A stretch of DNA of 64,000 nt, taken from positions 62,001 through 126,000 of the IMG/VR virus record IMGVR_UViG_3300017971_000190, one strand, 5' to 3'. Within the stretch, counting starts at the first letter, position 1; the number at the start of each line of letters is the position of its first letter. This document shows, piece by piece, positions 1 to 64,000 of the stretch. The translations under genes were made by a program, and so were the position numbers. A model generated the notes under the pieces. The model ran no database searches, had not been told where the DNA came from, and saw only the letters and a list, made by a program, of their open reading frames with translations.

Positions 1-1
1 T

Positions 2-166
2 CAGCTTTGCTTGGATGGGAAAGATGTTAAAAAAGCAGACTGGAAAGGTTTTCTAGTAGCCCGCTGTTGTACTGTAGACAAAGCATTTGCCTTCATGCCT
101 GATGCGTGGGCTAAGTATGTGGAGCCAATTCGAGTTTGGTTTAGAGCTTACGGTAATTGCAAGTAA
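2..166 (+). CDS. 3' end of a hypothetical protein (partial, runs off the window)
   Basis: Open frame from position 2 (QLCLDGKDV...YGNCK) to TAA at 164-166; read manually, not in the ORF track. Confidence 0.55.
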   Translation, partial: QLCLDGKDVKKADWKGFLVARCCTVDKAFAFMPDAWAKYVEPIRVWFRAYGNCK

Positions 167-254
167 CAAACACAGTTTAATTACCCTTTCTTTTTTCTTT
201 AGCTCCCTTTTGTAAAACTAATTTGTTGGTCAATTAAAGTAGGAGAAGACCCAT

Positions 255-599
255 ATGGAACAGCCTACATGTGTTTATTTGGTTTACTGTGATAATTTGT
301 TTACAGGATTGACTGACTTACCGACACTAGAAAGAATATTTCTCAGTCAAGAAAAGGCGGAAGCTTACTTGGCTAAAAACCCTCGTCCTGGACAAATTGA
401 AAAGTGGTTTCTAGAAGATTTTTTCGAGAAAAACTCTGAAAATAAGAGGGTAAGTACAATAAATACAAAAGATACTTACGATCACGAAGTCCTTGCAAAA
501 GAAAATGAAGAAATTAAAGAGAGAACTAAACGCTTACGGGAAGCAGATCAAAAAAGGAAGAATCAGCGGATAAAACACCGTACCCCTAACTGGACGTGA
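255..599 (+). CDS. hypothetical phage protein
   Basis: AGGAG RBS at 241-245; N-terminal VYLV...IFLSQEKAEAY pattern similar to 13339..13866; stop overlaps the next start. Confidence 0.7.
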   Translation: MEQPTCVYLVYCDNLFTGLTDLPTLERIFLSQEKAEAYLAKNPRPGQIEKWFLEDFFEKNSENKRVSTINTKDTYDHEVLAKENEEIKERTKRLREADQKRKNQRIKHRTPNWT

Positions 600-1414
600 A
601 CAAAATGTTTAAAGAAACAGCTTACCACCGCTACCTTTGGTACGTACTGCGACATAAATGGTACGTGGCGTTAGAATGTTGGAAGGAAGGTTTGTACTGG
701 GCAGCTCTAGTGCACGACTGGAGCAAGTTTTTACCTGACGAATTTATCCCTTATGCTCGTCATTTTCATGGGCCACAAGCTAAAGAAAACTTGTCTGCTG
801 AAAAAGGTAAAAGCGGTTACAAGAAACCAGTGAAGACGAATGATTCTTCTTTCGATCAAGCGTGGCTTCGGCACACTAGACGTAACCCTCACCATCCCGA
901 ATACTGGGTTATGGGGAGAGTAGGAGAAGAAGCTACACCATTCCCTATGCCAGAAAAGTATGTACGTGAAATGGTCTGTGACTGGCGTGGGGCTGGGCGA
1001 GCACAAAATAATCCAGTACCTACTCACGAATGGTATCTATCTAATTTAGACCGACTACTTCTACATCCTCAAACTCAAGCTTTGATAGAAGATACTCTAG
1101 ATGTATTTAGAACGGTTATTGGGACCGCTGAAAATACTGCTAAAGGTGGAGAAACAGTTAGAGTTCTTACTGCTGCTAGTGGTTTTAACAGGGTAGAGGT
1201 TGATTTTCAAGTTGCTCCCAGTTTTACTGTAGAAAGTGGGGATTTAGTTTGTTTGCATAATAGTAATAAAGAGGTAAGACCTTTTATCCGTTATAAATAT
1301 GATAAACCGAAAATGATTACTAGATTAATGTCAAGCGCAATTCGAAAAGTTGGAATTTTTAATATCGATTACGCAGCACTGCTTATAGACCAAACCGAAA
1401 ATAAGGAAATTTAA
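596..1414 (+). CDS. DUF5662-like HD-superfamily protein with C-terminal extension
   Basis: Motifs RHKWYV, HDWSK, AWLRH..RNPHHPEYW and EMVCDW match my recollection of DUF5662 (HD-related). Confidence 0.75.
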   Translation: MNKMFKETAYHRYLWYVLRHKWYVALECWKEGLYWAALVHDWSKFLPDEFIPYARHFHGPQAKENLSAEKGKSGYKKPVKTNDSSFDQAWLRHTRRNPHHPEYWVMGRVGEEATPFPMPEKYVREMVCDWRGAGRAQNNPVPTHEWYLSNLDRLLLHPQTQALIEDTLDVFRTVIGTAENTAKGGETVRVLTAASGFNRVEVDFQVAPSFTVESGDLVCLHNSNKEVRPFIRYKYDKPKMITRLMSSAIRKVGIFNIDYAALLIDQTENKEI

Positions 1415-2125
1415 ATGTCGTCACAGCGTTTCAGTCTTCTCAGCAAACCAGCAATTTTACACTACTTAGAAGCTGATGACATAATTATTGATCCTTTTGA
1501 TCCTGAAAATGTTGGAACAAACAGTTACGACGTTCGATTAGGTCGTCATATTTGGAGAGAACATCGGTTAGATGTTTCTCTTCCTTCTATTCACCAAAAA
1601 TATCTTTATAACCCTTATGATCAAGGACATGTAGAAACACTTTGGCACAAAGAGGAAGCTAGACCAGCCAAAGAAGTTTTAGAAATAAGCTTCATGCGTG
1701 GACATATTAAGGGTATTGATCCAGAGGATTTAATAGTTCTCATCAAACCAGGTGAGAGCATTTTAGCTCACACTCAAGAATTTATTGGTAGTCTTAGTCC
1801 CTTTATAACCACTAAAATGTTTGCTCGTAGCTCAACAGGTAGAAATTTCCTTCATGTATGTGCTGATGCTGGTGTTGGAGATGTAGGATTTGCAAATTTT
1901 TGGACCATGGAAATTTTTAATCGTAGTCGTTATCATACTATTCCTTTAGTGGTAGGTAGACGGTATGCTCAAATGACTTTCTTTGAAATTGAACCAATAG
2001 CTGATAAAGACATGTACTACAACAGAGGTAAATATCAAACTGCTTCTACTGTAGAAGAAATAAGAGCGAACTGGAAGCCTGAAGACATGCTTCCTAAAAT
2101 GTTTAAAGATAGGGAGATCAAGTAA
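1415..2125 (+). CDS. dcd: dCTP deaminase (dUTPase-like trimeric fold)
   Basis: NSYDVRLG, ILAHTQEFIG, ARSSTGR, DVGFANFWTMEI and RYAQMTF correspond to dCTP deaminase motifs. Confidence 0.9.
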   Translation: MSSQRFSLLSKPAILHYLEADDIIIDPFDPENVGTNSYDVRLGRHIWREHRLDVSLPSIHQKYLYNPYDQGHVETLWHKEEARPAKEVLEISFMRGHIKGIDPEDLIVLIKPGESILAHTQEFIGSLSPFITTKMFARSSTGRNFLHVCADAGVGDVGFANFWTMEIFNRSRYHTIPLVVGRRYAQMTFFEIEPIADKDMYYNRGKYQTASTVEEIRANWKPEDMLPKMFKDREIK

Positions 2126-2126
2126 A

Positions 2127-3102
2127 ATGACACCAGAAGAAAAAAATCGAATAGAAATAGGTTTGGATCTTGTTACTAAACGTTTAGCAGAGATTTTAGG
2201 ATTAGATGCTACTAATAAAGAAGTGTTAGAGGAACTATTTGTTAAAGTACAGTGTTATGGAGTAATGGATATAGCCGGTAAAGCAAAAATGGGTAGCACA
2301 CCTTCTGCAGAAGAATACTTAGAAAAATGTACCGAATCCATACTGAATATACAAAAGAATGTTGAAAAATAGTCAATAGAAATACAAATCACATACAATG
2401 GGATTCGTAACAAAATGATCTTGAACAAAACAAAATGACTCAATTTACAACAGTCTCCAAGTTATTCGTAGTCAAATGCAACAAGCACTTGACTCTGTTC
2501 CAGCTTCAGAGGCTAATAAGGATCACTTAAAAATACTAAAATCAACTATTGGCAGGTGGTCAAGTCTACTGGAAGGTGTTTGTCTAATGAGACAAAAAGA
2601 AATTAAGATAATTTCTCAATTGGATCCCAAAGTTGTTAGTCCGCCTTACAGTCCAGAAACTTTAGAACTGGCTAAGAAAGCTGCTGAACAAAAAGGTTGG
2701 TTAGAACGAGCTACCCCGGAAGAGAAGAAAGCTTGGGTAGAAAAACTGGCTAGAGATTTCGCTGCTGCTGGGGAAGCTGAATACAAAGTACTTAGAGAAG
2801 AAGGAATAACAAAAATGCCATCAGAAGAAAAAAGAAAAGAACAACTTCAAAAAGACATCGAGGATGGAAAAGTAGGTCATATGGAACATGACAGTGGTAA
2901 AAATTTACATTATTTAGCTGTTTGTACCTTCGTTTATATGTTGCTTGATAGTGATGCTAGAATGCAAGAAGTTTCCAGAGCTTTAGAATGTGCTCAAGGT
3001 GTAATTAAAGATAAAAATACAGAAATTACGACTGCCAATGTAGCTGCTGCAAAGCTGGCTAAAATATTAGTAGACGAGTTTCTTTGTGAGTCATTAGTTT
3101 GA
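2127..3102 (+). other. two hypothetical CDSs (2127..2372, 2476..3102)
   Basis: Co-directional ORFs in the packed gene chain; no recognisable motif. Confidence 0.6.
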
Positions 3103-3443
3103 TTTCTTCTACCACTACTAAAATTTGGCGACCGAAAACAGAAGGTGAAGTCTGTTGCTGTACCAATTTTCAATGGGGCAGTAATTGTCCCTCTTGTTTT
3201 GGTACTGGTTTTGCAGGTGGTTATGATTGTGTAGGAGTAGCAATACTTGAGGAAAGTTTCAGTTCTTATTACATTAGAGCGTTGTTCCAAATTAAAGTTG
3301 CAGATTTATTTGCTTACAATAATAGTGTTCATCAGGTGAGAACGGTACGACAGATGATGTTTTCAGACAGCTTTGAGATAAAGACAGAAAATCTTAATCT
3401 AATTTTCTACCAAATAGGCAAGTTAGTTGACTTGTTAAAATAA
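3099..3443 (+). CDS. Cys-rich neck/head-tail-connector-like paralog
   Basis: Motif WRPKTEGEVCCC...CPSCFGTGFAGGY, shared with 5207..5782 and the C-terminus of 18024..18923. Confidence 0.45.
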   Translation: MISSTTTKIWRPKTEGEVCCCTNFQWGSNCPSCFGTGFAGGYDCVGVAILEESFSSYYIRALFQIKVADLFAYNNSVHQVRTVRQMMFSDSFEIKTENLNLIFYQIGKLVDLLK

Positions 3444-3453
3444 GGAGACCACT

Positions 3454-3762
3454 GTGGACTCAATTAAAGACAAACCAAAACCAGGTCAAAAATGTAGGTA
3501 TTGTGCTGGAAAGGGAAAGTACAACAGTGAAGAGAAGTGCTACTGGTGTGAAGGTAGTGGTATAGAAAAAGTAATTTCAAATGATCTAAAACAGCACATT
3601 AAAAGGTTAAGAGTAGAGTACGATATTTTAACCACCTCAATTCATGAAATTTTTGACAAAAATGCAGAGGCTCTTAGTCTCACCCACCCTCGTTTGAGAG
3701 ACATGATCAAAGCTCGAAAACTGGTCCTGGAAACCATTATCCTTCTAAAGGAGAATCAGTAA
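3454..3762 (+). CDS. zinc-finger protein (CxxCxGxG repeats)
   Basis: CRYCAGKG and CYWCEGSG resemble DnaJ-type CxxCxGxG repeats; GGAG RBS before the GTG start. Confidence 0.6.
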   Translation: MDSIKDKPKPGQKCRYCAGKGKYNSEEKCYWCEGSGIEKVISNDLKQHIKRLRVEYDILTTSIHEIFDKNAEALSLTHPRLRDMIKARKLVLETIILLKENQ

Positions 3763-4479
3763 ATGCAAATAGAAACAGATTCCGAACTACTTAGAGCGGT
3801 AGTAGAAGGAAACAAAAGTGCTCAGCAACTCTTTGTTGAAGAGCTGTTTGCTGAAATAAAAAGCAACTTTGAAACCATGTTTTTGCCTTTTAAATGTATG
3901 AAGGCAGAAACTAAACCAACTCAAGATTGTCGATTGGCTGGTAAGGTTGATTTAATTGTAGATCCAATTACACAGTTTTCAGTGGTGGAAGATCTACCAA
4001 GTCAAGTAGAAATGCTTTTTAACGAACTGCTTGGTTCACTTCTGACTGCTTTTGAACCGGCAGTAAAGGGTTTGCTCACGGTTTGGAAAATTCCAGATAA
4101 TTTTATACTTACACCAGAAATACTCAAAAGCACTTTAAGTAATTATTCTTTTACACCTACGCATCTTTGGTGTGGATCTACTATGGTTAATTTTTTTATG
4201 TCTAGTAAGAGTTGGTATAAATTCTATGAGCCTACTACCACGTTAGAACAAGCTTCAGAGGGTCGCTTAGGTTTGCTTCGCGACATTGTAGAAAATCCTT
4301 TAGAACTATATACTGATTTGTTTCGTTATGATACATTAAGAACTTTAGATCCTGACGAGCTGGTAATTGTTTCTTCCTTCCAGCCTAAAAAAGTGTGGGT
4401 AGAGTGGAGTGACATAAAAAGACAAAAGGATGGCAGTTTTACAATTACCGCAACTCAATATGTAGGAGAGGTAGCTTAA
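3763..4479 (+). CDS. degenerate major-capsid-like protein (putative)
   Basis: C-terminal EPTTTLEQASEGRLGLLRDI...LYTDLFRYDTLRTLDPDELVIV resembles a large-phage capsid motif (DPVTQRELL..G..G.L.G..I.TD.FR....VL..GE..VV) recalled from memory. Confidence 0.45.
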   Translation: MQIETDSELLRAVVEGNKSAQQLFVEELFAEIKSNFETMFLPFKCMKAETKPTQDCRLAGKVDLIVDPITQFSVVEDLPSQVEMLFNELLGSLLTAFEPAVKGLLTVWKIPDNFILTPEILKSTLSNYSFTPTHLWCGSTMVNFFMSSKSWYKFYEPTTTLEQASEGRLGLLRDIVENPLELYTDLFRYDTLRTLDPDELVIVSSFQPKKVWVEWSDIKRQKDGSFTITATQYVGEVA

Positions 4480-4480
4480 A

Positions 4481-5244
4481 ATGGTTGAAGAAAAACAACA
4501 ACTAGTACCCATAAAATTGAAAGAAGAAAATTGCCCTCCGTTTTTGCTTGAGCTTTTAAAAATGGCTGAAGATAGTAGAGAAGAATATCCTGAAGAGGCA
4601 GGAAATGATCTCATTATTTTAGGAAGTGAAGCTATTGAAAAGCTTGGTAATTCCCTCTATGAAGTGGGTGTTGTTTTTCAGCTCAAGTTTAAAGGTAAAC
4701 CCTCGTTTAGAGTTGCTACCGTAGGCTAAAAATTTTTAGCTTGACACTACTAGCACCCTGTGATAAGGTGGGTTGTTACGCTAAGGATTAAGTGTGTGCC
4801 AGAAAATTTAAACTACAGTAAGTATGCTGGTTTTAAGATTCCTAATCACTGGCCACAGGTTTGTCCTTACTGTGGGTCTAAAAAATTGTGGCATGATTTT
4901 TCAATACCAGGTAGAGTTTTACAAAAGGCATTTTGCGTTGATTGTGAAAAAAGTTTTATTCCTCACCCCAGTATCAGATTTTGGAGACGATCATGAAAAA
5001 GCGACTACTTAAAAAGAGAAGGAAACGTGACCAAGCTCTCATGGCTGTTATCTTTGCTGATGCTGCAGCAGAATACATTCTCACTGGTTTTCCAAGTCAC
5101 CGTCCGAGCTACACCCCCCTCACACCAAAATCTACAAAAAGAGCTGTAAGAAAAACCATTAAAAAGATTAAGTTTCCAAAGAAGTACAAGTGGTTTGGTA
5201 CCATAAGTGGTCCCCTGGAAGAAAGAAGGTGCAACCGTGAGTAA
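4481..5244 (+). other. hypothetical CDSs 4481..4729, 4760..4996 (zinc ribbon, start uncertain) and 4981..5244
   Basis: Co-directional ORFs; CPYC...CVDC in 4760..4996. Confidence 0.55.
4741..4769 (+). promoter_or_regulatory. sigma70-type promoter
   Basis: TTGACA (4741-4746), 17-nt spacer, TAAGGT (4764-4769), in an intergenic gap. Confidence 0.7.
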
Positions 5245-5782
5245 GAAGAAAAATAATTTAATGGAACTCCCTAAGCAGGTACGCCAGAAGACAGTAGAGG
5301 AAGTTTTTATAGAAAAGGCCACAATCATTGTTTTTAAACCCCCTCTGACCGGTGCTGAGTGTGCTTGTCATGAAAAAATTATGGAACCAGCTGCCATTTG
5401 CCGAGAGTGTTACGGCACTGGTATTTTAGGAGGGTTTGATCTCCGAAAAGAAGTGATACCAATTGAAGAAGCTGCCTATGAAGAAATTGAGAAAGTAATT
5501 ACAGTTTTGGATACCACTAAAACAGACCACGCTTTTGCTTCTATGGATGATTGGGTTCTTCTCACTTTTGAGTGCCCTCTTCATTCGCATATTTATAGTG
5601 GATGTATTTTTGAGCTAAACAACAGATTTTGGAAAGTAACTAATGTAGAAGAAGAGTGTGAGGAAGACGCAGAAACAGGTGTTGGAAGACCTTATTGGGA
5701 AGTGCAGGCTCGCAAACTTCATGAATACGAACCAGCTTACATTTTTCTGGATGATAAACGTTGGAAAGGAGAAGAAAAGTGA
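5207..5782 (+). CDS. Cys-rich neck/head-closure-like paralog
   Basis: FKPPLTGAECAC...CRECYGTGILGGF followed by a beta-rich part (RFWKVTNV); likely start is GTG 5238. Confidence 0.5.
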   Translation: MVPWKKEGATVSKKKNNLMELPKQVRQKTVEEVFIEKATIIVFKPPLTGAECACHEKIMEPAAICRECYGTGILGGFDLRKEVIPIEEAAYEEIEKVITVLDTTKTDHAFASMDDWVLLTFECPLHSHIYSGCIFELNNRFWKVTNVEEECEEDAETGVGRPYWEVQARKLHEYEPAYIFLDDKRWKGEEK

Positions 5783-6804
5783 CAACCATTAAAGTAGGAA
5801 AATACAATGTAGATGTGGCCAACTTTAATTGTAATAGTGAGTTAGAGTGTTTTCAACTTGGTTTTGATAAAGGAACATTTGTACAAGGTCGTGGCTATGT
5901 AAAATACCACAAGAAAGAAAAACCGGTGTGCCAGACTCGGCACATTCACGGTTGCCCTCGTGTTGGTGTTTGTCTCGATTGCAGAAGTGTAATTAGTCCC
6001 AGTACAGCTTTAGCTGGAATTTGTTCTTGGTGTAGAGGTACAAATATTCAGTTAGACGAAAAGGATGCTACTAGTAATGATACCATTAAATGAATATGGT
6101 TATAAAAAAGGAATACTTTACGCTGACTGGGGCTGTCCTACTTGTCGTAAAGTTGTCTACCAAAATACTACTGAAGACGCTTTTAGTAAAGAGCGTATCT
6201 GTCACAGTTGTCAAAAAGCGAATAAAGAAGCCGAAAGACGATCTAAACATCTTTGGGAATTAGCCCAAACTGAACGTCCTCCCATTAGGTACAAAAACGG
6301 TATTTATGGAATTAGAGATGATCTATTTTCTTACTTGATTGGAATGTCTACTCCAGTTATAGATAGAAACTTACAAAGGCTTTACGCAAAGTCAGATCTT
6401 CAAATTCCTCAAAGGATTATCCCTACGCATCATAAAGAGTTTTAAAAATGAAACGGTTAACCAGAAAAATAGTTCATGAAGAATTGCTCCATTTTAACTT
6501 ATTTACTGTAACTCCGACTATTAGAGGATTTGATTTAGGCTATGGGCAAGACGGGTTTACAAGACTTCTAACAGGTGGTGGAATAGCTGGTAATGGTTAC
6601 AAGTGGTGGCTGTGCACTATTGGTGGAGTAACGCTTGCTGGCCCGCTTGTAACCAAAAAGCAGCTACAACGCTGTTTAAGGGAACACTTAGCTGGTTATT
6701 GTAATCGACCACAAGATCAATCTGGTTGGAGAACGTATGCCAGACTAAATAAAAATAAAAACGGAGAACATTACATTTGGGTGCAAAGCAGGATACCACA
6801 ATGA
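5761..6804 (+). other. hypothetical CDSs 5761..6093, 6065..6445 and 6448..6804
   Basis: Overlapping co-directional ORFs; the first two carry CxxC pairs. Confidence 0.6.
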
Positions 6805-7715
6805 CAACTAGCAGAGTTTTAAAATTAGCCAGACAAAAGTTAATCACTCCCCCACCATTCGTAGCCGGATCTATTCAGTACGAAGTAATTATGGGAAGTG
6901 AAGCATATGGAGTCTCTTCTGGAGATAGCGATAGAGACGTATACGGTTTTTGTGTCCCACCAAAGTCTATAGTATTTCCTCACACAGTTGGAGATATTCT
7001 AGGATTTGGACGACAGAAAAAACGATTTGAACAATATCAGCAACATCATGTTTATGACAAAGATGCTTTAGGTGGTAAAGGCGTTGAATATGATTTTTCT
7101 ATTTATAATATTGTAAAATATTTTAGTCTTTGTATGGAAAACAATCCGAATATGATCGACTCTCTTTTCGTTCCACAACGTTGTATTCTTTATATTACTA
7201 AAATTGGTCAAATGGTTAGAGAGAAAAGACAGTTGTTTCTTCATAAAGGTGCTTGGTTCAAATTTAAAGGTTATAGTTACAGCCAAATCAAAAAGATGAA
7301 AATTAAGAATCCGGAACCAGGAAGTAAAAGATATGAGAATATTAAAAAATTTGGTTTCGATGTAAAATTTGCTTATCATGTGGTACGTCTTCTTAATGAA
7401 GTTGAGGAGATTTTAGTAGAACAACATCTTACATTGGATAGAAATAGAGAACAATTAAAAGCAATTCGACGTGGAGAGTGGACTTTAGAACAAGTTGAAG
7501 ATTATTTCAATAAAAAAGAAGCAGAGCTTGAAACTGCTTATACTGAAAGTAAATTACAACACAGTCCAAATGAAGAAGTTATTAAAAATTTACTTCTCTC
7601 TTGTTTAGAAGAGTACTATGGTAATTTAGAAAACTGTGTTGAAATTCCCAATGCTGAGAAAGAGGCATTAAGAGAGATTGATAGAACTCTTGAAAAAGTA
7701 AGACACTGCTTATAG
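6801..7715 (+). CDS. DNA polymerase beta superfamily nucleotidyltransferase (RlaP/YcgL-like)
   Basis: GSEAYG...DSDRD signature (hG[GS]x9-13Dh[DE]), NNPN.ID.LF and helical C-terminus FDVKFAYHVVRLL; ATG 6801 overlaps the upstream stop. Confidence 0.85.
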   Translation: MTTSRVLKLARQKLITPPPFVAGSIQYEVIMGSEAYGVSSGDSDRDVYGFCVPPKSIVFPHTVGDILGFGRQKKRFEQYQQHHVYDKDALGGKGVEYDFSIYNIVKYFSLCMENNPNMIDSLFVPQRCILYITKIGQMVREKRQLFLHKGAWFKFKGYSYSQIKKMKIKNPEPGSKRYENIKKFGFDVKFAYHVVRLLNEVEEILVEQHLTLDRNREQLKAIRRGEWTLEQVEDYFNKKEAELETAYTESKLQHSPNEEVIKNLLLSCLEEYYGNLENCVEIPNAEKEALREIDRTLEKVRHCL

Positions 7716-7732
7716 AAAACAGGTGGAAGAAA

Positions 7733-7966
7733 ATGACTCCTAAAGACAACAATTTTAATGGTATTACTGTGGAAGTGGGTGGTAAAGTAATTGGAAAAAT
7801 AAAAGAGTGGAAGCCACAAAAAGAAATACCTGAAAAACTGACCATACCAGGTATTGATTTTCTACCCCCAATTAGCAAATTTGACGAGTTTGTAAAAACT
7901 ATTCATCTTCGTGTTTCTAGAACTTGGTGTGATGTATTGAGAGCTATAGGAAGAGAAGATGAATAA
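7733..7966 (+). CDS. mini-protein resembling the N-terminus of the tail tube protein
   Basis: GITVEVGGKVIGKIKEW aligns with GITIEANGAVLGRIQSW of 42992..43546. Confidence 0.6.
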   Translation: MTPKDNNFNGITVEVGGKVIGKIKEWKPQKEIPEKLTIPGIDFLPPISKFDEFVKTIHLRVSRTWCDVLRAIGREDE

Positions 7967-8721
7967 TCCTCCTCACATGATTTTAGAAAATTGGGATGGT
8001 TTTGATTCCACTGCTGAAGTCTGGTTTGACCTAGCAAATGAAAAAGTAATTGTTAAGCAAAATTTTCCTGAGACACAGCTGCAAGGTTGCTTCTTTAAAG
8101 TGAGGTTTTCACTTTACCATCATTTGCCTTTGAAGGAATTTGAAGATGAAAAATGAAGACACTAAGTGGTACATCCTTACACTTGTTTTAACTATACTCT
8201 TCATGGTTGCCGGTATATTAGCAGTAGGAATGCACGCTAGAAAAACGGCTTTTGAACGACAATTAAATTACCATAAACGTAGAGACGGGACTTGCAAACT
8301 GTACCAAGAATCCAAAGAGCTAAAACTTCAAAATGAACACTTAAGACTACAGGTTGCTAGTTACACTGCTGCTAGGTGGAATAGTGTAGAAGACTATACC
8401 TCTTCTGTTTGTGATTTTCCACGCAAATTTGATCATCATTTTGACGTTGCTTTTGGGGGCTGTGAACTCGCTAAAAAAGGAGACAAGTGGGATTTAGCTA
8501 CTCGTAGTATGAGTAATCAAATACTGTTGTGGTATTGTAGAATTAGAGAAAACAGTCTCACCAATACATTACCAAAGAAACAAAGACGTAAATGGGAAAG
8601 GGATGCTGGCTTGTGTGCTCTCCGTTGGGCCACAATATTGGATGACTCAAGAGTGACTACTTTAGATACTTCAGTTGAGGGTCTTAGAGCTATCATTACT
8701 TGGAAAGTAAAGAGGGGATAA
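7959..8721 (+). other. hypothetical CDSs 7959..8156 and 8140..8721 (N-terminal TM helix plus coiled coil)
   Basis: Hydrophobic WYILTLVLTILFMVAGILAVG in the second ORF. Confidence 0.6.
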
Positions 8722-9522
8722 ATGACACTTCACTGGGTTATACAAAACAATCTTCACGAAGAACAAGGTTACGACGTTCTTGTGGAAACGGTTAAGCGAT
8801 TTGAACTCCCTCACACTTTCGTCAAGGTAATTCCTTTTTCTCATGAATTAGTTTCAGAAGACCCTCTTCCAGATCCTCCTGGTTTAAAAATAGTAATGGG
8901 CTCTATCAGTCTTGGCAAGGCAGCTGAAAAACTGGGTTGGTTACCAGGAGCGTTTATCAATAGTAATTTTCATTTTCGAGAGTGGAGAAAACACTACGGT
9001 CAGCATCTTTTAAATGATGACGCTACCATTTGTAAGTTCAAAGATGTCAAGTGGGATGAAGATTGGGGATCTTTCTTTATTCGTCCTTGTTTAGATGACA
9101 AGAGCTTTTCTGGTCAAATCCTGAGTTGGAAAGATTACGACAGTTGGCGTCACAAAGTAGTAGATCTACAAGAACACGATACATCTTTTTACTGCTTGAC
9201 TCCGGAGACAGAAGTATGTTACGGTAAACCAAAAGAAATCTACCAGGAGTGTAGATTTTTCGTAGTAGATGGGAGAATTGTAACTGGCTCCCAGTACAAA
9301 ATAGGTAGACGAGTAATCTCTAATGAAGTAGTGCCTCCTAAGCTCCAGGAATTAGCTCAAACTATGGTGGATTTGTGGCAACCTCACCGGGCTTTTGCTC
9401 TTGACATTGCTGACACACCAAACGGATTTAAAGTCATAGAAATTGGTTGTCTCAATAGTTGTGGGTTCTATGCTGCCAATGTCCAGAAGCTAGTATTAGC
9501 TTTAAACGAAATGGAGTTTTAA
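8722..9522 (+). CDS. ATP-grasp domain protein (DUF4343/R2K-like)
   Basis: FFIRPCLDDKSFSG, ECRFFVVDGRIVTGSQY and AFALDIAD...KVIEIGCLNSCGFY are ATP-grasp motifs. Confidence 0.85.
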   Translation: MTLHWVIQNNLHEEQGYDVLVETVKRFELPHTFVKVIPFSHELVSEDPLPDPPGLKIVMGSISLGKAAEKLGWLPGAFINSNFHFREWRKHYGQHLLNDDATICKFKDVKWDEDWGSFFIRPCLDDKSFSGQILSWKDYDSWRHKVVDLQEHDTSFYCLTPETEVCYGKPKEIYQECRFFVVDGRIVTGSQYKIGRRVISNEVVPPKLQELAQTMVDLWQPHRAFALDIADTPNGFKVIEIGCLNSCGFYAANVQKLVLALNEMEF

Positions 9523-9523
9523 C

Positions 9524-9895
9524 ATGGAACTTTTAATTGCTCATTTAGTAGGAGATTATCTATTACAGCCGGATTGGATGGCACAAGGAAAAAAGAAAAG
9601 CAGCCTCGTTTGTTTAGCTCACGTACTAACCTATATGCTTCCTTTTATTTTCCTTTTCCTTGGTAGTTTTAAACCCAGCTTACCTCATTATAAACTGAGT
9701 TGGACAGCCTTAGGTCTTATTGCTTGTCAACATTTTATTCAAGATAGAACCAATTTTGTTAAATACTTTATGCGTATTTCGGGGCAAGAAAAATTCGCAA
9801 AGCCTCCGATGGCACCGTGGTCTATAATTGTTGTGGACAATACTTTTCATCTTCTTTGGATTTGGTTTATAGTAGTCACCAGTAATGGATTTTAA
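9524..9895 (+). CDS. DUF3307-like membrane protein
   Basis: AHLVGDYLLQ..WMA..K, H..QDR and DNTFH motifs, with hydrophobic helices. Confidence 0.8.
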   Translation: MELLIAHLVGDYLLQPDWMAQGKKKSSLVCLAHVLTYMLPFIFLFLGSFKPSLPHYKLSWTALGLIACQHFIQDRTNFVKYFMRISGQEKFAKPPMAPWSIIVVDNTFHLLWIWFIVVTSNGF

Positions 9896-11981
9896 GATGA
9901 AAACATTTGAGGAAGAAATGAAAAAGATTCAACTTTGGGAAGGATATGACTGGAATACCCCATCTAAAGCTGTAGTAGCCTCGGATGGAAAAGGTTGTGG
10001 AGCTGTACTTTGGACTGTTGGCCCACACGTTGCATATGTTTTAAATGAAGTGGGACTTAACGAACTTGGTGACTTGGGTTTAGACAACTGTCCTAAAGGA
10101 ATTTGGATTTGGGAAGGAACATCTAAAGTATATCATAGTCCTGACGGAGAAGATGATTGGATGGAATTGTTAGGTGAGTTTAGAAAACCTACGTTTGAGG
10201 AAGGTGAACTAATTTTGGAAAATAAATGTCCAATGGTTAGATACTAAACCACTGCACCCTTTTAACGAAAGTGCTTCTGGTCCAGATTGGGTTAGTTTCG
10301 GTTATGCCCATAGTCTCAGCAAAGAAATAAGTCAAGAAGAACTACATATTAAAATGGAAGAGTGGGGTTGGTTGAGAAAAGAATTGTGCTGCGATAACCC
10401 TTCTTTTGACTTGTATGGTTGGCTTCCTGGAGATTGTGATACGTGTCGAATTTGCTCAAATTGTAATTTTGTAGAAGAGTATAGTTTCGGAACTTGGTTC
10501 ATTGCTCCAAAAGAAGTTGCCGACATTTTTCTAAATAGAGAATTTGAAATAGATTGGGGTGACGAATCTAATTTTGATGTAGAAAAAGGTAATATGGTAT
10601 TCAAAAATGCTCGGTATTAAACCATTCCATAAAGGCGAATCAATATTTATTTGTGCTTTCTGTGGAAAAAGCACTTCCTATTTTCACTGCCCAAACAAAA
10701 GCTGCTCAGCCTACGAAAAAGTAAAAGTGGTAAGACTAGCTGTGATCAAACCTTTTTTGGAGGATGGCAAACGTTTGCGTCTTATTGATGGTTACAAGCT
10801 TGCATCTTCCGCCACTTTTAGAGAAACAATTAAAAACATTTTAGCTAGTCCGTTGCTAAATGCCGCTTACGTAACTCACCTCTACTTTGAAATCCCAAAA
10901 GTTGAACCTTTTGTTTATGATGTAGTTGGGCAGTATTGTTTAACCAATTCTTCTTTTTCGTTGCAAACCGAAGAGAGATTAATTTTGAAAGAAGGATCCA
11001 AATGACTGAGCGACATAAAAGTATGAGTGAAGTCTTTAAAGCGGTTTATGGTCCTCGTCCACGTTCTTGGGATTACTTAAGTGAAGACCTTGATTTTATT
11101 CTTAGTGCTAAACGGAAAGCTCTCGGGATTCCAGACGAAATGTTAGACTCTCAGCTTCCTTACAATGGTCGTACAGACCCTCTTTTTGAAATAGTTAAAA
11201 GTTGTCTCCTACCAGTTGTTGGGGACTCTTTTGACAGTTTTAAAGAATTTGTAGAAGCAGCTAAACGCTTAATTTTTGCTATGAAAGATATGCACGACAA
11301 CGGTTGGTTCGATATTCATATTTTGGAAGAGGCAAATGACGCTTACCTAACCATTTCTGCCACAAGACAGAAACCAAATATGCAGTATTTTACTCGTAAT
11401 TGGCCTCCTCCTGAGGAAGGAAAAATAAAATGAATTTTAAACAAATTGCTTTCACTTGTGGTTACGCTGAAACAGGTCAAGTTGGAACAACAATTTTTCA
11501 AAGACGCTCTAACGAAGAACCTTTAAATACTATCGAAGATGCTTTAAAAGATTTTGCCACAGATTTATTCTTTGTTTGGTGGGACAGTGAGGGTTCTTTT
11601 TACATAAATGAAAAAGAATGTGCTCGGTGTCACCAATCAATTAATAAAATAGATAGTAAACGTTTCCTTGCTTTTGAAGCTTGGGTACTAACTTTAGCTA
11701 CAGCCGACACTAACCACACAGATTGTGAAAATATATCTTGGACGCCTTGGTTAATTTGGTCTCAAATTGCCAAGATACCGTTGGAAGAAACAATTCAAAT
11801 TATAGAAAAAGCTGAAAGTATTTTACCTCTTTTCGTAGAGTTAGAACAGTACGAAGAAGGTTTAGGATCTGAAATTGTGAAAGCTTACAATACTTGGGTA
11901 AACAATAAATCTAAAGACTCACTGGAAGAAAGAAAAGAGGACGCTTTAAAGTTTCACATTAAGGTATTTAAAAATGAATGA
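9885..11981 (+). other. hypothetical CDSs 9885..10247, 10354..10620, 10607..11005, 10936..11433 and 11430..11981
   Basis: Overlapping co-directional ORFs, several with CxxC pairs. Confidence 0.6.
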
Positions 11982-12150
11982 TGTAATTTGGGTAGTAGTT
12001 TTAGTCCTTACTTTCTCCTTGTGGGCAGGAACTTTAATTTATGTGTGGACACTTCCGCCACACGGAAGAAAAGCATTTTGGTTAGGATTTTGGAACATGT
12101 TTGGTTTCAAAAGTTTTTTAGACGATAACAAAGATGACAAATTACACTAA
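11974..12150 (+). CDS. small membrane protein (58 aa)
   Basis: Read manually: MNDVIWVVVLVLTFSLWAGTLIYVW...; fills the gap and overlaps both neighbours. Confidence 0.55.
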   Translation: MNDVIWVVVLVLTFSLWAGTLIYVWTLPPHGRKAFWLGFWNMFGFKSFLDDNKDDKLH

Positions 12151-13866
12151 GCAACAAACTATTGAAGCTCTCCGCAATCCCCAGGTGGGCGATTATTTTT
12201 CAGAAATGATGAACTATCGTATGTGGGTGGTTAAAGTAACACCTAAAATAGTAGTTTATTTTGACGCCATTCCACCTTGTACCGTACCAGATGATTGTAC
12301 AATTATGGAAGTAGCTAGAGATTATTTTGTTGATCATTTCACAAAACCACATTGTTGGGTTCGTCTCATAAGTCATGATGAAAACGTAGCAGGTTGGTTA
12401 GAAAGGTAAACAAAATGGCAATTGAAGATTCAGCTGCTACTATGAGTAGATTAGCATTTTTTGCTGATGCCATCGCTGCTTGTCCGGAAGAAGCACAAGC
12501 TTTGAAAAATGTATTCTTGGAACCTACACCAAATGATGAAAATCCTCCTACATCAGAATTAAAATTAGCAATTACATTATTGGCTAATAAAATAACAAAA
12601 AATCTTTTAATAGAGAAGAATTCTCATCTTGCTATCGAAGCAACAATAGAAGAATTAGCTTTTGGTGATAGTGATGCTGGTAAAAGTGCAGCTAATGCTC
12701 TTAGATGGGCTTCTGGACATTATTATAAATGAAACAACTTCTTTGTAAAACTTGTGATAGTGGTCTCCTCCCTCATTGGGGTCCGTATGGAGACGAAAAA
12801 CTTTGGCAGTGTTTAAGCTGCGATAGTACCAAGGAAATTGAACCACAAGAAGAACAACTGTGGATAGAACTTTTTACTACAGGTTCTTTTTCTTGCCCTT
12901 TTTGTGGTGGAACTTTGGCGCAAAAACGAGTTCGATATCACCATGGTGTTTTAACTCTTCATTGCACCAGTAAAGGTTGCAAGTGGTGGACTTGGTTTTT
13001 CGGCAGTCAGTACAAAAAAGGAAAAACTCGTGACTCAATCCGTACTGGAAGCACTATTGAAGCAAAGTGATTATTATTGTCCTCATTGTTTAGAAACTGG
13101 GCATCTTACTAAGTTGCTTCTGGATTCAGAAGTCAATTTAGTTTGTGTAGCAGGTGAGCACGGTATTGTAGAAAGAGAACTGGCATTTACATGGGAAGAC
13201 GTACAAAATATTGTCACTGTTTTAACAATTAGTAAAGCTGATACTGAAGATCTCAAGAAAATGGTAACAATGACTCAAGAGGCGAGATCTTTAGCCAGAA
13301 AAGTAAGACAACAAAGTCCTCTCATGGAGAGTTAAACTATGAAAATTTACCTTATAGAAAATGGTTACTACAGTGATTACGGTATCGATGCTGTTTTTAC
13401 TTCTCTGGAAGCTGCTAAAAATTATTGTCAATATTATAACGATGATAAAGAAGATGGAATTGATTCTGACACTATTGAGTATCGGTTAGAGTACAGAATA
13501 AAAATAATGGAGACAGACTTAGAAACTCCTCAGGTTCCAAAAGACCTTAAAGGTTTTAGAGTTGTTATTAGTAAGGATGGAGAGACAGCTGTCACAGACA
13601 ATTGTTCCCTTGCAGAAGCGCAAAATAGAAAAAATAAACTAGAATTTTTTGACCCCCAAGAAACTACTAATTTTTGTGCACCTTTTTACCTTCACAGCCG
13701 AAGCCCTGAAGATCAACAACGGCTTACTCGTGTTCCTAGCATGAAATTGTGGGTGTTGGCCAGAGACGAAAAGCACGCAATTAAAATTGTAGCTGAAAAA
13801 CGAGCTGAGGTTTTAGCCTTGAACAAGTGGCCTACTAAGTTCGATCATTACGGTCGTGTTCTGTAA
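12134..13866 (+). other. hypothetical CDSs 12134..12409, 12394..12732, 12729..13070, 13030..13335 and 13339..13866
   Basis: Packed co-directional ORFs; 12729..13070 has two CxxC pairs. Confidence 0.6.
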
Positions 13867-13878
13867 AAAGGTAATAGA

Positions 13879-15216
13879 ATGCTCAAAATTAAAAATGACC
13901 CAAATTGTAAAATTTGTAAAGGGGTTATGACTGTTCAGGCTTGTATGATGGGTGGATTTTTAAATATGCAATCTACCAGTATTTGTCCTTGTTCTGTGGT
14001 AGAAACAGAAGATGGAAAAGAAATACCATATGCAGAATTTGCAAAAGGACTTCGTTGCCTAGATATAGAATTAACACCAGAAGGGCACGTCTCTTTAAAT
14101 AAAGACTGCTTTCCTAGAAAAACAATTACACAACGCTACTATGAAGAAACGGAAAAGCTGAATAAAGAACAAACAAAACCTTTAACTGAAGAATTATACC
14201 GTAAAGTAATTGAGGTTCCTAGTGAAGATGGTAGTTGGGTAGACACTTCTGAACCACTTTCTCCTGGGGATATTGTAACAGCTTGTCCTACTTGTGGAAA
14301 CGTAAGAAAAGCAAAATTAGAAGAAAATATTTGTTGTAGTCGTGATTTGTCTCGCTGTACTCGACCTATCGGTTTAGCAATTGAAGTAGACAACGAACAC
14401 AACTGGGCAAAAGTTAAACCATATTCTAATCTACTTGCTTGCGCAGTTTGTCAAGGAATGTTGGAAGTAACGGAAGAGGGATTTTCTCCAATTGTTTGTG
14501 AAAGGTGTAAAAATAAAATGGAAAAACCACTAGGCTACGTTGATGATGTAAACGAAGAAATATTAAAAATAGGCGCAAAAGAAAAACCATGGAAACCTTG
14601 TAGTACTCCCATTTGTATTGGTCAACCTGTTGTGGCTTGTCATCATTGTGGGTATTTCTTCCCTGTAACTGAAAGTCACGACAGTCATGATTTACTCCCA
14701 ATTTTTGAGTGGACTGAAAAATGTTTTAATTGTAACAAATATCTTTCTTCATCTGATCTTGGTTCTATCGCTTTTGCAATCTCCTATAGAAATAGAAAAG
14801 GCGAAAAAGAAATTCAGGTAACTTACGATCCGGAAAAGTATCCTAAAACCATTGGAGATCATGATTTTCATCTGACAGAAGCTCAATCTTACGTACAAAA
14901 ATGGGCTGTAAGAAATAATCGTTTAAGAAAGCTTAAAGAAGAGTTAGAAGATTTTGATAAAAATAACATTACCATTGCTGACCTAACTATAAACGGTTTG
15001 GAAAATTTAGTAGACTCTGATTGTCCTCAGGTGACAACTCTTTTTGCTGCTCTTAGAGGATTGTGGACCACCTCTTCACGGATTGGAACTCTTTACCTTA
15101 CCTGTGATGAAGACGAAACTTTAGTATTAAAATTTCCTCTTCGTTTGAAAGCAAATGCTAAAGAATTTGCAGATTTAAAATACCTAATTGAGAATATTAA
15201 GTTGAAAGGTAATTGA
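13879..15216 (+). CDS. multi-zinc-finger protein with two internal repeats
   Basis: Many CxxC motifs; repeat units PLSPGDIVTACPTC...IGLAI and PICIGQPVVACHHC...IAFAI. Confidence 0.6.
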   Translation: MLKIKNDPNCKICKGVMTVQACMMGGFLNMQSTSICPCSVVETEDGKEIPYAEFAKGLRCLDIELTPEGHVSLNKDCFPRKTITQRYYEETEKLNKEQTKPLTEELYRKVIEVPSEDGSWVDTSEPLSPGDIVTACPTCGNVRKAKLEENICCSRDLSRCTRPIGLAIEVDNEHNWAKVKPYSNLLACAVCQGMLEVTEEGFSPIVCERCKNKMEKPLGYVDDVNEEILKIGAKEKPWKPCSTPICIGQPVVACHHCGYFFPVTESHDSHDLLPIFEWTEKCFNCNKYLSSSDLGSIAFAISYRNRKGEKEIQVTYDPEKYPKTIGDHDFHLTEAQSYVQKWAVRNNRLRKLKEELEDFDKNNITIADLTINGLENLVDSDCPQVTTLFAALRGLWTTSSRIGTLYLTCDEDETLVLKFPLRLKANAKEFADLKYLIENIKLKGN

Positions 15217-15602
15217 AAATGGGTAAAATTGGATACGACAGATTTATTATGTATTGTTCAGACAAAGAGTTGATTGAAATATTAAATTATCTCGGAAAGA
15301 GATTTTTTATTATTACCGAATCAAAAGGTTTTTGGTCTGACAACCCAAAAGACAGGAATAGTGGTGAGTGTATTGCCCTCATGCATAGTGAATTAAGCGA
15401 AGCCTTAGAAGCCGTTAGAAACGATAATCCTCCGAGTAAAAAGATTCCAGAGTTTTCTAACTTAGAAGAGGAACTGGCAGACGTTATTTACAGAGTGTTG
15501 GAATATGCTCATGTTCATAGTTTAAATGTTGGAGGAGCACTCTTAGCAAAAGCCAGATTTAATGCCACTCGACCACACAAACATGGTAACAAGGTTTTTT
15601 AA
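15213..15602 (+). CDS. MazG-like nucleotide pyrophosphohydrolase (all-alpha NTP-PPase)
   Basis: ECIALMHSELSEALEA...LEEELADVIYR...K..FN..R.HKHG.K motif. Confidence 0.85.
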   Translation: MKMGKIGYDRFIMYCSDKELIEILNYLGKRFFIITESKGFWSDNPKDRNSGECIALMHSELSEALEAVRNDNPPSKKIPEFSNLEEELADVIYRVLEYAHVHSLNVGGALLAKARFNATRPHKHGNKVF

Positions 15603-16251
15603 GGGAACAAGAGAGATGAAAATATCAGAACAGCAATTACTAATATTACTTGATATAACAAGACATGTTATTGATTGCAATGTTGTTAATCTAAATTTCG
15701 GATATTCAAAAGAGCACATCATAAAGTTCTATGAAAATATTATGAGTCAACAAAACGAAATAGTCGATACGCATCGTTTTCATTGTCGTAGTGAAGAATA
15801 CCTAAGACTCGCATTAGATTTGTACGAATCTTTAGAAGGCAGCGAGCCTAATTTTAAAGAAAGTGGTATTGGTAAACGTGCAACTGAGATATTGTATCCT
15901 AAACGAGAAGAAACAAAGGAGTCGTAAATGACACCGCAAGAAATGTTTGAGAAAGAACTGCTTAAACTTAAACCAAACATGAAAATGTGTTACGAATACT
16001 GCTCTTTTCTAGTTAAAGAAAAAAGCGATCTACATCTTGGCCCCTTTGCCAAAGCTCTAGCTTGGGCTCATATTGGTGTAGCTTTGGAAAATCCAGGTAA
16101 AGCCATTCCAATTTTTACCTCAACTGCAAAGTTAGAAGAAGTGAAGAAGGGGATTAAAAGAGCAATTGCTCAAGAGCTTCAAAATATAGAAGGGAGAGTT
16201 GACATTGGAGACACAACGATAACATTTTGGCCTCCTTATCAAGAAGAATAA
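15562..16251 (+). other. hypothetical CDSs 15562..15927 and 15928..16251
   Basis: Co-directional ORFs with no recognised motif. Confidence 0.55.
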
Positions 16252-16718
16252 AATTTATGTCAGTATTGAATACAACAGTAGAAACCACTTTTAATTTTAG
16301 CAGCCGGGAACATCCTGGCTGTCACATTTTCTGCTCCAAAGCTGATATTGATGATATTGATGTTTTTGTAGAAAAAGAAAAGATGAAGACAGTAGAGCAT
16401 GATCCTGTTGCTAAGTGGGAAGAAATTAGGTCTGTCCGAATTTTTGGTACCATTTTCAGTAAAGACCTTTTTAGGCAATTTAACTCCTTCACAGGAGAGA
16501 ATCAAACCCACCCAATCTCTATAGAAATATGGGCCTATAACGTTTTAGAAGATAAGGATTACATACTGAAAATAAATGATATTTGGATAATAAACACGGA
16601 AGATAACAAAAAGTTGGAGTTTTCAGCTGTTAATCTTATACCTTGGCGACCCAATATCAAAACCAATCCAACCTTAGTTGCTTTGGATAAAATCCATGCC
16701 ACCCCACTTGCAATTTAG
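16227..16718 (+). CDS. hypothetical protein, weakly tail-tube-like
   Basis: ENQTHPISIEIW...KINDIWI weakly parallels DQNFPFTCREFW...YRGCWF of the tube protein. Confidence 0.35.
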   Translation: MASLSRRIKFMSVLNTTVETTFNFSSREHPGCHIFCSKADIDDIDVFVEKEKMKTVEHDPVAKWEEIRSVRIFGTIFSKDLFRQFNSFTGENQTHPISIEIWAYNVLEDKDYILKINDIWIINTEDNKKLEFSAVNLIPWRPNIKTNPTLVALDKIHATPLAI

Positions 16719-16968
16719 CTACAAATCAATTTATCTTAATCGTGCCTATTACGGTAGGTACGTTTTATTGATTACTCCGCATAAAACTGTTAACCTCTCC
16801 CCTTACTATGCAATTCCACTTTCAGAAGATTCTACTATTAATTACATCGAAGCATACCGTACCTCTAGTCCTTTGCAAGCATCTAAAGTCTGTAAAGCTT
16901 CCTCCTTTGCCTCGTGGATCAGAAAACAAAAACGAAAAGAACAAAAGGCTTTAGGTAAAATACAATGA
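16678..16968 (+). CDS. hypothetical protein, paralog of the N-terminus of 18024..18923
   Basis: Shares CKASSFASW[IF]RK and an alignable upstream segment. Confidence 0.6.
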   Translation: MLWIKSMPPHLQFSYKSIYLNRAYYGRYVLLITPHKTVNLSPYYAIPLSEDSTINYIEAYRTSSPLQASKVCKASSFASWIRKQKRKEQKALGKIQ

Positions 16969-18018
16969 CAACTTCTAACAAAACGGCTCAACTTTTAGAA
17001 GCCCTTGCTGATATTGTAGAAGTGGGAGAAGCAATACTTACCTACGATAATAACTCTTTTGCTTTAACGCCATTTGAAGTTAAGAAATTAAAAGATACTG
17101 CTCAAAAGGTGGTAGATCCAGGTAACAACGATTTAGTATTAGACGGGCTGCTGCAATTAAAATTACTTACTATTTGGAAGAAAAGGTTACCTGAGAAATT
17201 AGTTGCTTTTGTAGAACACAAAGCTTTACATTTTAAACAAATAATACAAGATACCGGAGGGTCCATCCAATGATTAAAGAACACATTTTAGAGTGCCCTC
17301 GTTGTAAAGCTCAATTTAAAGTGCAGCAACAAATTCAGCCAACTCAAGATATAGTTTGCGCATGGTCTGACTCTATTATGTATGATGAGCGTCCTTTAGC
17401 AGCAGCTATAACTCCAGATGGAGATTTACTAGTTAAAGGAAAAGATGTTAACAAAGGATCTACACATCTATTTTCTGTTCCACTTGGAAAAGAGGTGCCC
17501 ACAGAATTTGGTCCTCAAAAGTTTGAATTGCAAGAGATATACCCCGGAGTCGTGAAACTCTCTCCATCTGTAGCTGACCAGCAATTTCACGGATTTGTTA
17601 CCATTGTAGGTGTGCCAAAAAATTGGAAGGAGTTGTTAAAATGACAATTGATCAAGACTGTCTCGATTTCAACCCTATTGTTTGGTACGATGAAGGCGAA
17701 ATAGTAGGAAACAGAGTAATATTCTCCATTAGACAACAGACTCCCGATCTTTATAATTGGTTGGTAATTGTAGATACAACTCTTGACGAGACAGTAACAC
17801 AAGCTGGAACATCCCCTTCTTTTGAAGCAGCTAAAGATATTGTTACACAATCTATTTACTCTATTTTACACGGAGCTTTTTCTAGTAAACAAAGGGTAGA
17901 TAATTTAGGTTGGTATACTGATATAAATGATAAAGTTCGTTGTATAAATTGTAATACACTTTATGAATTCAATGGAGATTTATGGAAACAAAGTTGCTCT
18001 TGTAAAGAGAATAAGTAA
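16965..18018 (+). other. hypothetical CDSs 16965..17273, 17270..17644 and 17623..18018
   Basis: ATGA-type overlaps, co-directional. Confidence 0.65.
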
Positions 18019-18023
18019 AAGGT

Positions 18024-18923
18024 GTGTTTATGAAATTCAGTTATAAAGATATTATAAGTGGTCGCATTTATGGGGGCCGTAAAGTAATTGATATATACCC
18101 TCGTAAAAGGTCTGATCGTTCTCCTTTTATCTATGTACCACTTAATTCAAAATCTATGATTTATTACAAACATGTAAACTCTGAAGAAGTTGCATCTGAA
18201 TTAGAAGTTGATTTTCTAGACGAAGAAGAAAAATGTTGTAAAGCTTCGTCATTTGCTTCATGGTTTAGGAAATCAAATAAGCTAAACCTTAAAGATGGTG
18301 AAGTTTATCTAATAGGTGATCCTCACCCTCTCTCACCTAAAAATTTATTAAATTCTTCTTCCACCCCTCCTAAAGGTAAAGGATGGTTAATTAAGAATTA
18401 CGAAAGTAAGACCATGCTAGACTCATCAGTAGGGGCTATTAGAATTCTGAAAAAAGCTGCGCAAGAAGGATTAGGAAAACTTGCCTTTCATTATCATCTT
18501 AAATGGCCATGGGGAGGAGAGCCTTGTAGACACAAGGATTCTTCAGACGGAACTAGAGATCGTTGTCTTTCTTGTTTAGGAAGTGATTACGAAGGAGGTT
18601 GGATTGTACAAGGACGAATTTCTATTCTTGTTTTAGAAATTCAAAAAGGAACTGTCCCTTATAATGGTCTGCGAGGTTGTATCCATTTTAATCGTCATGT
18701 TGCACCAAACGACGTTCTGTACGACCTTAAGAAAAACATAGCTTGGCGCCTTAGCCGTGTGGGTAGTAACGGAGATGCTTCACGCATACCATTTACTTGG
18801 GTAATTTATGCTAGAGAACTTCTACCTGGAGATCTGAAGGAAGATAATCAATTTAGTAAAAGAATAGAAAAATATGAAGAGAAAATCAAAATCAACCTAA
18901 AACAAACAGGAGAACAAAAATGA
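18024..18923 (+). CDS. composite protein: CKASSFASW domain plus neck-like Cys motif
   Basis: N-terminus similar to 16678..16968; C-terminal WPWGGEPC...CLSCLGSDYEGGW similar to the 3099 and 5207 motif. Confidence 0.55.
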   Translation: MFMKFSYKDIISGRIYGGRKVIDIYPRKRSDRSPFIYVPLNSKSMIYYKHVNSEEVASELEVDFLDEEEKCCKASSFASWFRKSNKLNLKDGEVYLIGDPHPLSPKNLLNSSSTPPKGKGWLIKNYESKTMLDSSVGAIRILKKAAQEGLGKLAFHYHLKWPWGGEPCRHKDSSDGTRDRCLSCLGSDYEGGWIVQGRISILVLEIQKGTVPYNGLRGCIHFNRHVAPNDVLYDLKKNIAWRLSRVGSNGDASRIPFTWVIYARELLPGDLKEDNQFSKRIEKYEEKIKINLKQTGEQK

Positions 18924-20294
18924 GTGAAAGTAGTATTGTAGAAGTAACTTTAGGACCGCAACACGAAAATCACAGTCATTGTGCCTGTGGAGCTGTTGCT
19001 AATGGTTACTATAAAGAAACTGGCGAGTGGACTTGTGAACGTTGTGGGGCTCTTAGAGAACACAATAGACTGTCTACCTGGTTTTTAGAAAACATTAGTC
19101 ACGAAGTTAGGGAAGGAGGATTGGTAGACAATGTAATAAGGTTGCTCTCTGAAAGAATGGAGATGCGAGAAATTGCCAAGAACAGCTGAATATCGACTCA
19201 GAGACTTCCACCAACAAAATATTGAGAAGTTTCTCAAAGAATTAACAGAGGTGGCTCAGTCCACTCTAGCTGCCTATGGCAATGCTACCGTTTATTTTGA
19301 GCCAGACCCCATAAACGGTATGATGCTTGTGGTGGTAGCAGATGCTAGTGGAGATAGCGAACCCCAAATACTAGAAGAAAAGTACGCTAAAGCAGTAGAT
19401 GCTCAGTTGGAAGCTGACAGTTTAGCATACTTAGAATCGGTTTACCCAACTAAAAATTGGGTGCGAGAAGTTCCCCAATGTACTTGTTGTTCAGGAGTAG
19501 CTGCAGTTGACCAAGACGGTATTGTACATCATAAAGGACACAGACAAAAACCGTATGGAATGTCGTGCAGTTTTAACGGGACTAAAACAAAGTGGTTAGA
19601 TTATGTTGCAAGTATTACCGTTTGCCCGGTATGTAACAAAACACCTGTAGTAACCGGTTCTAATAATATAGTTCACGATACTGTTTATTGTGACGTTTTT
19701 TCTGGAAAACATCAACCAAGAACTTGGTTGCGTTTAATAGAGGAATACTGGGAACGTAAAGAAAAAGAAAATGAATAATTGGACTCAAGAAAAAGATAGC
19801 AGTACCGTAGAAACATGGAAATGTAATACTACTGGGTGGAGTATCTACAAAGCCAGTTATGCTCCTTGGTGGTTTTTAATTCCGCCTAATTGGAAGAAGA
19901 ATGAAGTGCAGTTTGGTCCCTACAAAACTAAACTCCAGGCAATGAACTGGAGAGATAAAATTGCTACCGTAGTTGACAAAATTCACAAAGAGAAAAATTC
20001 ATGAGAAGTAAATTTAAAGTCAAAGTCATTTATACAGTCAAAGACGGTAGTAAGGTACTTCCTCGTTTTAAATTGAATCTTAGTTTACCATTTCCACCAT
20101 CAAATGATATAATCATAAGTAGAGCTAGTTCGGTTATTATTCCACTTGGGCCATTCGAAAAAATTATTTACGATTACGAAACAGGAATTTTTATTTGTCA
20201 TCTTACGTGGACTCCTATTAAAGAACTCAACGGAGAAGAGTGGAGACAACTGTTTTGGAATTTAGAGTCAGAAGGGTGGGAGCAGATTGATTGA
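18920..20294 (+). other. hypothetical CDSs 18920..19189, 19173..19778, 19771..20004 and 20001..20294
   Basis: Overlapping co-directional ORFs. Confidence 0.6.
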
Positions 20295-20754
20295 ATACAT
20301 AGCGCAGACAAAAGAAAATGGTTACAGTTGTTGTCACCTCATTGCTTTGCTTAATGCTCACCGATTTTGGAATTTACCAATAATCGATCCGAGTGATTCA
20401 GAGTGGGAAGACTGGGTTGATATTTACCGTTGTCGTCATGGCGCGGTTATTCCCGTTGAATGCATGTACGCTGATCTCCAAATTTGTTGGAAGACATTGT
20501 CTCTAGAAAAACCTTGTACTGTCGGTCAACTACCAATTATGGTAAGTCATTTTGATCGTCTAGCAGGTTTTCACAGCTCTCTTATTGTAGACATTGATAA
20601 AGACAACTGGACAATTGTAAATAAGAGCGGAGGGAGAGGACCATTGATTCAGATCGTAAACAGAAACGAATTGGATATTTATAAAAGAGATACTATAAAA
20701 CCTGGGGGATTAGCTTCACTTTTTTACAGAGCAGGAGAGTACAAAAATGTCTGA
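20287..20754 (+). CDS. putative papain-fold (C39-like) cysteine peptidase
   Basis: Q....YSCCHLIALLNA (Gln and Cys), FHSSLIVD (His), IVN (Asn) in papain-like order. Confidence 0.4.
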   Translation: MIEYIAQTKENGYSCCHLIALLNAHRFWNLPIIDPSDSEWEDWVDIYRCRHGAVIPVECMYADLQICWKTLSLEKPCTVGQLPIMVSHFDRLAGFHSSLIVDIDKDNWTIVNKSGGRGPLIQIVNRNELDIYKRDTIKPGGLASLFYRAGEYKNV

Positions 20755-22064
20755 ACAATTTGACCCTAAAGGTGGGTACCGGTATCGTGAGGGACCAAAG
20801 AATCCTTCACCACCGTGGGATCGAGATGATGGACTTAAATTAACCTCTGAAGAGCAAAAAGAAGCTGAAAAATTATACAACCAAGTTTGTGAAGCCATTA
20901 AAGAAGGCTTCGTCCGTACTCCAGAAAAAGTAAAAGCAGCCCGAGAAGCCATGCTCTCTCACATGGACGAAGTAGAACAACACCGATTAGAAGCAGTTAA
21001 AGAAAGTGGGCACACGCTTGGTAAAACCAAATTGTTGGTAGAGTATAATTTTGATACAGAACTAGGTGTTTGGGAATTTAGAACTTTAAGACTACAAGAA
21101 GAATTGAAGTTCAACGATAAAGTAAAATTTGTGCAGCTGGAGGAAAAGTCCAAGCTGCCTGGTCCCCATCCACCCGATTGTGGGTGTTTTAATTGCGACC
21201 TAAAAAGAGCGAAAGACAAAAAGTAAATGCCTACGACTACAACAAAGCCTCGAAAAATTGCTTTACCTTCTTACTGCTGTCCTCACGGGTGTCAAACTAG
21301 TGGTGGCGACAAAGATTGTGATCACGACTATCCCCCAGAGTCAAAAGTAGAGCACACCACTTACGTAACCTGGCGTTGTAGCAAATGTGGAATGCGTGTG
21401 TCTTTTGAGGTATATCAATAAAGCAGTACTTTTATATGGAACGGTGTGAAGTAAAAAGCATTTATTGTGACGGTTGTGGTATGTTTGGAGATGGAGCTAG
21501 GGTGGGAGATTTATTTGTAGCACATCCAAGAACAATACTTGCTAAACGAGGATGGAAAACTGTTAATGAAAACGGGTTAATTAAAGATTATTGTTACGAA
21601 TGTTCTAAATCAAGAGGTTTGTTAAAACCTTCAGAGTATTTTTGGTGGGAAAAGAAGACAGTTTGAAACATTTTAGCTGGCTAAGTTTTAAAAGGTACTG
21701 GAAAAGTGGAATATGGGAACTTTTTCGTAATCCCACTAGTAAATTCCAATGGGAACGCTTTACTCAGTACACCATAGATATGGTTTTTCAAGGCTTCACT
21801 AGTGCTGATACATGGAGTGTAGATTGTTATATTGTTGAGTTTGCCATTCCTCGTTTGGAAATGTTTAGAGAGTATATGCCGTGTGGACATCCTGGAAATT
21901 TAAATAGTGACGAGTGGATAAAAATTGTAGACAAAATTATCAAAGGTTTGAAACTATACTACAAAGACCATTGCGACGGTAAAATACTAACGGAACAAGA
22001 AAAACAAGAGGTTGAAGAAGGTATGCAACTTTTCTTTAACTATTTTAGTAACCTGTGGAACTGA
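20747..22064 (+). other. hypothetical CDSs 20747..21226, 21227..21421, 21436..21666 and 21642..22064
   Basis: Packed ORFs; two are small CxxC proteins. Confidence 0.6.
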
Positions 22065-22684
22065 AAATGTCAAATAGAAAAATTGAATATTGTAAAATTC
22101 ATGGTGAAGTAGATCTAGTTCAATTAACTCAAGCTACATATTGTTGCCCTCATTGTTTAGCTGGTAGAGCTACTGTTTCTGGTAAAGAAAGACATACCGT
22201 TACTGTTGGGCAAACTCTACCAAAACCAAAACTATCTGTTTTTCTAGCTGGTCCCATTGAAAGACGAAAAGATGATCAAAAACCAACCTTACCTCAGTGG
22301 AGAAAAGAAGCTGTCAAATGGTTAGAACTTTACACAAAAGATCTCAATCACTTTTTAGTTCTTTCTCCAGAATGGGGTGAAAGGCCAGAAAATTGGTCTT
22401 ATGAAAAGCAAGTTGATTGGGAAATAGAAGCGCTTCAATTATCTACCTGTATACTGTGCTGGATACCCAGACAACTACCACTTCTCCCAGCCTTTACCAC
22501 TAACATAGAAGTTGGAGAATGGCTTCACAGTCCTAAATTAATTGTGGGAGCGCCTCCTGATACTCCTCATACTCGATATATACAATACAGACGTAAGAAG
22601 CTTGGACTCTCGTGGTGTACTTCGTTAGAGTCTTGTGCCATAGAAGCAACAAGGTTTTTAAGAAAGGTAGAAGAAAATGAGTAA
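22055..22684 (+). CDS. nucleoside 2-deoxyribosyltransferase-like protein with N-terminal zinc ribbon
   Basis: SVFLAGPI...WR...SPE...QVDWE..AL.....ILCWIPR...PAFTTNIEVGEW resembles the NDT-like family (Nuc_deoxyri_tr2). Confidence 0.8.
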   Translation: MELKMSNRKIEYCKIHGEVDLVQLTQATYCCPHCLAGRATVSGKERHTVTVGQTLPKPKLSVFLAGPIERRKDDQKPTLPQWRKEAVKWLELYTKDLNHFLVLSPEWGERPENWSYEKQVDWEIEALQLSTCILCWIPRQLPLLPAFTTNIEVGEWLHSPKLIVGAPPDTPHTRYIQYRRKKLGLSWCTSLESCAIEATRFLRKVEENE

Positions 22685-23255
22685 GGTTTGGTTTACAGCT
22701 GATACCCATTTTAGTCAACAACGAACTTTGGAACTGAGTAGAAGACCATTTTACAGTACTTCTAGTATGGATAAAATTATTGTAAACAATTGGAATACGG
22801 TGGTAGATGACGATGATGTTGTTTTCCATTTGGGAGATTTTGGAAATCCCGTTATAATCTCTGACCTAGCTGGAGCTGAGATTTATCTTTTACCGGGTAA
22901 TTATGACACACCAGAAATTCAGGAAGAACTTGTTAAACGTGATTTGAGAGTCACCATTTTAGACTTTCAGCCTTGGTCTTTGGAAGTACCTCTTTACTTA
23001 GATGAAGAATTCGATCCAGACGATGAATTGCCAGGAAAAATTTATCTTGTTCATGAGCCAGAAAAAGCTACCAATGAAAAACTGTTTTACCTTTATGGCC
23101 ATATTCATCAGCTTCAAATGGTGAAGAGAAATGGTCTTAATGTTGGAACAGACTGTCATCAATTTAGACCTATTGATTGGGAAGCAATTGTATTTTACTA
23201 CCTTGCAATTGTGAACTACTACGATGAAAATGTATTTATGGAAAAATTAGGATGA
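22677..23255 (+). CDS. calcineurin-like metallophosphoesterase
   Basis: DTHFS, HLGDFG, PGNYD (His to Tyr variant of GNHD), HEP and GHIH motifs. Confidence 0.9.
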   Translation: MSKVWFTADTHFSQQRTLELSRRPFYSTSSMDKIIVNNWNTVVDDDDVVFHLGDFGNPVIISDLAGAEIYLLPGNYDTPEIQEELVKRDLRVTILDFQPWSLEVPLYLDEEFDPDDELPGKIYLVHEPEKATNEKLFYLYGHIHQLQMVKRNGLNVGTDCHQFRPIDWEAIVFYYLAIVNYYDENVFMEKLG

Positions 23256-26200
23256 CTGGTCAAAAAAGACAAGGTTGGAATCTTTATGTAAGGGAATCTA
23301 TGGTGGTCATGGATCCGCTTCAACTAAGACCTGACACAGAAAATCCTGGTAAGGCAAAATTGTACCCACCTGGTACATACAAAATCCAACCTCGCCCCGT
23401 TCCACCGGAAAATTGGACTCCCCTTCCTGAAGGGTACGTTTATATTCCTGATCAATTGTTGTACTGTCCCAATTGCGGAGCTGATATCAAATTTTTAAAA
23501 ATGACAGAACCCTATGAGTCACCCCACCCATTTTATTACCCCACGCAACTAAAATTCGATTGTGGCCTTTGTGGTACCAAGAAAATGGCATATACTATTT
23601 TAGACTTTAACAGTGCAATTCCTGACAAAGTGAGGTGATAAATTGTCTAAGTACTATGTTGCTTTTAAATGTTGGAACTGTGGAATGGAACAACAAATTA
23701 GTTGGCCCGAAAGTTTCTTCTATGATGGAGCTAGTCAATCCTACGAATGCAACTGTTGTGATGCTGTGGCAAATTGCACCATAGTAATTCCAGAGCCTTG
23801 TCCTGATCTTCCGCAAGTGCGAGTAACTTTTACCACCCACGTTAAAACGATAAAGTCATGATTTGTGGTCGCTGTAAGACAATTCTTAGTGAAGAAGAAG
23901 AAAAAGAAAGTAATGAGCTTGATTGGGGAAAGGTTGCTTTTTGTCCGGTTTGTCGAGAAATCCTGGATAAAGAGAATAGAGAAGAAAGGCAACGTTTAAA
24001 TAGTTTAAAAGGTAGGCTCACTTGGAAGGATTACGGAGACGATGATGTTTAAAAGGCAATTGATTAACGTAACAGCAGCTGCTACCTTCGTGTTTTGCTC
24101 TTCTATGGAAGCGTTAACTACAGTTGGTATTTACAAGAAAAGACTGTGGCGTCTACAGAAACGCATAACTAAAATAGTAGAAAGGGATTAAGATGAAACC
24201 AGAAGAAATAGCTGAAAAACTCACTCAAATAGAAAACTGGGTACGTGATTCCAATATTGTAAATACAAATAATCTTTTAGAGGAAACACTTCACATAGCT
24301 CAGGATCTCCTTGTAGAAAATATGAGATTTAGAACAAATATAAAGATGGCTTTGGGTATACTTGAGAGGTGGGGTGGTTACCAAGACAGAATTATAAAAG
24401 CAACTGAAATTCTCAAAAATCTGGAAATCGAAAATAAAGGAAACGACCATGGATCAAAAAAATAACGAAGCTCTTTTCTCCATGATTACAGAAAGACCAG
24501 ATCCAAATCTTTCTTGGAAAGAAGCCGTCTGTCCTGCTTGCAGTAGTAAAGAGCTGACAAATCATTATGGAGAATCTACTTGTCTTGGGTGGTTTCCACG
24601 AGTACCTGAAGATGATACAGCTGATTGTTCAGGCAATCCAAATTTAACCAGTAATCACTACACTTGCAATGCTTGTGGGTTTGAATTTGTCTACCGTGTT
24701 AAACATGGAAATATTTGGGTTAAGGAATTAATTCATCAACTTGAGCCACAAAAAATACTGAAAGGTTTGCCCAACGTTCATAGTGGACAGTACAGTGTTT
24801 ACACTTGTGCTCACTGTGGAGAATTGGCAGTAAAAGTGGAAGATAACGAAAGGAAGTACAAACACATTGTAGCTCCTCCAAACCTGGAAAATCCACCATT
24901 TAAAATTGTGTGTACAATTTGTAAAAAGATTATAGAAAGCAAGTACGATTGTTACCAACATCTGTACAGTTACAAAAATGCTTTTCACGGTGTTAAGGGA
25001 CCAATCACATTGAGTGTTAAACCAGGTATAACTATTGCTAATAGTAGGGCCATTCAAAAAGGTTTACCAAAAGAGGGAGATACGTAGAATGCCATATGCA
25101 AGAGAAGTTTATGAAATAGTAGAAATTAGAAATGATAATGGTGATGATGATTTATTAGTTTGTATTGGGTATAATGTATCCAGTTGTCCCAGTTATGTAG
25201 AATACGACTCTAAAATTTATAAATGTCAAAAAGTTTGTCCTTACGGATCTACTGACCATCCTGGAGAGGAAAAATATGGAACTACTGATTATGCTATTTA
25301 TAGTATTTTCGATCTAAGAGGCGTTACAGGATAAAACCAAAAGGAGAGATTTAAAATGGACACAAAACAAACCACAATTCTTGAATCATTAGAAATATTA
25401 CTTAGTAAACAAGTGGAGTGGTACAAAGATACAACGTTACAATTAGTAGAATTAGAAAAAGGAATTGACTTTTATAGAGATACATTAAATTTAAAAGGAG
25501 AACGTGTGGGAGACGAAATAAATAAAGAAGTTTCGAAGTCCCCTCAAACAGTAGCAGATCATACAGAATTTCTTTTAGATAATTTCAGAATTATTAGTAC
25601 AGCTGTTTTTCAAAAATTAGTACTATTAAACGAAGATTTAAGTAGTGCTAACAAGAGACTTGTTGGAATACCCATAAAAGAGGAAACAGCACCATGAAAG
25701 AGATTACTTGTTGTAAGCTAGGAAAAGAAAATATTCATTTTAAAACCGCTAAAGAGGCAGATGCTGACGAAGACGGATTTTTCCTTTATTTAAAAAGTCA
25801 GTACCCAGATGGCTACTATGAACCTATTTTATTCTGTCCTTTTTGTGGACAGTGTGTTCCTCACGAAAGAATGCGCTGCAATACAGATCCTAAGCGCCGT
25901 GAGGTGGAAGTAGGAATTCATTTCGATTTTTCTAAAATGACTGAGACTCAGCAACAGCTAATTTGGAGTGCAACTACAGCTCTTAAATCTGCTGGAATTG
26001 GATTTGACACTGGTTGTGGGGGTGGTTTCGATTGGGAATGGGATTGGTCTTTAAGTGGGCCTGTGAAGGTATTGTTTAGAGAATTTGTTCAAAATAACCC
26101 AAAAAATCGTTATTATTGGGAAAAGAAAAAGCGAGAAGAAGGAAATGTTTCTGATCCAGTAGATAATGTAAATAGGTTTAAAAAAATGAAAAAATTAGCA

Positions 26201-27135
26201 GAAGACGTTTTAGAAGAGGATGAGGAGACAAATTGAAACGACGTATGTACATTAGTCAAGATAGTGGGGGAATTTACCTTTTCTCCAGCACCACCAAACC
26301 AACTAGACCAAGAACCAGAGCTTTGGATGGACGAACTAGAAGGTTTATTAACTATTGATGATGACGAATTGGTAAATTGTTATATAGAAAATATTAATGA
26401 AGAGAATATGCTTTTTAAACAAATTATTGATGAAGCAGAAAAGGAGTCAAAATGAGTTGGTATATTTACAACGCCATTGGAGCTAGAGTAGAAACAAATA
26501 AAATTAAAGAAGCATTAGCTAAAACTTACTCAACGTCTAGTCCAAAAGAAGCTTGCCGAACCAACAATTTGGTATTGGTTGACGCCAACACTGGTTACAG
26601 CTACGTTTGTTCCCATGTTCACAGTTTTGAAATTAATGGCGATAAACTTCTTAATTACGGTCCTCTTGTGCACTACCAAGATAAAAATTGGGACAAAGAT
26701 AAAGTGCGTCGATTTTTAGAACAGTTTCGTCTTTGGGAAGATGGATCATTTGGAATTTGGACCTTTGCTGTTAAGGAGTAGTATTACAGTATGAGAATAA
26801 GTACAGATATTGACATTCCAGATCCTCCTCAAAATTATTTTACACTCCCTATACCTTGTCCAGATTGTGGTTATCCGGTTTTAATTGGACAACTCATTCC
26901 AACAGGTTTACCTAATGAAAATGGTTTAGTAGATTACGAAAATAGCCGGTGTCACATTTTCTGTGGAAGACCAGATAATTTTTGTTTATCTTGGTCAGCT
27001 TCTTCAGATAATTATACGTGGAAATATGATAAAGATATAAGCGCAATTAGAAATGCAATAATGGGTCCTATAAAAGCTAAAAAAGCTAAAAGAAAACGAC
27101 GAGTAAAATCCCTTCTTAAAGGGAGGTTTAAATAG
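23252..27135 (+). other. cluster of small hypothetical CDSs (23252..23638, 23643..23861, 23858..24052, 24193..24465, 24449..25087, 25035..25334, 25356..25697, 25694..26236, 26264..26455, 26452..26781, 26791..27135)
   Basis: Co-directional and tightly packed; several are CxxC zinc ribbons. Confidence 0.6.
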
Positions 27136-27136
27136 C

Positions 27137-27612
27137 CACCAGACAGACAAGTAGGCAGACAAACAGACAGATAAGGAGACAAGCATCATGTTCGCAAAAT
27201 TTGTGAATTACACAGAGGGTAACGGAGTCCTAAGCCCTAAAGGATTCAGACCAACCGTTCCAAAAGTGAACAGCGTTTACGAAGCTTCGGAAGTAATTTA
27301 CGGTAAGAAGTGTTTTCGTAATTTTGAAGAATACATGAAGTGGATGGAAGATAGCGGAGATAGTCCAGCAGAAACAATTGGGTTTCCTTTGGTTAAAGAT
27401 GATCTTTTTGAAGTTGTAGCTACCCGTATTTACAATGAGAAAAATGGAGAAACAACAGTTCGAGTAGTGCACGCCATAGGCTGTGAATTTTACCTGCTTA
27501 ATGATGAAGGTAAAACTATAGATCGCGTGTGGTGTGCCAACGGTGAAGAACAGAAAAAGATGTTAAAAGAACATATTAACGAATAGTTAACTTAATTTTT
27601 GTCTGTCTGGTG
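27137..27612. repeat. 14-bp perfect inverted repeat pair flanking ORF 27188..27586
   Basis: CACCAGACAGACAA (27137-27150) is the exact reverse complement of TTGTCTGTCTGGTG (27599-27612). Confidence 0.85.
27188..27586 (+). CDS. hypothetical protein with a YLLNDEGKTID domain
   Basis: AAGGAG RBS; C-terminal motif shared with the N-terminal domain of 28431..30002. Confidence 0.75.
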   Translation: MFAKFVNYTEGNGVLSPKGFRPTVPKVNSVYEASEVIYGKKCFRNFEEYMKWMEDSGDSPAETIGFPLVKDDLFEVVATRIYNEKNGETTVRVVHAIGCEFYLLNDEGKTIDRVWCANGEEQKKMLKEHINE

Positions 27613-27628
27613 TTTCTGTAAATTCCCC

Positions 27629-27657
27629 TTGACAATTAGGTCGTATTCAGCTACAAA
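27629..27657 (+). promoter_or_regulatory. possible sigma70-type promoter for the RNA ligase
   Basis: TTGACA, 17 nt, TACAAA (weak -10). Confidence 0.5.
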
Positions 27658-27678
27658 ATACTAGTAGAGGTAAGAATC

Positions 27679-28326
27679 ATGTCACAAACCAAAACAAAAT
27701 ACCCCAGGACGTTACACCTTCCTTGGTCCCCGGGAAGAAGTAGGGATGATTTGGTTCTCACTTCCACCTCTCATTTTGAGGGGCAACAAGTTGTAATTAC
27801 TGAAAAAAGAGATGGTGAGAATACCACCATTTATCCTTTCACCGTACACGCTCGTTCTCTAGACTCCGCTTATCATCCTTCCCAAAGTTGGGTACGACAA
27901 CTTCAAGCTCAAATTGGTCACGAAATTCCAGCTGGCTGGAGAATCTGTGGGGAGAACCTTTATGCCGAGCACAGTATTCCCTACCACGTCACCAATTATT
28001 TTGAAGTGTTCTCTATTTGGGATGAAACTAACACGGCTCTAAGCTGGAATGCTACTCAGGAATGGGCAGATCTCTTAAATCTTCTGACAGTTCCTGTTTT
28101 GTTCCAAGGGGAATGGCCCGGAAAAGAGTTTCTAGATGAGCTGTGGCAACATTATTGTCAGAAAATGGATCCTGCCTTGGTTGAAGGATACGTTGTACGG
28201 TTAGCAGGACGTTTTTCTTACGATTCTTTCTCGGCTTCGGTGGCCAAATTTGTTCGTCCCGATCACGTACAAACTGACGAGCACTGGAAAAAGAATTGGA
28301 AGCCTAACCAACTCGTCCAGTCTTGA
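27679..28326 (+). CDS. ATP-dependent RNA ligase family protein
   Basis: KYPRTLHLPWSPG, TEKRDGEN (motif I KxDG), ICGENLYA.HSI, EGYVVR and KFVR..HV motifs. Confidence 0.85.
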   Translation: MSQTKTKYPRTLHLPWSPGRSRDDLVLTSTSHFEGQQVVITEKRDGENTTIYPFTVHARSLDSAYHPSQSWVRQLQAQIGHEIPAGWRICGENLYAEHSIPYHVTNYFEVFSIWDETNTALSWNATQEWADLLNLLTVPVLFQGEWPGKEFLDELWQHYCQKMDPALVEGYVVRLAGRFSYDSFSASVAKFVRPDHVQTDEHWKKNWKPNQLVQS

Positions 28327-28430
28327 CCCCTCCTTTGTAAAACCTTCCTAGACCGCGAGTTGATTTAACTCGCCCAGACCGAAGTTCGTAGAGCGATCGA
28401 AAGACCGAAAAACAAAAGGAGAAGTGTCTC

Positions 28431-30002
28431 ATGATTTTGAAAATCATCCCCATCCGTCCCGCTGGAAGACCACATCTGAAAAATATTAATCGTTACGTAG
28501 AAGGTTCTGAATTTTCAATAGAGCTTCATACGTTTAATGACGAAAAGACGTATGAGGCTTGGCTTGTAGAAAGAACCTCCATAGAAAGTATTGAGCACAG
28601 TACACTAAATATTCACGATTATAAAGGATTGGACAGCTGGCAAGTATTTGTCGTAGATGTTGAGAATTTCTTAGATGGAGACTTTGTTGTTTCTACTCAA
28701 ACCATTCTTTGCAATCGTATATTTCTGCTTAACGACAAGGGAAAGACAGTAGACACATTTAACACAACAAATCCATTAGTATTTCCTAGAAAGCGAGAAA
28801 ATGAAACTAAATTCATAGATGGACATGGAGGTACTGTTGAAATAGAAGATGGAAAAATTAAACATACTACACCATTAAAAAATGTTTTTGAATTAAAAAA
28901 TGTTTTTGATGGACTGAAAGAAAGTGTGGGGCAAGAATTTAGAAAAAGGCAAGAATTCGTAGCAAATTTAACTGAAGAACAAGAAAAAGAACTTGGAGCG
29001 CATTTTTATGGTGGTAACATTGGAGGGAAGGTAGAGGTTATAGAAGGGGTAACAGTCAAACCTTTAACTGTCGATAAACCAACTCCTTGTCCCTCCATTC
29101 TTCATTGGTGTACAGAACTGAAATATCTGGGCGGTAAAAATGTTTGGCCAGAGAATTTAAAAACTTTACTAGCTGCTTTTCAGGAACAGTGCCCCTCTTG
29201 TGGAGCTGCCCTTCGTTACGGTCGTTGTGTTCTTTGTGATAAATCCAAACAAGAATTATTTTCTCACCCGATCAATGAGGTAGTAGGAATTAGAGGGCAA
29301 CGCACTGGTAGCAGCTTTCTATCGGCCATAGCTGCTACCTACCAGTTACAAAAAATACTCTCTTTAGATATGAGTTTAAGTACCTACTATGATATGCCTC
29401 CTACGGAATTTGAAATGGTACTAGTAGATCCAGGAAAACATATTTGGAATCACTTTTGGGAATTAATACACAATTCACCTTGGTTTGAGCAATACTGGAG
29501 TTTCTTAAAAAATGCAGTTAATTGGGGTTTCAGTAGACCTAGCAATGATAAAGCTATTTTTACTGCCAACGAAAAGACGAATTTAATTGTACGAAGAGGA
29601 GGAGTGGAAGAGAACTACAAAGGAAAAACCAGAATTTTTGCTGCCATAGATGATCCAGATTGGGTAGATTGTTATGGTAATAAAGATAAACGGGTTCCTA
29701 TAGTAGATATTTATACAAGCCTTAAGAGTAGCCTTTCAACGGTGAAAAAGAAAGCTAACGATCAAAATTATAAATTGCAACCCTTGTTGTGGTTAATGGG
29801 TCCTCCTAACGGAGAAGGTGTAACTAAAAGTCTTCTTAGAAAAATAAAACAAGCTAAAAAGAAAAAAGTCAACCAACTAATTCTACATCAACCAACTTGG
29901 GAAATTAATCCAGAAACCAGCGAGGAAGAACTACGGAAAGAAGCCAGAAATGATGCAGAATTTCGTCGTGACTTTGGTGCTGAATTTGTAAAAGTGAAAT
30001 AA
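28431..30002 (+). CDS. fusion of an N-terminal LLNDKGKT domain and a degenerate terminase-large-subunit ATPase domain
   Basis: NEVVGIRGQRTGSS (Walker A-like, lacking Lys), SPWF, KGKTRIFAAIDD (Walker B DE to DD), HQPTWEINP and RRDFGAEF follow large-phage TerL order; ends before any nuclease domain. Confidence 0.7.
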   Translation: MILKIIPIRPAGRPHLKNINRYVEGSEFSIELHTFNDEKTYEAWLVERTSIESIEHSTLNIHDYKGLDSWQVFVVDVENFLDGDFVVSTQTILCNRIFLLNDKGKTVDTFNTTNPLVFPRKRENETKFIDGHGGTVEIEDGKIKHTTPLKNVFELKNVFDGLKESVGQEFRKRQEFVANLTEEQEKELGAHFYGGNIGGKVEVIEGVTVKPLTVDKPTPCPSILHWCTELKYLGGKNVWPENLKTLLAAFQEQCPSCGAALRYGRCVLCDKSKQELFSHPINEVVGIRGQRTGSSFLSAIAATYQLQKILSLDMSLSTYYDMPPTEFEMVLVDPGKHIWNHFWELIHNSPWFEQYWSFLKNAVNWGFSRPSNDKAIFTANEKTNLIVRRGGVEENYKGKTRIFAAIDDPDWVDCYGNKDKRVPIVDIYTSLKSSLSTVKKKANDQNYKLQPLLWLMGPPNGEGVTKSLLRKIKQAKKKKVNQLILHQPTWEINPETSEEELRKEARNDAEFRRDFGAEFVKVK

Positions 30003-30015
30003 AGGAGAGTAAATA

Positions 30016-32171
30016 ATGCTACTCCAAGAAAAAATCTGGCAAAACCGTTTTGATTTTCGTGGCATTTACGCTTGTGAATTTTGTGGCTCTACACAAGAAG
30101 AAGGTAGTTGTTATGATGACGACTACTTTCACAATACAGTTACGCCCACAAAAATACGCTGCCAAGCTTGTGGTTTAACCACAGCTGAAGGAAAAGACAA
30201 AGAAACAAACTTCCAAAAAGTAGAATTGGTACTGAGTGACGAAACACTCTCACTTTGTAAAGAATTAGAAGAGCATTACAAATTTGGAGAACGGCTTGGT
30301 AGTAGATCTAAGCTGTTCGAAGAAGCTCTAAAATTGTATCATTTCTACTACCATGAGGTTCAAACTATGGGAAAGAACCTCTACACCGGTTTCACTTTTG
30401 GTACAGCTGAAGAAATCAGAGTTGCAGATGGAAAAGTAGAGTTGGTAAAGGAGGAAAAAAGTCATGAGTAGTAAAAAACTCAAGTACATGAGTGTTAAAG
30501 AATTTCGTGAAAATGGTCTTCTTTTTGAGGTTAATCGTCTAGTACTTCACCCCTTAGGATTGGCTCTTTCTGTTGACGTGAAAGGAGATGGAACAGAAAG
30601 CTTTGCAGAAATTTGGGATAATCGAGAAGACCCAGAAGGAATTTGCTTTGCACCAGAAACATTCTTAAATGGAAAGAAGAAATTTCATCAGTACATGAAA
30701 GACAAAGGGGATGATGCTTTACGGACGAGAGATAGAAAATTAGGTTACACCATTCAAATCGAATCTGGAGAGGAGTAGTTAGTTATGCGAGAAGTAATGA
30801 TTTACGAACCAGGGGAAGAAGTTCGTTATATTGGAAAATCACTTAAAATTGTACTTCCGGTAGATGGTGCTTGGGTAGCAGGAAGACCCGAAAGTTCTCC
30901 GTTTTGCCGAGCTTTGGTAGAGTTTAAATTCACACTAGAAGCAAATACAACAGGAAAAGTAGTACCACCTCCTTTAGGAGGTGAAGAGAACATTTCGTTC
31001 TGTTACGTCAGATTTGATGGTCATTTGTACAATACTATTATTCCTATTAATTATGAAGATTTAGAAATTGTGTAAAAATGACTACTGAAATTCACTGTAG
31101 CTTCTGTAGTAGTATCATACTTGGACCAGGTACTGAGTTTTGTCATAATTGTATTAACCTTAAAAAGGAATTCCTCAGAGTAGAAGAAAAAGAAAGGTAC
31201 AAATTATTTTACGATTATATTGATGCTGCCCAACTTAGAGAATTGAGAACTGTACTTCAAAAAGAAATTGGAGATCCCACTCAGTACAGTTACGCTTCTT
31301 GGCTTATCTATTTCAATCCTGATCGTACTGCTGTTACGGTAGAACTGTGGTACAAAAAAGACTTTCATTGTTTTGCACTTACCACGGAGGAGTTAAAAAA
31401 GTTCCTCAGAAAACGTCCTCCTTGGCGAAAGTACTTTGGACCCTATCAGTTAGACAAGGCAGACAAAGAGACTTTTAAAGCCAGTGTTGTGGAAATGTTA
31501 GCAACACTTAGCCCAATTATTATTCCTTCTGGAACTCTTCTTACTACCTGTCCAGTTTGTGAAAAAGAAGGTAAGAAACCAAAAACTTTCATAACTGATG
31601 GTCCTACCTACGCAAAGCCTATGGAACCACCACCCTTTACTGATAAAGAGGGTGTTAGACACTGGCACCTGGTTGGTTTCTCTACAATTTACTATCAGTG
31701 TTCTAACGATCATCGTTGGTATGTAAATCACTACCTACCTTGTATAGCTCCAGGTTGCATTTATGGTAAAGAATCCAAAATAGAGATTTTAAAATGAAAC
31801 CAAAATTAATAGATGAACTTCTAAAAAGAGCTGACAAGTGGATCACTCAGGCTTTAGGAGATCCAGAAAATTACATTCCACCTTGGGATTTAACAAACGA
31901 TAAACCAGTTGACATTTGGATAACAGCAGCTTCTTACTTACTCATAAAGTTGCTAGAACTTAAAGCTGTCAGTGAAGGTGAACAGACAACAGCTCTTTAC
32001 GACTCTACTGCTGTGGGTGTACTTTGTCGAGCTAGGCACCAAGGTAAACCTGTAGAACTTATTTTGAGATCTCAATTGGGGTTGAATAAAGAAGAATCTC
32101 TAGTTATTTATCTCGTTCCTATAACTAGTGATGGTGAACGGGATTGGGAACAACCACCAGCTTATGCCTAA
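30016..32171 (+). other. hypothetical CDSs 30016..30471, 30464..30778, 30785..31075, 31078..31797 and 31794..32171
   Basis: Co-directional ORFs with RBSs and overlaps. Confidence 0.65.
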
Positions 32172-32532
32172 GAAACAACCAACGGTAGCCAGTCTTAAAA
32201 AGTTACTGGGCAACCAAGCCTACACCATAACCGAAGAACGGCTTATTCAAGACAAAATTGAGCAAGTCCTAACAGACAGTAAAATAAAACACCTTCGTGA
32301 AGCTCAACTAACTGAAAGTGATCGCATAGATTTTCTAGTAGATACCATTGGTATTGAGGTTAAACTTAAAACCCCTATTACTCAGGTTACCAGGCAGCTC
32401 CACCGTTACGCTCAAAGTGGTCTCATTTCAGAGTTGCTTTTAGTAACCACTTCTCCCCAACTTCAAAGCGTAGTTCGAGAATTCAACAACAAACCAATTC
32501 ACGTTCTTCTTCTAATTACCGCTCTCATTTGA
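32164..32532 (+). CDS. PD-(D/E)XK-family nuclease
   Basis: E...Q..I.....RE..L...DRIDFLVDTIGIEVK....RQL.RY catalytic pattern; likely ATG at 32164. Confidence 0.7.
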   Translation: MPKKQPTVASLKKLLGNQAYTITEERLIQDKIEQVLTDSKIKHLREAQLTESDRIDFLVDTIGIEVKLKTPITQVTRQLHRYAQSGLISELLLVTTSPQLQSVVREFNNKPIHVLLLITALI

Positions 32533-32843
32533 AGAGGTTTAAAATGATTTTCACATTCGGAAGAACTTCTAGCTACGATCGCGATTTTAATACTGAATCC
32601 AACCCTAAAAAACTTGGACCACAAAGTGATGGTTATCCTGGTGGTTCGGTGTGGAAAACTAGAGAAGAAGCCCAAGCTTTTGTAGATAGTTTACCAAACA
32701 AATATTGTCCTACTTTGAATGCTAAAGATTTTTCAGTTTATGGAGTGCTGGCTGATTGGGATACTGATGTGTATAAAAGCGATTCTGAAGCATCTTGGGC
32801 AAATTTAAAAATAGATGCTCCCTTAGTTAAACTAATCCCTTAA
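32529..32843 (+). CDS. hypothetical phage protein
   Basis: In-chain ORF with the motif YPGGSVWKTREEAQ. Confidence 0.6.
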   Translation: MKRFKMIFTFGRTSSYDRDFNTESNPKKLGPQSDGYPGGSVWKTREEAQAFVDSLPNKYCPTLNAKDFSVYGVLADWDTDVYKSDSEASWANLKIDAPLVKLIP

Positions 32844-32856
32844 TAATTAATACTCT

Positions 32857-35800
32857 GTGTCTTCCCTTCCCAAAACTTACGGTCGTTTTTGGCTTAAAGA
32901 TTCTACTTGGCATGTGGCTTGTGAACCACATGTCATGATTAGATTAAAGCGTACTTTTGACAAAGTACGAAAAGACCAGTACGATGTAATTACTCTAGCA
33001 GACTCTCCAGAAACCTGCCGTGAACTTCTTTGGTTCACCCTTCGTTTTCCTCTCACTGCTATTGATGAACCCACCCAATTTTACCTGGAAGAGCAAGCTG
33101 AAAAACATGAAAGGGAGGAGAAGGAAGTACACCTGCTACTGAGCGGTGAGGTGGAACCCAAAAACTTTAAACTTCGTTTGCCTCTTCGCCCATACCAACG
33201 TATTGCCACCGATTTAGCTCTTAAAACAGGAGGATTATTAATTGCTGACGATCTCGGAACTGGAAAGACTGCTTGTATTATTGGTATGTTTACAGATCAA
33301 CGTACCAGACCAGCTTTAGTTGCTACTCTTGCACATCTCACTTATCAGTGGCAAGCTGAAATAAATCGCTTCGCTCCTGAACTTACCACTCACATAATTA
33401 AGCAGGGAAAGTTTTACCAATTTTCTAAAGACAACATTTTTCCAGATGTTCTTATAACTAGTTATTACAAGTTGCATAGTTGGGCTGAGCATTTAGCTGG
33501 AAAAATTCGTTGTGTAGCCTTTGATGAAATACAAGAACTAAGACATGGAGAAATGAGTTTAAAAGGTTCAGCATCTTTTCATATTTCTGATCAAGCATCT
33601 TTCAGAGTCGGCGCTAGCGCTACTCCATTTTATAATTACGGCGCTGAAATGTTTAATATTATGAAAGCCCTTCGTCCTGGAGTACTAGGGACTTTCTCAG
33701 AATTTGCTAGGGAGTGGCTCAGCTGGGATGGTAAAAAACTAAAAGATCCCAAAGCATTTGGAACCTATCTTCGCGATCATGGTTATATGATTCGTAGAAC
33801 CAGAGAAGATATTAGGAGAACTATTCCCACCCTTACTAAAGTTCCACATTGGATTGATTTTGATTTTGAAGCTCTCGACGCTTTAAAATCATCGGCAGAT
33901 GAATTGGCTCTTTCTATTGTTCGATATGATCCAACTATTGATGAAGAGACACAAAAAGACAAATTCGCTAGAGAAAATGAATTCAAGCAACTTTTACGAC
34001 AAGCAACTGGAATTGGAAAAGCTCCCTATGTTGCAGAATTTGTCCGCATGCTTGTGGAAACTGGTGAACAAGTAGTTGTATTTTTGTGGCACCGCGAATG
34101 TTATTCGATACTAAAAGATCGTCTTAGTGATTATAAACCATCTATGTATACAGGTTCGGAAAGTCCACAACGAAAAAGAAAACAGTTTAATCGTTTCGTG
34201 AGAAAAGAAACTCCAATATTGTTAATTTCTCTCCGCTCAGGCGCTGGACTAGACGGTCTTCAATATCATTGCCGCACTGTCGTTTTTGGAGAATTAGATT
34301 GGTCCCCCGGAGTTATGGAGCAATGCTTAACAATGGAAACAGAAATTTTAACTAAAAAAGGATTTTGCAAAGAAAATGAAGTAGAAGTTGGAGATGAAGT
34401 AGCCGCTTTTGATATAAAAGATAGTAGTATTAAATGGAAGCCAGTTCTGCATAAAGTTTGTAGAAAGTTAGGTAAAAAAGAAAAACTTTTTTACACAGAG
34501 ACGAAAAAAATGGCTTTTAAAGTTACTGGAGATCATAGACTTATTGTGCGGCGTAGTAGACGCACAATTTCAGGAGAAAATAGGTCTGATTGGAAATTTA
34601 AATTAGCAAAGGACGTAGCTGGTAAAAATAGACGATTTGTTCCTACGTGTGGTTTGGAAAAAACTATAGGTGTTGATCTCACAAGTTATGAATTAAGGTT
34701 TTTAGGGTGGTATATTTCTGACGGAAGTTTTAATGGTAATCAAGTAACCATTTACCAAGCTGCTCATCAACCTTGGAATGATGATATTGTAGAAGTTTTA
34801 AATGGTTGTGAATTTACTTGGTATAGATATGAAAGGATTAATACCAACGGTAATTTGTTATATATGTATTGTGTACCAAAAGGGAACGTACAACGTTGGA
34901 CTAAAAATGAAATAAGTACATTCATAAAAATGAAGAAAAAAGGAGTTTCTTATAAAGAAATAGAGGAAAAAATTAATAGACCTAGAAGTAGTCTTTATAA
35001 AAGGTGGGCAAAATTTAAATCGGGTTACAAATATGAATTGATTCCTCCCAAAAATCGAACTACTAAGGGTTGGGAATATTTAGAAAAATATTTAGACAAA
35101 AATTTAAGTCCACTTCTAGAAAACGTTACTCGTGAACAACTAATAAATATTATTCACGGACTTTATATGGGGGATGGTACTAAAAATGAAAGTCGTGAAA
35201 ATGTGGTAATGATTGGCGGTACTAACAAAATTCTTTTCGATCGTCTGCAATCATTATGTGTAAGACGTGGGATGTCTGCTACTATATCTACACACAAAAA
35301 ACCAAAAGATCCGAATAGAAAAATCTCACATACTATTTATATATCTAAATTTGAAGATGCTTACATACCCGGTCCTAATAAACCTAATGTATTGTCAGAA
35401 GTGGAACCAACAAAAAATGAGAAAGTTTGGTGTGTTACAAATGAATTAGGAACATTGGTTACCAGGTATAATGGTAAAGTTGCTGTAGTTGGAAATTGTA
35501 TAGGTCGGGTACATAGAGACGGACAACTAGATGACGTAACAGCTTACTTTTTGTTAGCCAATGGGGGAAGTGATCCTTACGTTTCAGAACTGTTAGGAAT
35601 TAAAAGAGCCCAAATAGAAGGCGTCAAAGATCCAGAAGGTGCCGTTCTTCCCAATTACGATTTAGATAACGTTTCTGTAAAAGAACTAGCGCTTAACTAC
35701 ATGAACCAACGACAAGAAGGAAAGGCGGTAGAAGTCATGCCAACAAACAGAAAAAATTTAGAAACTTATCCTTTGGAAAGTGAAGAGAGTAACATTAAAG

Positions 35801-36042
35801 CCTACTTAACGGACGAAATTAAAATTGAGTTGTCTGAAGGTTTAGCCAATTTTACAAAGGAGAATGATCTGCTAGATCTTATTGACAAAGAACTACTAAC
35901 AGGTTTCTTAAATTCCCTTGGTTTAAAACCCTCTAAAAAGCTGCATAAAAAATTGGTTAAAAATTTGTGCCTGTCTCTTTTAGAAGCTGCTTGTAGAGCG
36001 ACTATCAATGATCGAAAAGTAATTAAAACACATGACTTGTAG
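32857..36042 (+). CDS. SNF2-family helicase/ATPase, intein-containing
   Basis: LIADDLGTGKT (motif I), FDEIQELR (II), SATP (III), GAGLDGLQ (V) and Q/CIGRVHRDGQ (VI, split by the intein). Confidence 0.92.
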   Translation: MSSLPKTYGRFWLKDSTWHVACEPHVMIRLKRTFDKVRKDQYDVITLADSPETCRELLWFTLRFPLTAIDEPTQFYLEEQAEKHEREEKEVHLLLSGEVEPKNFKLRLPLRPYQRIATDLALKTGGLLIADDLGTGKTACIIGMFTDQRTRPALVATLAHLTYQWQAEINRFAPELTTHIIKQGKFYQFSKDNIFPDVLITSYYKLHSWAEHLAGKIRCVAFDEIQELRHGEMSLKGSASFHISDQASFRVGASATPFYNYGAEMFNIMKALRPGVLGTFSEFAREWLSWDGKKLKDPKAFGTYLRDHGYMIRRTREDIRRTIPTLTKVPHWIDFDFEALDALKSSADELALSIVRYDPTIDEETQKDKFARENEFKQLLRQATGIGKAPYVAEFVRMLVETGEQVVVFLWHRECYSILKDRLSDYKPSMYTGSESPQRKRKQFNRFVRKETPILLISLRSGAGLDGLQYHCRTVVFGELDWSPGVMEQCLTMETEILTKKGFCKENEVEVGDEVAAFDIKDSSIKWKPVLHKVCRKLGKKEKLFYTETKKMAFKVTGDHRLIVRRSRRTISGENRSDWKFKLAKDVAGKNRRFVPTCGLEKTIGVDLTSYELRFLGWYISDGSFNGNQVTIYQAAHQPWNDDIVEVLNGCEFTWYRYERINTNGNLLYMYCVPKGNVQRWTKNEISTFIKMKKKGVSYKEIEEKINRPRSSLYKRWAKFKSGYKYELIPPKNRTTKGWEYLEKYLDKNLSPLLENVTREQLINIIHGLYMGDGTKNESRENVVMIGGTNKILFDRLQSLCVRRGMSATISTHKKPKDPNRKISHTIYISKFEDAYIPGPNKPNVLSEVEPTKNEKVWCVTNELGTLVTRYNGKVAVVGNCIGRVHRDGQLDDVTAYFLLANGGSDPYVSELLGIKRAQIEGVKDPEGAVLPNYDLDNVSVKELALNYMNQRQEGKAVEVMPTNRKNLETYPLESEESNIKAYLTDEIKIELSEGLANFTKENDLLDLIDKELLTGFLNSLGLKPSKKLHKKLVKNLCLSLLEAACRATINDRKVIKTHDL
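34324..35496 (+). mobile_element. intein with LAGLIDADG homing endonuclease (391 aa)
   Basis: Starts CLTMETEILT (block A), has VTGDHR (block B), FLGWYISDG and HGLYMGDG (LAGLIDADG), and VWCVTNELGTLVTRYNGKVAVVGN followed by +1 Cys. Confidence 0.92.
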
Positions 36043-36274
36043 TGATTGTAGTTAAAAATCCTTCCGCCAACTGGCAATAAAAGACTTCCTTTCCAAGTTA
36101 CATTTTAGTGTAGTGGTAAACCTGGTAGACTTTAAGCTACCAGAGCAGTATAAAAGCATCGTTGTTCTAGTGAGCGGTTCTAGGTTCATTTCCCCCGTCC
36201 GATTACCCTTCCCAGACGACGGTGCTTTCTTTTCTCTTTAACGGTTAAAATCAAAAATTCAGGAGAACAAATCT

Positions 36275-36532
36275 ATGAGAAAAGCCGTACCCGCCTTCAT
36301 AGTTATTTTTTCGTTGTTTTTTCTAGCTTGTAATCCTTGTGAACCAGGCGCTCAACGTTGTAACGGAACCATTGTTGAAATTTGTCGCCCTGATAAAAAA
36401 TGGCACAAAGTTCAAAATTGCTCAAAATTGCATAGAACCAAAATGGTCCACAGGTGTAAATGTATTAAACCGGATGGGAAAATCAAATGTTATTGTTGTC
36501 CCATCTCTTCTGCTAAAAAGGAGGTTAATTAA
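36275..36532 (+). CDS. small Cys-rich lipoprotein
   Basis: Basic N-terminus, hydrophobic core and FLAC lipobox; CEPGAQRCNG....C....W....C repeat type. Confidence 0.7.
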   Translation: MRKAVPAFIVIFSLFFLACNPCEPGAQRCNGTIVEICRPDKKWHKVQNCSKLHRTKMVHRCKCIKPDGKIKCYCCPISSAKKEVN

Positions 36533-36534
36533 CC

Positions 36535-37134
36535 ATGGGAATCGAACAAGTTACTCCAGAGTTAGTCAAAGAATTTTGGAAAGATGCTCTCAAAAAGTTT
36601 GATGCTAAAAGTGTCGATAAAGATGATTCCACTTTTATGAAAAGTATTGCCTCTTTTTTAGACGCAATTAAAATACTGGATAAAGAAGATTTTATGGATC
36701 GATTTACCACTACTATTTTCAAAACCATTTATAGACCTTTTAAAATTGGAGATACCTCTAATTATAGTTTGTGGGGGCAAATAACTGTACTGGTCCACGA
36801 ATTAACACACGTACTTCAATTTGAAGCGAACGAAATTGAATTTACGGTTGGTTACATAACAAATGAAAGCAGTAGAGCTGCTTATGAAGCAGATGCCTAC
36901 AGTGCAGATATGGAAATGCACTATTGGATGTATGGCGAAATTTACAACATTAAAGATCGTGCTGCTAACTTAAAATACTATGGGCTAGAACAAGATGAAA
37001 TTGATTTTGCTGCTTCTGTTATGGAAAGTAACAGTCTAACAATTTTAAATAGTGACGCAGCTGTTAATGATGTAGCTGCATGGACTATGGATTGGTTAGA
37101 AGCCAAGGGTGTTACACCAGAAGTGGTGCACTAA
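36535..37134 (+). CDS. zincin-type metallopeptidase
   Basis: VHELTH (HExxH) with a downstream third-ligand motif RAAYEADAY. Confidence 0.7.
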   Translation: MGIEQVTPELVKEFWKDALKKFDAKSVDKDDSTFMKSIASFLDAIKILDKEDFMDRFTTTIFKTIYRPFKIGDTSNYSLWGQITVLVHELTHVLQFEANEIEFTVGYITNESSRAAYEADAYSADMEMHYWMYGEIYNIKDRAANLKYYGLEQDEIDFAASVMESNSLTILNSDAAVNDVAAWTMDWLEAKGVTPEVVH

Positions 37135-37137
37135 GTC

Positions 37138-38145
37138 ATGGGTTGGGGACCGACCACTCCCATAATTGACGGAAAGAATTTTATCAAGACAGACGATCTT
37201 GATAGAAGTTATATTGACGCCTTAAAAGCTGGTAACGATACTCGTTACCTTAGTCTTACCAAATATACTGTTCAGAAATATTTAGAAGCTTGCCTCCGAT
37301 CCGATGGACAATTTCGTCCATTTTTCGACAAATTTGCTGTTTTTACTGGGGGATTTGTAGTTAACGAAAACTTCAACGGTTTAAACGACAACCAGAGGCA
37401 TTTGCAAATTGCTCGCTACATGAGCCAAATTAAATCAATGCCTCCTCAAATTTTTATTCAAGATGAGGGCTATACCCACACTTCTTCTGGCTTAGGCGGT
37501 TTAAGTGCTGGTTGGAACGAACGAACTCCTGATGGAGCACAAATTGTTCGAGTTACAGGAATTGCTGAAATTCCTCTTGCTATTACCTACAGTGTTGTTC
37601 AAGATGAAACTGCTGTAGATGATATGATTGGATTTTTTGAAGCTGCTTTTGGAGATTACCAAAAATTTCTTTGTGGTTGGGTTTTGCGTCCTGCCAGTCC
37701 TATTGACGGAGCTTATTGGGAAGTTCGAATTCCTTTAAGCGGTTGGAGTGTAGGAGCAAAAAGCAATTCTCCTGTAATTGGTTCTTCTGGTGAAGATGTC
37801 ATTTGGTCTGTGACTGTTTCCATTACTTTTGATTTCGAAAATAGTAGCTACATAACTTATAGAGCTGCTCCCATTGCAGATTTGTACAACGCAGAATTTA
37901 CCGTTGCAGTACCATCTTCCATTCCTATAAACAGTGTCATCCCTATCGAGATGGGGCACATGCCCTACCCGGTTGATGTTTATAGTTCTGACATTCGTGT
38001 AGCTTTGATAGATCAAGAAGGTAGTAAGTATTTTATCAGACCAAAACGTCCTGGTGTTTTTAACTTAATTATAAGTAAAAGAGGCGGAACTGACAGAACT
38101 AAACAAGTGTACACAGAGAAAGAGATCAGAGTAACACTTCGCTAA
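37138..38145 (+). CDS. putative virion structural protein (tail completion/neck-like) with C-terminal beta-sandwich
   Basis: Lies directly before the sheath; beta-rich C-terminus. Function inferred from synteny only. Confidence 0.4.
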   Translation: MGWGPTTPIIDGKNFIKTDDLDRSYIDALKAGNDTRYLSLTKYTVQKYLEACLRSDGQFRPFFDKFAVFTGGFVVNENFNGLNDNQRHLQIARYMSQIKSMPPQIFIQDEGYTHTSSGLGGLSAGWNERTPDGAQIVRVTGIAEIPLAITYSVVQDETAVDDMIGFFEAAFGDYQKFLCGWVLRPASPIDGAYWEVRIPLSGWSVGAKSNSPVIGSSGEDVIWSVTVSITFDFENSSYITYRAAPIADLYNAEFTVAVPSSIPINSVIPIEMGHMPYPVDVYSSDIRVALIDQEGSKYFIRPKRPGVFNLIISKRGGTDRTKQVYTEKEIRVTLR

Positions 38146-38259
38146 GAAACCTAGTTACTCTCTAAGGAAGAAGAAAGAAGGGGTAGTTATACCTTTTCTG
38201 TGTCTTTTCATCATCATTAGTGTCAGCATTGTAAGTAGCAGCATTAGAGGAGAAGCCTC

Positions 38260-41200
38260 ATGGCAAATGGCAACGTTGGAGATCTACGTTTAACTCAGAG
38301 TCAATATCTGAGACCTGGTGCGTACATTGGTTACATTTTTCAGGCTCGTCCTGTAAGTTCTAGCGGATTACCTCGTCTACCTGGTTATGTTGGACGCGGA
38401 AGTAGATTAGCACAGACTTTAAATTTCCAAATAATCAGAAGTTACATAAGAGAAAAGCAGTTATCTTTTTCGTTAGTGGCTCCTCATGTTGCTCCTCTCA
38501 CAAGCCCTGCCAGTCCTGATAAAACAATTGCGTCTCTTTACACTCAGGCTGGGTTAACTTTAAGAACAAATGTATGGCAATTTTCGGAAAGTGAACCTGG
38601 AAGTGGTGTCTACGACCAGATCGAAATTGCTATTACTGATTTTGATGTTAACGCTACCTATTATCTGGATTATCAAAGTACAGATCGCACCGTAGACGAC
38701 GAAATTGCAATTGACGAAATTCGTCAAATGTTAGAAGTTGGTGAAGCTGAAGGTTCTGACGAATACATAGAAAATGTTGACTACCGAATTGTTACCGAAA
38801 TTTTAGGTGATGTTAGTGGTGGAAATGCAGATGCTTTAATTCGGGATGAAAACAATTCAGATGGTGATGGTCAAACTGGGGTTATTACGGCTACCCTCCA
38901 AGGTGGTAGTACTGGTTCCATCACTCCCAATCCTGCGAGTAAGTATACATTTGAATATAGTATGAGTTATAATTTGCAGTGCATTGCTAGTGGGGGTATA
39001 GCTCCAGCTCGTTTTGCCACTTTCCAAATTTCAATTGATCCTCTTAGTGGTGGTAATGATCAAGTAGCTCCAGTTCCTAAACACCCCAGCTCTAATGAAG
39101 TCTTTCAGTTTACAATTAATGAATTGGTAAATGATACCAATTATCGTATTGACGCCAATTACCCCTTTACAGATGAAATCGCTTTAAATTTCTCATGGGG
39201 TGGGGCCAATTTCGTAGGTAATGTTGTTCCTGCAAATGCTGACCTTTTTGACTGGGATGCTCTTGGCCCACAATTAATTGAAATTAGTAGTGCTCATGAC
39301 AATACCAACCAATTTTCTGAAGTAACCGAACCCGCCGAAAATGGAAATATTGGTGGTGGTGCCAATACTACTAGTGGAGATATTACTCTTAATACCAATA
39401 CAAATTATGACAACTCTTTTGACCGCCATTATTATATGGAGGTAATTAGTGTTGGTGTAGGCCCTCGTACAGCTACGATTGCTTGGCGTGGTTGGGACGA
39501 AATGCCTTACACCTATGGCACTCTTAATTTAGATGAAAGTAACCCATCTTCTCTTACCAATATTTCTTTGGAAGAAGATATTTATCTTGACTTTGATTTT
39601 GGAGTTGAACATCTTTTAGCAGACGTTGGTGACTTACTGGTTTCACCAGACGCAACTGATTTAACTAGTGCTGTTACCCTTGCCACAGAAATTGGTGTAA
39701 ATTGGAATCGACACGACAATGATACTTTGGTAGCAGCTCATAATATTGGAAGTACAGGTAATCATCAAATTACCGCTGCTGTTCCTGTTGATGAGGCTAC
39801 CCTTAAACTTTTCTGCCAGGACGCTGAAACAGTTTACAGTGACCATATTGGGGATTCTGCAATGCACCCCAGTATTGACACAGTGTGGTTACTTGATAGC
39901 AGTATTACTTTAGACAGTTTAGTTAACTACATTGCTTTCCTAAACGACTTCAAAGTCAAAAATAATAGACACGTAATTGGGGTTAATTTTGTGGCTGGTG
40001 ACACTTGGCTTATGACAGCCAATGCTGCCATGCAATATTATACTGCTAAAGATAATCGCGAATATACTTTAACAACTACAACAGTAACTCCTGGTACCAG
40101 TGTTGAGTTCCAGTGGCGTGGTGATACCTATGAAAGCAGTTGGGGCAATAAAACTCCTACTGTTACCGATCCCTACATGGAGTTTACGGACAACATTACG
40201 TTAGCTCTCCGAAATTTTGACCCGTCAGGAACTTTAACTAATTACGATAGTGGTGATATTTTCACATTTACCACAGTTAACGACAATGAAATTGATTGGA
40301 CTCTTCGCCAAAGAGTTACGCAGAGTTTTGCTTCTGGAGATATTTATTTTGATAGTTTAGGTCGTAGAACCGGAACACCGGGTGCCTACTACGTTATTTT
40401 AGACGATACTCCTGAAACTATTAATAGAGTGGAAGACGCTGTTACAGGTAACGCTCTCAGTTATAGTATTGTCACAGATACTGGGGGAAATAATCTTCCC
40501 TACATCATGTTTATTACTAACCCCAACACGACAGTTGAGGTGACGTATGAACATAGAGGAAGTGAACCAGATCCAGGGTTAGTTTATTTTGTAAGTGTAA
40601 ACCGTCTTCGTTCTGATGATGAGTATAACACTCCTACTTTGTATCTTACTCGTGATTTACTGAATGAAGGGCTGCGTCCAAGCGAGACTACAAACCATAT
40701 TTGGATTATGGGTAATATTGCGTTTGATACCGGATTTTTCGGTTGCTACATTACTCAGGTGAAGAGTGCTAGCGAAGACGAAATTTATACAATTGCTGAT
40801 TACAGACGTGCAATTGATGCTACTGAAACCGTAGATGATATGACTGATTTGGTTGTACTGAGTCAGTACGAAGCTCTTGGTTATGCTAAATCCAGTGTTG
40901 AAAAAATGAGTAATCCTTTCATTGGGCGAGAAAGGTTACTTTGGCAGGGGGCAATGGCTAATACTCCAATTGGAGATTCCAAAACTCCTGACACACTTAT
41001 TTATTTATCTACACGAACTCTGCAGCCCAGTAGTGGAACAATTACCTCTCCAAGTCGTGGACGTTGTATTTTGACTGGAAACACTTGGGCAAAAAGAACT
41101 GTTACGTTAGATGACGGTACGTCTACTCAATTAGATTTAGACGGTTCGTTTATTGCAGGCTATGGAGCTGCTAGAACAGCAGCTTTCGCAGCTCCTTATG

Positions 41201-41742
41201 ATTCTCTTCTTAGAAAAGACTGTGCTAGTTTTGATGATATGGAGACCTTTAATAGTAAAGAATCTATTCTTGTTGGGAATGCTTCTATTCTTTATCTGGA
41301 TTCAGTTGGATCTGGTCTCTTCCGTTACAACGAAAGTGTGACGGTAGATCAAGGTGCTCCCGACGTTCACGAAATTTCTGCGATGACGCAGAAAGATTAT
41401 GTAACACGAAGAATTCGTTCCAAGCTGGACCTGAATTTAGTTGGTATTGTTCCTCCCAGCCCTGCTGCTGGTGTCATTCAGATTCAGAGTTATTTGGTTG
41501 GAGAGCTGGCTAATATTGTTAGTGAAGGATTTGTTGCTCCTTATGGTAGCGAAGAAAATCCACCTACAATTAGACCTATTAGTGCAGATGAAGATACACA
41601 GGTATTTGTAGACGAAAGAGACCGACGACGGTATCACCTTAAATATTGGTACAATATCATTTATCCAATTAAATGGATTCTGGGATTGTACAGTGTAGAT
41701 TCTAGATTCTGGGATAATAGGAGTCTGGCGTCTGCTCAGTAA
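38260..41742 (+). CDS. contractile tail sheath protein (very large)
   Basis: N-terminal YLRPGAYI motif; C-terminal sheath domain with HEIS...QKDYVTRRIR..L...VG and Y....YPIKWI; AGAGGAG RBS; adjacent tube gene. Confidence 0.85.
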   Translation: MANGNVGDLRLTQSQYLRPGAYIGYIFQARPVSSSGLPRLPGYVGRGSRLAQTLNFQIIRSYIREKQLSFSLVAPHVAPLTSPASPDKTIASLYTQAGLTLRTNVWQFSESEPGSGVYDQIEIAITDFDVNATYYLDYQSTDRTVDDEIAIDEIRQMLEVGEAEGSDEYIENVDYRIVTEILGDVSGGNADALIRDENNSDGDGQTGVITATLQGGSTGSITPNPASKYTFEYSMSYNLQCIASGGIAPARFATFQISIDPLSGGNDQVAPVPKHPSSNEVFQFTINELVNDTNYRIDANYPFTDEIALNFSWGGANFVGNVVPANADLFDWDALGPQLIEISSAHDNTNQFSEVTEPAENGNIGGGANTTSGDITLNTNTNYDNSFDRHYYMEVISVGVGPRTATIAWRGWDEMPYTYGTLNLDESNPSSLTNISLEEDIYLDFDFGVEHLLADVGDLLVSPDATDLTSAVTLATEIGVNWNRHDNDTLVAAHNIGSTGNHQITAAVPVDEATLKLFCQDAETVYSDHIGDSAMHPSIDTVWLLDSSITLDSLVNYIAFLNDFKVKNNRHVIGVNFVAGDTWLMTANAAMQYYTAKDNREYTLTTTTVTPGTSVEFQWRGDTYESSWGNKTPTVTDPYMEFTDNITLALRNFDPSGTLTNYDSGDIFTFTTVNDNEIDWTLRQRVTQSFASGDIYFDSLGRRTGTPGAYYVILDDTPETINRVEDAVTGNALSYSIVTDTGGNNLPYIMFITNPNTTVEVTYEHRGSEPDPGLVYFVSVNRLRSDDEYNTPTLYLTRDLLNEGLRPSETTNHIWIMGNIAFDTGFFGCYITQVKSASEDEIYTIADYRRAIDATETVDDMTDLVVLSQYEALGYAKSSVEKMSNPFIGRERLLWQGAMANTPIGDSKTPDTLIYLSTRTLQPSSGTITSPSRGRCILTGNTWAKRTVTLDDGTSTQLDLDGSFIAGYGAARTAAFAAPYDSLLRKDCASFDDMETFNSKESILVGNASILYLDSVGSGLFRYNESVTVDQGAPDVHEISAMTQKDYVTRRIRSKLDLNLVGIVPPSPAAGVIQIQSYLVGELANIVSEGFVAPYGSEENPPTIRPISADEDTQVFVDERDRRRYHLKYWYNIIYPIKWILGLYSVDSRFWDNRSLASAQ

Positions 41743-41754
41743 GGATAAAAGACA

Positions 41755-42964
41755 ATGATTAATTTCCCACAAACTAAAATCACCAGAGCTATCGAAGCTG
41801 AAGTAACTAAAAAATTAAAAGACTACATTCCTAAAAATGAGGAAGTAGGAATTAAAAAAGTAACTGAATATGTTAAGTCTGCTCGGGATAATAGGTGTAA
41901 AGATTTACCGGAGCAATTTAAAGAAGTCACAGTAGCTAGTCATGGTGAGGATGAACATTGGCTTGGTTTTAGTTACTATTATCAGCGAAGTGAAGATGAA
42001 GTAGGTGTAGGTTTGTTCCAACTAGACAAACGCTTTTGGGAGAAAAATTCTAAAGAAGAGACAACGTCTTCTAAACCAGAAGAAAACTAGTGTTGGTAGA
42101 TTGCAAAGCAGAATTTCATGGAGATCAGGACGCTATTCAAGCTCTTGGCTTCGTGACTACAGATGATCAACAGACGAGTCTACATACATATTTAAAAGAG
42201 GCCCATTTTCATCTTATTCATATGGATCACATAATTGATAGTATTGAAGTTCGAGAAGAGCATTTTCTTCCTCCAGATACGAGTGAAGAAACAAACATAG
42301 GTGAGTTTAGAGCTTTCTTTCATCATTATCCAACCAGACGAGGATTACAAATTAGATTTTCTGTAATGTTACAAGACGGAAAATCAGCAGAAGCACAAAG
42401 AGAAGTTGGAGCTTTCAGAGACAAAAGAGTTGATAACTCCAATCCTCTTTTAGCAGGACGTGAGGCTTTAATTTGGCCTCTTTTACCCAAAATTGACTAC
42501 CACAGGAACCAGTAAGTATCATGATTAAAGTTGTAAAATTTTATAAACCGCTTCAGTTAGATCCCGGTGAATTTAAAAGTTACACTGTTGAAGATGAAAT
42601 GGGAACAGCTAAATTTGTATTTCTTCCAGAATTAAGAGTTTATAACCCACAAGGTGGTTTCGATTGCCATTTGGTTGTTAAGCATATTTTTGAGCTTGGT
42701 TTTGGAGACGACCCTCTTTGGCAAGGTACTGAAGAATTTATTGTTGTAGATGAAATAATTCCTCCCAACGCTTTTAGAGCTTACAATTTCACTCCACAAT
42801 TGGATAAGGCTACTAAAATAGTTACACGACATGTTGTTACAATTACCAACGAAGATCCTGTTAATCAGCGTATCATTAAATCTCTAATTTTCGGTCTGAC
42901 AGAAACCCAGGTTAATTTGGGTGACGATTCTGGTGTTATCACCACTCAGCAAACGAACGTTTAG
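41755..42964 (+). other. three hypothetical CDSs in the tail module (41755..42090, 42090..42515, 42521..42964)
   Basis: Co-directional ORFs between sheath and tube. Confidence 0.65.
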
Positions 42965-42991
42965 CTCCCTAGCTGCGAGGAGAAATAGAAC

Positions 42992-43546
42992 ATGGCAGGT
43001 CCAAGTCTTGATTATAGTGCTTTTGCATCTAATCCCTACGGTGTTTTAGTTAAACCGATTGACCACACTAATCCGGATGCTCCCACCAGTAAGACGTACC
43101 ATGGTATTACTATTGAAGCCAATGGTGCTGTTTTAGGTCGTATTCAGAGCTGGAATGTTAGTGGGGCATACACTCGTGAGGGTGAGCATGTTTATGAACT
43201 AAATAACCGTACTTGGGGACGACCTGTTGACTATGTTCCTGGCAGAGCTACTGGTTATAATATTGCTGCTACCATGGCAGAAATCTGGAATAAAGAAGTC
43301 GAAGTCCAATTGGGAATGGTTCGCAGTGGTAACCAGTGGGTAGATTTAATTGACCAGAATTTCCCCTTTACGTGCCGGGAATTCTGGTTCCGTGGTGCAG
43401 CTATTTATCGTGTTTGGACCTACAGAGGTTGTTGGTTTACCAATCGTAATGAAGAGAATTTCACGTCGGAAGGAAATGCTCGGGTAATCAGTAGTTTTGA
43501 ATTTAATTACGTAGCTCGACAACTTACCAGCGGTGTGGCAGCGTAG
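42992..43546 (+). CDS. tail tube protein
   Basis: GRIQSWN...VYEL...P...VPG...DQNFPF...W.Y.GCWF pattern of myovirus tube proteins; strong GAGGAG RBS; sheath-tube-chaperone-TMP order. Confidence 0.8.
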   Translation: MAGPSLDYSAFASNPYGVLVKPIDHTNPDAPTSKTYHGITIEANGAVLGRIQSWNVSGAYTREGEHVYELNNRTWGRPVDYVPGRATGYNIAATMAEIWNKEVEVQLGMVRSGNQWVDLIDQNFPFTCREFWFRGAAIYRVWTYRGCWFTNRNEENFTSEGNARVISSFEFNYVARQLTSGVAA

Positions 43547-43562
43547 CCATAAAATCTTATTT

Positions 43563-43666
43563 TTCTTGTTCTTTCGCTGATAGATCGTTCTTCCTGTTTG
43601 TTAATACATACTAGATGGGTAGCAACGTGAACCGAAGCAGGACGCATCAGCGAGAGGCAGGAAACG
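43563..43666 (+). other. long irregular RNA hairpin between the tube gene and 43670
   Basis: TTCTTG(T)TCTTTCGCTGAT pairs with ATCAGCGAGAGGCAGGAA (18 bp with GU pairs and one bulge); inner stem TCCTGTTT/AAGCAGGA. Confidence 0.65.
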
Positions 43667-43669
43667 AAG

Positions 43670-44968
43670 ATGGCAGGCAAATTCCGATTTCAATCCGGCA
43701 ACAAATTCTCCCATACCCACTACGCAGATCCCGATAAGTTCAATTCTAAAAAAACGCCGGGGAAACAAAAACTAAACGCCAATCGTGCGTTGATCAATAA
43801 AAGTGTACGCTTTATCAAGAAGGCTATTGAAAAATTGGAAAAATTGGAGAAAAAATTTGAAGCTACTCTTGCATCTCCCTATGTCGCAAAAACCCAATTT
43901 AAAAAACTGCATGAAGTTAAAAATGATTTGATGATGGCTAAAGCCACACTTCAAGATGTAAGTGTGAGGCCAGTAAAAAAGACTACGGCTAAATTGGAAA
44001 ATTTAAGCATGCAGCTCAAAGAGCTGATTCCACGAATTAAAAAATCTCCCCTCTTTGCCAATGAATTGGTAATTTCCTCTAGTAAAAAAGTTAAAAAAGA
44101 AGCTGCTTTACCCCTTATCAAGACTACTATCAAAAAATTGAAAAAGAGTGTCGTTTCACTAGAAAAAAGAATTGACTCAATAACCAAACAAATGGATAAC
44201 ATTAAAAGATCTCCTAAAAAAGAAACAGATGACTTAGTTGCTTCAGTAGAAGAAGATGAAAAGGATAAATCGAAACAACTCACTCCCCAGTTCGTTGACG
44301 ACTTTTTTAAAACGGCTGCAGAAAGAGGGTGGACAGTCAACACAGACGTCAAAGAAATTTTCAACAAGCCTCAACCGACTAAAGTAGTGAGAAATTTGGA
44401 TGAAGGGATGGAAGTAATCAAAAATGTTTCCCTTCCTAAGTCCAACCTTTTAACTGAAGAAACCCCAATTGGTCTACTAGAATTTCCTATCATACTAGTG
44501 CAAAAAAGACGTTTTTCTGAACGGTTGATTAAAGAAATTCTGAAACTTAATTTAGGATATGAAATTCATATTGTACTGGGCGGTTACTTAGTAATTACAG
44601 GCGCTCTGCTTATGGGAATCCACCGCTCTATGATTAGGGTCTATAACAATGCTTCTCTTAAAGATCCATCAACATATTGGAATCGAGAAGTCTCTTTATT
44701 TAAGAAAACAAAAGTAGAAAAAACTAAAAAAGACCAGCTCAAAATTAAAATAGATACATCTAAATTTGCAAAACTTGTTCCTTTTTTGCAAGAGGAAAAT
44801 CCTCGTTACGAAGAAATACTTAATAAAGCTAGACCCACCAATCCAGCCACCCTTTTTGGCACTCATTATTATTGTCCTCTCTTTCCTCAAGGAACAGAGT
44901 CTATTAATATTATCAGCATTGATAATTGGTCCCCTTTGTTCCAGAAATCAGAAACCACAAAAGCCTAA
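43670..44968 (+). CDS. Lys-rich hypothetical protein of the tail module
   Basis: Long ORF with coiled-coil N-terminal half; no recognised family. Confidence 0.7.
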   Translation: MAGKFRFQSGNKFSHTHYADPDKFNSKKTPGKQKLNANRALINKSVRFIKKAIEKLEKLEKKFEATLASPYVAKTQFKKLHEVKNDLMMAKATLQDVSVRPVKKTTAKLENLSMQLKELIPRIKKSPLFANELVISSSKKVKKEAALPLIKTTIKKLKKSVVSLEKRIDSITKQMDNIKRSPKKETDDLVASVEEDEKDKSKQLTPQFVDDFFKTAAERGWTVNTDVKEIFNKPQPTKVVRNLDEGMEVIKNVSLPKSNLLTEETPIGLLEFPIILVQKRRFSERLIKEILKLNLGYEIHIVLGGYLVITGALLMGIHRSMIRVYNNASLKDPSTYWNREVSLFKKTKVEKTKKDQLKIKIDTSKFAKLVPFLQEENPRYEEILNKARPTNPATLFGTHYYCPLFPQGTESINIISIDNWSPLFQKSETTKA

Positions 44969-44982
44969 GGAAATTAAATATC

Positions 44983-46320
44983 ATGGGAACTCAAAAAACA
45001 GGTAAAGGCGGAACTACTCAACCTCCTAAGCAGGTAGGACCGAAAAATAAATGGGAAAATACTACTAAAGATGAAGATATTATTGATGCTAGACAAGCAG
45101 CTACCAGTCCTCCTGAAGAAGATTTAGGTTTGCGAGCTGATGAGGCTTTTGAACCAGACCCACATGGTTTTGAACCTTCTTCTCAAAGAGTAGAAGAAAA
45201 TGCAGGTCGCAGTATGATTCCTCTGAAAGGAGAGGATTTATCTACTCTTCATAAAATGCATGCTCCTGGAGAATCTATGGTTCCAGATCCTCATAAAGAA
45301 ATGAGTGATCGTCATTTAGATCCTAATTCTTCAGCTTTTAATGATGAGAAATTTGATGATGAAGAGGTTTTAGCTAAATCAGTTCCTCGTCATATTCAAG
45401 CAGATCAAGTTGCAGATGATTTACTGGGAGATTTTTCTCCAAGTGCAGATCTAGAAGAGGCTTACCAACAGCAACGTCGTCCATCGTCTAAACCACACAA
45501 TCAAATTGAAAAAGAGGTCCCTCAAGATCCTGCTATGGCAGCCAACGCTGGGAATATGGAAGAAGCTGCTCGTATTTTAGAAGCACTAATTAGAAAAGCA
45601 AACAAAGCCAGAGGAGAAGGTGATTTAAAAACTGCTGCTGAGTTAACTACTATTGCTCAGAAAATAGTAGCAAGTTCACAATTAAAGAGACAACAGACCA
45701 AAAAAGAACGTCATCCGGCTCTGAAGAAACTACTCAACAATTTAGGATTGGAAAAGATTCAACATACAGATATTGAGTGGTTAGGATCTAAATGGCGTTT
45801 CGCTGCTAGACCAGCTCCTCTTGACTACTGGTTAGGAGCTAATACCGGACCTGAAGGATTAGAGCTAAATGCTGCTATTGTAGCAGCTGGATTAGTTGGC
45901 TTAGACGATGAAGAAGGGGTTATGCACCCAATTTGGGAAGTTCATAATATTTCTCTTTCCGCACATTATGAATTTGAGGTTCCAGGGCCAGATGAAAATT
46001 TACCACCTGTTACGGAAGATGTTGACATTCCTGTTTATCACAAAATGTGTGAGAGTTGTTCTGTAGAAATACCTGTTGAAAGTGAGGCGTGTGAAGTTTG
46101 TGGAGCAGCTGTAGATCTTTACGATTTACCTGTAGATTTGCGTATTCGTTGTGCTGAAGCCTCTTTTAAACTATTAACCGAGAAGCTTTGTTTAGATGCT
46201 CTTGATTTAAGTGATTTAGTGACTAAATATAGAGAAGCAATGCCAGACCGAAAATTTGATAAGGAGGAAGTGTTCCCTTTCGTGAAACTCTTGCCGAAGC
46301 GGAGCGAGATGGGGATGTAG
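44983..46320 (+). CDS. tail assembly chaperone (lambda gpG-like position)
   Basis: Lies before the tape measure and has a slippery site near its 3' end; ATG 44983 with AAGGA RBS; C-terminal CESC...CEVC zinc ribbon. Confidence 0.7.
   Translation: MGTQKTGKGGTTQPPKQVGPKNKWENTTKDEDIIDARQAATSPPEEDLGLRADEAFEPDPHGFEPSSQRVEENAGRSMIPLKGEDLSTLHKMHAPGESMVPDPHKEMSDRHLDPNSSAFNDEKFDDEEVLAKSVPRHIQADQVADDLLGDFSPSADLEEAYQQQRRPSSKPHNQIEKEVPQDPAMAANAGNMEEAARILEALIRKANKARGEGDLKTAAELTTIAQKIVASSQLKRQQTKKERHPALKKLLNNLGLEKIQHTDIEWLGSKWRFAARPAPLDYWLGANTGPEGLELNAAIVAAGLVGLDDEEGVMHPIWEVHNISLSAHYEFEVPGPDENLPPVTEDVDIPVYHKMCESCSVEIPVESEACEVCGAAVDLYDLPVDLRIRCAEASFKLLTEKLCLDALDLSDLVTKYREAMPDRKFDKEEVFPFVKLLPKRSEMGM
46261..46281 (+). 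promoter_or_regulatory. programmed -1 ribosomal frameshift site (C CCT TTC) with an upstream SD-like AAGGAGG
   Basis: Heptamer at 46275-46281 fits X XXY YYZ in the correct phase; the -1 frame is open from 46263 and runs without a stop into ORF 46410..46754. Confidence 0.85.
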
Positions 46321-46754
46321 AAGCTTTTGGCAGGGTTTTAGTTCACACGGGTATACTTCCAACAGAGGAGAAAGCTAAAAAACTGTGGCATAATAAAAGC
46401 GCTCTCTACATGATGGATTATTGGATTTCCAAAAAAGAGCAACAATCGAAACAAATGTTAGGAGAGGTACTTGGAGTATATTGGGATGAAGACAGCTTAG
46501 AAGCTATTTTAAGAGAGCCTGATTTACGCGATTATAAAAATAGAAGTAAACAAAAGAATTTCTTCTGGCCAATGCTATTGGCGTTGAAACCAGAATTCCT
46601 TGATATACTTAGAAAATCTACAGGTCGTAAATTTGGTATTAATTCTCCAGAATGGGCTAGAGATGAGGAAAACTTTGTTGACATGTTCGATTGGAAAACG
46701 GAAGACTTCGTACAATTTGTTGGGGCAGCTGTAATGCCTCGTGTGAAAAAATAA
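46281..46754 (+). CDS. frameshift extension of the tail chaperone (gpT-like; contains ORF 46410..46754)
   Basis: Reads RETLAEAERDGDVEAFGRVLVHTG...LYMMDYW; fusion product about 590 aa from ATG 44983. Confidence 0.75.
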   Translation, partial: RETLAEAERDGDVEAFGRVLVHTGILPTEEKAKKLWHNKSALYMMDYWISKKEQQSKQMLGEVLGVYWDEDSLEAILREPDLRDYKNRSKQKNFFWPMLLALKPEFLDILRKSTGRKFGINSPEWARDEENFVDMFDWKTEDFVQFVGAAVMPRVKK

Positions 46755-46772
46755 AATGTGTGAGTAGTTTCC

Positions 46773-49535
46773 ATGGCAGACGACGACACCACTAAAAAGA
46801 CAACTGAGGGTACAGAAGACCTAGCGAAGGCTACGCAAAAGCAAGCCGATGCTATGAAGCAGATGACGCAGAGTACTCGTCCTGCTACCAAAGCTCTCAA
46901 CAGTTGGAATTTAGAAACTGATGCTGCTATTGGTAATCAAGAAAGATTAGCCGATGTAATTCGACAAGAAACAGATGAGATTAAAAAGCAAGTTAAGGAG
47001 ATGGGATCCCTTAACATGCAAGTTAAGGACATTAGTGGCTCTATTCAAGGTTTCATGGGAAATCTTAAGCGCCACATGTCGGTTAGCCATCAGTATAATC
47101 GTCTTCTTAAACAAATGCGAGAAGGCCAAAAAGATTATACTGCTAGTTTACAATTGTCTACCAGTGAGTTGGGGAAAGCTAGTGCTCAAAGTCAGAAACA
47201 TATTGACGCTCTTAATGATGCCTACATTGAAGCACGTATGAGAGCTGCCGAATATGGTTTAGAAGCTCAAGAAGTAGAAGCTCATACAAGAGAACTGCAT
47301 GGAGCTTTCGGAGCGCAACTACAAGCAATGGGGAATGTAGGAGTAGAGCTAAAAAAATTACAGAAAAGTACTTTCGCTTTTTCTCGTTTTATGGGGATTG
47401 ATTATAGTGAAAGTGTTCGTCATATTGACGACCGTCTTATGCACAGCACTAAAACGTTGGAGGAAGTTAGACAGGAAACACTCCTGGTCGCTAAGTCTGC
47501 TGATACTTATGCTAACAATCTTAAAAAACTGGGAAAAAGAGCACTTCAAACAGGAAATATTACTAAACAAGGATTTTTGAAAATTATTCAAGAAATTGGA
47601 TCAGAATTTAAAAGTGGTAAATTCGCAGCTGAAGGTTTTGCAAAAAGTACTGCACTGTTTTTAGAAGTGGGTAAAAAACATGGTATGACTCCTGAAGAAG
47701 CTAAGCAAATGGCTACCGGTTTTGGTAAGGTAATTAGTCAAATGGGTAGCGCTCAAAGTATTTTTGGAATTAAAACAGCACAAGTATTCGGAAATATGTT
47801 AACTAATATAGGACAAATCCAAGATGAAAATTTGAGAAAGAGACTGGGTTACTACGCAAAAAGACAAGAAGAACAAGGTGCACTTAATATTTTAGATCTT
47901 CGTGGTATAGCTGCTGCTGTGAAAGGTAGTAGTGAAGGTATTAATATGTTGTTGGGCAGTTTAGAAAAGCTGAACTTACCAGAAAATGCACTGAGAGCTA
48001 TTGTGGGAGAGATGGTTGGACCTGAACAACAACACTTAGCCGATCTCCTGGTTGAACAGATTAGATCAGGAGAACTTCGAAAAGGATTTGAAAAAGAATC
48101 GCTTGCCCATTCTAAAAAGGGAGGGGAGGAAGCTGAACTACAAACTGCTATTTGGGAAAAAGATTTGTATACTATGGTCAAAGAAGGCGCTACTGCCACC
48201 GATCAGCGTTATAAAGCTATTAGAGCTATTGAGGAATTCAAAGGAAAAATGCTGGCTTGGTTAGATAAGTATTGGATATTTATAGTTGCTGCACAATCTG
48301 CACAAACCATATCTTCTTTATTTGGTAGAGGGGGTATGTTAAGCGGATTACTTGGAAGAGGAGGAGCTGGAGCTGCTAGTACAGCTGCAACAGGGGCTGC
48401 TGGAGCTGGACGTATGGCATTAGCTGGGAAAGCTTTAGGTGTTGCTGGAGCCGCTTATACAGGTTGGAATGTAGGTAAATGGTTAAATACAAAAGTTGGG
48501 GAAGATATTGCAAGTGGTCAGTTTAGCCATCATATGGGGGAGCAAGCTCAAGGAAATTTAACCGCACTAATGGGGAAAGATAGAACTCTTGCCAATTTCC
48601 TCAGTATGAAGCTAATGGAAGGAGGAGGAGGATCCGCAGAGGGATTTACTGTAAATAAAGAAGGTTGGGAAGATTTAAAAGAAAACACAGTACGTATTAG
48701 AGGAGCTGTCACTGAGGCACATAAACAAACTTACAAACAAAGACAAAAACAAATTAATGATGCAAAGAGGGATTGGAAAAAGCTTGATAAAAACCAAAGA
48801 AAACAAATAGAAAAAGCAGAAGAGCAGAATAAACAACTGAAACGTTTTATTGAAAAAGGTAGTATGAGTGATGCTGAGAAGAAAGCATATGATAAAGAAC
48901 AAACAAAGTTACTTTCAAAAGATTTTATAGAAAATGCTAATAAATTAAAAAAAGAAGAAACGGGAAAAGATTTTACTAAAGAAGGATTTCAGAATTATAT
49001 AGAAGATTTTGTTGGTATGACTGGACGTGTAACAGGTCCAGCTAATATACAGGTAGCTGTTGACGCTCTTATGAAAAGTAAAGAAGGTATGCGTATAGTT
49101 AAGAAAGCAAAGAAAGGAAAGGCTGTTGAAAGCGAGGCAGATGTTCGTAAAATTCTTGCACAAGCTATTCTTAAAAGGCGTGCTGGAGGTCTTTGGACAC
49201 CAACTAGTAAACAAACCAAAACAGAAAAAATGGAAGAAGCTCAAAATATTTACGGTAAAATCCAAAAAGGAAAAATTGTAGATCCCTATACACTTCGAGC
49301 TGCTGCTGAGTGGCAAGAAAAAATAAGACAACAATCTTCTGAAAAAGCGTTGAAACTGGATATTGGCACTGTAGATACAGGTGCGGCTAAAGAAGTTGTT
49401 GCAAAGGTAGGGGCCGATAACAGTATCGAAGCTACTTTCCCAGCCACTAGACTTAAAATACGAGGAAAAGACAGTGTAAAAGTAAATAATAACCATGAAG
49501 CCTTAAATAGGGCAAAGAAACCACCCGTACCGTAA
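46773..49535 (+). CDS. tape measure protein
   Basis: 920-aa helical Ala/Gly/Lys-rich protein with a Gly/Ala-rich hydrophobic stretch (GGAGAASTAATGAAGAG), directly after the G/GT-like pair. Confidence 0.8.
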   Translation: MADDDTTKKTTEGTEDLAKATQKQADAMKQMTQSTRPATKALNSWNLETDAAIGNQERLADVIRQETDEIKKQVKEMGSLNMQVKDISGSIQGFMGNLKRHMSVSHQYNRLLKQMREGQKDYTASLQLSTSELGKASAQSQKHIDALNDAYIEARMRAAEYGLEAQEVEAHTRELHGAFGAQLQAMGNVGVELKKLQKSTFAFSRFMGIDYSESVRHIDDRLMHSTKTLEEVRQETLLVAKSADTYANNLKKLGKRALQTGNITKQGFLKIIQEIGSEFKSGKFAAEGFAKSTALFLEVGKKHGMTPEEAKQMATGFGKVISQMGSAQSIFGIKTAQVFGNMLTNIGQIQDENLRKRLGYYAKRQEEQGALNILDLRGIAAAVKGSSEGINMLLGSLEKLNLPENALRAIVGEMVGPEQQHLADLLVEQIRSGELRKGFEKESLAHSKKGGEEAELQTAIWEKDLYTMVKEGATATDQRYKAIRAIEEFKGKMLAWLDKYWIFIVAAQSAQTISSLFGRGGMLSGLLGRGGAGAASTAATGAAGAGRMALAGKALGVAGAAYTGWNVGKWLNTKVGEDIASGQFSHHMGEQAQGNLTALMGKDRTLANFLSMKLMEGGGGSAEGFTVNKEGWEDLKENTVRIRGAVTEAHKQTYKQRQKQINDAKRDWKKLDKNQRKQIEKAEEQNKQLKRFIEKGSMSDAEKKAYDKEQTKLLSKDFIENANKLKKEETGKDFTKEGFQNYIEDFVGMTGRVTGPANIQVAVDALMKSKEGMRIVKKAKKGKAVESEADVRKILAQAILKRRAGGLWTPTSKQTKTEKMEEAQNIYGKIQKGKIVDPYTLRAAAEWQEKIRQQSSEKALKLDIGTVDTGAAKEVVAKVGADNSIEATFPATRLKIRGKDSVKVNNNHEALNRAKKPPVP

Positions 49536-49556
49536 GGTTAAGAAAGGAAGCACCCC

Positions 49557-50053
49557 ATGCGAGGAAGTAAAAGACTAGCTCAAGCTATGGCCAGAGGAAA
49601 AGTAGTAGTACGAAACATCACGGCTGGAGAGGTTAACCTTCAGCTGCTTTCAGATGATAATCAACAAATTACTATCATTATCGGTCCCTATGCAGATGAA
49701 GAGATTGCTCCCAAATACGTGAGCATTAAAGGTCTTACACGATCTCGTAATTTAGAAAAGAACCTAGGACAGAAGTCTCGTAAGCTTCAAGTTTTATAAA
49801 AATGTCTGATAATTACACAGGTATTTATGTAGGTGGGTGTGCTAGAACGTTTTTATTCTCAGAAGAAAAAGGTCAGTTAGGATTGTTTTGTAGTCCAGAT
49901 TGCACAGGGGCAATTCGTAAATCAAATGGAGAAGAAACTGGTTATCGTATTGACTTTGTTGGAAGAGTCTATTTTCAAAGGGAATTAACTGATTTTCATT
50001 TTTGTAATGGACGTCTTTATGGCCCATCAAAAGCATTACCAGGAATAATATAA
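49557..50053 (+). other. two small hypothetical CDSs (49557..49799, 49802..50053)
   Basis: AAGGAAG RBS; they close the + strand tail transcription unit. Confidence 0.6.
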
Positions 50054-50197
50054 AAATACTAAAATTTAGTTTTACTCTTTAATCCATTCCCATCCACCTT
50101 TTTTGACTTTGTTGTTATTTTTCATTACACTCAACCATCTGTTAACCATTCTGGTTGTAACGTAAGGATGCCCATTACATTGAATTAATTTAGCCAA

Positions 50198-50524
50198 TTA
50201 CATTGAATTTAAAGGGTGTTCGGAATTACTTAAGATAGCTTCTGCTGTTTTGGTCCACTTTTTGCCGTCATCAAAAAGATCTCGTAATTCCTTTGTAGTT
50301 AGATTTTCACTTTTCATATGTTTAAAACGAATAACCTTTATTCTATTATCGATAGTAGTTAGCTTTTGAGTTAGTTCAGCCACCCCAATTCTTCTTTCTT
50401 CTTCCAATGCCTTCCTTTTATTAAGTAAAAAATCAAGTCTGCTAAGTAGTTCTTCAGCACTTTTCCGTTTCATAATATCTTCCCCTTCTAATATTATAGC
50501 ATAATATACGATATTAAACCTCAT
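50198..50524 (-). CDS. hypothetical coiled-coil protein (likely start 50473)
   Basis: Only long ORF in this gap; GAAGGGGAAG RBS-like sequence before MKRKS. Confidence 0.6.
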   Translation of the reverse strand: MRFNIVYYAIILEGEDIMKRKSAEELLSRLDFLLNKRKALEEERRIGVAELTQKLTTIDNRIKVIRFKHMKSENLTTKELRDLFDDGKKWTKTAEAILSNSEHPLNSM

Positions 50525-50606
50525 GCCAAGTGTTTAAATAAGTCTGAAGTTTAAGGGGGATAACATGTTGTAATTATTTAAGTTTTACATTTTTGGAGTA
50601 AAGTAC

Positions 50607-50635
50607 TTGACAAATGCGCTGTCGGCAGGTAGACT
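50607..50635 (+). promoter_or_regulatory. sigma70-type promoter overlapping an inverted repeat
   Basis: TTGACA (50607-50612), 17 nt, TAGACT (50630-50635). Confidence 0.6.
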
Positions 50636-50677
50636 TCTTATTGTCTTACGGTAGTTTGTCTACCTGCCGACGAGCGC
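50616..50677. repeat. long inverted repeat (14 bp perfect plus 5 bp beyond a bulge)
   Basis: GTCGGCAGGTAGAC (50621-50634) and GTCTACCTGCCGAC (50658-50671), flanked by GCGCT/AGCGC. Confidence 0.9.
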
Positions 50678-50697
50678 TACAACAGGGTGCTCACCAC

Positions 50698-50739
50698 GGG
50701 CCATCGAGGATGCCGGTAACACTCTCGATGGCCCTTTTT
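50698..50739 (+). terminator. intrinsic terminator-like hairpin
   Basis: GGGCCATCGAG/CTCGATGGCCC 11-bp stem followed by TTTTT. Confidence 0.8.
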
Positions 50740-50768
50740 ATATCTCCACTTTGTAAAACCTCACTATC

Positions 50769-51338
50769 ATGCCACAACACATTTGTTTTATTCACCAAAG
50801 TAACGGCCCCATTGACGTTGTCTTTCTCCACGAGCACCACAGAACCCCCAGAGCTTTTGGAGGTACCGACGATGAAGACAACCTAATTTGGTTGTGTGTA
50901 CCTTGTCACGATTTACTACACCGTACTGCTGTCATGTCCATGCATGGTAAGCGTGGTTTAGTAGATGATGTCATTGATCAGTATCTTCCGGGGGATTTAA
51001 ACGCCCAACAAAAATTTAAAACTCTGCTTCATGAGGTAATTCAAGCTAAGACCGCCTTCATGGAAAAAGCAGAAGACCCTGAAGACACTGTACTCATGAA
51101 TCTTAAAATACCCAAACAAGTTCATAGTGTACTTAAAACATGCTCCATGGATCATCAACATCCTAATGGAAGAAATATGGGGTTGTACGCCTTCACTACT
51201 AAAATACTCACACAATTTGCTTTGAATCAGCTTTTTGGAGAATCCTCAGCTCCTCCCCCTCCCGGCTCTGGTGTTCAGGCACCTCCGTCTACTTTGAAAA
51301 AAGAAGCTGTTATGGCTGACTTGGTTAAATTTAAATAA
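50769..51338 (+). CDS. HNH endonuclease domain fused to a putative ribbon-helix-helix domain
   Basis: HEHHRTPRAFGG.D..DNLIWLCVPCHDLLH (HNH); C-terminal LMNLKIPKQVHSVLK...LYAFTTKILTQF has an RHH-like strand-helix-helix pattern. Confidence 0.7.
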   Translation: MPQHICFIHQSNGPIDVVFLHEHHRTPRAFGGTDDEDNLIWLCVPCHDLLHRTAVMSMHGKRGLVDDVIDQYLPGDLNAQQKFKTLLHEVIQAKTAFMEKAEDPEDTVLMNLKIPKQVHSVLKTCSMDHQHPNGRNMGLYAFTTKILTQFALNQLFGESSAPPPPGSGVQAPPSTLKKEAVMADLVKFK

Positions 51339-51390
51339 CTTAGTCTTTTCACGGCATTACACAAAAACTTGACAACAAATTATTTAGTGC

Positions 51391-51419
51391 TTGCTTTTTT
51401 GGCAACCTGGTGCTAAGTT
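51391..51419 (+). promoter_or_regulatory. sigma70-type promoter with extended -10
   Basis: TTGCTT, 17 nt ending TGC, TAAGTT; upstream of 51499. Confidence 0.55.
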
Positions 51420-51498
51420 TGTAAATGTATAGGTAGAAGACCGCCTTCTTTATTGTGACTTTTTGGCGGTCAAAAGGAAACTTTAGTGAGGTAGCATT

Positions 51499-51858
51499 AT
51501 GGCATCGTTAGATTATAGATCGGTCAGCATTCGAATAGGAGTACCTTGTCTAACCCGTATAGATCAATACTGCCAAAATCCAGCTAACAGAGTCGAAAAT
51601 CGTTCCGAATTTATGGGGTTTTGTGCAGCTCGTCAGGCTAGTCGTATTCTAGCTGGTAAAGTTCCTTCTTATGTAGATCTTAGAACAGCGTCTACAACAG
51701 AAGACGAGACTACTACCATAACTATTAGTTTGATTGAGAGACGAGCAGACTTAATTGAACAAGCATGCCGACGTACCAGACATGTTTTTAGTCTCTTTAT
51801 TATTTGGGCAACTATGGCAGAGTTGGATAAAATAGAAGAGACAGAAGCGGTAGCTTAG
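51499..51858 (+). CDS. putative tandem ribbon-helix-helix DNA-binding protein
   Basis: Two units: RSVSIRI...LTRIDQYC...RSEFMGFCA and TTITISL...ADLIEQAC...FSLFIIWA. Confidence 0.55.
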   Translation: MASLDYRSVSIRIGVPCLTRIDQYCQNPANRVENRSEFMGFCAARQASRILAGKVPSYVDLRTASTTEDETTTITISLIERRADLIEQACRRTRHVFSLFIIWATMAELDKIEETEAVA

Positions 51859-52276
51859 ACGTGAAAAATCTCACATAGATTGGAAATTTCTAATCGTCTC
51901 CAATCTGCTTCTGTTTCAGCAGCTTCTTCGTACCCGTTTTTTAACCCTTCAATTTCTCCCACGTCAGGGAAGCAATCAAGCTCTTTTGGCAGTTCCTCCA
52001 GTTTGTGGAGCACAGTCTCGTCATCGTAAAACATGGTTTTTGTCCCTTTTAGAGTTGTAGTATCCATTGGTCAATTATGACTACATTACCATTATGTATA
52101 ACTAATTTGTAATCCCCACCTAAAAGATCTGGGTTTTCATGCTTAAACTTAGCAATTAAGTATTCCGCTGTCATCTGTGATAAAGAACCCAGTTCTAATG
52201 TACCCTCCTTTACTCCAAATACAGAGCTGGTAGCCGTCCAGGTCAACGTAACCGGTGTTTTTCTAGTGTTGTGCAA
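51855..52276 (-). other. two small hypothetical CDSs (52049..52276, 51855..52067)
   Basis: Minus-strand pair with a GAAGGA RBS, downstream of a minus-strand TTGACA at 52345-52350. Confidence 0.6.
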
Positions 52277-52321
52277 AATCGAGTTCCTTCCAAAATACAG
52301 GTTCTAGCACCTAGTAATACG

Positions 52322-52350
52322 AGCCTGGCACACTTTTGAGATCGTGTCAA
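52322..52350 (-). promoter_or_regulatory. possible divergent sigma70-type promoter
   Basis: Minus strand TTGACA, 17 nt ending TGC, CAGGCT. Confidence 0.4.
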
Positions 52351-52479
52351 GTTTTCTTCTCTTTTTAATCGCACTGTAATTTTATTTTACAAATACAAAA
52401 ATAATTTTTAGTTGAAGGCAGTAATTTCAAATAGTTGGACTTATTCCTAAAAATAGGACAGTCTACTTTTCTTTTTTGG

Positions 52480-52508
52480 TTGACAAACCGTTGTTTTACT
52501 GTTACAAG
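52480..52508 (+). promoter_or_regulatory. sigma70-type promoter of parB
   Basis: TTGACA, 17 nt ending TGT, TACAAG; RBS GGAGA before ATG 52554. Confidence 0.6.
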
Positions 52509-52553
52509 ATAATAGAGAGTTGAAAACAAAGTTTCTACAACGGAGAAATTAAA

Positions 52554-53591
52554 ATGACCGAAACCAACGAAATTCCTACCGACAACAAGAAGATCAAGCA
52601 CAGCCACTACAGCCTGTACCCTGAGGCTTTTCGTCCGATGATGGTACCCATTCAGGAGGAGGAGGATGCCACCGTTCGGATGAATATCCGAAACGAGTTC
52701 AGTGAAGATGAGGAGGACTGGGAGGATTTCAAGAATTCCATCAAAGAGTTTGGGATTCTTCAGCCTCTCTGTGTGGCTCCCAACCCCGACAAAACCAACG
52801 GTGTCAAGTATCTGATCATTTTCGGTGAGCGGCGTTGGCGCGCAGCTCGGGAGCTGACCGAAGAGGGGCATCCTGTTCGTGTTCCTTACGTCATCGATAC
52901 CCCTGCCAAGGACGCCGATGAGGAGGAGACGAAGCTGCGTCAGTTCAAGCTCATGGCGTTGGAGAATATCCAGCGTAAGGACTTGACTCACATGGAAAAG
53001 GCTCGTCTCATTTCCACTCTCGAAGACAATGGAATGTCCGTCGAGAAAATCTCGGACATGCTCAACAAGAGTCTGCCGTGGGTCTACAACTACCGCACGC
53101 TCGCGAAAGACGCCAACGAAGAGGTGCAGCAGAAGCTGGCGGAAGGTCGGATCACACAGCAAGCAGCGCTGGACATCGTAAGAAATCATGATCGCGAGTC
53201 TCAGGCAGCCGCGCTGAAGACCGTTCTTTCTCAGGCCAAGTCTCGGGCTGCTACGACGCGAGCTGCCCAGGGCATCAGCGGAAAGAAGATGAACAGCACG
53301 CCTCCGAAGAAATACGTCCAGGCTGTGGTGGACACCCTGCGTGAGGCGGAAGACCTGGAAGGCGTCATGAGTCTGGACGACGCACAGATCCTGCTCGTCA
53401 CCGTGATGCAGTGGGTGCAGGGGAAGAAGGCCGACGTGACGCTGAAGAAGCAGCTCAACGCAGCTTTCGACGGTCAGCTCAACACCCGTGACATGTTCGA
53501 CAACCGGCCGCGTGTGAAGAAGGAGAAGGTGTCAAGCAAGCTAGAGGAGAGCGACAAGCAGACGGAGGAGAACACTTCCGACAGCGAGTAA
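52554..53591 (+). CDS. parB: ParB/RepB/Spo0J family protein
   Basis: SIKEFGILQPL, YLIIFGERRWRAA (CTP-binding box), ENIQRKDL..MEKA and a following HTH (SVEKISDMLNKSLPWVYN). Confidence 0.9.
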   Translation: MTETNEIPTDNKKIKHSHYSLYPEAFRPMMVPIQEEEDATVRMNIRNEFSEDEEDWEDFKNSIKEFGILQPLCVAPNPDKTNGVKYLIIFGERRWRAARELTEEGHPVRVPYVIDTPAKDADEEETKLRQFKLMALENIQRKDLTHMEKARLISTLEDNGMSVEKISDMLNKSLPWVYNYRTLAKDANEEVQQKLAEGRITQQAALDIVRNHDRESQAAALKTVLSQAKSRAATTRAAQGISGKKMNSTPPKKYVQAVVDTLREAEDLEGVMSLDDAQILLVTVMQWVQGKKADVTLKKQLNAAFDGQLNTRDMFDNRPRVKKEKVSSKLEESDKQTEENTSDSE

Positions 53592-53603
53592 TTAATTTCA
53601 CTC

Positions 53604-53813
53604 TACCCGTTGCGTGCTAGGGACGTAGGTTCAAACCAACAACGGGTAACGAGACCAATTAGCAATTGGTCTAGTGAGGACGAGACCTCATGATGAGAAG
53701 CCGAGTAGCTCTCGGTAAAAAACGGGAGTAGTTACGACCTAACGTACCGTGCCGTGAGACACGTGGAAATAAGCTGGAGATTAACAATCGAAGAAAGCGG
53801 ATTTCCAATCTCA
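53604..53813 (+). ncRNA. candidate structured non-coding RNA (unassigned family)
   Basis: Consecutive stems TACCCGTTG/CAACGGGTA, AGACCAATT/AATTGGTCT, TGAGG/CCTCA, CCGAG/CTCGG, GTTA/TAAC, CGTG/CACG and GAGATT/AATCTC in a GC-rich gap with no ORF. Confidence 0.6.
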
Positions 53814-53839
53814 CATTTTTAATTTGGAGAAAAAGTCAA

Positions 53840-54197
53840 ATGCCAAAAAAAGCAACTTATTATTGTATTCGTTGTCTTCTGAAGGGAAGAGAAACTTTTT
53901 GGTCACCAGAAGACGACTTCCCTGATCAGTGTCCTCATTGTAAAATGCATACTTGGAGAACAGACTACGCAGGAGTTATTGAGTACATCAAAAACATGAG
54001 AACAGAGGCAGATGCAATTGAAGAGACGTTCAACAAAATCACAGGAAAAGGTAGAAGAACCTAATCAATCAGGACTGTATTGTCCAAAGCACGGATTTAT
54101 TCCAGAAGGGAAAATTACAACTGTAAAAACTTGTGGAATCTGCATGGAAGAACGTAGTTGTTCAGCAAACGACGCAACAATTTTGCAACGCAGATAA
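53840..54197 (+). other. two small zinc-ribbon CDSs (53840..54064, 54012..54197)
   Basis: CIRC...CPHC and CPKH...CGIC; GGAGA RBS. Confidence 0.6.
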
Positions 54198-54212
54198 AAA
54201 GGAGAAACTATC

Positions 54213-54404
54213 ATGTACAAGTGCGACAAGTGTGGAAACAGTACCGGAGCTGGCCAGGAGCTGATTTGAAGGGTAGTGCAAACCCGCTACAAGGAGTACC
54301 CGGAGCGCAAGGACAAGCGAGGGAACATCATCGATGAGGGTGGTGATGGGCGAGAAATCGTCAAGGAGCTGAAGCTCTGCCCCTCATGTGCTACCGACGC
54401 TTAG
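54213..54404 (+). pseudogene. zinc-ribbon gene interrupted by an in-frame TGA (pseudogene or readthrough)
   Basis: AAGGAG RBS; MYKCDKCG...ELI*RVVQTR...KELKLCPSCATDA, with TGA at 54267-54269 between the two CxxC halves. Confidence 0.75.
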
Positions 54405-54439
54405 ACCTTCTTTTCTCTCCTTCCACTTTGTAAAAACTG

Positions 54440-54468
54440 TTGACACTGCTCCACATTAGTGGTAGCAT
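54440..54468 (+). promoter_or_regulatory. sigma70-type promoter with extended -10
   Basis: TTGACA, 17 nt ending TGG, TAGCAT; CCACAT/ATGTGG inverted repeat straddles the -10. Confidence 0.75.
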
Positions 54469-54517
54469 GTGGTAATAGTGAATCCAAATTCCAATCACCA
54501 AACCAAAGGAAAACTTT

Positions 54518-55636
54518 ATGGACAAGGCAACTTATGAGAAAATGCTGGCTAGAATTTCTGACCGTACTCAGGATGTAAGAGCTACAGCAGGAGAGCTACT
54601 TAATTGTTGGGGTTTCGATTTGGAAGCCCGCCGTCCTGGGGTGGCTTACGTTACCGAAGCTGGTACTCAAGTCACCAATCTCGACATGGCTTGCATTCTC
54701 TCCAAGTTGGTGGAGTGGGGAAGTGTTATTGACCTTAGCACCTACAAGGCTCTTGGTCCTGCTACCAAGCGAGAAGGGGAAATCGTTACCAGCAAAGACC
54801 ACAGACACGGAAAAATTCTTAGTCTCATTGCCCATAGTGAGGTTTTTAACTTTTCTATCCGAATTATGGATATGAATGTGATGACAGCTAAGGATACAGG
54901 AAATTACCGTAATTTCCTCCTCATGCATGATCGCCAGTGGCATGAGGGTTTCCGAAGCCTCACCTTCATTCCTACCGAGATGGAAAAAGAGCTGCTGGCA
55001 AAGATTCCCAGCAACGGTAACACTACCGTTTTCGAGCATTTCATCAGTCCCAATCGTTGGCCTAGCCTTTACGGTCGCTACTACATTCTGGCCAAGGCTC
55101 TTATTCCTCGTCTAAAGGACGAAATTAAATTCCTGAAGAGTGAAATCAACCGACTAATTAAAGCTCTTTCCATTTCTACCGAACCGTGGCCCAAGACAAC
55201 TAGAGGTGCGAGTGCTCCGAAAAAGGTTTGGAAATTTGAAGCTGAGGTAGCCAATGTGAAGGAGCTTCATGGAGACTATACTACTTTCCCAACTACCCAA
55301 GATGGATATGATGAAGCAAAAAACCTAAACAGCCGGCTCAATGGGTTTAAAGAGCAGCTCTCTTTCCAGATTTGCGCTACTGAGTTCTCTTTCTTTGAAA
55401 AAGTGCTCGCTAAGTGCAACATGAGCGATGATGACTTCATCGCGTGGATTGGAGATGGTAGCAATAGCAACTTCATTCCCAAGGCTGCTTGGGTAAATGA
55501 TAAAGAGTGGATGAGCTGGAGGAAAAGCAATAGAAGTAAGCCTTGGATGAGCATGAACATCGATCCTGATAACGGTCTAGCTCTTCGCTGGAAGCCGGGT
55601 AAGAAGACCATTCAGGTAGCTCCTGACCAGGCTTAA
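54518..55636 (+). CDS. hypothetical protein (probable early gene)
   Basis: Long ORF behind a strong promoter and AAGGA RBS; more C/G-ending codons than its neighbours. Confidence 0.75.
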   Translation: MDKATYEKMLARISDRTQDVRATAGELLNCWGFDLEARRPGVAYVTEAGTQVTNLDMACILSKLVEWGSVIDLSTYKALGPATKREGEIVTSKDHRHGKILSLIAHSEVFNFSIRIMDMNVMTAKDTGNYRNFLLMHDRQWHEGFRSLTFIPTEMEKELLAKIPSNGNTTVFEHFISPNRWPSLYGRYYILAKALIPRLKDEIKFLKSEINRLIKALSISTEPWPKTTRGASAPKKVWKFEAEVANVKELHGDYTTFPTTQDGYDEAKNLNSRLNGFKEQLSFQICATEFSFFEKVLAKCNMSDDDFIAWIGDGSNSNFIPKAAWVNDKEWMSWRKSNRSKPWMSMNIDPDNGLALRWKPGKKTIQVAPDQA

Positions 55637-55776
55637 AAAGGAAATTGATGTTTAATTTTATAATTAACTTTGGATTGGCTTGGTTAACAGGCTACATAGT
55701 AGTAAATTCAGGTTTACGACTATACCAATATATTAAAATTGGTAAAGTGATAAACAATCTAGAAAGATAGAACAAC

Positions 55777-57806
55777 GTGGCTCCAAAAATAAATCGAAAA
55801 ACCTGCAACCTAGTTGGGTTTTGGAAAACTAAAAGTGCCCCTAAAAAGAGGTGTGCTAAAAAGTGGACCAGTGGCAAACAAAAACGAGCTGTGCTAGCTT
55901 TTATTAAAGCCGGAACAGTGGTGAACACTAGCAAAGGGTGGGCCAATTGCCGTCTTTGTGGAGCCAAACTAGGTTGCAGCGATTTACTTTTACCAACTGG
56001 CAATTTTCTATGTCCAGCTGGGTTTGAACACTACATCGAAAAACACGGGATTAAACCGCCGAAAAAATTTATTGATGCAGCTGTTACCTGGTACACTGAG
56101 ACTGAGTGGGTCACAGAACGACCCTACCTCAGACTCATTATAGATTTACGCTCTGGAGAGGTAGTCTCCAAACGATTTTTAAAAACAACTACTGTAGAGA
56201 AAAAATCATGAACCACCCGTTTTTCAGCGACAATTTTTTCTTAATTCCGTACTCAATTGCCCCCGTTGTGGGGGAGATTACATTCACCACCATGGAGATG
56301 GTTTTGTTTTTAGTGGAAGCGAAATTAAAATTCCATTTTGGTGTGAATTTTGTGATGATGGGAATAATCTTCCTAAATCTCCTTCCATGTACTTGGTTAT
56401 CAGACAACACGAAGGTAATACGTGGATAGAATGGATTGTGAAATGACTAAAGCAGAAGAGTTAATTTATTCTTTTCCTCTTGGAGAGTTTGCTAAAGAAA
56501 TGAGGGGCAAGATAAAGGATTTTGTTCCTCACCTGGGAGATATAGTCTATTTTCGATTGAACAGTTATTTCGTTTGTGAGGCTACCATTACTGAGGTAAC
56601 ATTTATTCTGCATGACGGTACAAAGGAAAAGTCTAGCGCCTGGTTCTATCTTTTCAAAGAAATAGGAGATGCAGATTCTCATTACTGGTTCCCAGTTTCA
56701 ACAGGAGAGAAAGATGAACTTGGTTGGGGTAAAACCAGGGATGCCGACTTAACAGAACTTCAACGCTATAAAGATAATGGATATAAGATTGTAAATATTC
56801 TAGTAGATGTAGATTTGCCTGTAGGACACAGTTTTGATACCCAGTTTTCTTCTAAATACAGGTATGAAGATGCATACAAATACTTAAATGACGCATTAAA
56901 AGTGTTAAAACCATTCAAACATGCTAAGAAAAGACATAAATCCTCAGCTCTTCACAGGTACGTAAGAAACAATAAAAGATTCATTGCATCAACCCACAAG
57001 AAACAGGTTGAGCAAATGGATTGGCCAACTTACAGAATGTTCAAGGAAAGAAAGGTTTTTTGCAGAAAAAGATAATAATCATGAAGCCTCTGCAAGAAAT
57101 AATAGAAAAATGGTGGCCAAAAGCAATTACCACTACACAGTACGCTACACCTCTACTTAATTTACTACCTCCAGCTAGCTCTGTACTAGACGAGAGGTTT
57201 GTAATAGATAGTTTGTATACCCCACCAGCTCCTATACTTGTCCAGTGTCCCAATTGTGGTTATTGGTTAGATTGGATCTCTAGCCAGTATGATTGCAACT
57301 GGTGTTGTCGTACATGGGACTACGATGGTATTAAAAATCTGGTGAAAAATGGAGGTACTTTCTTCCAAACCAAAACTGAAAACGGAACTACTGTACACCT
57401 TCATGCTTGTTTCGATGTAGCAGTTGGTCTGGAAGCTCACCAGGTTGATAATCTCCTTTGTGATCTCATAGACATTTTCTGGTGTTACCATTTCTTGACA
57501 CAAGATGGTAAAAAAGTTCTAAGTAAACGAGACTACGCTTTTTGTGTTTTTGTTTATCTAGCAATGGAAGAGTATCTTAGAAAACCTCACCAACATTTAA
57601 TCAACCGACTCCGTAAAATTAAAACTCAATTAAGAACTCTTCTTCCACTGGTCATGTACACTAGTACAGATAAACTATTTACAGACCTACAAAAAAGTAA
57701 AAATTGGTCCCACTTTAAACCTAGAAAGAAACTGGACCACAATTGGTGGACTTCTAAACCCTACAGACCTTTAGGTAACATAAAGCAAATGCAGCCTGTG
57801 GTTTAA
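55777..57806 (+). other. hypothetical CDSs 55777..56211, 56422..57075 and 57021..57806
   Basis: Co-directional ORFs; the first has CRLC...EHYIEKHGIKPP. Confidence 0.6.
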
Positions 57807-57842
57807 AGAAAAACAAAGTTAATTTATTTCAAGGAGGCAAAG

Positions 57843-58538
57843 ATGACAACTTCCAGACGCACGTTTTTCAAGGTAGCTGGAGCTGCACTGGTAGGCTCTC
57901 AACTCAGTAGATATGGCAAAGCAATTTCCAAACCAAAAGGACAGTTGGTGAGCCCTGGTACTTATATTGAAGCTAAACCATATGATGGTGATGGTGTTTA
58001 TCTACCTAACCAAAGAACTTGGGGTAGTAAAAATGTTACTACAATTGCTTGTCGTCGCGTAATTTTTTTGGACAAGGGAGAACCAATTGACTGCCTTCCT
58101 AAAGTAGGAACGGTTGTTTCTTCTCCAGACGGCAAGTATCTTTTTACTGTACCTGAACAAGCAGATGTACTACCCATTATTCCTCACACTACTGGTCCTT
58201 GGGATGAAAAAACCTTCGGAGCTGTTCCAGGAATTACTTACAAGGGTGTTAGTATGGTAGTAGAAGCAATTGTGCCTGGTACTGAATACAGTTCCTGTTC
58301 GATTAGAACCGTAACCACTCCCAGTGCTGCCAAACATTTCTCTGTTTGTGAGGATTGGCGAGCCCCTTATAGAGGTGGCATTTGGTCTAAAAGTTATGAA
58401 TCTGGATGTACAGGTGGGTTGGCTTTTGATGCCCTTTATCCTGAATATACTCATGAGTATTTCAGAGCATCTAAAGAAATTCTCAATTCTAAATTAGTTT
58501 ACGATAACGATAAAGGCATTGTCATTTTGCAAAAGTAG
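57843..58538 (+). CDS. protein with a twin-arginine (Tat) signal peptide
   Basis: TSRRTFFKVAGAALVGS fits (S/T)RRxFLK plus a hydrophobic region; AAGGAGG RBS. Confidence 0.7.
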   Translation: MTTSRRTFFKVAGAALVGSQLSRYGKAISKPKGQLVSPGTYIEAKPYDGDGVYLPNQRTWGSKNVTTIACRRVIFLDKGEPIDCLPKVGTVVSSPDGKYLFTVPEQADVLPIIPHTTGPWDEKTFGAVPGITYKGVSMVVEAIVPGTEYSSCSIRTVTTPSAAKHFSVCEDWRAPYRGGIWSKSYESGCTGGLAFDALYPEYTHEYFRASKEILNSKLVYDNDKGIVILQK

Positions 58539-58549
58539 TAGGTTTAAAA

Positions 58550-60056
58550 ATGAAACGAAAAGCCGTTTTTAAATACAGGTATCGTCATGGTGTTTACCGC
58601 ACTTGGCCTATTTTTATTTGGAGAGAGTGTGACAGTTGTGGCAAAGAATTTCGGCGAGAGTGGGGTTGGCACTTTTTAACTGGCCCCTGGGTAAATGGAG
58701 TTGGGCATCGTCACTACCTTTGCCGTACTTGTGCAGCTACCGTAGAAGAGGCTCACAACTATGCTGGAAGTGGTCCTAGTGCGAGTAGAAGAAAACCCCC
58801 AGCTCCACCAAAACCAATTAAAAAGAAGAGCTAATTTGGACTTTTTTCATATCTACTCTCCTCTTATGGTAAAAGGTGGGTACATTTGTTCTACTTGTTC
58901 TAAGATTATGAAAGAAGAGGAGTGGGTCGTGGAATCTATGGGACAATGTAAGAACTGTTGGGAAACTAATCCCGAACCGGTCCCAACTAATTTTGACTTA
59001 GAAGTTATGAAAGAAATAAAAAACGAAGAAGAGTTGTAAAAATGCCAAATATAGAAGTCAATATTGAAATTTACTGTAGCTGTGGAGAGGGTCTTTGTGG
59101 TCAAACCAGAGGAGAGTTTGATTCTAAAGGCAATCCTTCCTTTGTAGTCTCTCCTTGTCTAAAGTGTTTTACACGGGCTCAAGATGATGGGTACGAAGAA
59201 GGTTACGAACAAGGAATAGAAAAAGCAAGAAATGCAGACTAAAGAAAAAATATTTCCTGTTAGAGATTTCTGGACACCTCTTTGTCCTATTTGTCAGTTA
59301 CCTTTAAAAGAAGAGGCTGCTTTAGACCCCTTCTATGGAGAAATTCTACTTTTTAAATTTAGTTGCACTTCGGCTTCTTGTGCATACTTCACCTTTTTGA
59401 GCATAGATACTGCGTTCAATAAAGACAACCTTCTAAATCTCTTAGAAGAAAAAGAAACACCCGAATTACCCAAAAGGTGATTTTTTGTTTAAATTAGGAT
59501 TAAGATCGTGTGCGTTCTCCTACCACCTAGACCAAGGTGCTCCATTTGTGGATCACCAATGCTTACCGACCTAACCTCTTTCTGTTCTCTCTGTGAAAAA
59601 GCAATGGAAAGTTCAGGCTTTTTCTCAGAAGATTATCAAAAAACAAACAAAACTTTTTTCAATTTTACAGAAACAAAAAAGACGCTTCAACACCACAAAC
59701 GTCACAATCAGTATTGGAAAGCCAGAAGAATTTACCTGCGAACCATAATCCTTCTTCGCACTTTCGATAACCTTAAAGAGGAGTAAACTATTATGGAAGT
59801 TTTCACAGATTTTAAAGATGGACAAATAGCAGAAACAGCAAAAGCATTTCTTTTAAACATGAAGTTGTTAAAAGAATTTGATGCTTTTACCACAGAACAA
59901 AAAGGATTTATTATGCATCTTTTAGGAGTTAAAAATCCTAGTAGTGACGTAGAAAGAGAAAAATACGTTACTTGGTTCAATACTACCAGAAAATCCATAC
60001 TCAAAGCTATCGTGCTTTCATCTGACGCTTTCAGCAAAACCATAGCCAGTGAGTAG
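58550..60056 (+). other. small hypothetical CDSs (58550..58834, 58761..59039, 59042..59242, 59232..59480, 59508..59786, 59793..60056), mostly zinc ribbons
   Basis: Packed co-directional ORFs with CxxC pairs. Confidence 0.6.
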
Positions 60057-60064
60057 ATTCCCCC

Positions 60065-60622
60065 ATGCAGACCTCAGAAAACACCACTCCTTCTCGTACT
60101 CTGGTTCTTAACCAGGGTTACGAACCTGTTAAAGTTGTTAGCTGGAAAAGGGCCATGAAGCTTTTCTTTCTAGGAAAGGCTGAAGTGGTAGAACCTTATC
60201 GCGAAGCTCCCCCTCTTCACAGTCAATATTTGACGTTGGAAATTCCAGCTGTAATTAGGTTCACTCAAAAAACACGTTACTTTTACGGTAATTTAAAACT
60301 GAGTCGAAAATTAATTTTTCGCCGCGATAATTTCTGCTGTCAGTATTGTGGAAAGAAATTCCACCACACAAAACTGACAGTAGACCATGTAGTTCCTCGT
60401 AGTAAGGGTGGTAAAAGAACTTGGACTAATTTGACTACTGCTTGTTTTTCCTGCAATCAGAAAAAAGGTAACAGGACCCTTAAAGAATGTGGTCTCACTT
60501 TGTTAAGTAAACCTCAAAAGCCAACACACGTGGCCCAGATTTTATTTAACCGCACCACTCCTGAACAATGGTTGCCTTTTATTGAATGGTACCAGAAAAA
60601 GAACAAAACAGCAAAAAATTAA
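60065..60622 (+). CDS. HNH endonuclease (McrA-like, bacterial type)
   Basis: LVLNQGYEP...W..A, RRDNFCCQYCG, LTVDHVVPRSKGG..TW.NL..AC..CN..KGNRT. Confidence 0.92.
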   Translation: MQTSENTTPSRTLVLNQGYEPVKVVSWKRAMKLFFLGKAEVVEPYREAPPLHSQYLTLEIPAVIRFTQKTRYFYGNLKLSRKLIFRRDNFCCQYCGKKFHHTKLTVDHVVPRSKGGKRTWTNLTTACFSCNQKKGNRTLKECGLTLLSKPQKPTHVAQILFNRTTPEQWLPFIEWYQKKNKTAKN

Positions 60623-61257
60623 AGAGTTGCATCATGATAATTCCACTCAAAGATAAACACATAAAGAAAAACTATGAAAATCTCTGTGAAGACCAAATTA
60701 TTCTCAGTGCAGCTCGCTCTATACCAGAAAATATGAAAGCAGAATTGTTAAACAATAAAGAACAATTTCTTAGAGGTGTACTAGCTGGTCTCATTAAAAG
60801 CATGTCTTTGTTGGAGAAAATTGCTAACCTTTTGACGCAAGGAAAAACTTTAGAAGCTTTACAACTCAAAGCTGGATTGGGAGCAATCATGTTATTGGTT
60901 TGTCAAAAACTGGTTGGCGAAAAAGAACTGCCGGAATTGAAACGTATAGAAGTACCAGAAAAGAAAATAATTGTGCCGTGAGGTGATGTTGTGGATTGTT
61001 CTATTTGCGGTAGTAAACTGAAAGCTGGTTGGACTCCTTGTGAAGCTACCCCAATTCCTGATAGTTTTAAAACAACTGCGGAATTTAAATTTTGGAGTGG
61101 ACAAGTAAAACCACTTATACCAATTTTTCTTTGTCCTCACGGTTGCTACACCACTATCCCCATTACTACTAAGAAAGAACTGCAACAGTGGGTTGAAGAC
61201 GTAGTTTTAGAAAATAGAGAAGAAACCCCAAAAAAATTTGAAAGGAACGTATTATGA
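60586..61257 (+). other. hypothetical CDSs 60586..60981 and 60991..61257
   Basis: Co-directional ORFs. Confidence 0.55.
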
Positions 61258-62066
61258 ACATATCTCATTTTCATTGCACCACTCTATCTGATTCGTGGTA
61301 CCAACTTGTGTTTAACCTTATGCGGAATGACGACGTACCAAAAAATGTGTATCAAATACAAAAAGGTTCATATGTAGGGCAAAAGCGATTAGAATATGAA
61401 TTTGTAATTGTTCAAATTGATCACCCCGGAGAGATGCCTCTTATTCCAGAAATTCCGCCACACCTTAATATTCCACCTCCTGTGGAAAGTATGGATTATG
61501 TTGAAGAGTATTTTGCTAATTATCTTATGAACCCAGAGTTAGAACGTAATGAGACCTACCGTTACAGCTCGTGGTTAGAGCCTGGTGTCCGTCGCGTTAT
61601 TGAACAACTTAAAGGTGTACCAGGTAATAATCAAGCAGCTATTAGTATTGGAGGGTGGTCTCCATCAGCAAACTTTCACTATAATTCAAAAGAAACTTCA
61701 GAAGGAATTGGTCGGTTTACCGATACCGATAACTTCATTGATCCTGGTACCGGACAAAGGGATCCCGCTTGTCTAAGAGTCTGTGATTTCAGACTTGACC
61801 AAAATAATACTCTTCATATGTTTGTATATTTTCGCAGTTGGGATCTTGGATCTGGGTATAGCGCAAACCTAGCTGGTCTCCAAATGTTGAAATCTTATGT
61901 GGCTCAGGAAATAGGAGCCAAGGATGGTAAAATAATTGCAGCTTCTAAGGGTTTGCACATTTACGATCACTACATACAAGTTGCAGCAGTTCGTTTAGGG
62001 ATGGAAAATGTAGATAGTATGGATAATTTTCTCGATTATATCGAAAGTGAGAAAATAGATAAATAG
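61254..62066 (+). CDS. thyA: thymidylate synthase family protein (dUMP-type, Asn specificity residue)
   Basis: DPACLR (catalytic Cys), YFRSWDL.SG..AN and KGLHIY; N-terminal GSYVGQKRLEYE...PEIPPHL resembles deltaproteobacterial ThyA as I recall it. Confidence 0.85.
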   Translation: MNISHFHCTTLSDSWYQLVFNLMRNDDVPKNVYQIQKGSYVGQKRLEYEFVIVQIDHPGEMPLIPEIPPHLNIPPPVESMDYVEEYFANYLMNPELERNETYRYSSWLEPGVRRVIEQLKGVPGNNQAAISIGGWSPSANFHYNSKETSEGIGRFTDTDNFIDPGTGQRDPACLRVCDFRLDQNNTLHMFVYFRSWDLGSGYSANLAGLQMLKSYVAQEIGAKDGKIIAASKGLHIYDHYIQVAAVRLGMENVDSMDNFLDYIESEKIDK

Positions 62067-62245
62067 ACAATGCCTGTGCCACAACCAAAAACAAAATGGA
62101 GACCTCTTCACCTTTTTACTCGTAATATGACATGTTGGTACTATAGAAAACTTAACTCAGAAATATTTGACCCTATGTTTCAATTGTGGCAGAGATATCA
62201 AAATAAAGTTGAAAAACTGATGATTTTAGGACAGTTAAATTTAAA

Positions 62246-62824
62246 ATGACGTGTATTATAGGTCTTAAAAAAGACCAGCATATTTATATAGGAGGAGATA
62301 GCTGTGGATCTGATCAGTTTAGTTACAGAGATTGTTATTTAGACCGTAAAGTTTGGAAAATAGGAGATCAATTTATTTTTGGTGGATCTGGAAGTTACCG
62401 CGCTATCCAAATATTAAAAACATATCTTCCTTATGACAAATCATTCTTAAGCAAAAGTAAAAACTGGAAAAAATTACCAAGTACATTTATGATTAGACAT
62501 TTTATTCCGACTATCAAGAAATTGTTTGAACAACATGATTTTTCGCAAAAGAAAGATGAAAAATCTGAACAGAGTGCTAATCTTTGTATAGGTTTCAAAA
62601 ACGGTTTGTTTTTATTTGGGGATGAATATGATATTTTAGAAATAAAGTCTTTTTGTACCATTGGAAGTGGCTATCAGTTATCTCAAGGTGCTATGTCCGT
62701 TTTAATTGAAGACAAAAATTTAACACCCCAACAAATGATTAAAAAAGCGCTAACAGTAACAGCCAGGCACATGGGTTCGGTTACTCCTCCATTTCATATT
62801 GTGAATATGAAGAATGTAAAATAA
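62246..62824 (+). CDS. HslV/proteasome-like Ntn hydrolase
   Basis: MTCIIG...GGDS (N-terminal Thr nucleophile after Met removal), KVW, GGSGS and IGSG..L..GA motifs. Confidence 0.75.
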   Translation: MTCIIGLKKDQHIYIGGDSCGSDQFSYRDCYLDRKVWKIGDQFIFGGSGSYRAIQILKTYLPYDKSFLSKSKNWKKLPSTFMIRHFIPTIKKLFEQHDFSQKKDEKSEQSANLCIGFKNGLFLFGDEYDILEIKSFCTIGSGYQLSQGAMSVLIEDKNLTPQQMIKKALTVTARHMGSVTPPFHIVNMKNVK

Positions 62825-62825
62825 T

Positions 62826-63854
62826 ATGTCCACTAATCAAGAAAACAAAAACGGTTGTCAAATTTACAAATCCAAGACTTGTCCAGCCTGCGATAAAACA
62901 AAACAAGCCATCGAACATTTAATCCAAAATTTGAGTAGTTCGAGTACAACTAGACAACCTGTTGATCCTTCTAAGCTTTGGAATATCATAACCGTACACT
63001 GTACAACAAAAGAAAGAATGGCTATTTGGGACCACATTGCAACCATTGCTCTTCAGGACGCTTTTAGAGCACTTTATGGACCTAAAGAATGGAAAGGTTT
63101 TGTAGCTAGAGCTAAACAGTTTCGATCTAAACAGGAGTTACCTTGAGACGACCTCCAAAACAAAAACCTCTCCATTATTGGTGTAGTCTTTTTCCTCATT
63201 ATCCCATTTTTAAGGCTAAAAAGTGTTTTAATTGTAAACAGTATTTTCAGTTCGAGTGGGGGTGGCGGTGGTTAAGAGATTTGCAGCTAGTAGCTACTGA
63301 AGTTGGTTATCTTTGTAAAACTTGTGCTTCTACTCGTCAAGAAGCGCTAGATGTACTTAAGTGGCAAAAGACAGAAGAGTGTTAAAATGGTTCAAAGAGT
63401 TCACATAAATTTCTCTCTGTTCCCCTCCTACTCAGAGCTGCAAGGATCTCCCATAGAAGTAATTAAATTAGAATACGCCTTGTCTAAGAAAAGGTTAGAA
63501 GTCTACAGTTCTTTTATGCCCACCTTTAAAAGAACTAAATTACTTTTAGACACCATGGCAATTACTTTTCCACTTTTAGCTGTTGGAGCCATTTCTGTTT
63601 CTCTTCCTTATCTGGCAGCTTCACTTATGTTTGTATTTATTCCAATTTCATTTATACAACGACACGCAAGTGAAAGAGCAGCTGTTTGTTCCGTTGGTGT
63701 CAAAAGAGCTACTCATCAATGGCAACAATGGGGAAGAGTTTACAAAGGAGAGGATTTAGAAAACTTAAAAGCTAGACATTTAAGAAAAGAAGACAAAGCT
63801 ATTTATGCTGATTTTCTTCCTTACATAAAATACGATTTGAAAGACAGAGATTAA
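62826..63854 (+). other. hypothetical CDSs 62826..63146, 63143..63385 (paralog of 58550..58834) and 63351..63854 (membrane)
   Basis: Overlapping ORFs; TM segment LAVGAISVSLPYLAASLMFVFIPISFI in the last. Confidence 0.6.
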
Positions 63855-63856
63855 AA

Positions 63857-63982
63857 TTGAAATCGATCCTTCTGGTAGCTCTCACACTTATCTTGCTTGC
63901 CGCTGCTGTAACAGTTGTAAGTCTCATTATAATGCAACCAGTACCAGAAGCCAAAGACGGAGACGAAATAGATGAACTCTAA
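63857..63982 (+). CDS. small membrane protein (41 aa)
   Basis: Read manually: TTG start, MKSILLVALTLILLAAAVTVVSLII... Confidence 0.45.
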   Translation: MKSILLVALTLILLAAAVTVVSLIIMQPVPEAKDGDEIDEL

Positions 63983-64000
63983 AATAGAGCCGTATAGTTT

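Follow-up and report, generated by a model that had tools for sequence, protein, structure and literature searches.

A jumbo phage with a canonical large terminase gene also encodes a second terminase-like protein, reduced to the ATPase domain and predicted to be non-catalytic

The locus and its features

We analyzed a 64 kb window (the whole stretch of DNA under study) that covers roughly positions 62,001-126,000 of IMGVR_UViG_3300017971_000190, which corresponds to the JGI contig Ga0180438_10000059 (221,679 bp). An ENA assembly of 298,061 bp, offset by +76,488, implies a phage genome of at least 298 kb. The window holds an ATG-initiated ORF encoding a 523 aa protein, in which a zinc ribbon and altered versions of the ATPase motifs of large terminases (TerL) follow one another in the expected order, including an SPWF motif, and in which the stop comes five codons after RRDFGAE (Table 1). 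The observation made in an earlier note from the sequence alone therefore held, as the motifs it listed, their positions and an 18-nt in-frame duplication in the linker were all found as described. The duplication is real but looks incidental. It lies in a linker that is poorly modeled and poorly conserved. In this genome, the gene sits among DNA and RNA metabolism genes, including RNA ligase, SNF2 helicase and nucleotidyltransferase genes. A scan for promoters and terminators gave nothing informative upstream of the gene. Read-through into the downstream ORF (30016-30471) was rejected because this ORF is in a different frame, matches phrog_14808 of unknown function and does not hit the TerL profile described below.

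Table 1. Features of the pseudo-terminase locus. Positions are those of the 64 kb window.
Position	Strand	Feature	Supporting observations
27188..27586	+	Stand-alone 132 aa paralogue of the N-terminal module, two genes upstream	BLASTP and local HMM; no PHROG hit
28431..30002	+	Whole gene, 523 aa non-catalytic (inferred from sequence) TerL-ATPase paralogue	Identical protein on 5 contigs from the JGI, ENA and Logan assemblies; 0 differences between contigs from two runs
28431..28775	+	N-terminal module (aa 1-115) of unknown fold; shared with P0002 and P0001 but not with P0004	aa 8-114 resemble the ORF 27188-27586 (BLASTP E=1e-6; local HMM); low pLDDT; no usable hit in the atlas search
28776..29075	+	Variable linker (aa 116-215)	pLDDT mostly below 55; in P0001 and P0002 a CxxC...CxxC segment or a long insert takes its place
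28874..28909	+	Exact 18-nt in-frame tandem duplication (LKNVFE/LKNVFD) inside the linker	TRF: period 18, 2.0 copies, 100% match
29088..29999	+	TerL-homologous region: zinc ribbon plus ASCE ATPase fold (predicted), ending at the ATPase/nuclease domain boundary	tblastn with the NCTB TerL; family HMM positions 47-381; pLDDT above 90; Foldseek
29190..29237	+	Zinc ribbon CPSC...CVLC (C254, C257, C266, C269), retained	Four Cys columns 98-99% conserved in canonical TerLs and kept in all clade members
29295..29315	+	Degenerate Walker A, GQRTGSS (aa 289-295): Gly and Arg kept, Lys replaced by Ser294	Lys column 100% conserved in 94 canonical TerLs; S, N, N in the three aligned clade members
29631..29663	+	Degenerate Walker B, RIFAAIDDPDW (IFAAIDD at aa 402-408, nt 29634-29654): Asp407 kept, catalytic Glu replaced by Asp408, new clade-specific P409-D410	Glu column 99% conserved in canonical TerLs; D, N, S in the clade
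29784..29813	+	Degenerate coupling (C) motif, LLWLMGPPNG, in place of the canonical NISSPS	First Ser 96% conserved in canonical TerLs; Gly (G457) in all clade members
29892..29984	+	Retained end-of-ATPase-domain signatures PTWEINP (aa 488-494) ... RRDFGAE (aa 512-518)	T, W, N, P, R, D and A columns 90-100% conserved in canonical TerLs and kept in the clade

Homology to the large terminase ATPase domain

To determine whether the protein is a true TerL homologue, we first compared it with profile databases. Pfam and NCBIfam returned nothing for this protein or even for canonical members of the family, although PF27249 was absent from the Pfam copy searched. PHROGs gave a match to phrog_17415 (terminase large subunit) at E=6.5e-16, but only over profile positions 402-645 of 940. 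An exhaustive phmmer search then found 387 relatives at E≤0.001, of which a handful are close and short, while behind them lies a large cloud of 650-750 aa TerLs at about 30% identity that continue for another ~300 aa. An HMM that we built from 40 canonical TerLs matched the protein at E=7e-52, over HMM positions 47-83 and 110-381 only, a region that represents the zinc ribbon plus the ATPase domain, whereas canonical relatives in the same scan reached about 637-666. The 40-sequence alignment itself was too diverse to be used for a pattern scan. The AlphaFold2 model has pLDDT values above 90 from about residue 215 to 520 and low confidence for the N-terminal ~215 residues. Its best PDB matches by Foldseek are the T4 gp17 ATPase domain (2o0h and 2o0j, E about 2e-6), followed by full-length gp17 and the herpesvirus terminase. 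No nuclease domain was found in the ORF, and no other ORF of the 64 kb window hit the TerL HMM, indicating that no nuclease domain of this family is encoded nearby.

Residues 8-114 of the N-terminal part resemble the ORF two genes upstream, which is the only paralogue in the ~125 kb of this genome that was searched. An atlas search with the N-terminal 215 aa scored only about 0.7, below noise level.

Loss of catalytic residues

In canonical relatives, the Walker A position is Lys in 116 of 116 motifs extracted by regular expression, and the residue after the Walker B Asp is Glu in 94 of 94, leaving aside the short degenerate proteins and two regex artefacts or short entries (P0040 and P0068) that were not inspected. 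We then audited the 43 ATPase-region positions that are at least 85% conserved in 94 canonical TerLs. Of these, 24 are identical in all three aligned degenerate proteins, including the four zinc-ribbon Cys, the P-loop Gly and Arg, the Walker B Asp, TW..NP and RD..A. Another 11 are partly kept, and eight are lost in all three, including the Walker A Lys, the Walker B Glu, the first Ser of the SSP coupling motif and an upstream invariant Gln. Decay is hence targeted. The Lys and Glu positions differ among clade members, so they are unconstrained. By contrast, nine residues are invariant within the clade yet occur in at most 5% of canonical TerLs, and four of them (R288, P409, D410, and G457) directly flank the old Walker A, Walker B and C motifs, suggesting that the cleft has been remodeled and then fixed, not merely eroded. 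In total, 69 positions in the ATPase-region columns are invariant within the clade, 45 of them matching the canonical majority.

A canonical terL in the same genome

We next searched for the authentic terL. Among 34 hits of a search for homologous proteins, none lay on the 221,679 or 191,078 bp contigs. We walked rightwards along the source contig, crossed a strand switch into a block of large minus-strand genes, and found an ORF matching the TerL HMM at E=3.7e-130, nuclease domain included. The complete gene lies at about 181,133-183,463 of the contig on the minus strand (5212-7542 of the retrieved stretch L020) and encodes 776 aa with CYSC...CPVC, WGQRSGKS, IIDELGWF, NISSPSS, ATWEVNP, LRDFYAIPP and nuclease motifs. 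It matches phrog_17415 at E=2.8e-94 over profile positions 405-882 and is followed by genes for a small zinc-ribbon protein of 127 aa, the portal (2074-4389 of the retrieved stretch L019; phrog_16240, E=8e-73) and the head maturation protease (phrog_18299, E=3e-38). It also matches the annotated TerLs of cultured jumbo phages such as PaBG at E about 1e-57. The protein described here is therefore not the packaging enzyme but a second copy, about 90 kb away from the packaging module, which shares only 25% identity with the resident TerL (E=5e-18).

A small clade under purifying selection

Four relatives share the same defects, as P0001, P0002, P0004, and P0005 (our labels for the relatives retrieved) all lack the Lys, the Glu and the nuclease. 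P0001 is 78% identical over 411 aligned codons (74% by BLASTP), and its apparent truncation is a scaffold gap. P0002 (52-58% identity) has 764 aa, with a large insert and a C-terminal zinc-finger tail, while P0004 (40-44% identity) has 535 aa with an unrelated N-terminus and P0005 is a fragment. All end just after the RDFGA motif. Pairwise dN/dS in the TerL-like domain is 0.14 for the query versus P0001 (dS 0.62, not saturated) and 0.18 for the query versus P0002. Only five sequences define the clade, however, and three of them are close relatives. The clade was not found in any cultured phage, so it is accessory.

P0004 lies at 255,723-257,330 on a 349,793 bp contig, IMGVR_UViG_3300018080_000098. 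A pattern scan with the resident-TerL clade found a fully canonical TerL on that same contig at about 270,022-272,103, on the same strand and 12.7 kb apart, with GQRSGKS, DELGW and NISSPTS. It covers HMM positions 8-662 and is 47% identical to the resident TerL. Hence, two jumbo phages carry both forms. In the same ATPase columns, the two canonical copies are 51% identical and the two degenerate copies 40%. Three other TerLs considered as possible members of these two phages (P0007, P0078, and P0052) were ruled out, as all lie on unrelated contigs. The two phages share no conserved neighboring gene, and synteny was also absent with the phages whose terL neighborhoods were compared (NCTB and those of stretches L010 and L011).

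In FastTree phylogenies, the degenerate proteins are monophyletic (support 0.97-0.999) and group, at support 0.997-0.999, with P0006, a complete 312 aa ORF that consists only of the zinc ribbon and ATPase domain and still has Gln, Lys, Glu and Ser. Root-to-tip lengths are about 2.2-2.3 for the short clade against a median of 1.43 for canonical TerLs. A first tree placed the short clade sister to the resident-TerL clade (0.78), but with denser sampling this placement collapsed (0.31, with a different sister group), and we therefore make no claim of in-lineage duplication versus acquisition. P0006 lies 12 nt from a tRNA-Leu gene in GC-rich DNA, so it may be part of an integrated element or a prophage remnant. 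As a single sequence, it should not be over-read as an intermediate.

Interpretation

Taken together, we propose that the gene encodes a pseudo-enzyme, a non-catalytic paralogue of the large terminase that consists of the TerL zinc ribbon and ATPase fold, without the nuclease domain and without the residues needed to bind and hydrolyze ATP, fused to a lineage-variable N-terminal module. Our analyses establish that it is a second copy beside an intact terL, that it is conserved in a small clade of jumbo phages and that it is under purifying selection. In contrast, the loss of ATP binding and hydrolysis is inferred from sequence, and so is the view that the protein acts by binding and not by ATP-driven translocation, using a TerL-shaped surface with a remodeled cleft. 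We give this reading, both what was established and what was inferred, a probability of about 0.6, which does not extend to the identity of a partner, for which there is no direct evidence. Our favored but weakly supported guess is something that normally engages the TerL ATPase domain, such as DNA, a neighboring TerL subunit or a packaging cofactor. On that tentative view, the protein would modulate or interfere with packaging as a non-firing subunit, either the phage's own packaging or that of co-infecting relatives. The 12.7 kb between the two genes in the P0004 phage bears on this view, as does the co-occurrence of several phages with related TerLs in the same sample (for example IMGVR_UViG_3300017971_000275 and _000344). 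However, the distance from terL in the present genome, the surrounding DNA and RNA metabolism genes and the absence of a conserved neighbor speak against it.

The earlier note had read the gene as a pseudo-terminase selected for shape without activity, and this core interpretation was supported in each part that could be examined, by the dN/dS values and by the catalytic-site-specific loss of conserved positions. The conditions it had set for its own refutation, an absence of TerL homology or a gene that is the only terL of the genome, were checked and did not apply. Its suggested link to Avs sensors was not supported by any evidence here.

Among the alternatives, as an immune decoy or blocker, the reading at which the earlier note hinted, the protein would mimic the terminase ATPase fold to occupy terminase sensors (Avs1-3, Upx) without activating them. 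In its boldest form, it would be expressed before the real TerL, engage the sensors through the conserved ATPase-fold surface and fail to license their oligomerization, because the ATP/Mg feature is gone and a bulky variable N-terminal domain is attached, thereby protecting the authentic terminase from detection. It would then be the first anti-defense protein built by disarming the very molecule the sensor recognizes. The retained fold without its active site, the location among non-structural genes and the N-terminal domains that vary between members, as might be expected in an arms race, are compatible with this view, and Avs1-3 and Upx do sense the terminase largely through its ATPase domain (PMC13601566). 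We nevertheless consider it unlikely. The two described stand-alone TerL-like phage proteins, T4 vs.8 and Ksap2, activate Avs2 and do not inhibit it (PMC13601566, PMC11564622). Moreover, SeAvs3 and EcAvs2 read active-site features, the latter through a bridging ATP that contacts terminase-bound ATP and Mg (PMC13601566), which this protein probably cannot hold, so that binding should be weaker, not tighter. We found no paper describing a terminase-mimic decoy or a catalytically dead TerL paralogue. A protein lacking the ATP site would be expected to be seen less well by such sensors, which fits immune evasion by an accessory paralogue at least as well as it fits a decoy. In a second alternative, a vs.8-like stand-alone paralogue would work in nucleic-acid metabolism, unrelated to packaging, and would have lost its ATP site because the function did not need it and because that site is what terminase sensors read. 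T4 vs.8 shows that such paralogues exist in early gene clusters and are sensed by EcAvs2, P0006 is an ATPase-only relative with intact residues, the gene sits among RNA ligase, helicase and nucleotidyltransferase genes and the zinc ribbon is retained. This remains possible but doubtful, since there is no evidence of nucleic-acid binding, the clade-specific invariant residues around the old cleft suggest a new constraint and not mere loss, and P0006 may not be a true intermediate.

A decaying duplicate without function could account for the loss of catalytic residues and nuclease and for the recent 18-nt duplication, but it is very unlikely given the intact reading frame in five members at 40-78% identity, the low dN/dS, the 69 invariant positions and the confident model. 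That the protein is the real packaging ATPase working with a separately encoded nuclease has nothing in its favor beyond TerL homology, and is refuted by the complete canonical terL beside the portal and protease genes, in line with the three missing motif residues and the absence of any ORF in the window that hits the nuclease part of the family HMM.

TerL is treated as the universal, single-copy, immutable hallmark of tailed phages, which is why it is used for phylogeny and why bacterial sensors (Avs1-3, Upx) target it. A conserved and selected second copy that keeps the TerL shape but has had its catalytic site specifically removed shows, as far as can be inferred from sequence, that the fold can be reused for a non-motor role. 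It also provides a natural construct for asking which TerL features immune sensors really need (fold versus bound ATP/Mg) and whether dead subunits can regulate or sabotage packaging motors. In practice, such copies can mislead terL-based annotation, marker-gene phylogenies and phage-completeness tools.

Comparison with known systems

Non-catalytic paralogues occur within P-loop ATPase assemblies, for example the clamp-loader delta-prime subunit, in which the ATPase fold and several conserved arginines are retained while nucleotide-binding residues are lost, and which is maintained by selection as a binding subunit. This analogy is conceptual only, as there is no evidence that the present protein joins the TerL ring. 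The closest known proteins are the TerLs of jumbo phages of the phrog_17415 / Pfam PF27249 (MJ0330_N) type, such as those of Pseudomonas phage PaBG, Phage NCTB and this genome's own TerL. The protein is homologous to them over the zinc ribbon and the whole ATPase domain, with the same order of landmarks, and its predicted fold matches the T4 gp17 ATPase domain. It differs by the missing nuclease domain, the replaced Lys, Glu, Ser and Gln, an extra N-terminal ~215 aa, its location outside the packaging module and its status as a second copy only 23-25% identical to the resident TerL. T4 vs.8 (219 aa; PMC13601566) is likewise a stand-alone TerL-ATPase-domain paralogue encoded away from the terminase gene, among non-structural genes, beside an intact TerL. 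However, vs.8 keeps Walker A (GGRQSGKS) and Walker B (IIDEP) and has neither a zinc ribbon nor an N-terminal extension. It shows no significant sequence similarity to this protein or to this TerL family (best BLASTP E about 0.6; -0.2 bits against the family HMM), so it arose independently. The protein described here is thus a TerL-derived pseudo-enzyme that is analogous to, but distinct from, vs.8-type stand-alone ATPase paralogues.

Genomic context of the degenerate TerL paralogue

An RNA ligase gene (PF09414), which carries the KxDG motif as EKRDGEN, was found immediately upstream of the degenerate terminase gene. The two genes are separated by a 104-nt gap, in which no promoter or terminator was detected on the + strand. 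The protein encoded downstream (151 aa) has CxxC...CxxC motifs and matches phrog_14808 (unknown function, E=1.7e-14). A gene of 146 aa occupies the same position in the locus of the relative P0001, while another relative, P0002, instead carries a zinc-finger tail fused to its C-terminus.

Further along the window, a 1061 aa SNF2-family helicase is interrupted by an intein-like insert. Its Pfam annotation lists SNF2-rel_dom, with DEAD weak and ResIII and LAGLIDADG_3 only faint, and the sequence shows a Cys-initiated insert ending in ...VVGN before CIGR. We also observed a GC-rich island (0.44-0.47 as compared with about 0.35-0.40 elsewhere) containing a ParB-like gene (phrog_1033, E=1e-30) and a long overlapping antisense ORF; this may be a horizontally acquired segment.

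In the source contig Ga0180438_10000059, gene orientation flips at about position 129 kb into a minus-strand virion module of large proteins (932, 950, 1012 aa and others; DUF5661 and DUF5662), most of which have no PHROG hit. The genes terL, portal and protease lie at the head of this module. As an ENA assembly of the same phage reaches 298 kb, the 222 kb UViG is probably incomplete.

Features of the phage genome and of related loci
Location	Strand	Feature
Window 27679-28326	+	RNA ligase gene
Window 30016-30471	+	Downstream 151 aa protein
Window 32857-36042	+	SNF2-family helicase with intein-like insert
Window 52001-56000		GC-rich island
Window 52554-53591		ParB-like gene
Window 52365-53189	-	Long overlapping antisense ORF of the island
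Window 60065-60622		ORF related to the HNH protein of the phage carrying P0004
Ga0180438_10000059, about 129-183 kb (stretches L013-L020)	-	Virion module
L007:7413-8441 (stretch of the 350 kb phage)		Surroundings of the P0004 copy
L023:975-1061 (stretch with P0006)		tRNA-Leu(aag) locus beside P0006
L002, MT366761.1, positions 1-1136		TerL-coding stretch of Vibrio phage vB_VcorM_GR11A

Related loci and the wider TerL family

In the 350 kb phage carrying P0004, another relative of the degenerate protein, the P0004 copy is surrounded by genes with ARPP-1/ARPP-2 domains, an XRE-type HTH regulator and an HNH endonuclease. The HNH protein is 51% identical to the product of an ORF in the window. P0006, the ATPase-only relative that keeps its catalytic residues, ends 12 nt from a tRNA-Leu(aag) gene in GC-rich DNA, suggesting an integrated element in a cellular genome and not a jumbo phage.

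The deposited record of Vibrio phage vB_VcorM_GR11A starts inside its terL gene, and the TerL-coding stretch at the record start is unannotated. Our local TerL HMM matches it over positions 11-450, up to the end of the record. Lastly, many TerLs of this family, among them the canonical relatives P0143, P0159, P0172, P0176 and P0177, are 1000-1300 aa long and carry intein or homing-endonuclease domains (PF14528, PF14890), and in the alignment the large insertions fall inside the Walker A motif.

What the first reader, a model, noticed from the sequence alone, without database searches (positions are those of the whole stretch)
50607..50739. Promoter locked inside a 19-bp inverted repeat, followed 60 nt later by a terminator
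The left arm of the repeat contains the spacer and -10 of TTGACA-N17-TAGACT. A transcript starting near 50642 would carry the right arm, complementary to its own promoter's non-template strand, and would stop at the 50698-50739 terminator, giving an RNA of about 95 nt. Alternatively a readthrough transcript folds both hairpins, or the DNA extrudes a cruciform. This resembles antisense or replicon-control elements and lies 1.8 kb from parB.
Basis: partly seen in the sequence, partly recalled or inferred. Interest (0 to 1): 0.6.

Follow-up and report, generated by a model that had tools for sequence, protein, structure and literature searches.

The report
Candidate small RNA gene in jumbo phage
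A short promoter-hairpin-terminator unit in an uncultured jumbo phage most likely makes a non-coding RNA of about 100 nt, a kind of unit already known from other phages; it is absent from the nearest relatives, and no RNA data exist to show that it is transcribed.

Summary
The anatomy is real and not chance. TTGACA-N17-TAGACT lies at 50607-50635. A 19-bp inverted repeat with one bulged G (50616-50634 / 50658-50677) covers the spacer and -10. A strong intrinsic terminator follows at 50698-50739. The window is part of a 222-kb, roughly 63% complete jumbo-phage contig from sediment and seawater metagenomes.

The promoter belongs to a class, TTGACA-N17-TAnnnT, that is strongly enriched between genes: 7 of 10 genome copies, p=1.5e-6. 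The terminator is the strongest of only three intergenic plus-strand terminators in the 120-kb plus-strand gene block. A second such terminator also follows a promoter of this class.

Best reading: a self-contained early unit giving a non-coding RNA of about 97-100 nt. It sits in a variable accessory island just upstream of an HNH endonuclease gene. Short RNAs ended by promoter-proximal terminators are documented in phiKZ and other phages.

Not supported: a replicon-control or origin role, or a link to parB. The ParB is the phage nuclease-like type, and the GC-skew extremum lies elsewhere. The nearest relatives lack the element entirely. No Rfam family matches. No RNA runs exist, so transcription is untested and the role of the repeat is inferred only.

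The parts
50607..50635 (+). Sigma-70-type promoter: -35 TTGACA (50607-50612), 17-nt spacer, -10 TAGACT (50630-50635). Predicted start about 50640-50643.
   Evidence: 10 of 12. It belongs to the class TTGACA-N17-TAnnnT, of which 7 of 10 genome copies are intergenic and on the plus strand (p=1.5e-6). It lacks the TG or TGTG that most class members have before the -10.
50616..50634 (.). Left arm of the inverted repeat (GCGCTGTCGGCAGGTAGAC). It covers the promoter spacer and the first 5 bases of the -10, and lies upstream of the predicted start.
50658..50677 (.). Right arm of the inverted repeat (GTCTACCTGCCGAC-G-AGCGC, with G50672 bulged). It lies inside the predicted transcript.
50638..50654 (+). 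Inner 7-bp stem with three G-U pairs and a CUU loop, inside the 23-nt loop of the repeat. It can form only as plus-strand RNA and only in transcripts that carry both arms.
   Evidence: It is weaker or absent as DNA and on the minus strand. There is no covariation data, so it may be fortuitous.
50640..50739 (+). Predicted non-coding RNA of about 97-100 nt. It folds into two small 5' hairpins (50650-50664 and 50672-50692) plus the terminator hairpin.
   Evidence: -42.6 kcal/mol, z = -4.6, terminator intact, no antiterminator alternative. No ORF with a ribosome-binding site. No Rfam match at E<=1 or at gathering score. No tRNA.
50698..50739 (+). Intrinsic terminator: 12-pair GC-rich stem (50698-50709 / 50723-50734) followed by T5. 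It works in one direction only, because there is no A-run upstream.
   Evidence: dG -22.6. It is the strongest of three intergenic plus-strand terminators in the 120-kb plus-strand gene block. The simple scan missed it because the loop exceeds 8 nt.
50744..50759 (+). Motif CTCC-N4-TGTAAAAC, 10 nt before the HNH start codon. Possibly a second, phage-specific promoter class.
   Evidence: TGTAAAA is enriched 3.6-fold upstream of genes. A similar motif sits upstream of the HNH gene in relative L004 (L004 361-377).
50582..50598 (-). The same motif (CTCCAAAAATGTAAAAC) on the minus strand, pointing at the minus-strand gene. Together with the plus copy it brackets the unit.
   Evidence: (I3).
50493..50529 (-). 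Divergent sigma-70-type promoter of the minus-strand gene: TTGGCA-17-TATTAT, overlapping TGcTATAAT.
50198..50473 (-). Minus-strand gene of 91 aa from the ATG with the GAAGGGG ribosome-binding site (108 aa from the upstream ATG). Predicted helical, with no known family and no relatives found.
   Evidence: (only itself among 5.8 billion proteins in a word-indexed search).
50769..51338 (+). HNH endonuclease gene of 189 aa with no Shine-Dalgarno sequence. Homology with relatives begins exactly at its ATG.
49800..50768 (.). Variable accessory island: the 83-aa gene, the minus-strand gene and the RNA unit. It is absent or replaced in the nearest relatives.

Best explanation
The element is a self-contained early transcription unit of an uncultured jumbo phage.

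Host RNA polymerase with its primary sigma factor starts at the TTGACA-N17-TAGACT promoter, near 50640-50643. It stops at the strong intrinsic terminator at 50735-50739. The product is a non-coding RNA of about 97-100 nt. This part is inferred from sequence and has not been shown experimentally.

The unit sits in a variable accessory island, back to back with an orphan minus-strand gene that has its own promoter. It lies just upstream of an HNH endonuclease gene that appears to have its own promoter-like motif after the terminator.

A promoter-initiated RNA lacks the left arm of the repeat. Its 5' 35-40 nt, which include the right arm, are therefore only weakly folded. That region could act as an antisense segment.

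The only perfect complement in the phage is the left arm. The left arm would be present in RNA only in plus-strand transcripts that run in from the upstream operon. No terminator was found between that operon and this site.

My inferred mechanism is as follows. Read-through transcripts fold the 19-bp hairpin in cis, or pair with the small RNA in trans. This gives roughly two turns of double-stranded RNA, long enough to be a possible RNase III substrate. They are then ended at the same terminator. The hairpin and terminator would thus also insulate the downstream genes.

The role of the repeat is the weakest step in this account.
For: - The anatomy and its improbability by chance are established.
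- Promoter class: TTGACA-N17-TAnnnT occurs 10 times in the genome. Seven copies are intergenic, all co-oriented with the plus-strand gene block (p=1.5e-6; sequences). TTGACA alone is enriched between genes (17 of 119, p=0.009).
- Intrinsic terminators are rare. There are three intergenic plus-strand ones in the 120-kb plus block, and this is the strongest.
- A second of those three (genome 127536) also lies about 200 nt after a promoter of the same class (genome 127336). The structured RNA between them has no Rfam match. The phage therefore appears to have at least two promoter-RNA-terminator units.
- The promoter-initiated RNA keeps the terminator intact and offers no antiterminator fold.
- There is no credible ORF in the unit.
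- HNH has a recurrent upstream motif (CTCC..TGTAAAAC) after the terminator. The motif is also present upstream of HNH in relative L004.
- No sigma-70 region 2, RNAP beta or RNase III family was found in the 222-kb record. This is consistent with use of host polymerase at such promoters.
- Precedent: short RNAs (<250 nt) made by terminators immediately downstream of promoters were mapped and confirmed by Northern blot in phiKZ and other virulent phages (PMC10914365).
Against: - There is no expression evidence. Only two DNA metagenomes hold the phage and no RNA run does.
- There is no conservation and no covariation. Copies from other samples are identical here: 1 difference in 8.5 kb, outside the unit.
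- The nearest relatives of the flanking HNH gene lack the unit.
- The metagenome scan for the repeat core found only this record plus unrelated hairpins.
- The promoter lacks the TG or TGTG element that most class members have before the -10.
- No target was found in the translation-initiation regions of phage genes beyond what shuffled RNAs give.
- The proposed role of the repeat requires plus-strand read-through antisense to the minus-strand gene. That read-through is inferred only from the absence of a predicted terminator.
Confidence: 0.45

Rival explanations
1. The unit is the 5' leader of the HNH endonuclease gene. The promoter serves HNH. The terminator normally aborts transcription, which keeps a potentially toxic nuclease low, and is read through only under some condition or with a phage factor. 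The short RNA is then a by-product.
For: - The terminator ends 30 nt before the HNH ATG.
- No other sigma-70-type promoter lies between it and HNH.
- Premature termination in 5'UTRs is common in phages, with some read-through into the genes (PMC10914365).
Against: - No alternative antiterminator structure is predicted.
- HNH has no Shine-Dalgarno sequence.
- HNH is preceded by its own recurrent motif after the terminator, and the motif is also upstream of HNH in L004.
- Relatives express HNH without this leader.
Confidence: 0.18
2. The hairpin and terminator are simply the 3' end of the long upstream plus-strand operon. They form a double hairpin that stops and stabilises read-through RNA. The promoter-like match inside the left arm is inactive or incidental.
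For: - No terminator is predicted between the end of the upstream genes (50053) and this site.
- This is one of only three plus-strand terminators, so it probably marks a major unit boundary.
- The promoter lacks the class's TG element.
Against: - Such transcripts would have to run antisense through the minus-strand gene.
- The exact TTGACA-N17-TAnnnT pattern is otherwise almost confined to intergenic, co-oriented positions.
- The other operon terminators are single hairpins.
Confidence: 0.15
3. The repeat acts as DNA. It is either an operator for a dimeric or tetrameric repressor that shuts off the promoter, possibly the divergently encoded minus-strand protein. Or it is a cruciform extruded under the negative supercoiling produced by the divergent promoters, which locks the -10.
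For: - The left arm covers the spacer and -10.
- The arrangement, a divergent gene plus a repeat over the promoter, is classic for regulator-target pairs (established knowledge, for example oxyR/oxyS and gcvA/gcvB).
- The arm centres are about 43 bp apart, roughly four helical turns.
- All 19 pairs are Watson-Crick, so the DNA hairpin is stable (-22 kcal/mol, z = -8.2).
Against: - Arms of 19 bp with a 23-bp spacer are far longer than protein half-sites.
- The spacer is unfavourably long for cruciform extrusion (established knowledge).
- The minus-strand protein has no recognisable DNA-binding domain.
- There is no second copy of the site anywhere in the genome.
Confidence: 0.1
4. The repeat has no function. 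It is a recent palindromic duplication, for example from a template switch, in a fast-turnover accessory island next to a homing-type endonuclease gene. It sits by accident beside a real promoter and terminator.
For: - The arms are perfect, which fits a young repeat.
- The island is lineage-specific and the flanking protein has no relatives.
- There is no conservation.
Against: - Apart from the loop-containing hairpin at genome 191714-191753, it is the only strong hairpin in 222 kb that is not an evident terminator.
- Two independent samples carry it unchanged, though they are near-clonal.
Confidence: 0.08
5. It is a replicon-control or origin element. A short RNA would prime or regulate replication, through an R-loop at its own promoter or by acting as an antisense regulator linked to the nearby parB.
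For: The RNA's right arm is complementary to the non-template strand of its own promoter. A ParB-family gene lies 1.8 kb away.
Against: - No overlapping opposite-strand transcript, rep gene, iterons or AT-rich unwinding element. The 100 bp containing the unit is 52% GC, against about 30% in the flanks.
- The cumulative GC-skew extremum is at genome 126-127 kb, not here.
- The ParB resembles the ParB-like nuclease-domain proteins of Gordonia phages, and no ParA was detected among the neighbouring ORFs that were scanned.
- The unit is absent from relatives that keep the downstream genes, including ParB.
Confidence: 0.03

Closest known systems
Promoter-proximal-terminator short RNAs of virulent and jumbo phages (for example the ~71-nt RNA from phiKZ P112/T102 and the 141-nt RNA from TU237; PMC10914365)
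   Same: A promoter is followed within about 60-200 nt by an intrinsic terminator, just upstream of a gene, giving an abundant short non-coding RNA. Both occur in jumbo-phage genomes, and the function is unknown in both.
   Different: The phiKZ RNAs were mapped experimentally and are conserved within their genera. This one is predicted only and is absent from its nearest relatives. None of them is described with the promoter's spacer and -10 forming one arm of a long inverted repeat with the transcribed region. phiKZ uses its own RNA polymerases, whereas this promoter is of the host sigma-70 type.
Lambda oop RNA (77 nt) and the lambda PR'-tR' 6S RNA (from my own knowledge, not checked here)
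   Same: Short phage RNAs are made from a sigma-70 promoter and ended by a strong intrinsic terminator. For PR'-tR', the terminator separates the promoter from downstream genes.
   Different: oop is antisense to cII, and no overlapping opposite-strand gene exists here. PR'-tR' needs a Q antiterminator and its binding site, and no such factor was identified. Neither promoter is embedded in a repeat.
P4 CI RNA and P1/P7 c4 RNA (from my own knowledge, not checked here)
   Same: A small phage RNA whose complement lies elsewhere in the same transcription unit, so that the RNA acts on read-through or nascent transcripts of its own region.
   Different: Those RNAs are processed from longer transcripts and control immunity or antirepressor operons of temperate elements. 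Here the RNA would have its own promoter, the complement lies upstream of that promoter, and no immunity genes are present.
Plasmid copy-control antisense RNAs (ColE1 RNA I, R1 CopA, pT181 RNAI) (from my own knowledge, not checked here)
   Same: A short, highly structured RNA with its own promoter and terminator.
   Different: Those RNAs are transcribed opposite to, and overlap, the primer or the rep mRNA leader next to an origin or rep gene. None of that is present here.
Hairpin-dependent promoters: F plasmid Frpo/ssi single-strand promoters and phage N4 virion-RNAP promoters (from my own knowledge, not checked here)
   Same: Promoter sequence lies inside an inverted repeat.
   Different: In Frpo, both the -35 and the -10 are rebuilt within the stem of single-stranded DNA. 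Here the -35 lies outside the repeat. N4 promoters are 5-7-bp stems with 3-nt loops read by a phage polymerase. Here the stem is 19 bp and the loop 23 nt.

Membership tests
Sigma-70 (primary sigma) promoter | A -35 TTGACA-like hexamer and a -10 TATAAT-like hexamer spaced 16-18 nt, with A at position 2 and T at position 6 of the -10 | tested here: met
   TTGACA-17-TAGACT, 10 of 12. The class TTGACA-N17-TAnnnT is intergenic in 7 of 10 cases.
Sigma-70 (primary sigma) promoter | A transcription start 5-9 nt downstream of the -10, observed experimentally | not testable with these tools
   No RNA runs hold this phage.
Intrinsic (Rho-independent) terminator | A GC-rich hairpin directly followed by a U-run | tested here: met
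   12-pair stem, dG -22.6, T5 directly after the stem.
Phage promoter-proximal-terminator small RNA (phiKZ type, PMC10914365) | A terminator within about 250 nt downstream of a promoter, with no ORF between them | tested here: met
   62 nt lie between the -10 and the terminator stem. There is no ORF with a ribosome-binding site.
Phage promoter-proximal-terminator small RNA (phiKZ type, PMC10914365) | A short RNA species detected, with sequence conserved among related phages | tested here: not met
   Detection cannot be tested. Conservation fails: relatives L004 and L005 and the P0003 and P0004 contigs lack the unit, and no diverged copy exists in metagenomes.
Any curated RNA family (Rfam 15), including HEARO/omega RNA, riboswitches, ribozymes, Y RNA-like and tRNA | A covariance-model match | tested here: not met
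   No match at E<=1 in 48-53 kb. None at gathering score in the whole window. No tRNA or tmRNA.
IscB/HEARO (HNH-associated guide RNA) | A large structured RNA next to a protein with RuvC and HNH domains | tested here: not met
   The neighbour is 189 aa and has only an N-terminal HNH motif. There is no HEARO hit.
Replicon-control antisense RNA (ColE1 RNA I / CopA type) | The RNA overlaps an oppositely transcribed primer or rep mRNA leader and lies next to a rep gene or origin | tested here: not met
   No minus-strand promoter or gene overlaps 50640-50739. No rep gene was identified among the neighbours scanned. The skew extremum is elsewhere.
Single-strand DNA promoter (Frpo/ssi) | Both the -35 and the -10 lie within the stem of the folded single strand | tested here: not met
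   The repeat begins at 50616, and the -35 (50607-50612) is outside it.
Transcription attenuator or riboswitch leader | Mutually exclusive terminator and antiterminator structures | tested here: not met
   The minimum-energy and centroid folds of the promoter-initiated RNA keep the terminator, and no competing helix was found. Factor-dependent antitermination cannot be tested.
parS / partition site | A short palindrome bound by ParB, with ParA-ParB genes adjacent | tested here: not met
   No ParA was detected among the neighbouring ORFs scanned. The ParB is the nuclease-like phage type, 1.8 kb away and separated by several genes. Binding cannot be tested.

The most novel reading that the evidence does not exclude
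This would be a self-complementary promoter. The first 35 nt of the transcript are the exact complement of the non-template strand of the promoter's own spacer and -10.

The nascent or accumulated RNA could therefore invade its promoter as an R-loop, or capture transcripts that enter from upstream. Either way it would switch the promoter off.

That would be an RNA-based autoregulatory or insulating device carried on a mobile phage island, possibly as part of an RNA-based anti-defence or exclusion module together with the orphan divergent gene.
Probability: 0.06. Interest if true: 0.7.

Novelty: new member of a known kind. Interest (0 to 1): 0.3.

Why it matters
If transcribed, this adds one more orphan small RNA to the growing list of phage-encoded non-coding RNAs whose functions are mostly unknown. 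It sits in a hypervariable island beside a homing-type endonuclease, the sort of place where accessory, exclusion or anti-defence functions tend to reside. The promoter-in-a-repeat design would interest specialists only if the repeat were shown to regulate the promoter or to process read-through RNA. As it stands this is a single-lineage, unconserved, unexpressed-as-far-as-known prediction in an uncultured phage with no known host, so its immediate value is low to moderate. The genome-wide by-products are more useful for annotating this phage: a clear host-type early promoter class, a second recurrent upstream motif, and a second promoter-RNA-terminator unit.

Tried and rejected
- **Known RNA families.** Rfam at E<=1 on 48-53 kb and at gathering score on the whole window gave nothing. 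ARAGORN found no tRNA or tmRNA.
- **Close DNA relatives.** Megablast of 3 kb against cultured phages gave no match. The repeat pattern in IMG/VR gave none.
- **Relatives through neighbouring proteins in IMG/VR.** None was found for HNH or for the minus-strand protein.
- **The 5.8-billion-protein search.** HNH has four relatives, and their contexts lack the unit. The minus-strand protein has none. That search is word-based and limited to 0.55-1.75 times the query length, so distant, longer or shorter kin are not excluded.
- **Metagenome scan for the repeat core with variable loop length.** It returned this phage's own record plus two unrelated hairpin families (L008/L009/L012, and L010). Their flanks share nothing with this element, so I judged them chance matches.
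- **Expression.** No RNA run holds the phage. Laying the two DNA holders and two sister runs gave one spanning contig each, with no variants or alternative junctions in 50-51 kb.
- **Population variation.** Copies from two samples differ at 1 of 8570 positions, outside the unit, so there is no covariation signal.
- **Target search.** blastn-short and RNAduplex of the RNA's 5' 58 nt against all phage translation-initiation regions gave nothing better than shuffled controls. The only long complement is the left arm itself.
- **Antiterminator search.** Folding the promoter-initiated RNA with and without the HNH start showed no antiterminator.
- **Origin idea.** GC skew and local composition gave no support.
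- **CRISPR-repeat mimic idea.** There is no array and no repeated copy in the 222-kb record. The host is unknown, so this was not tested further.
- **Minus-strand protein as regulator.** No Pfam or PHROG family matched, the Atlas model has low confidence, and no structural hit was found.
- **Phage-encoded factors.** No sigma factor, RNAP beta or RNase III was detected in this incomplete record.
- **Host or taxon through ParB and HNH against cultured phages.** Only distant ParB hits (about 30% identity) turned up, and none for HNH.

Full report
**What the window is.** The 64-kb window is bases 62001-126000 of a 221,679-bp IMG/VR virus record. The source is a JGI sediment metagenome, and CheckV puts completeness at about 63%. 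The same phage is near-identical in an ENA seawater assembly, and the HNH protein P0001 also occurs on a contig as long as 298 kb. It is an uncultured jumbo phage with 38% GC. Plus-strand genes run from about 10 to 127 kb, and minus-strand genes from 128 kb to the end. It has no close cultured relative.

**The observation.**
- The -35 TTGACA is at 50607-50612 and the -10 TAGACT at 50630-50635, with a 17-nt spacer.
- The left arm is 50616-50634 and the right arm 50658-50677. There are 14 perfect pairs, a bulged G at 50672, then 5 more pairs, and a 23-nt loop.
- The terminator stem is 50698-50734, followed by TTTTT.

The 146-nt stretch folds at -73 kcal/mol against -39 +/- 4 for shuffles (z = -8.6). 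The arm 14-mer pair is expected 0.07 times in the window. The whole 222-kb contig has only 15 perfect hairpins of 11 bp or more, and two of them are adjacent here.

**Is the promoter credible?** A 10/12 consensus match is weak on its own, because 82 such sites exist and most are inside genes. The stricter pattern TTGACA-N17-TAnnnT occurs 10 times in the genome. Seven are intergenic, against 0.76 expected (p = 1.5e-6), and all seven lie on the plus strand in the plus-strand gene block.

Most of these also carry CCTTGTGn or a TG just before the -10. That makes them a host-type early promoter class with an extended -10. The site at 50607 belongs to the class by -35, spacing and TAnnnT. It lacks the TG, because its spacer is occupied by the repeat arm. 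No sigma-70 region 2, RNAP beta or RNase III family was found in the record, which is incomplete. This is consistent with use of the host polymerase.

**Is the terminator special?** My scan for a hairpin followed by a T-run found only three intergenic plus-strand terminators in the 120-kb plus block, at genome 78741, 112698 and 127536. The one here is the strongest, at -22.6 kcal/mol.

The one at 127536 also lies about 200 nt downstream of a promoter of the same class (127336). A structured RNA with no Rfam match lies between them. Two of the three terminators therefore close short promoter-RNA-terminator units. This is the main internal argument that the present unit is a small-RNA gene and not a coincidence.

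**The predicted RNA.** From a start at 50640-50643 the RNA is 97-100 nt. It folds into two small hairpins plus an intact terminator (-42.6 kcal/mol, z = -4.6).
- Extending into HNH reveals no antiterminator.
- There is no ORF with a ribosome-binding site.
- There is no Rfam hit at E<=1 and no tRNA.
- The RNA contains only the right arm. Its sole long complement in the phage is the left arm.
- No phage translation-initiation region pairs with it better than with shuffled controls.

**Surroundings.**
- To the left, on the minus strand, lies a 91-aa gene (50198-50473; 108 aa from an upstream ATG). It has a good ribosome-binding site and its own promoter, TTGGCA-17-TATTAT/TGcTATAAT, at 50529-50493.
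- That protein has no Pfam or PHROG family, no relative in a 5.8-billion-protein word search, and a low-confidence Atlas model.
- To the right lies a 189-aa HNH endonuclease gene (50769-51338) without a Shine-Dalgarno sequence.
- A recurrent motif, CTCC-N3-6-TGTAAAA(C), sits 10 nt before the HNH ATG at 50744-50759. It also appears on the minus strand at 50598-50582, pointing at the minus-strand gene.
- The same motif precedes several other genes, and TGTAAAA is enriched 3.6-fold upstream of genes.
- A similar motif lies upstream of HNH in the relative L004.

I read this motif as a second promoter class, which is an inference. If that is right, HNH is transcribed from downstream of the terminator, and the terminator is not its attenuator.

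**Relatives.** HNH has four relatives at 56-83% identity.
- L004 aligns with this phage for 2.1 kb at 74% nucleotide identity, starting exactly at the HNH ATG. Everything upstream is unrelated and holds a different minus-strand gene. L004 has a 10-N scaffold gap in that spacer.
- Two further contigs have only 95-98 bp between a minus-strand gene and HNH, too short for the unit.
- In L005 a homologue of the 80-aa gene (49557-49799) directly abuts HNH.

So 49800-50768 is a variable accessory island, and the unit is not conserved. A metagenome scan for the repeat core returned only this record and unrelated hairpins. Copies from two samples are identical here. Laying the DNA runs showed no variants or alternative junctions. 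No RNA run exists.

**What it most likely is.** It is a self-contained early unit producing a non-coding RNA of about 100 nt. Short RNAs made by terminators immediately downstream of promoters have been mapped and confirmed by Northern blot in phiKZ and other virulent phages (PMC10914365). That makes this a new member of a known kind, and my confidence is 0.45.

**The role of the repeat.** This is unresolved. I favour an RNA-level role. No terminator is predicted between the upstream operon (ending at 50053) and this site. Read-through plus-strand RNA would carry both arms and fold a 19-bp stem, extended by a 7-bp G-U-containing inner stem that forms only in plus-strand RNA. It would then be stopped by the same terminator. 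The promoter-initiated RNA could pair with the same left arm in trans.

**Rivals.**

| Rival | Confidence |
|---|---|
| Leader or attenuator of HNH | 0.18 |
| Operon 3' end with an incidental promoter match | 0.15 |
| DNA-level operator or cruciform | 0.10 |
| Functionless recent palindrome | 0.08 |
| Replicon control or origin | 0.03 |

No transcript or gene overlaps on the opposite strand, and no rep gene was identified among the neighbours scanned. There are no iterons and no AT-rich unwinding element. The unit's 100 bp is 52% GC, against about 30% in the flanks. The GC-skew extremum is at the strand switch at 126-127 kb. The ParB is of the type annotated as a ParB-like nuclease-domain protein in Gordonia phages, and no ParA was detected among the neighbouring ORFs scanned. 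The -35 lies outside the repeat, so it does not match the Frpo-type single-strand promoter design.

**Verdict.** The structure is real and statistically striking. It is a plausible small-RNA gene of a known general kind. It is lineage-specific and unconserved, with no expression data and no identifiable target. Interest is 0.3. The most novel reading still open is a promoter silenced or insulated by its own complementary transcript, to which I give about 6%.

Noticed in passing
Genome-wide. In the window: 4741 (genome 66741), 50607 and 54440. Also genome 11248, 16507, 50068 and 127336.: The promoter class TTGACA-N17-TAnnnT, often with CCTTGTGn before the -10, occurs 10 times. Seven copies are intergenic and all seven lie on the plus strand (p=1.5e-6). 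These are probably the phage's host-dependent early promoters.
   Followed up: partly
Window 50744-50759 (+), 50598-50582 (-), about 54416-54433 (+), 28325-28342 (+) and 203-217 (+). Also genome 16110 and 177851 (-), and L004 361-377.: A recurrent motif, CTCC-N3-6-TGTAAAA(C), lies upstream of several genes. It is also present upstream of HNH in a related phage. It may be a second, phage-specific promoter class. In two cases, HNH among them, the ATG is only 7-10 nt downstream, which suggests leaderless mRNAs.
   Followed up: partly
L007 1336-1565 (genome 127336-127565, just outside the window): A second unit of the same design: a TTGACA-N17-TACGGT promoter, about 200 nt of structured RNA, and a strong terminator. 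It has no Rfam match. It lies next to tRNA-Arg and tRNA-Tyr genes and a weak YrlA-like (tRNA-like) hit.
   Followed up: partly
Window 50072-50208: The minus-strand gene ends at a TAA (50198-50200). This is followed in the same frame by 41 more codons (50197-50072). A 12-nt direct repeat, ATTACATTGAAT, sits at 50174-50185 and 50197-50208. Stop-codon usage (TAA 168, TGA 70, TAG 66) gives no sign of recoding, so I did not read it through.
   Followed up: partly
Window 32857-36042: The SNF2/DEAD-type helicase (1061 aa) carries a Hint module and a LAGLIDADG domain. This points to an intein with a homing endonuclease inside the helicase.
   Followed up: no
Window 50769 (HNH ATG), and L004 421: Homology between this phage and its nearest relative begins exactly at the HNH start codon. 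The region just upstream of this homing-type endonuclease gene differs in every relative seen, which makes it a recombination hot spot.
   Followed up: yes
Window 6777-7715 and 61254-62066: A protein of the RlaP family (RNA repair pathway, DNA polymerase beta family) and a divergent thymidylate synthase.
   Followed up: no
L006 (genome 1-12500): There are eight tRNA genes (Glu, Met, Leu, Ser, Pro, Gln, Val, Lys) in a GC-rich, gene-poor region. A 91-bp tandem repeat sits at the very start of the contig. Orphan TTGACA promoters at genome 9404 and 11248 face non-coding or minus-strand sequence.
   Followed up: no
Window 51369, 52480 (+) and 52350 (-): Further intergenic TTGACA sites lie between HNH and ParB, including one on the minus strand that drives two small minus-strand genes (51855-52276). 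Their transcripts would run antisense into the 119-aa gene and HNH. The region is a patchwork of short, independently promoted units.
   Followed up: no

What the first reader, a model, noticed from the sequence alone, without database searches (positions are those of the whole stretch)
53604..53813. Candidate novel ~210-nt structured RNA downstream of parB
Nearly the whole gap pairs into seven consecutive stems, including two perfect 9-bp helices (53604-53612 with 53640-53648; AGACCAATT/AATTGGTCT). The first encloses a T-loop-like GGTTCAAACC. ACGAGACC occurs twice (53649, 53680) and GTGAGAC once, with GAGA-type loops of the GNRA-like class used for tertiary contacts. An A-rich linker lies mid-way and a U-tract at the end. 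I cannot match it to tRNA, tmRNA, RNase P, SRP, intron or known ribozyme cores.
Basis: partly seen in the sequence, partly recalled or inferred. Interest (0 to 1): 0.75.

Follow-up and report, generated by a model that had tools for sequence, protein, structure and literature searches.

The report
New structured RNA after phage parB
The 250-base gap after the parB gene of an uncultivated giant phage encodes a real, evolutionarily conserved, roughly 220-nt multi-hairpin RNA that matches no known RNA family, is known from only four metagenomic sequences, and has no known function.

Summary
I recovered three homologues from related phage contigs (L008, L015, L014), always directly after the parB stop codon. 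Across the four sequences, 61 proposed pairs are 90-96% paired, against 28-42% when partners are slid by 1-3 columns. 23 pairs show compensatory double changes. G.U pairs outnumber A.C mismatches 15 to 4, which favours the + (gene) strand. Rfam 15 and ARAGORN find nothing. The palindromes are not conserved as sequence, and more distant relatives that keep parB lack the element, so it is not a ParB DNA site. A lead to TIGR-Tas arrays (which occur with ParB-like genes) failed its tests. The GNRA claim is not supported and the T-loop claim is only weakly supported. Transcription could not be tested because no RNA runs hold it. My best reading is a non-coding RNA domain made as the 3' end of the parB transcript, ending at its own terminator-like hairpin, and acting through conserved loops (UAG, ACGA, AYCUAA). 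A cis-acting attenuator is the main rival. This is a new orphan RNA family of moderate interest.

The parts
52554..53591 (+). parB gene: 345 aa, ParB_N with a GERRWRAA motif, HTH_ParB, and a C-terminal domain. It is GC-rich (55%, GC3 72%) in a 38% GC genome.
   Evidence: Pfam and PHROGs. Homologues P0002 and P0003 are 75-76% identical. Full-length homologues lie in L012 and L016.
53604..53648 (+). Domain 1, a three-way junction. P1 pairs 53604-53612 with 53640-53648. P1a pairs 53613-53615 with 53623-53625 and has the loop GCUAGGG. P1b pairs 53628-53629 with 53636-53637 and has the conserved loop NUCAAA.
   Evidence: In P1, 7 of 9 pairs show compensatory changes. P1a varies UA<->CG. The inner P1b pair is GC, CG, CG and AU in the four sequences.
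53652..53672 (+). H2: a perfect 9-bp hairpin, AGACCAATT-AGC-AATTGGTCT. The loop region UUAGC is conserved.
   Evidence: Pair 60/76 is AU, UA and CG, and pair 64/72 is AU -> UG. As DNA the palindrome is imperfect in L014 and poor in L015. It is unique in the 221-kb record.
53674..53691 (+). H3: GUGAGG-ACGAGA-CCUCAU. The hexaloop begins with a conserved ACGA.
   Evidence: There are two compensatory pairs: GC -> AU in L015 and AU -> GC in L014. All cells are paired.
53692..53699 (+). Purine-rich linker. Together with the last base of H3 it reads AUGAUGAGAA, a box-C-like string in 3 of 4 sequences.
   Evidence: L015 has AUGAAAGAAA, and there is no conserved CUGA partner.
53700..53716 (+). H4: GCCGAG-UAGCU-CUCGGU.
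   Evidence: There are two compensatory pairs and two GC -> GU changes. 91.7% of cells are paired.
53717..53723 (+). Conserved A-rich linker, AAAAAAC.
   Evidence: AAAAAC is invariant in all four sequences.
53722..53750 (+). H5: outer stem ACGG/CCGU around an inner hairpin whose closing CG and GC pairs and hexaloop AYCUAA are invariant. GGAGUAG on the 5' side is conserved.
   Evidence: There is one compensatory pair in each of the outer and inner stems. The register of the middle part is ambiguous.
53754..53814 (+). H6: a long terminal hairpin. Basal stem GUGAGA/UCUCAC, middle stem UGGAAAU/AUUUCCA, then GCU/AGC, then apical GAUU-AAC-AAUC.
   Evidence: The basal stem has 2 compensatory pairs and 95.8% of cells paired. 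The apical stem changes GAUU/AAUC -> GGUU/AACC. In L014 the interior is rebuilt as a branched structure.
53815..53825 (+). AUUUUUAAUUU tract directly after H6. The hairpin plus this tract resembles a terminator.
   Evidence: ACAUUUUU is invariant in all four sequences. The simple terminator scan does not call it because the hairpin is too long. The same GUGAGG...CCUCAC-AUUUUUAAU layout recurs at genome 2192-2305.
53826..54064 (+). GGAG ribosome-binding site (53826-53829) and the 74-aa CxxC...CxxC zinc-ribbon gene (53840-54064).
   Evidence: Homologues follow the RNA in L008 and L015, but in L014 an unrelated 77-aa gene takes this place.

Best explanation
The gap encodes a structured non-coding RNA of about 220 nt on the + strand, window:53604-53825. 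It belongs to a previously uncatalogued family found so far only in a narrow clade of uncultivated giant phages.

Shown:
- The fold: a three-way-junction domain, four hairpins and a long terminal hairpin.
- Its conservation through compensatory changes.
- Its fixed position directly after the parB stop codon.
- Its absence from more distant relatives that keep parB.
- Its single copy in the genome.

Inferred:
- It is transcribed as the 3' end of the parB message, because no promoter-like site lies between the stop codon and P1.
- Transcription ends, at least partly, at H6 plus the invariant ACAUUUUU tract.
- The resulting RNA domain works through its invariant unpaired segments. UAG recurs in loops and junctions, H3 carries ACGA, H5 carries AYCUAA, and the linker reads AAAAAC. 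These segments would bind a protein, or another RNA or loop, rather than base-pair along the RNA's length.

Whether it then acts in trans as a stable RNA or in cis on the parB operon is open. I put trans-acting or partner-binding at about 0.4 and cis-regulatory at about 0.3.
For: Fold and chance: z = -3.46, with 0 of 200 shuffles folding as well.

Homologues: L008, L015 and L014 each carry a 240-266 nt gap after a parB that is 75-76% identical.

Covariation, 5' half: 35 pairs, 95.7% of cells paired against 30-40% in slid controls, and 15 pairs with double changes that no shuffle out of 500 reached.

Covariation, 3' half, on an unfitted MAFFT alignment: 26 pairs, 90.4% paired against 28-42%, and 8 pairs with double changes.

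Strand: G.U cells outnumber A.C cells 15 to 4.

Constraint: between the window and L008 the 127-nt core has 3 differences. Well-aligned flanking coding blocks differ at 13% of sites, and 22% at third positions, giving P = 1.7e-5.

Not a known family: no Rfam 15 match and no tRNA or tmRNA call.

Not coding: the minus-strand ORF is not conserved as a protein, and small + strand ORFs differ in length and frame.

3' end: ACAUUUUU after the basal stem is invariant, and the same layout occurs elsewhere in the genome.

Tie to parB rather than to the downstream gene: L014 has an unrelated gene downstream.
Against: - There is no expression data. Only DNA runs hold the sequence.
- There are only four sequences from one narrow clade, so there is no statistical power in the R-scape sense. 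The 5'-half alignment was fitted to the model.
- The near-identity of the core between the window and L008 could reflect recent recombination rather than selection. In the more distant pairs the RNA is no more conserved than parB DNA (71-74% against 73-76%).
- H6 is atypically long for an intrinsic terminator and is not called by the simple scan.
- No partner is identified.
- The UAG recurrence is only a modest enrichment.
Confidence: 0.6

Rival explanations
1. Cis-acting leader or attenuator. A riboswitch-like or protein-dependent element whose 5' domains sense a ligand or protein and set termination at H6 and the U-tract. Alternatively it masks the downstream ribosome-binding site, gating read-through from parB into the small zinc-ribbon genes.
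For: - It sits between co-directional genes with no promoter-like site in between.
- A structured domain is followed by a hairpin plus an invariant U-tract, then GGAG and ATG within 25 nt.
- The RNA and the small genes are absent together in L012.
- A CUCU or CCUCU string just 5' of P1 can pair with the downstream Shine-Dalgarno sequence in all four sequences (and by eye).
Against: - The gene directly downstream is not conserved: L014 has an unrelated 77-aa gene.
- I found no conserved alternative (antiterminator) pairing. The H3 3' strand against the H6 5' strand fails in L014.
- The anti-SD pairing is only 4-5 bp and closes a loop of more than 220 nt.
- No Rfam riboswitch matches.
Confidence: 0.25
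2. DNA-level element. The palindromes would be ParB loading sites (parS or centromere, as downstream of P1 parB or F sopB), operators, or an origin of replication.
For: - The position is immediately 3' of parB.
- There is a perfect 9-3-9 palindrome.
- ParB has an HTH domain.
- The record holds no ParA, so this ParB may act as a regulator.
Against: - Pairing, not sequence, is conserved. H2 becomes AGTCCATTT/AAGTGGACT in L014 (T.G at the DNA level) and GCCC...GGGC in L015, while ParB stays about 75% identical.
- The hairpins all differ in sequence, with no repeated site. The palindrome is unique in 221 kb.
- G.U exceeds A.C.
- L012 and L016 keep parB without the element.
- The ParB-DNA complex job was not folded and gives no evidence either way.
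Confidence: 0.05
3. tRNA-like module. Domain 1 would mimic the acceptor/T/D 'top half' of a tRNA. It would serve as an RNase P or RNase Z processing signal that releases the RNA from the parB message, or as a decoy for tRNA-directed enzymes.
For: - The layout is a three-way junction: a 9-bp closing stem, a 3-bp arm with a GG-containing loop, and an arm with a conserved UCAAA loop.
- P1 plus P1b stack to about 11-12 bp, like acceptor plus T stems. This comparison is an inference.
- The phage does carry a tRNA cluster.
Against: - ARAGORN and Rfam tRNA and tmRNA models do not match.
- P1b has 2-3 bp and a 6-nt loop.
- The first loop base is A in 3 of 4 sequences where a T-loop has U54.
- There is no CCA or discriminator. 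L015 lacks the GG loop.
Confidence: 0.07
4. Guide-RNA locus of a TIGR-Tas-like or box C/D-like system. Such arrays are reported in operons with ParB-like genes, sometimes between tasParB and tasA (PMC12045711).
For: - A ParB-like gene and a conserved 372-aa partner gene flank the RNA.
- AUGAUGA (box C) is present in 3 of 4 sequences.
- Variable but palindromic stems are also seen in 'stem-loop' arrays (PMC12045711, section 9).
Against: - There are no repeated units and no spacer-like hypervariable segments.
- There is no conserved CUGA box D.
- The 372-aa protein has a confident model (pLDDT 86) with no PDB match at E < 0.01, so no Nop, TasR or IS110 fold.
- There is no Pfam Nop hit in the protein family or in the 221-kb record.
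Confidence: 0.02

Closest known systems
Orphan structured ncRNA motifs predicted by comparative genomics in phage and viral metagenomes (for example PMC10690425, PMC5737381)
   Same: It is an intergenic, multi-stem element supported by compensatory changes. It is found in uncultivated phage contigs and its function is unknown.
   Different: It matches none of the 4227 Rfam 15 families. I could not check the unpublished or unheld motif lists of PMC10690425 because no supplement is held. It is very rare, with four sequences known.
3'-UTR-derived or terminator-ending small RNAs of bacteria and phages
   Same: It lies at the 3' end of a coding gene on the same strand. It has no promoter of its own and ends in a hairpin plus U-tract.
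   Different: It is about 220 nt with a junction domain and five further helices, which is far larger and more ornate than typical 3'-UTR sRNAs. There is no evidence of processing and no long seed-like complementarity in the genome.
Riboswitch or attenuator leaders
   Same: A conserved structured domain is followed by a terminator-like hairpin, then the ribosome-binding site of the next gene.
   Different: There is no conserved alternative pairing. The downstream gene is not conserved. There is no family match.
Centromere/parS sites next to parB (P1 parS, F sopC, chromosomal parS)
   Same: The location is directly downstream of a parB gene and it contains palindromes.
   Different: The palindromes are all different, unique in the genome, and conserved as pairing rather than as sequence. 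The element is missing from relatives that keep parB.
TIGR arrays associated with tasParB-tasA operons (PMC12045711)
   Same: A non-coding RNA locus lies between a phage ParB-like gene and a conserved partner gene. A box-C-like AUGAUGA is present.
   Different: There are no tandem units, spacers or box D. The partner protein shows no Nop fold.
tRNA / T-loop motifs
   Same: There is a UUCAAA loop closed by covarying G-C pairs inside a junction closed by a 9-bp stem.
   Different: The loop is 6 nt on a 2-3 bp stem. There is no anticodon arm and no CCA end. ARAGORN and Rfam are negative.

Membership tests
Any Rfam 15 family | Covariance-model score at or above the gathering threshold | tested here: not met
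   There are 0 matches in the whole window at gathering. At E <= 10 on 53400-54000 there are only three chance-level hits: snoRNA, miRNA and sR30 at 10-15 bits against cut-offs of 35-73.
tRNA / tmRNA | Cloverleaf or tRNA-like domain recognised by ARAGORN or Rfam RF00005/tmRNA models | tested here: not met
   ARAGORN finds 0 genes in the window. The same tools find 8 and 7 tRNAs elsewhere in the genome, so the tools work on this phage.
T-loop motif | 7-nt UUCRANN loop on a 5-bp stem with U54-A58 geometry | tested here: inconclusive
   The loop is the 6-nt NUCAAA. Its first base is U in the window and A in the other three. The stem is 2-3 bp and its inner pair covaries GC/CG/AU. The geometry cannot be tested with these tools.
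GNRA tetraloop hairpins | 4-nt GNRA loop closing a helix | tested here: not met
   The H3 loop is ACGAGA, ACGAAC or ACGACA. The alternative CGUG-AGA-CACG hairpin has a triloop. The only GNRA (GCAA) is in the rebuilt H6 apex of L014.
Hammerhead ribozyme | Conserved CUGANGA ... GAAA core around a three-way junction | tested here: not met
   AUGAUGAG is preceded by A rather than C. L015 has AUGAAAGA. H4 is followed by UAAAAAA rather than GAAA. There is no Rfam hammerhead hit at E <= 10.
Intrinsic terminator | G+C-rich hairpin immediately followed by a U-tract | tested here: inconclusive
   A 6-bp basal stem with covariation is followed 1 nt later by an invariant UUUUU. However, the hairpin encloses about 50 nt, is A+U-rich, and is not called by the consensus scan. 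Termination itself was not tested.
Riboswitch / attenuator | Mutually exclusive terminator and antiterminator pairings conserved across homologues | tested here: not met
   By-eye search of the four sequences. The only candidate, the H3 3' strand against the H6 5' strand, keeps 5-6 bp in three sequences but 4 of 6 in L014. This was not an exhaustive test.
Riboswitch / attenuator | Conserved association with a functional class of downstream genes | tested here: not met
   A zinc-ribbon gene follows in three sequences and an unrelated 77-aa gene in L014.
parS / ParB-binding centromere | Palindromic DNA site conserved in sequence with its ParB, usually in several copies | tested here: not met
   The site is unique in the 221-kb record. 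Its sequence changes while pairing is kept. It is absent next to the parB of L012 and L016.
parS / ParB-binding centromere | Direct binding by the cognate ParB | not testable with these tools
   The complex-prediction job was not folded.
TIGR array / box C/D guide RNA | Tandem units with box C (RUGAUGA) and box D (CUGA) flanking variable spacers | tested here: not met
   There is one box-C-like string in 3 of 4 sequences, no conserved CUGA and no repeated unit.
TIGR array / box C/D guide RNA | Adjacent Nop-domain (Tas) protein | tested here: not met
   The 372-aa neighbour has no Pfam Nop hit. Its AF2 model has no PDB match at E < 0.01. PF01798 is absent from the record.
Conserved structured RNA (general) | Base pairs maintained by compensatory substitutions in homologues | tested here: met
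   23 of 61 pairs show double changes. 90-96% of cells are paired against 28-42% in slid controls.
Conserved structured RNA (general) | Transcription of the strand concerned | not testable with these tools
   No RNA run holds the sequence.

The most novel reading that the evidence does not exclude
The RNA is the founding member of a functionally new class. One possibility is a ligand-sensing or self-processing RNA. Another is an RNA cofactor that works with the orphan, ParA-less ParB CTPase and its conserved 372-aa partner of unknown fold, for example by loading, titrating or targeting the ParB clamp. That would be the first RNA partner of a ParB-family protein.
Probability: 0.08. Interest if true: 0.85.

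Novelty: new member of a known kind. Interest (0 to 1): 0.45.

Why it matters
Giant phages carry many unexplained intergenic regions, and few of their non-coding RNAs have been described. This is a clean case. It is a 220-nt RNA whose helices are all kept by compensatory changes, whose loops are invariant, and which always sits at the end of an orphan parB gene.

If it binds a phage or host factor, it would add a new RNA player to giant-phage infection. If it senses a ligand, it would be a new regulatory RNA class. In either case it supplies a defined, testable molecule.

Against that, orphan RNA motifs are predicted in phage metagenomes by the thousands. This one is rare, its host is unknown, and no function can yet be assigned.

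Tried and rejected
- **Known families.** Rfam at gathering and at E <= 10, and ARAGORN, gave nothing.
- **GenBank phages.** blastn gave no match. tblastn with ParB gave only distant ParBs.
- **Pattern and protein scans for more homologues.**
  - The 21-nt palindrome and a 22-mer from the core gave none.
  - The twin ACGAGACC pattern gave L009 and L010, which lie in a GC-rich coding region and are chance hits.
  - A conserved-motif pattern gave L019, which lies inside a 420-aa ORF and has no R1 match, so it is also a chance hit.
  - ParB-based locus scans of IMG/VR and JGI metagenomes returned only my own contig or distant ParBs without a downstream gap.
- **Model R1.** It finds one copy in the 221-kb record and nothing in the other loci.
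- **Targets within the genome.** No complementarity beyond 11-14 nt chance matches.
- **TIGR-Tas lead.** Rejected.
- **Coding potential.** Rejected.
- **Sequencing runs.** Only DNA contigs of the source samples are available.
- **ParB with the H2 DNA.** The complex-prediction job was not folded and gives no evidence.
- **First gap-scan script.** It timed out and was rerun.

Full report
**Context.** The window is bases 62001-126000 of a 221,679-bp IMG/VR virus record. The record is AT-rich at 38% GC. The longest contig with the same ParB is 298 kb. The record carries a cluster of eight tRNA genes near its left end. All this indicates an uncultivated giant phage, from sediment and seawater metagenomes. 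The gene ending at 53591 is a genuine ParB, with ParB_N, HTH_ParB and ParB-like PHROGs at 1e-30. No ParA-like ATPase is present in the held record. The next gene, 53840-54064, encodes a 74-aa CxxC...CxxC protein.

**Observation.** The 248-nt gap folds at -72.1 kcal/mol on the + strand, with z = -3.46 and no shuffle out of 200 as good. The - strand gives -67.9 kcal/mol and z = -2.58. In a crude scan of all gaps of 120-330 nt in the genome, this gap ranks among the more structured ones but is not the top one. Rfam 15 gives no hit at gathering thresholds and only noise at E <= 10. ARAGORN finds nothing.

**Homologues.** ParB has only two close relatives among 5.8 billion proteins: P0002 at 76% and P0003 at 75% identity. 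The next best hits are at 34-37%. Their contigs show gaps of 240 and 266 nt after parB. The DNA came through on a second try, as L015 and L014. A fourth copy, L008, was reached through the 74-aa protein's only homologue. Three further assemblies of the same phage are identical and therefore uninformative.

**Structure and covariation.**
- Between the window and L008, P1 changes from TACCCGTTG/CAACGGGTA to TGCCTACCG/CGGTAGGTA. That is four double changes plus one A-U to G.U change.
- With all four sequences, RNAalifold finds 17 pairs with compensatory changes.
- For the 5' half (P1, P1a, P1b, H2, H3, H4) I built covariance model R1 and realigned the sequences. Of 35 pairs, 95.7% of cells are paired, against 30-40% when partners are slid by 1-3 columns. 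Fifteen pairs have changes on both sides, a count no shuffle out of 500 reached. This alignment was fitted to the model, which favours the structure, but the plain MAFFT alignments show the same changes.
- For the 3' half (H5, H6) on a plain MAFFT alignment, 26 pairs are 90.4% paired against 28-42%. Eight pairs have double changes. An alternative register for H5 scores similarly.
- G.U cells outnumber A.C cells 15 to 4. This weakly favours the + strand, which is also the strand of the flanking genes.
- In L014 the interior of H6 is rebuilt as a branched structure. The basal stem (GUAAGG/CCUUAC) and the following ACAUUUUU are kept.

**Conservation pattern.**
- Between the window and L008, the 127-nt core 53649-53775 has three differences. 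Well-aligned flanking coding blocks differ at 13% of sites, and at 22% of third codon positions, giving P = 1.7e-5. Recent recombination could also explain this.
- In the more distant pairs the RNA is about as diverged as parB DNA: 71-74% against 73-76% identity.
- The invariant unpaired segments are CGUAG, the NUCAAA loop, GGUAAC, UUAGC (H2 loop), CUAGU, GGACGA (H3), AAAAAC, GGAGUAG, CGAYCUAACG (H5), GGAG in H6, and ACAUUUUU.
- UAG recurs five times in loops or junctions of the 5' half of the window copy. Three of these are kept in all four sequences. This is a modest enrichment, and I read it only as a hint of a repeated recognition or loop-loop motif.

**Not coding.** A minus-strand ORF of 39-47 codons exists in all four sequences, but it is poorly conserved as protein. 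Identity to the window copy is 17-21 of 47 residues, with shifted frames and different ends, while the DNA is 71-74% identical. It also lacks a ribosome-binding site. The small + strand ORF starting at AUGAUG differs in length (9-22 codons) and in content.

**Not a ParB DNA site.**
- The palindromes all differ from each other.
- The 21-nt H2 palindrome is unique in 221 kb.
- H2's sequence changes while pairing is kept, including a U.G pair in L014.
- Distant but full-length ParB homologues lie directly next to the conserved 372-aa gene without any such gap. L012 is 32% identical at E = 5e-54, with a 33-nt spacer. L016 is 33% identical at E = 2e-29.
- The RNA therefore arose, or was inserted, only in the AT-rich subclade.

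**Link to neighbours.** The RNA always follows parB. The gene after it does not stay the same: L014 has an unrelated 77-aa gene there. The RNA, the 74-aa gene and the 61-aa gene are AT-rich like the genome. In contrast parB, the 63-aa gene and the 372-aa gene are GC-rich like the relatives L012 and L016, which have 55-59% GC. This suggests a mosaic history.

**The TIGR-Tas lead.** A literature search turned up TIGR-Tas systems, whose arrays can lie between a ParB-like gene and tasA (PMC12045711). I tested this lead and it failed.
- The RNA has one box-C-like AUGAUGA in three of four copies. It has no conserved box D and no repeated units.
- The 372-aa protein family has no Pfam match.
- Its AlphaFold model is confident (pLDDT 86, pTM 0.88) but has no PDB fold match at E < 0.01.
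- The Nop domain is absent from the record.

**3' end.** H6 plus AUUUUUAAUUU looks like a terminator, although the hairpin is long and A+U-rich and the simple scan does not call it. A second element with the same layout lies at genome 2192-2305, upstream of the tRNA cluster. It has a GUGAGG...CCUCAC basal stem around a branched insert, followed by AUUUUUAAU. This argues that the layout is a recurrent 3'-end signal in this phage. No sigma-70-like promoter lies between the parB stop codon and P1. A good one, conserved in L008, lies further on at 54440-54468.

**Verdict.**
- This is a real, conserved, + strand structured RNA of about 220 nt. It is new to Rfam and known from four metagenomic phage sequences.
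- Mechanism, inferred: it is made as the 3' end of the parB transcript, ends at H6 and the U-tract, and acts through its invariant loops on an unknown partner.
- The main rival is a cis-acting attenuator.
- Transcription, processing and binding remain untested.

Noticed in passing
window:50525-50768: This is the most structured gap in the record (-88.2 kcal/mol, z about -7). It holds a TTGACA at about 50606, a near-perfect 19-bp hairpin (50615-50677) and a classic G+C-rich terminator with TTTTTAT (50697-50741). It could be a separate small RNA gene of about 110-130 nt between a minus-strand gene and the HNH endonuclease gene.
   Followed up: partly
window:54213-54405: A small CxxC...CxxC gene, 62-63 aa in L008, L014 and L015, carries an in-frame TGA at 54267-54269 where the relatives encode Arg. 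The TGA is identical in three independent assemblies. Ordinary long ORFs and a TAA/TGA/TAG stop usage of 167/71/66 give no sign of a changed genetic code. It is probably a nonsense mutation or a split gene.
   Followed up: partly
window:52554-53591, 54213-54405 and 54518-55636: There is a GC island. parB (55% GC, GC3 72%), the 63-aa gene (55%) and the 372-aa gene (46%) stand out from the 38% GC genome. Homologous modules lie in GC-rich phage contigs (L012 at 55%, L016 at 59%). The RNA and the 74-aa and 61-aa genes between them have the host-genome composition. This suggests mosaic acquisition.
   Followed up: partly
window:52554-55636; L012:3032-5119; L016:4608-7104: The parB gene and the 372-aa gene form a conserved pair across phages of very different GC content. 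The record has no ParA. The 372-aa protein gives a confident AlphaFold model (pLDDT 86) with two long helices and beta-rich domains, and no PDB fold match.
   Followed up: partly
window:50745-50761 and 54422-54438: The motif TCCACTTTGTAAAA(C/A)CT is repeated. The second copy sits just upstream of a strong sigma-70-like promoter (TTGACA-17-TAGCAT with TG, 54440-54468). Both the motif and the promoter are conserved in L008 (about 1283-1325).
   Followed up: partly
L021 (genome 1-12000): 3372-7648 and 2192-2305: There is a cluster of eight tRNA genes (Glu, Met, Leu, Ser, Pro, Gln, Val, Lys). Upstream of it lies a branched structure of about 105 nt, closed by GUGAGG/CCUCAC and followed by AUUUUUAAU. 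Its 3' architecture is the same as H6 of the RNA studied here. The first 3 kb of the record has few convincing ORFs.
   Followed up: partly
L014:1828-2061: In this relative the gene right after the RNA is an unrelated 77-aa gene instead of the zinc-ribbon gene. L008 has an extra 65-aa gene (868-1065) that the window lacks. The small genes in this stretch turn over quickly.
   Followed up: no
window:50769-51338: There is an HNH endonuclease gene (Pfam HNH, E = 3.6e-7) about 2.3 kb upstream of the RNA. It is conserved at the same place in L015's contig. No intron-like RNA was detected by Rfam.
   Followed up: no
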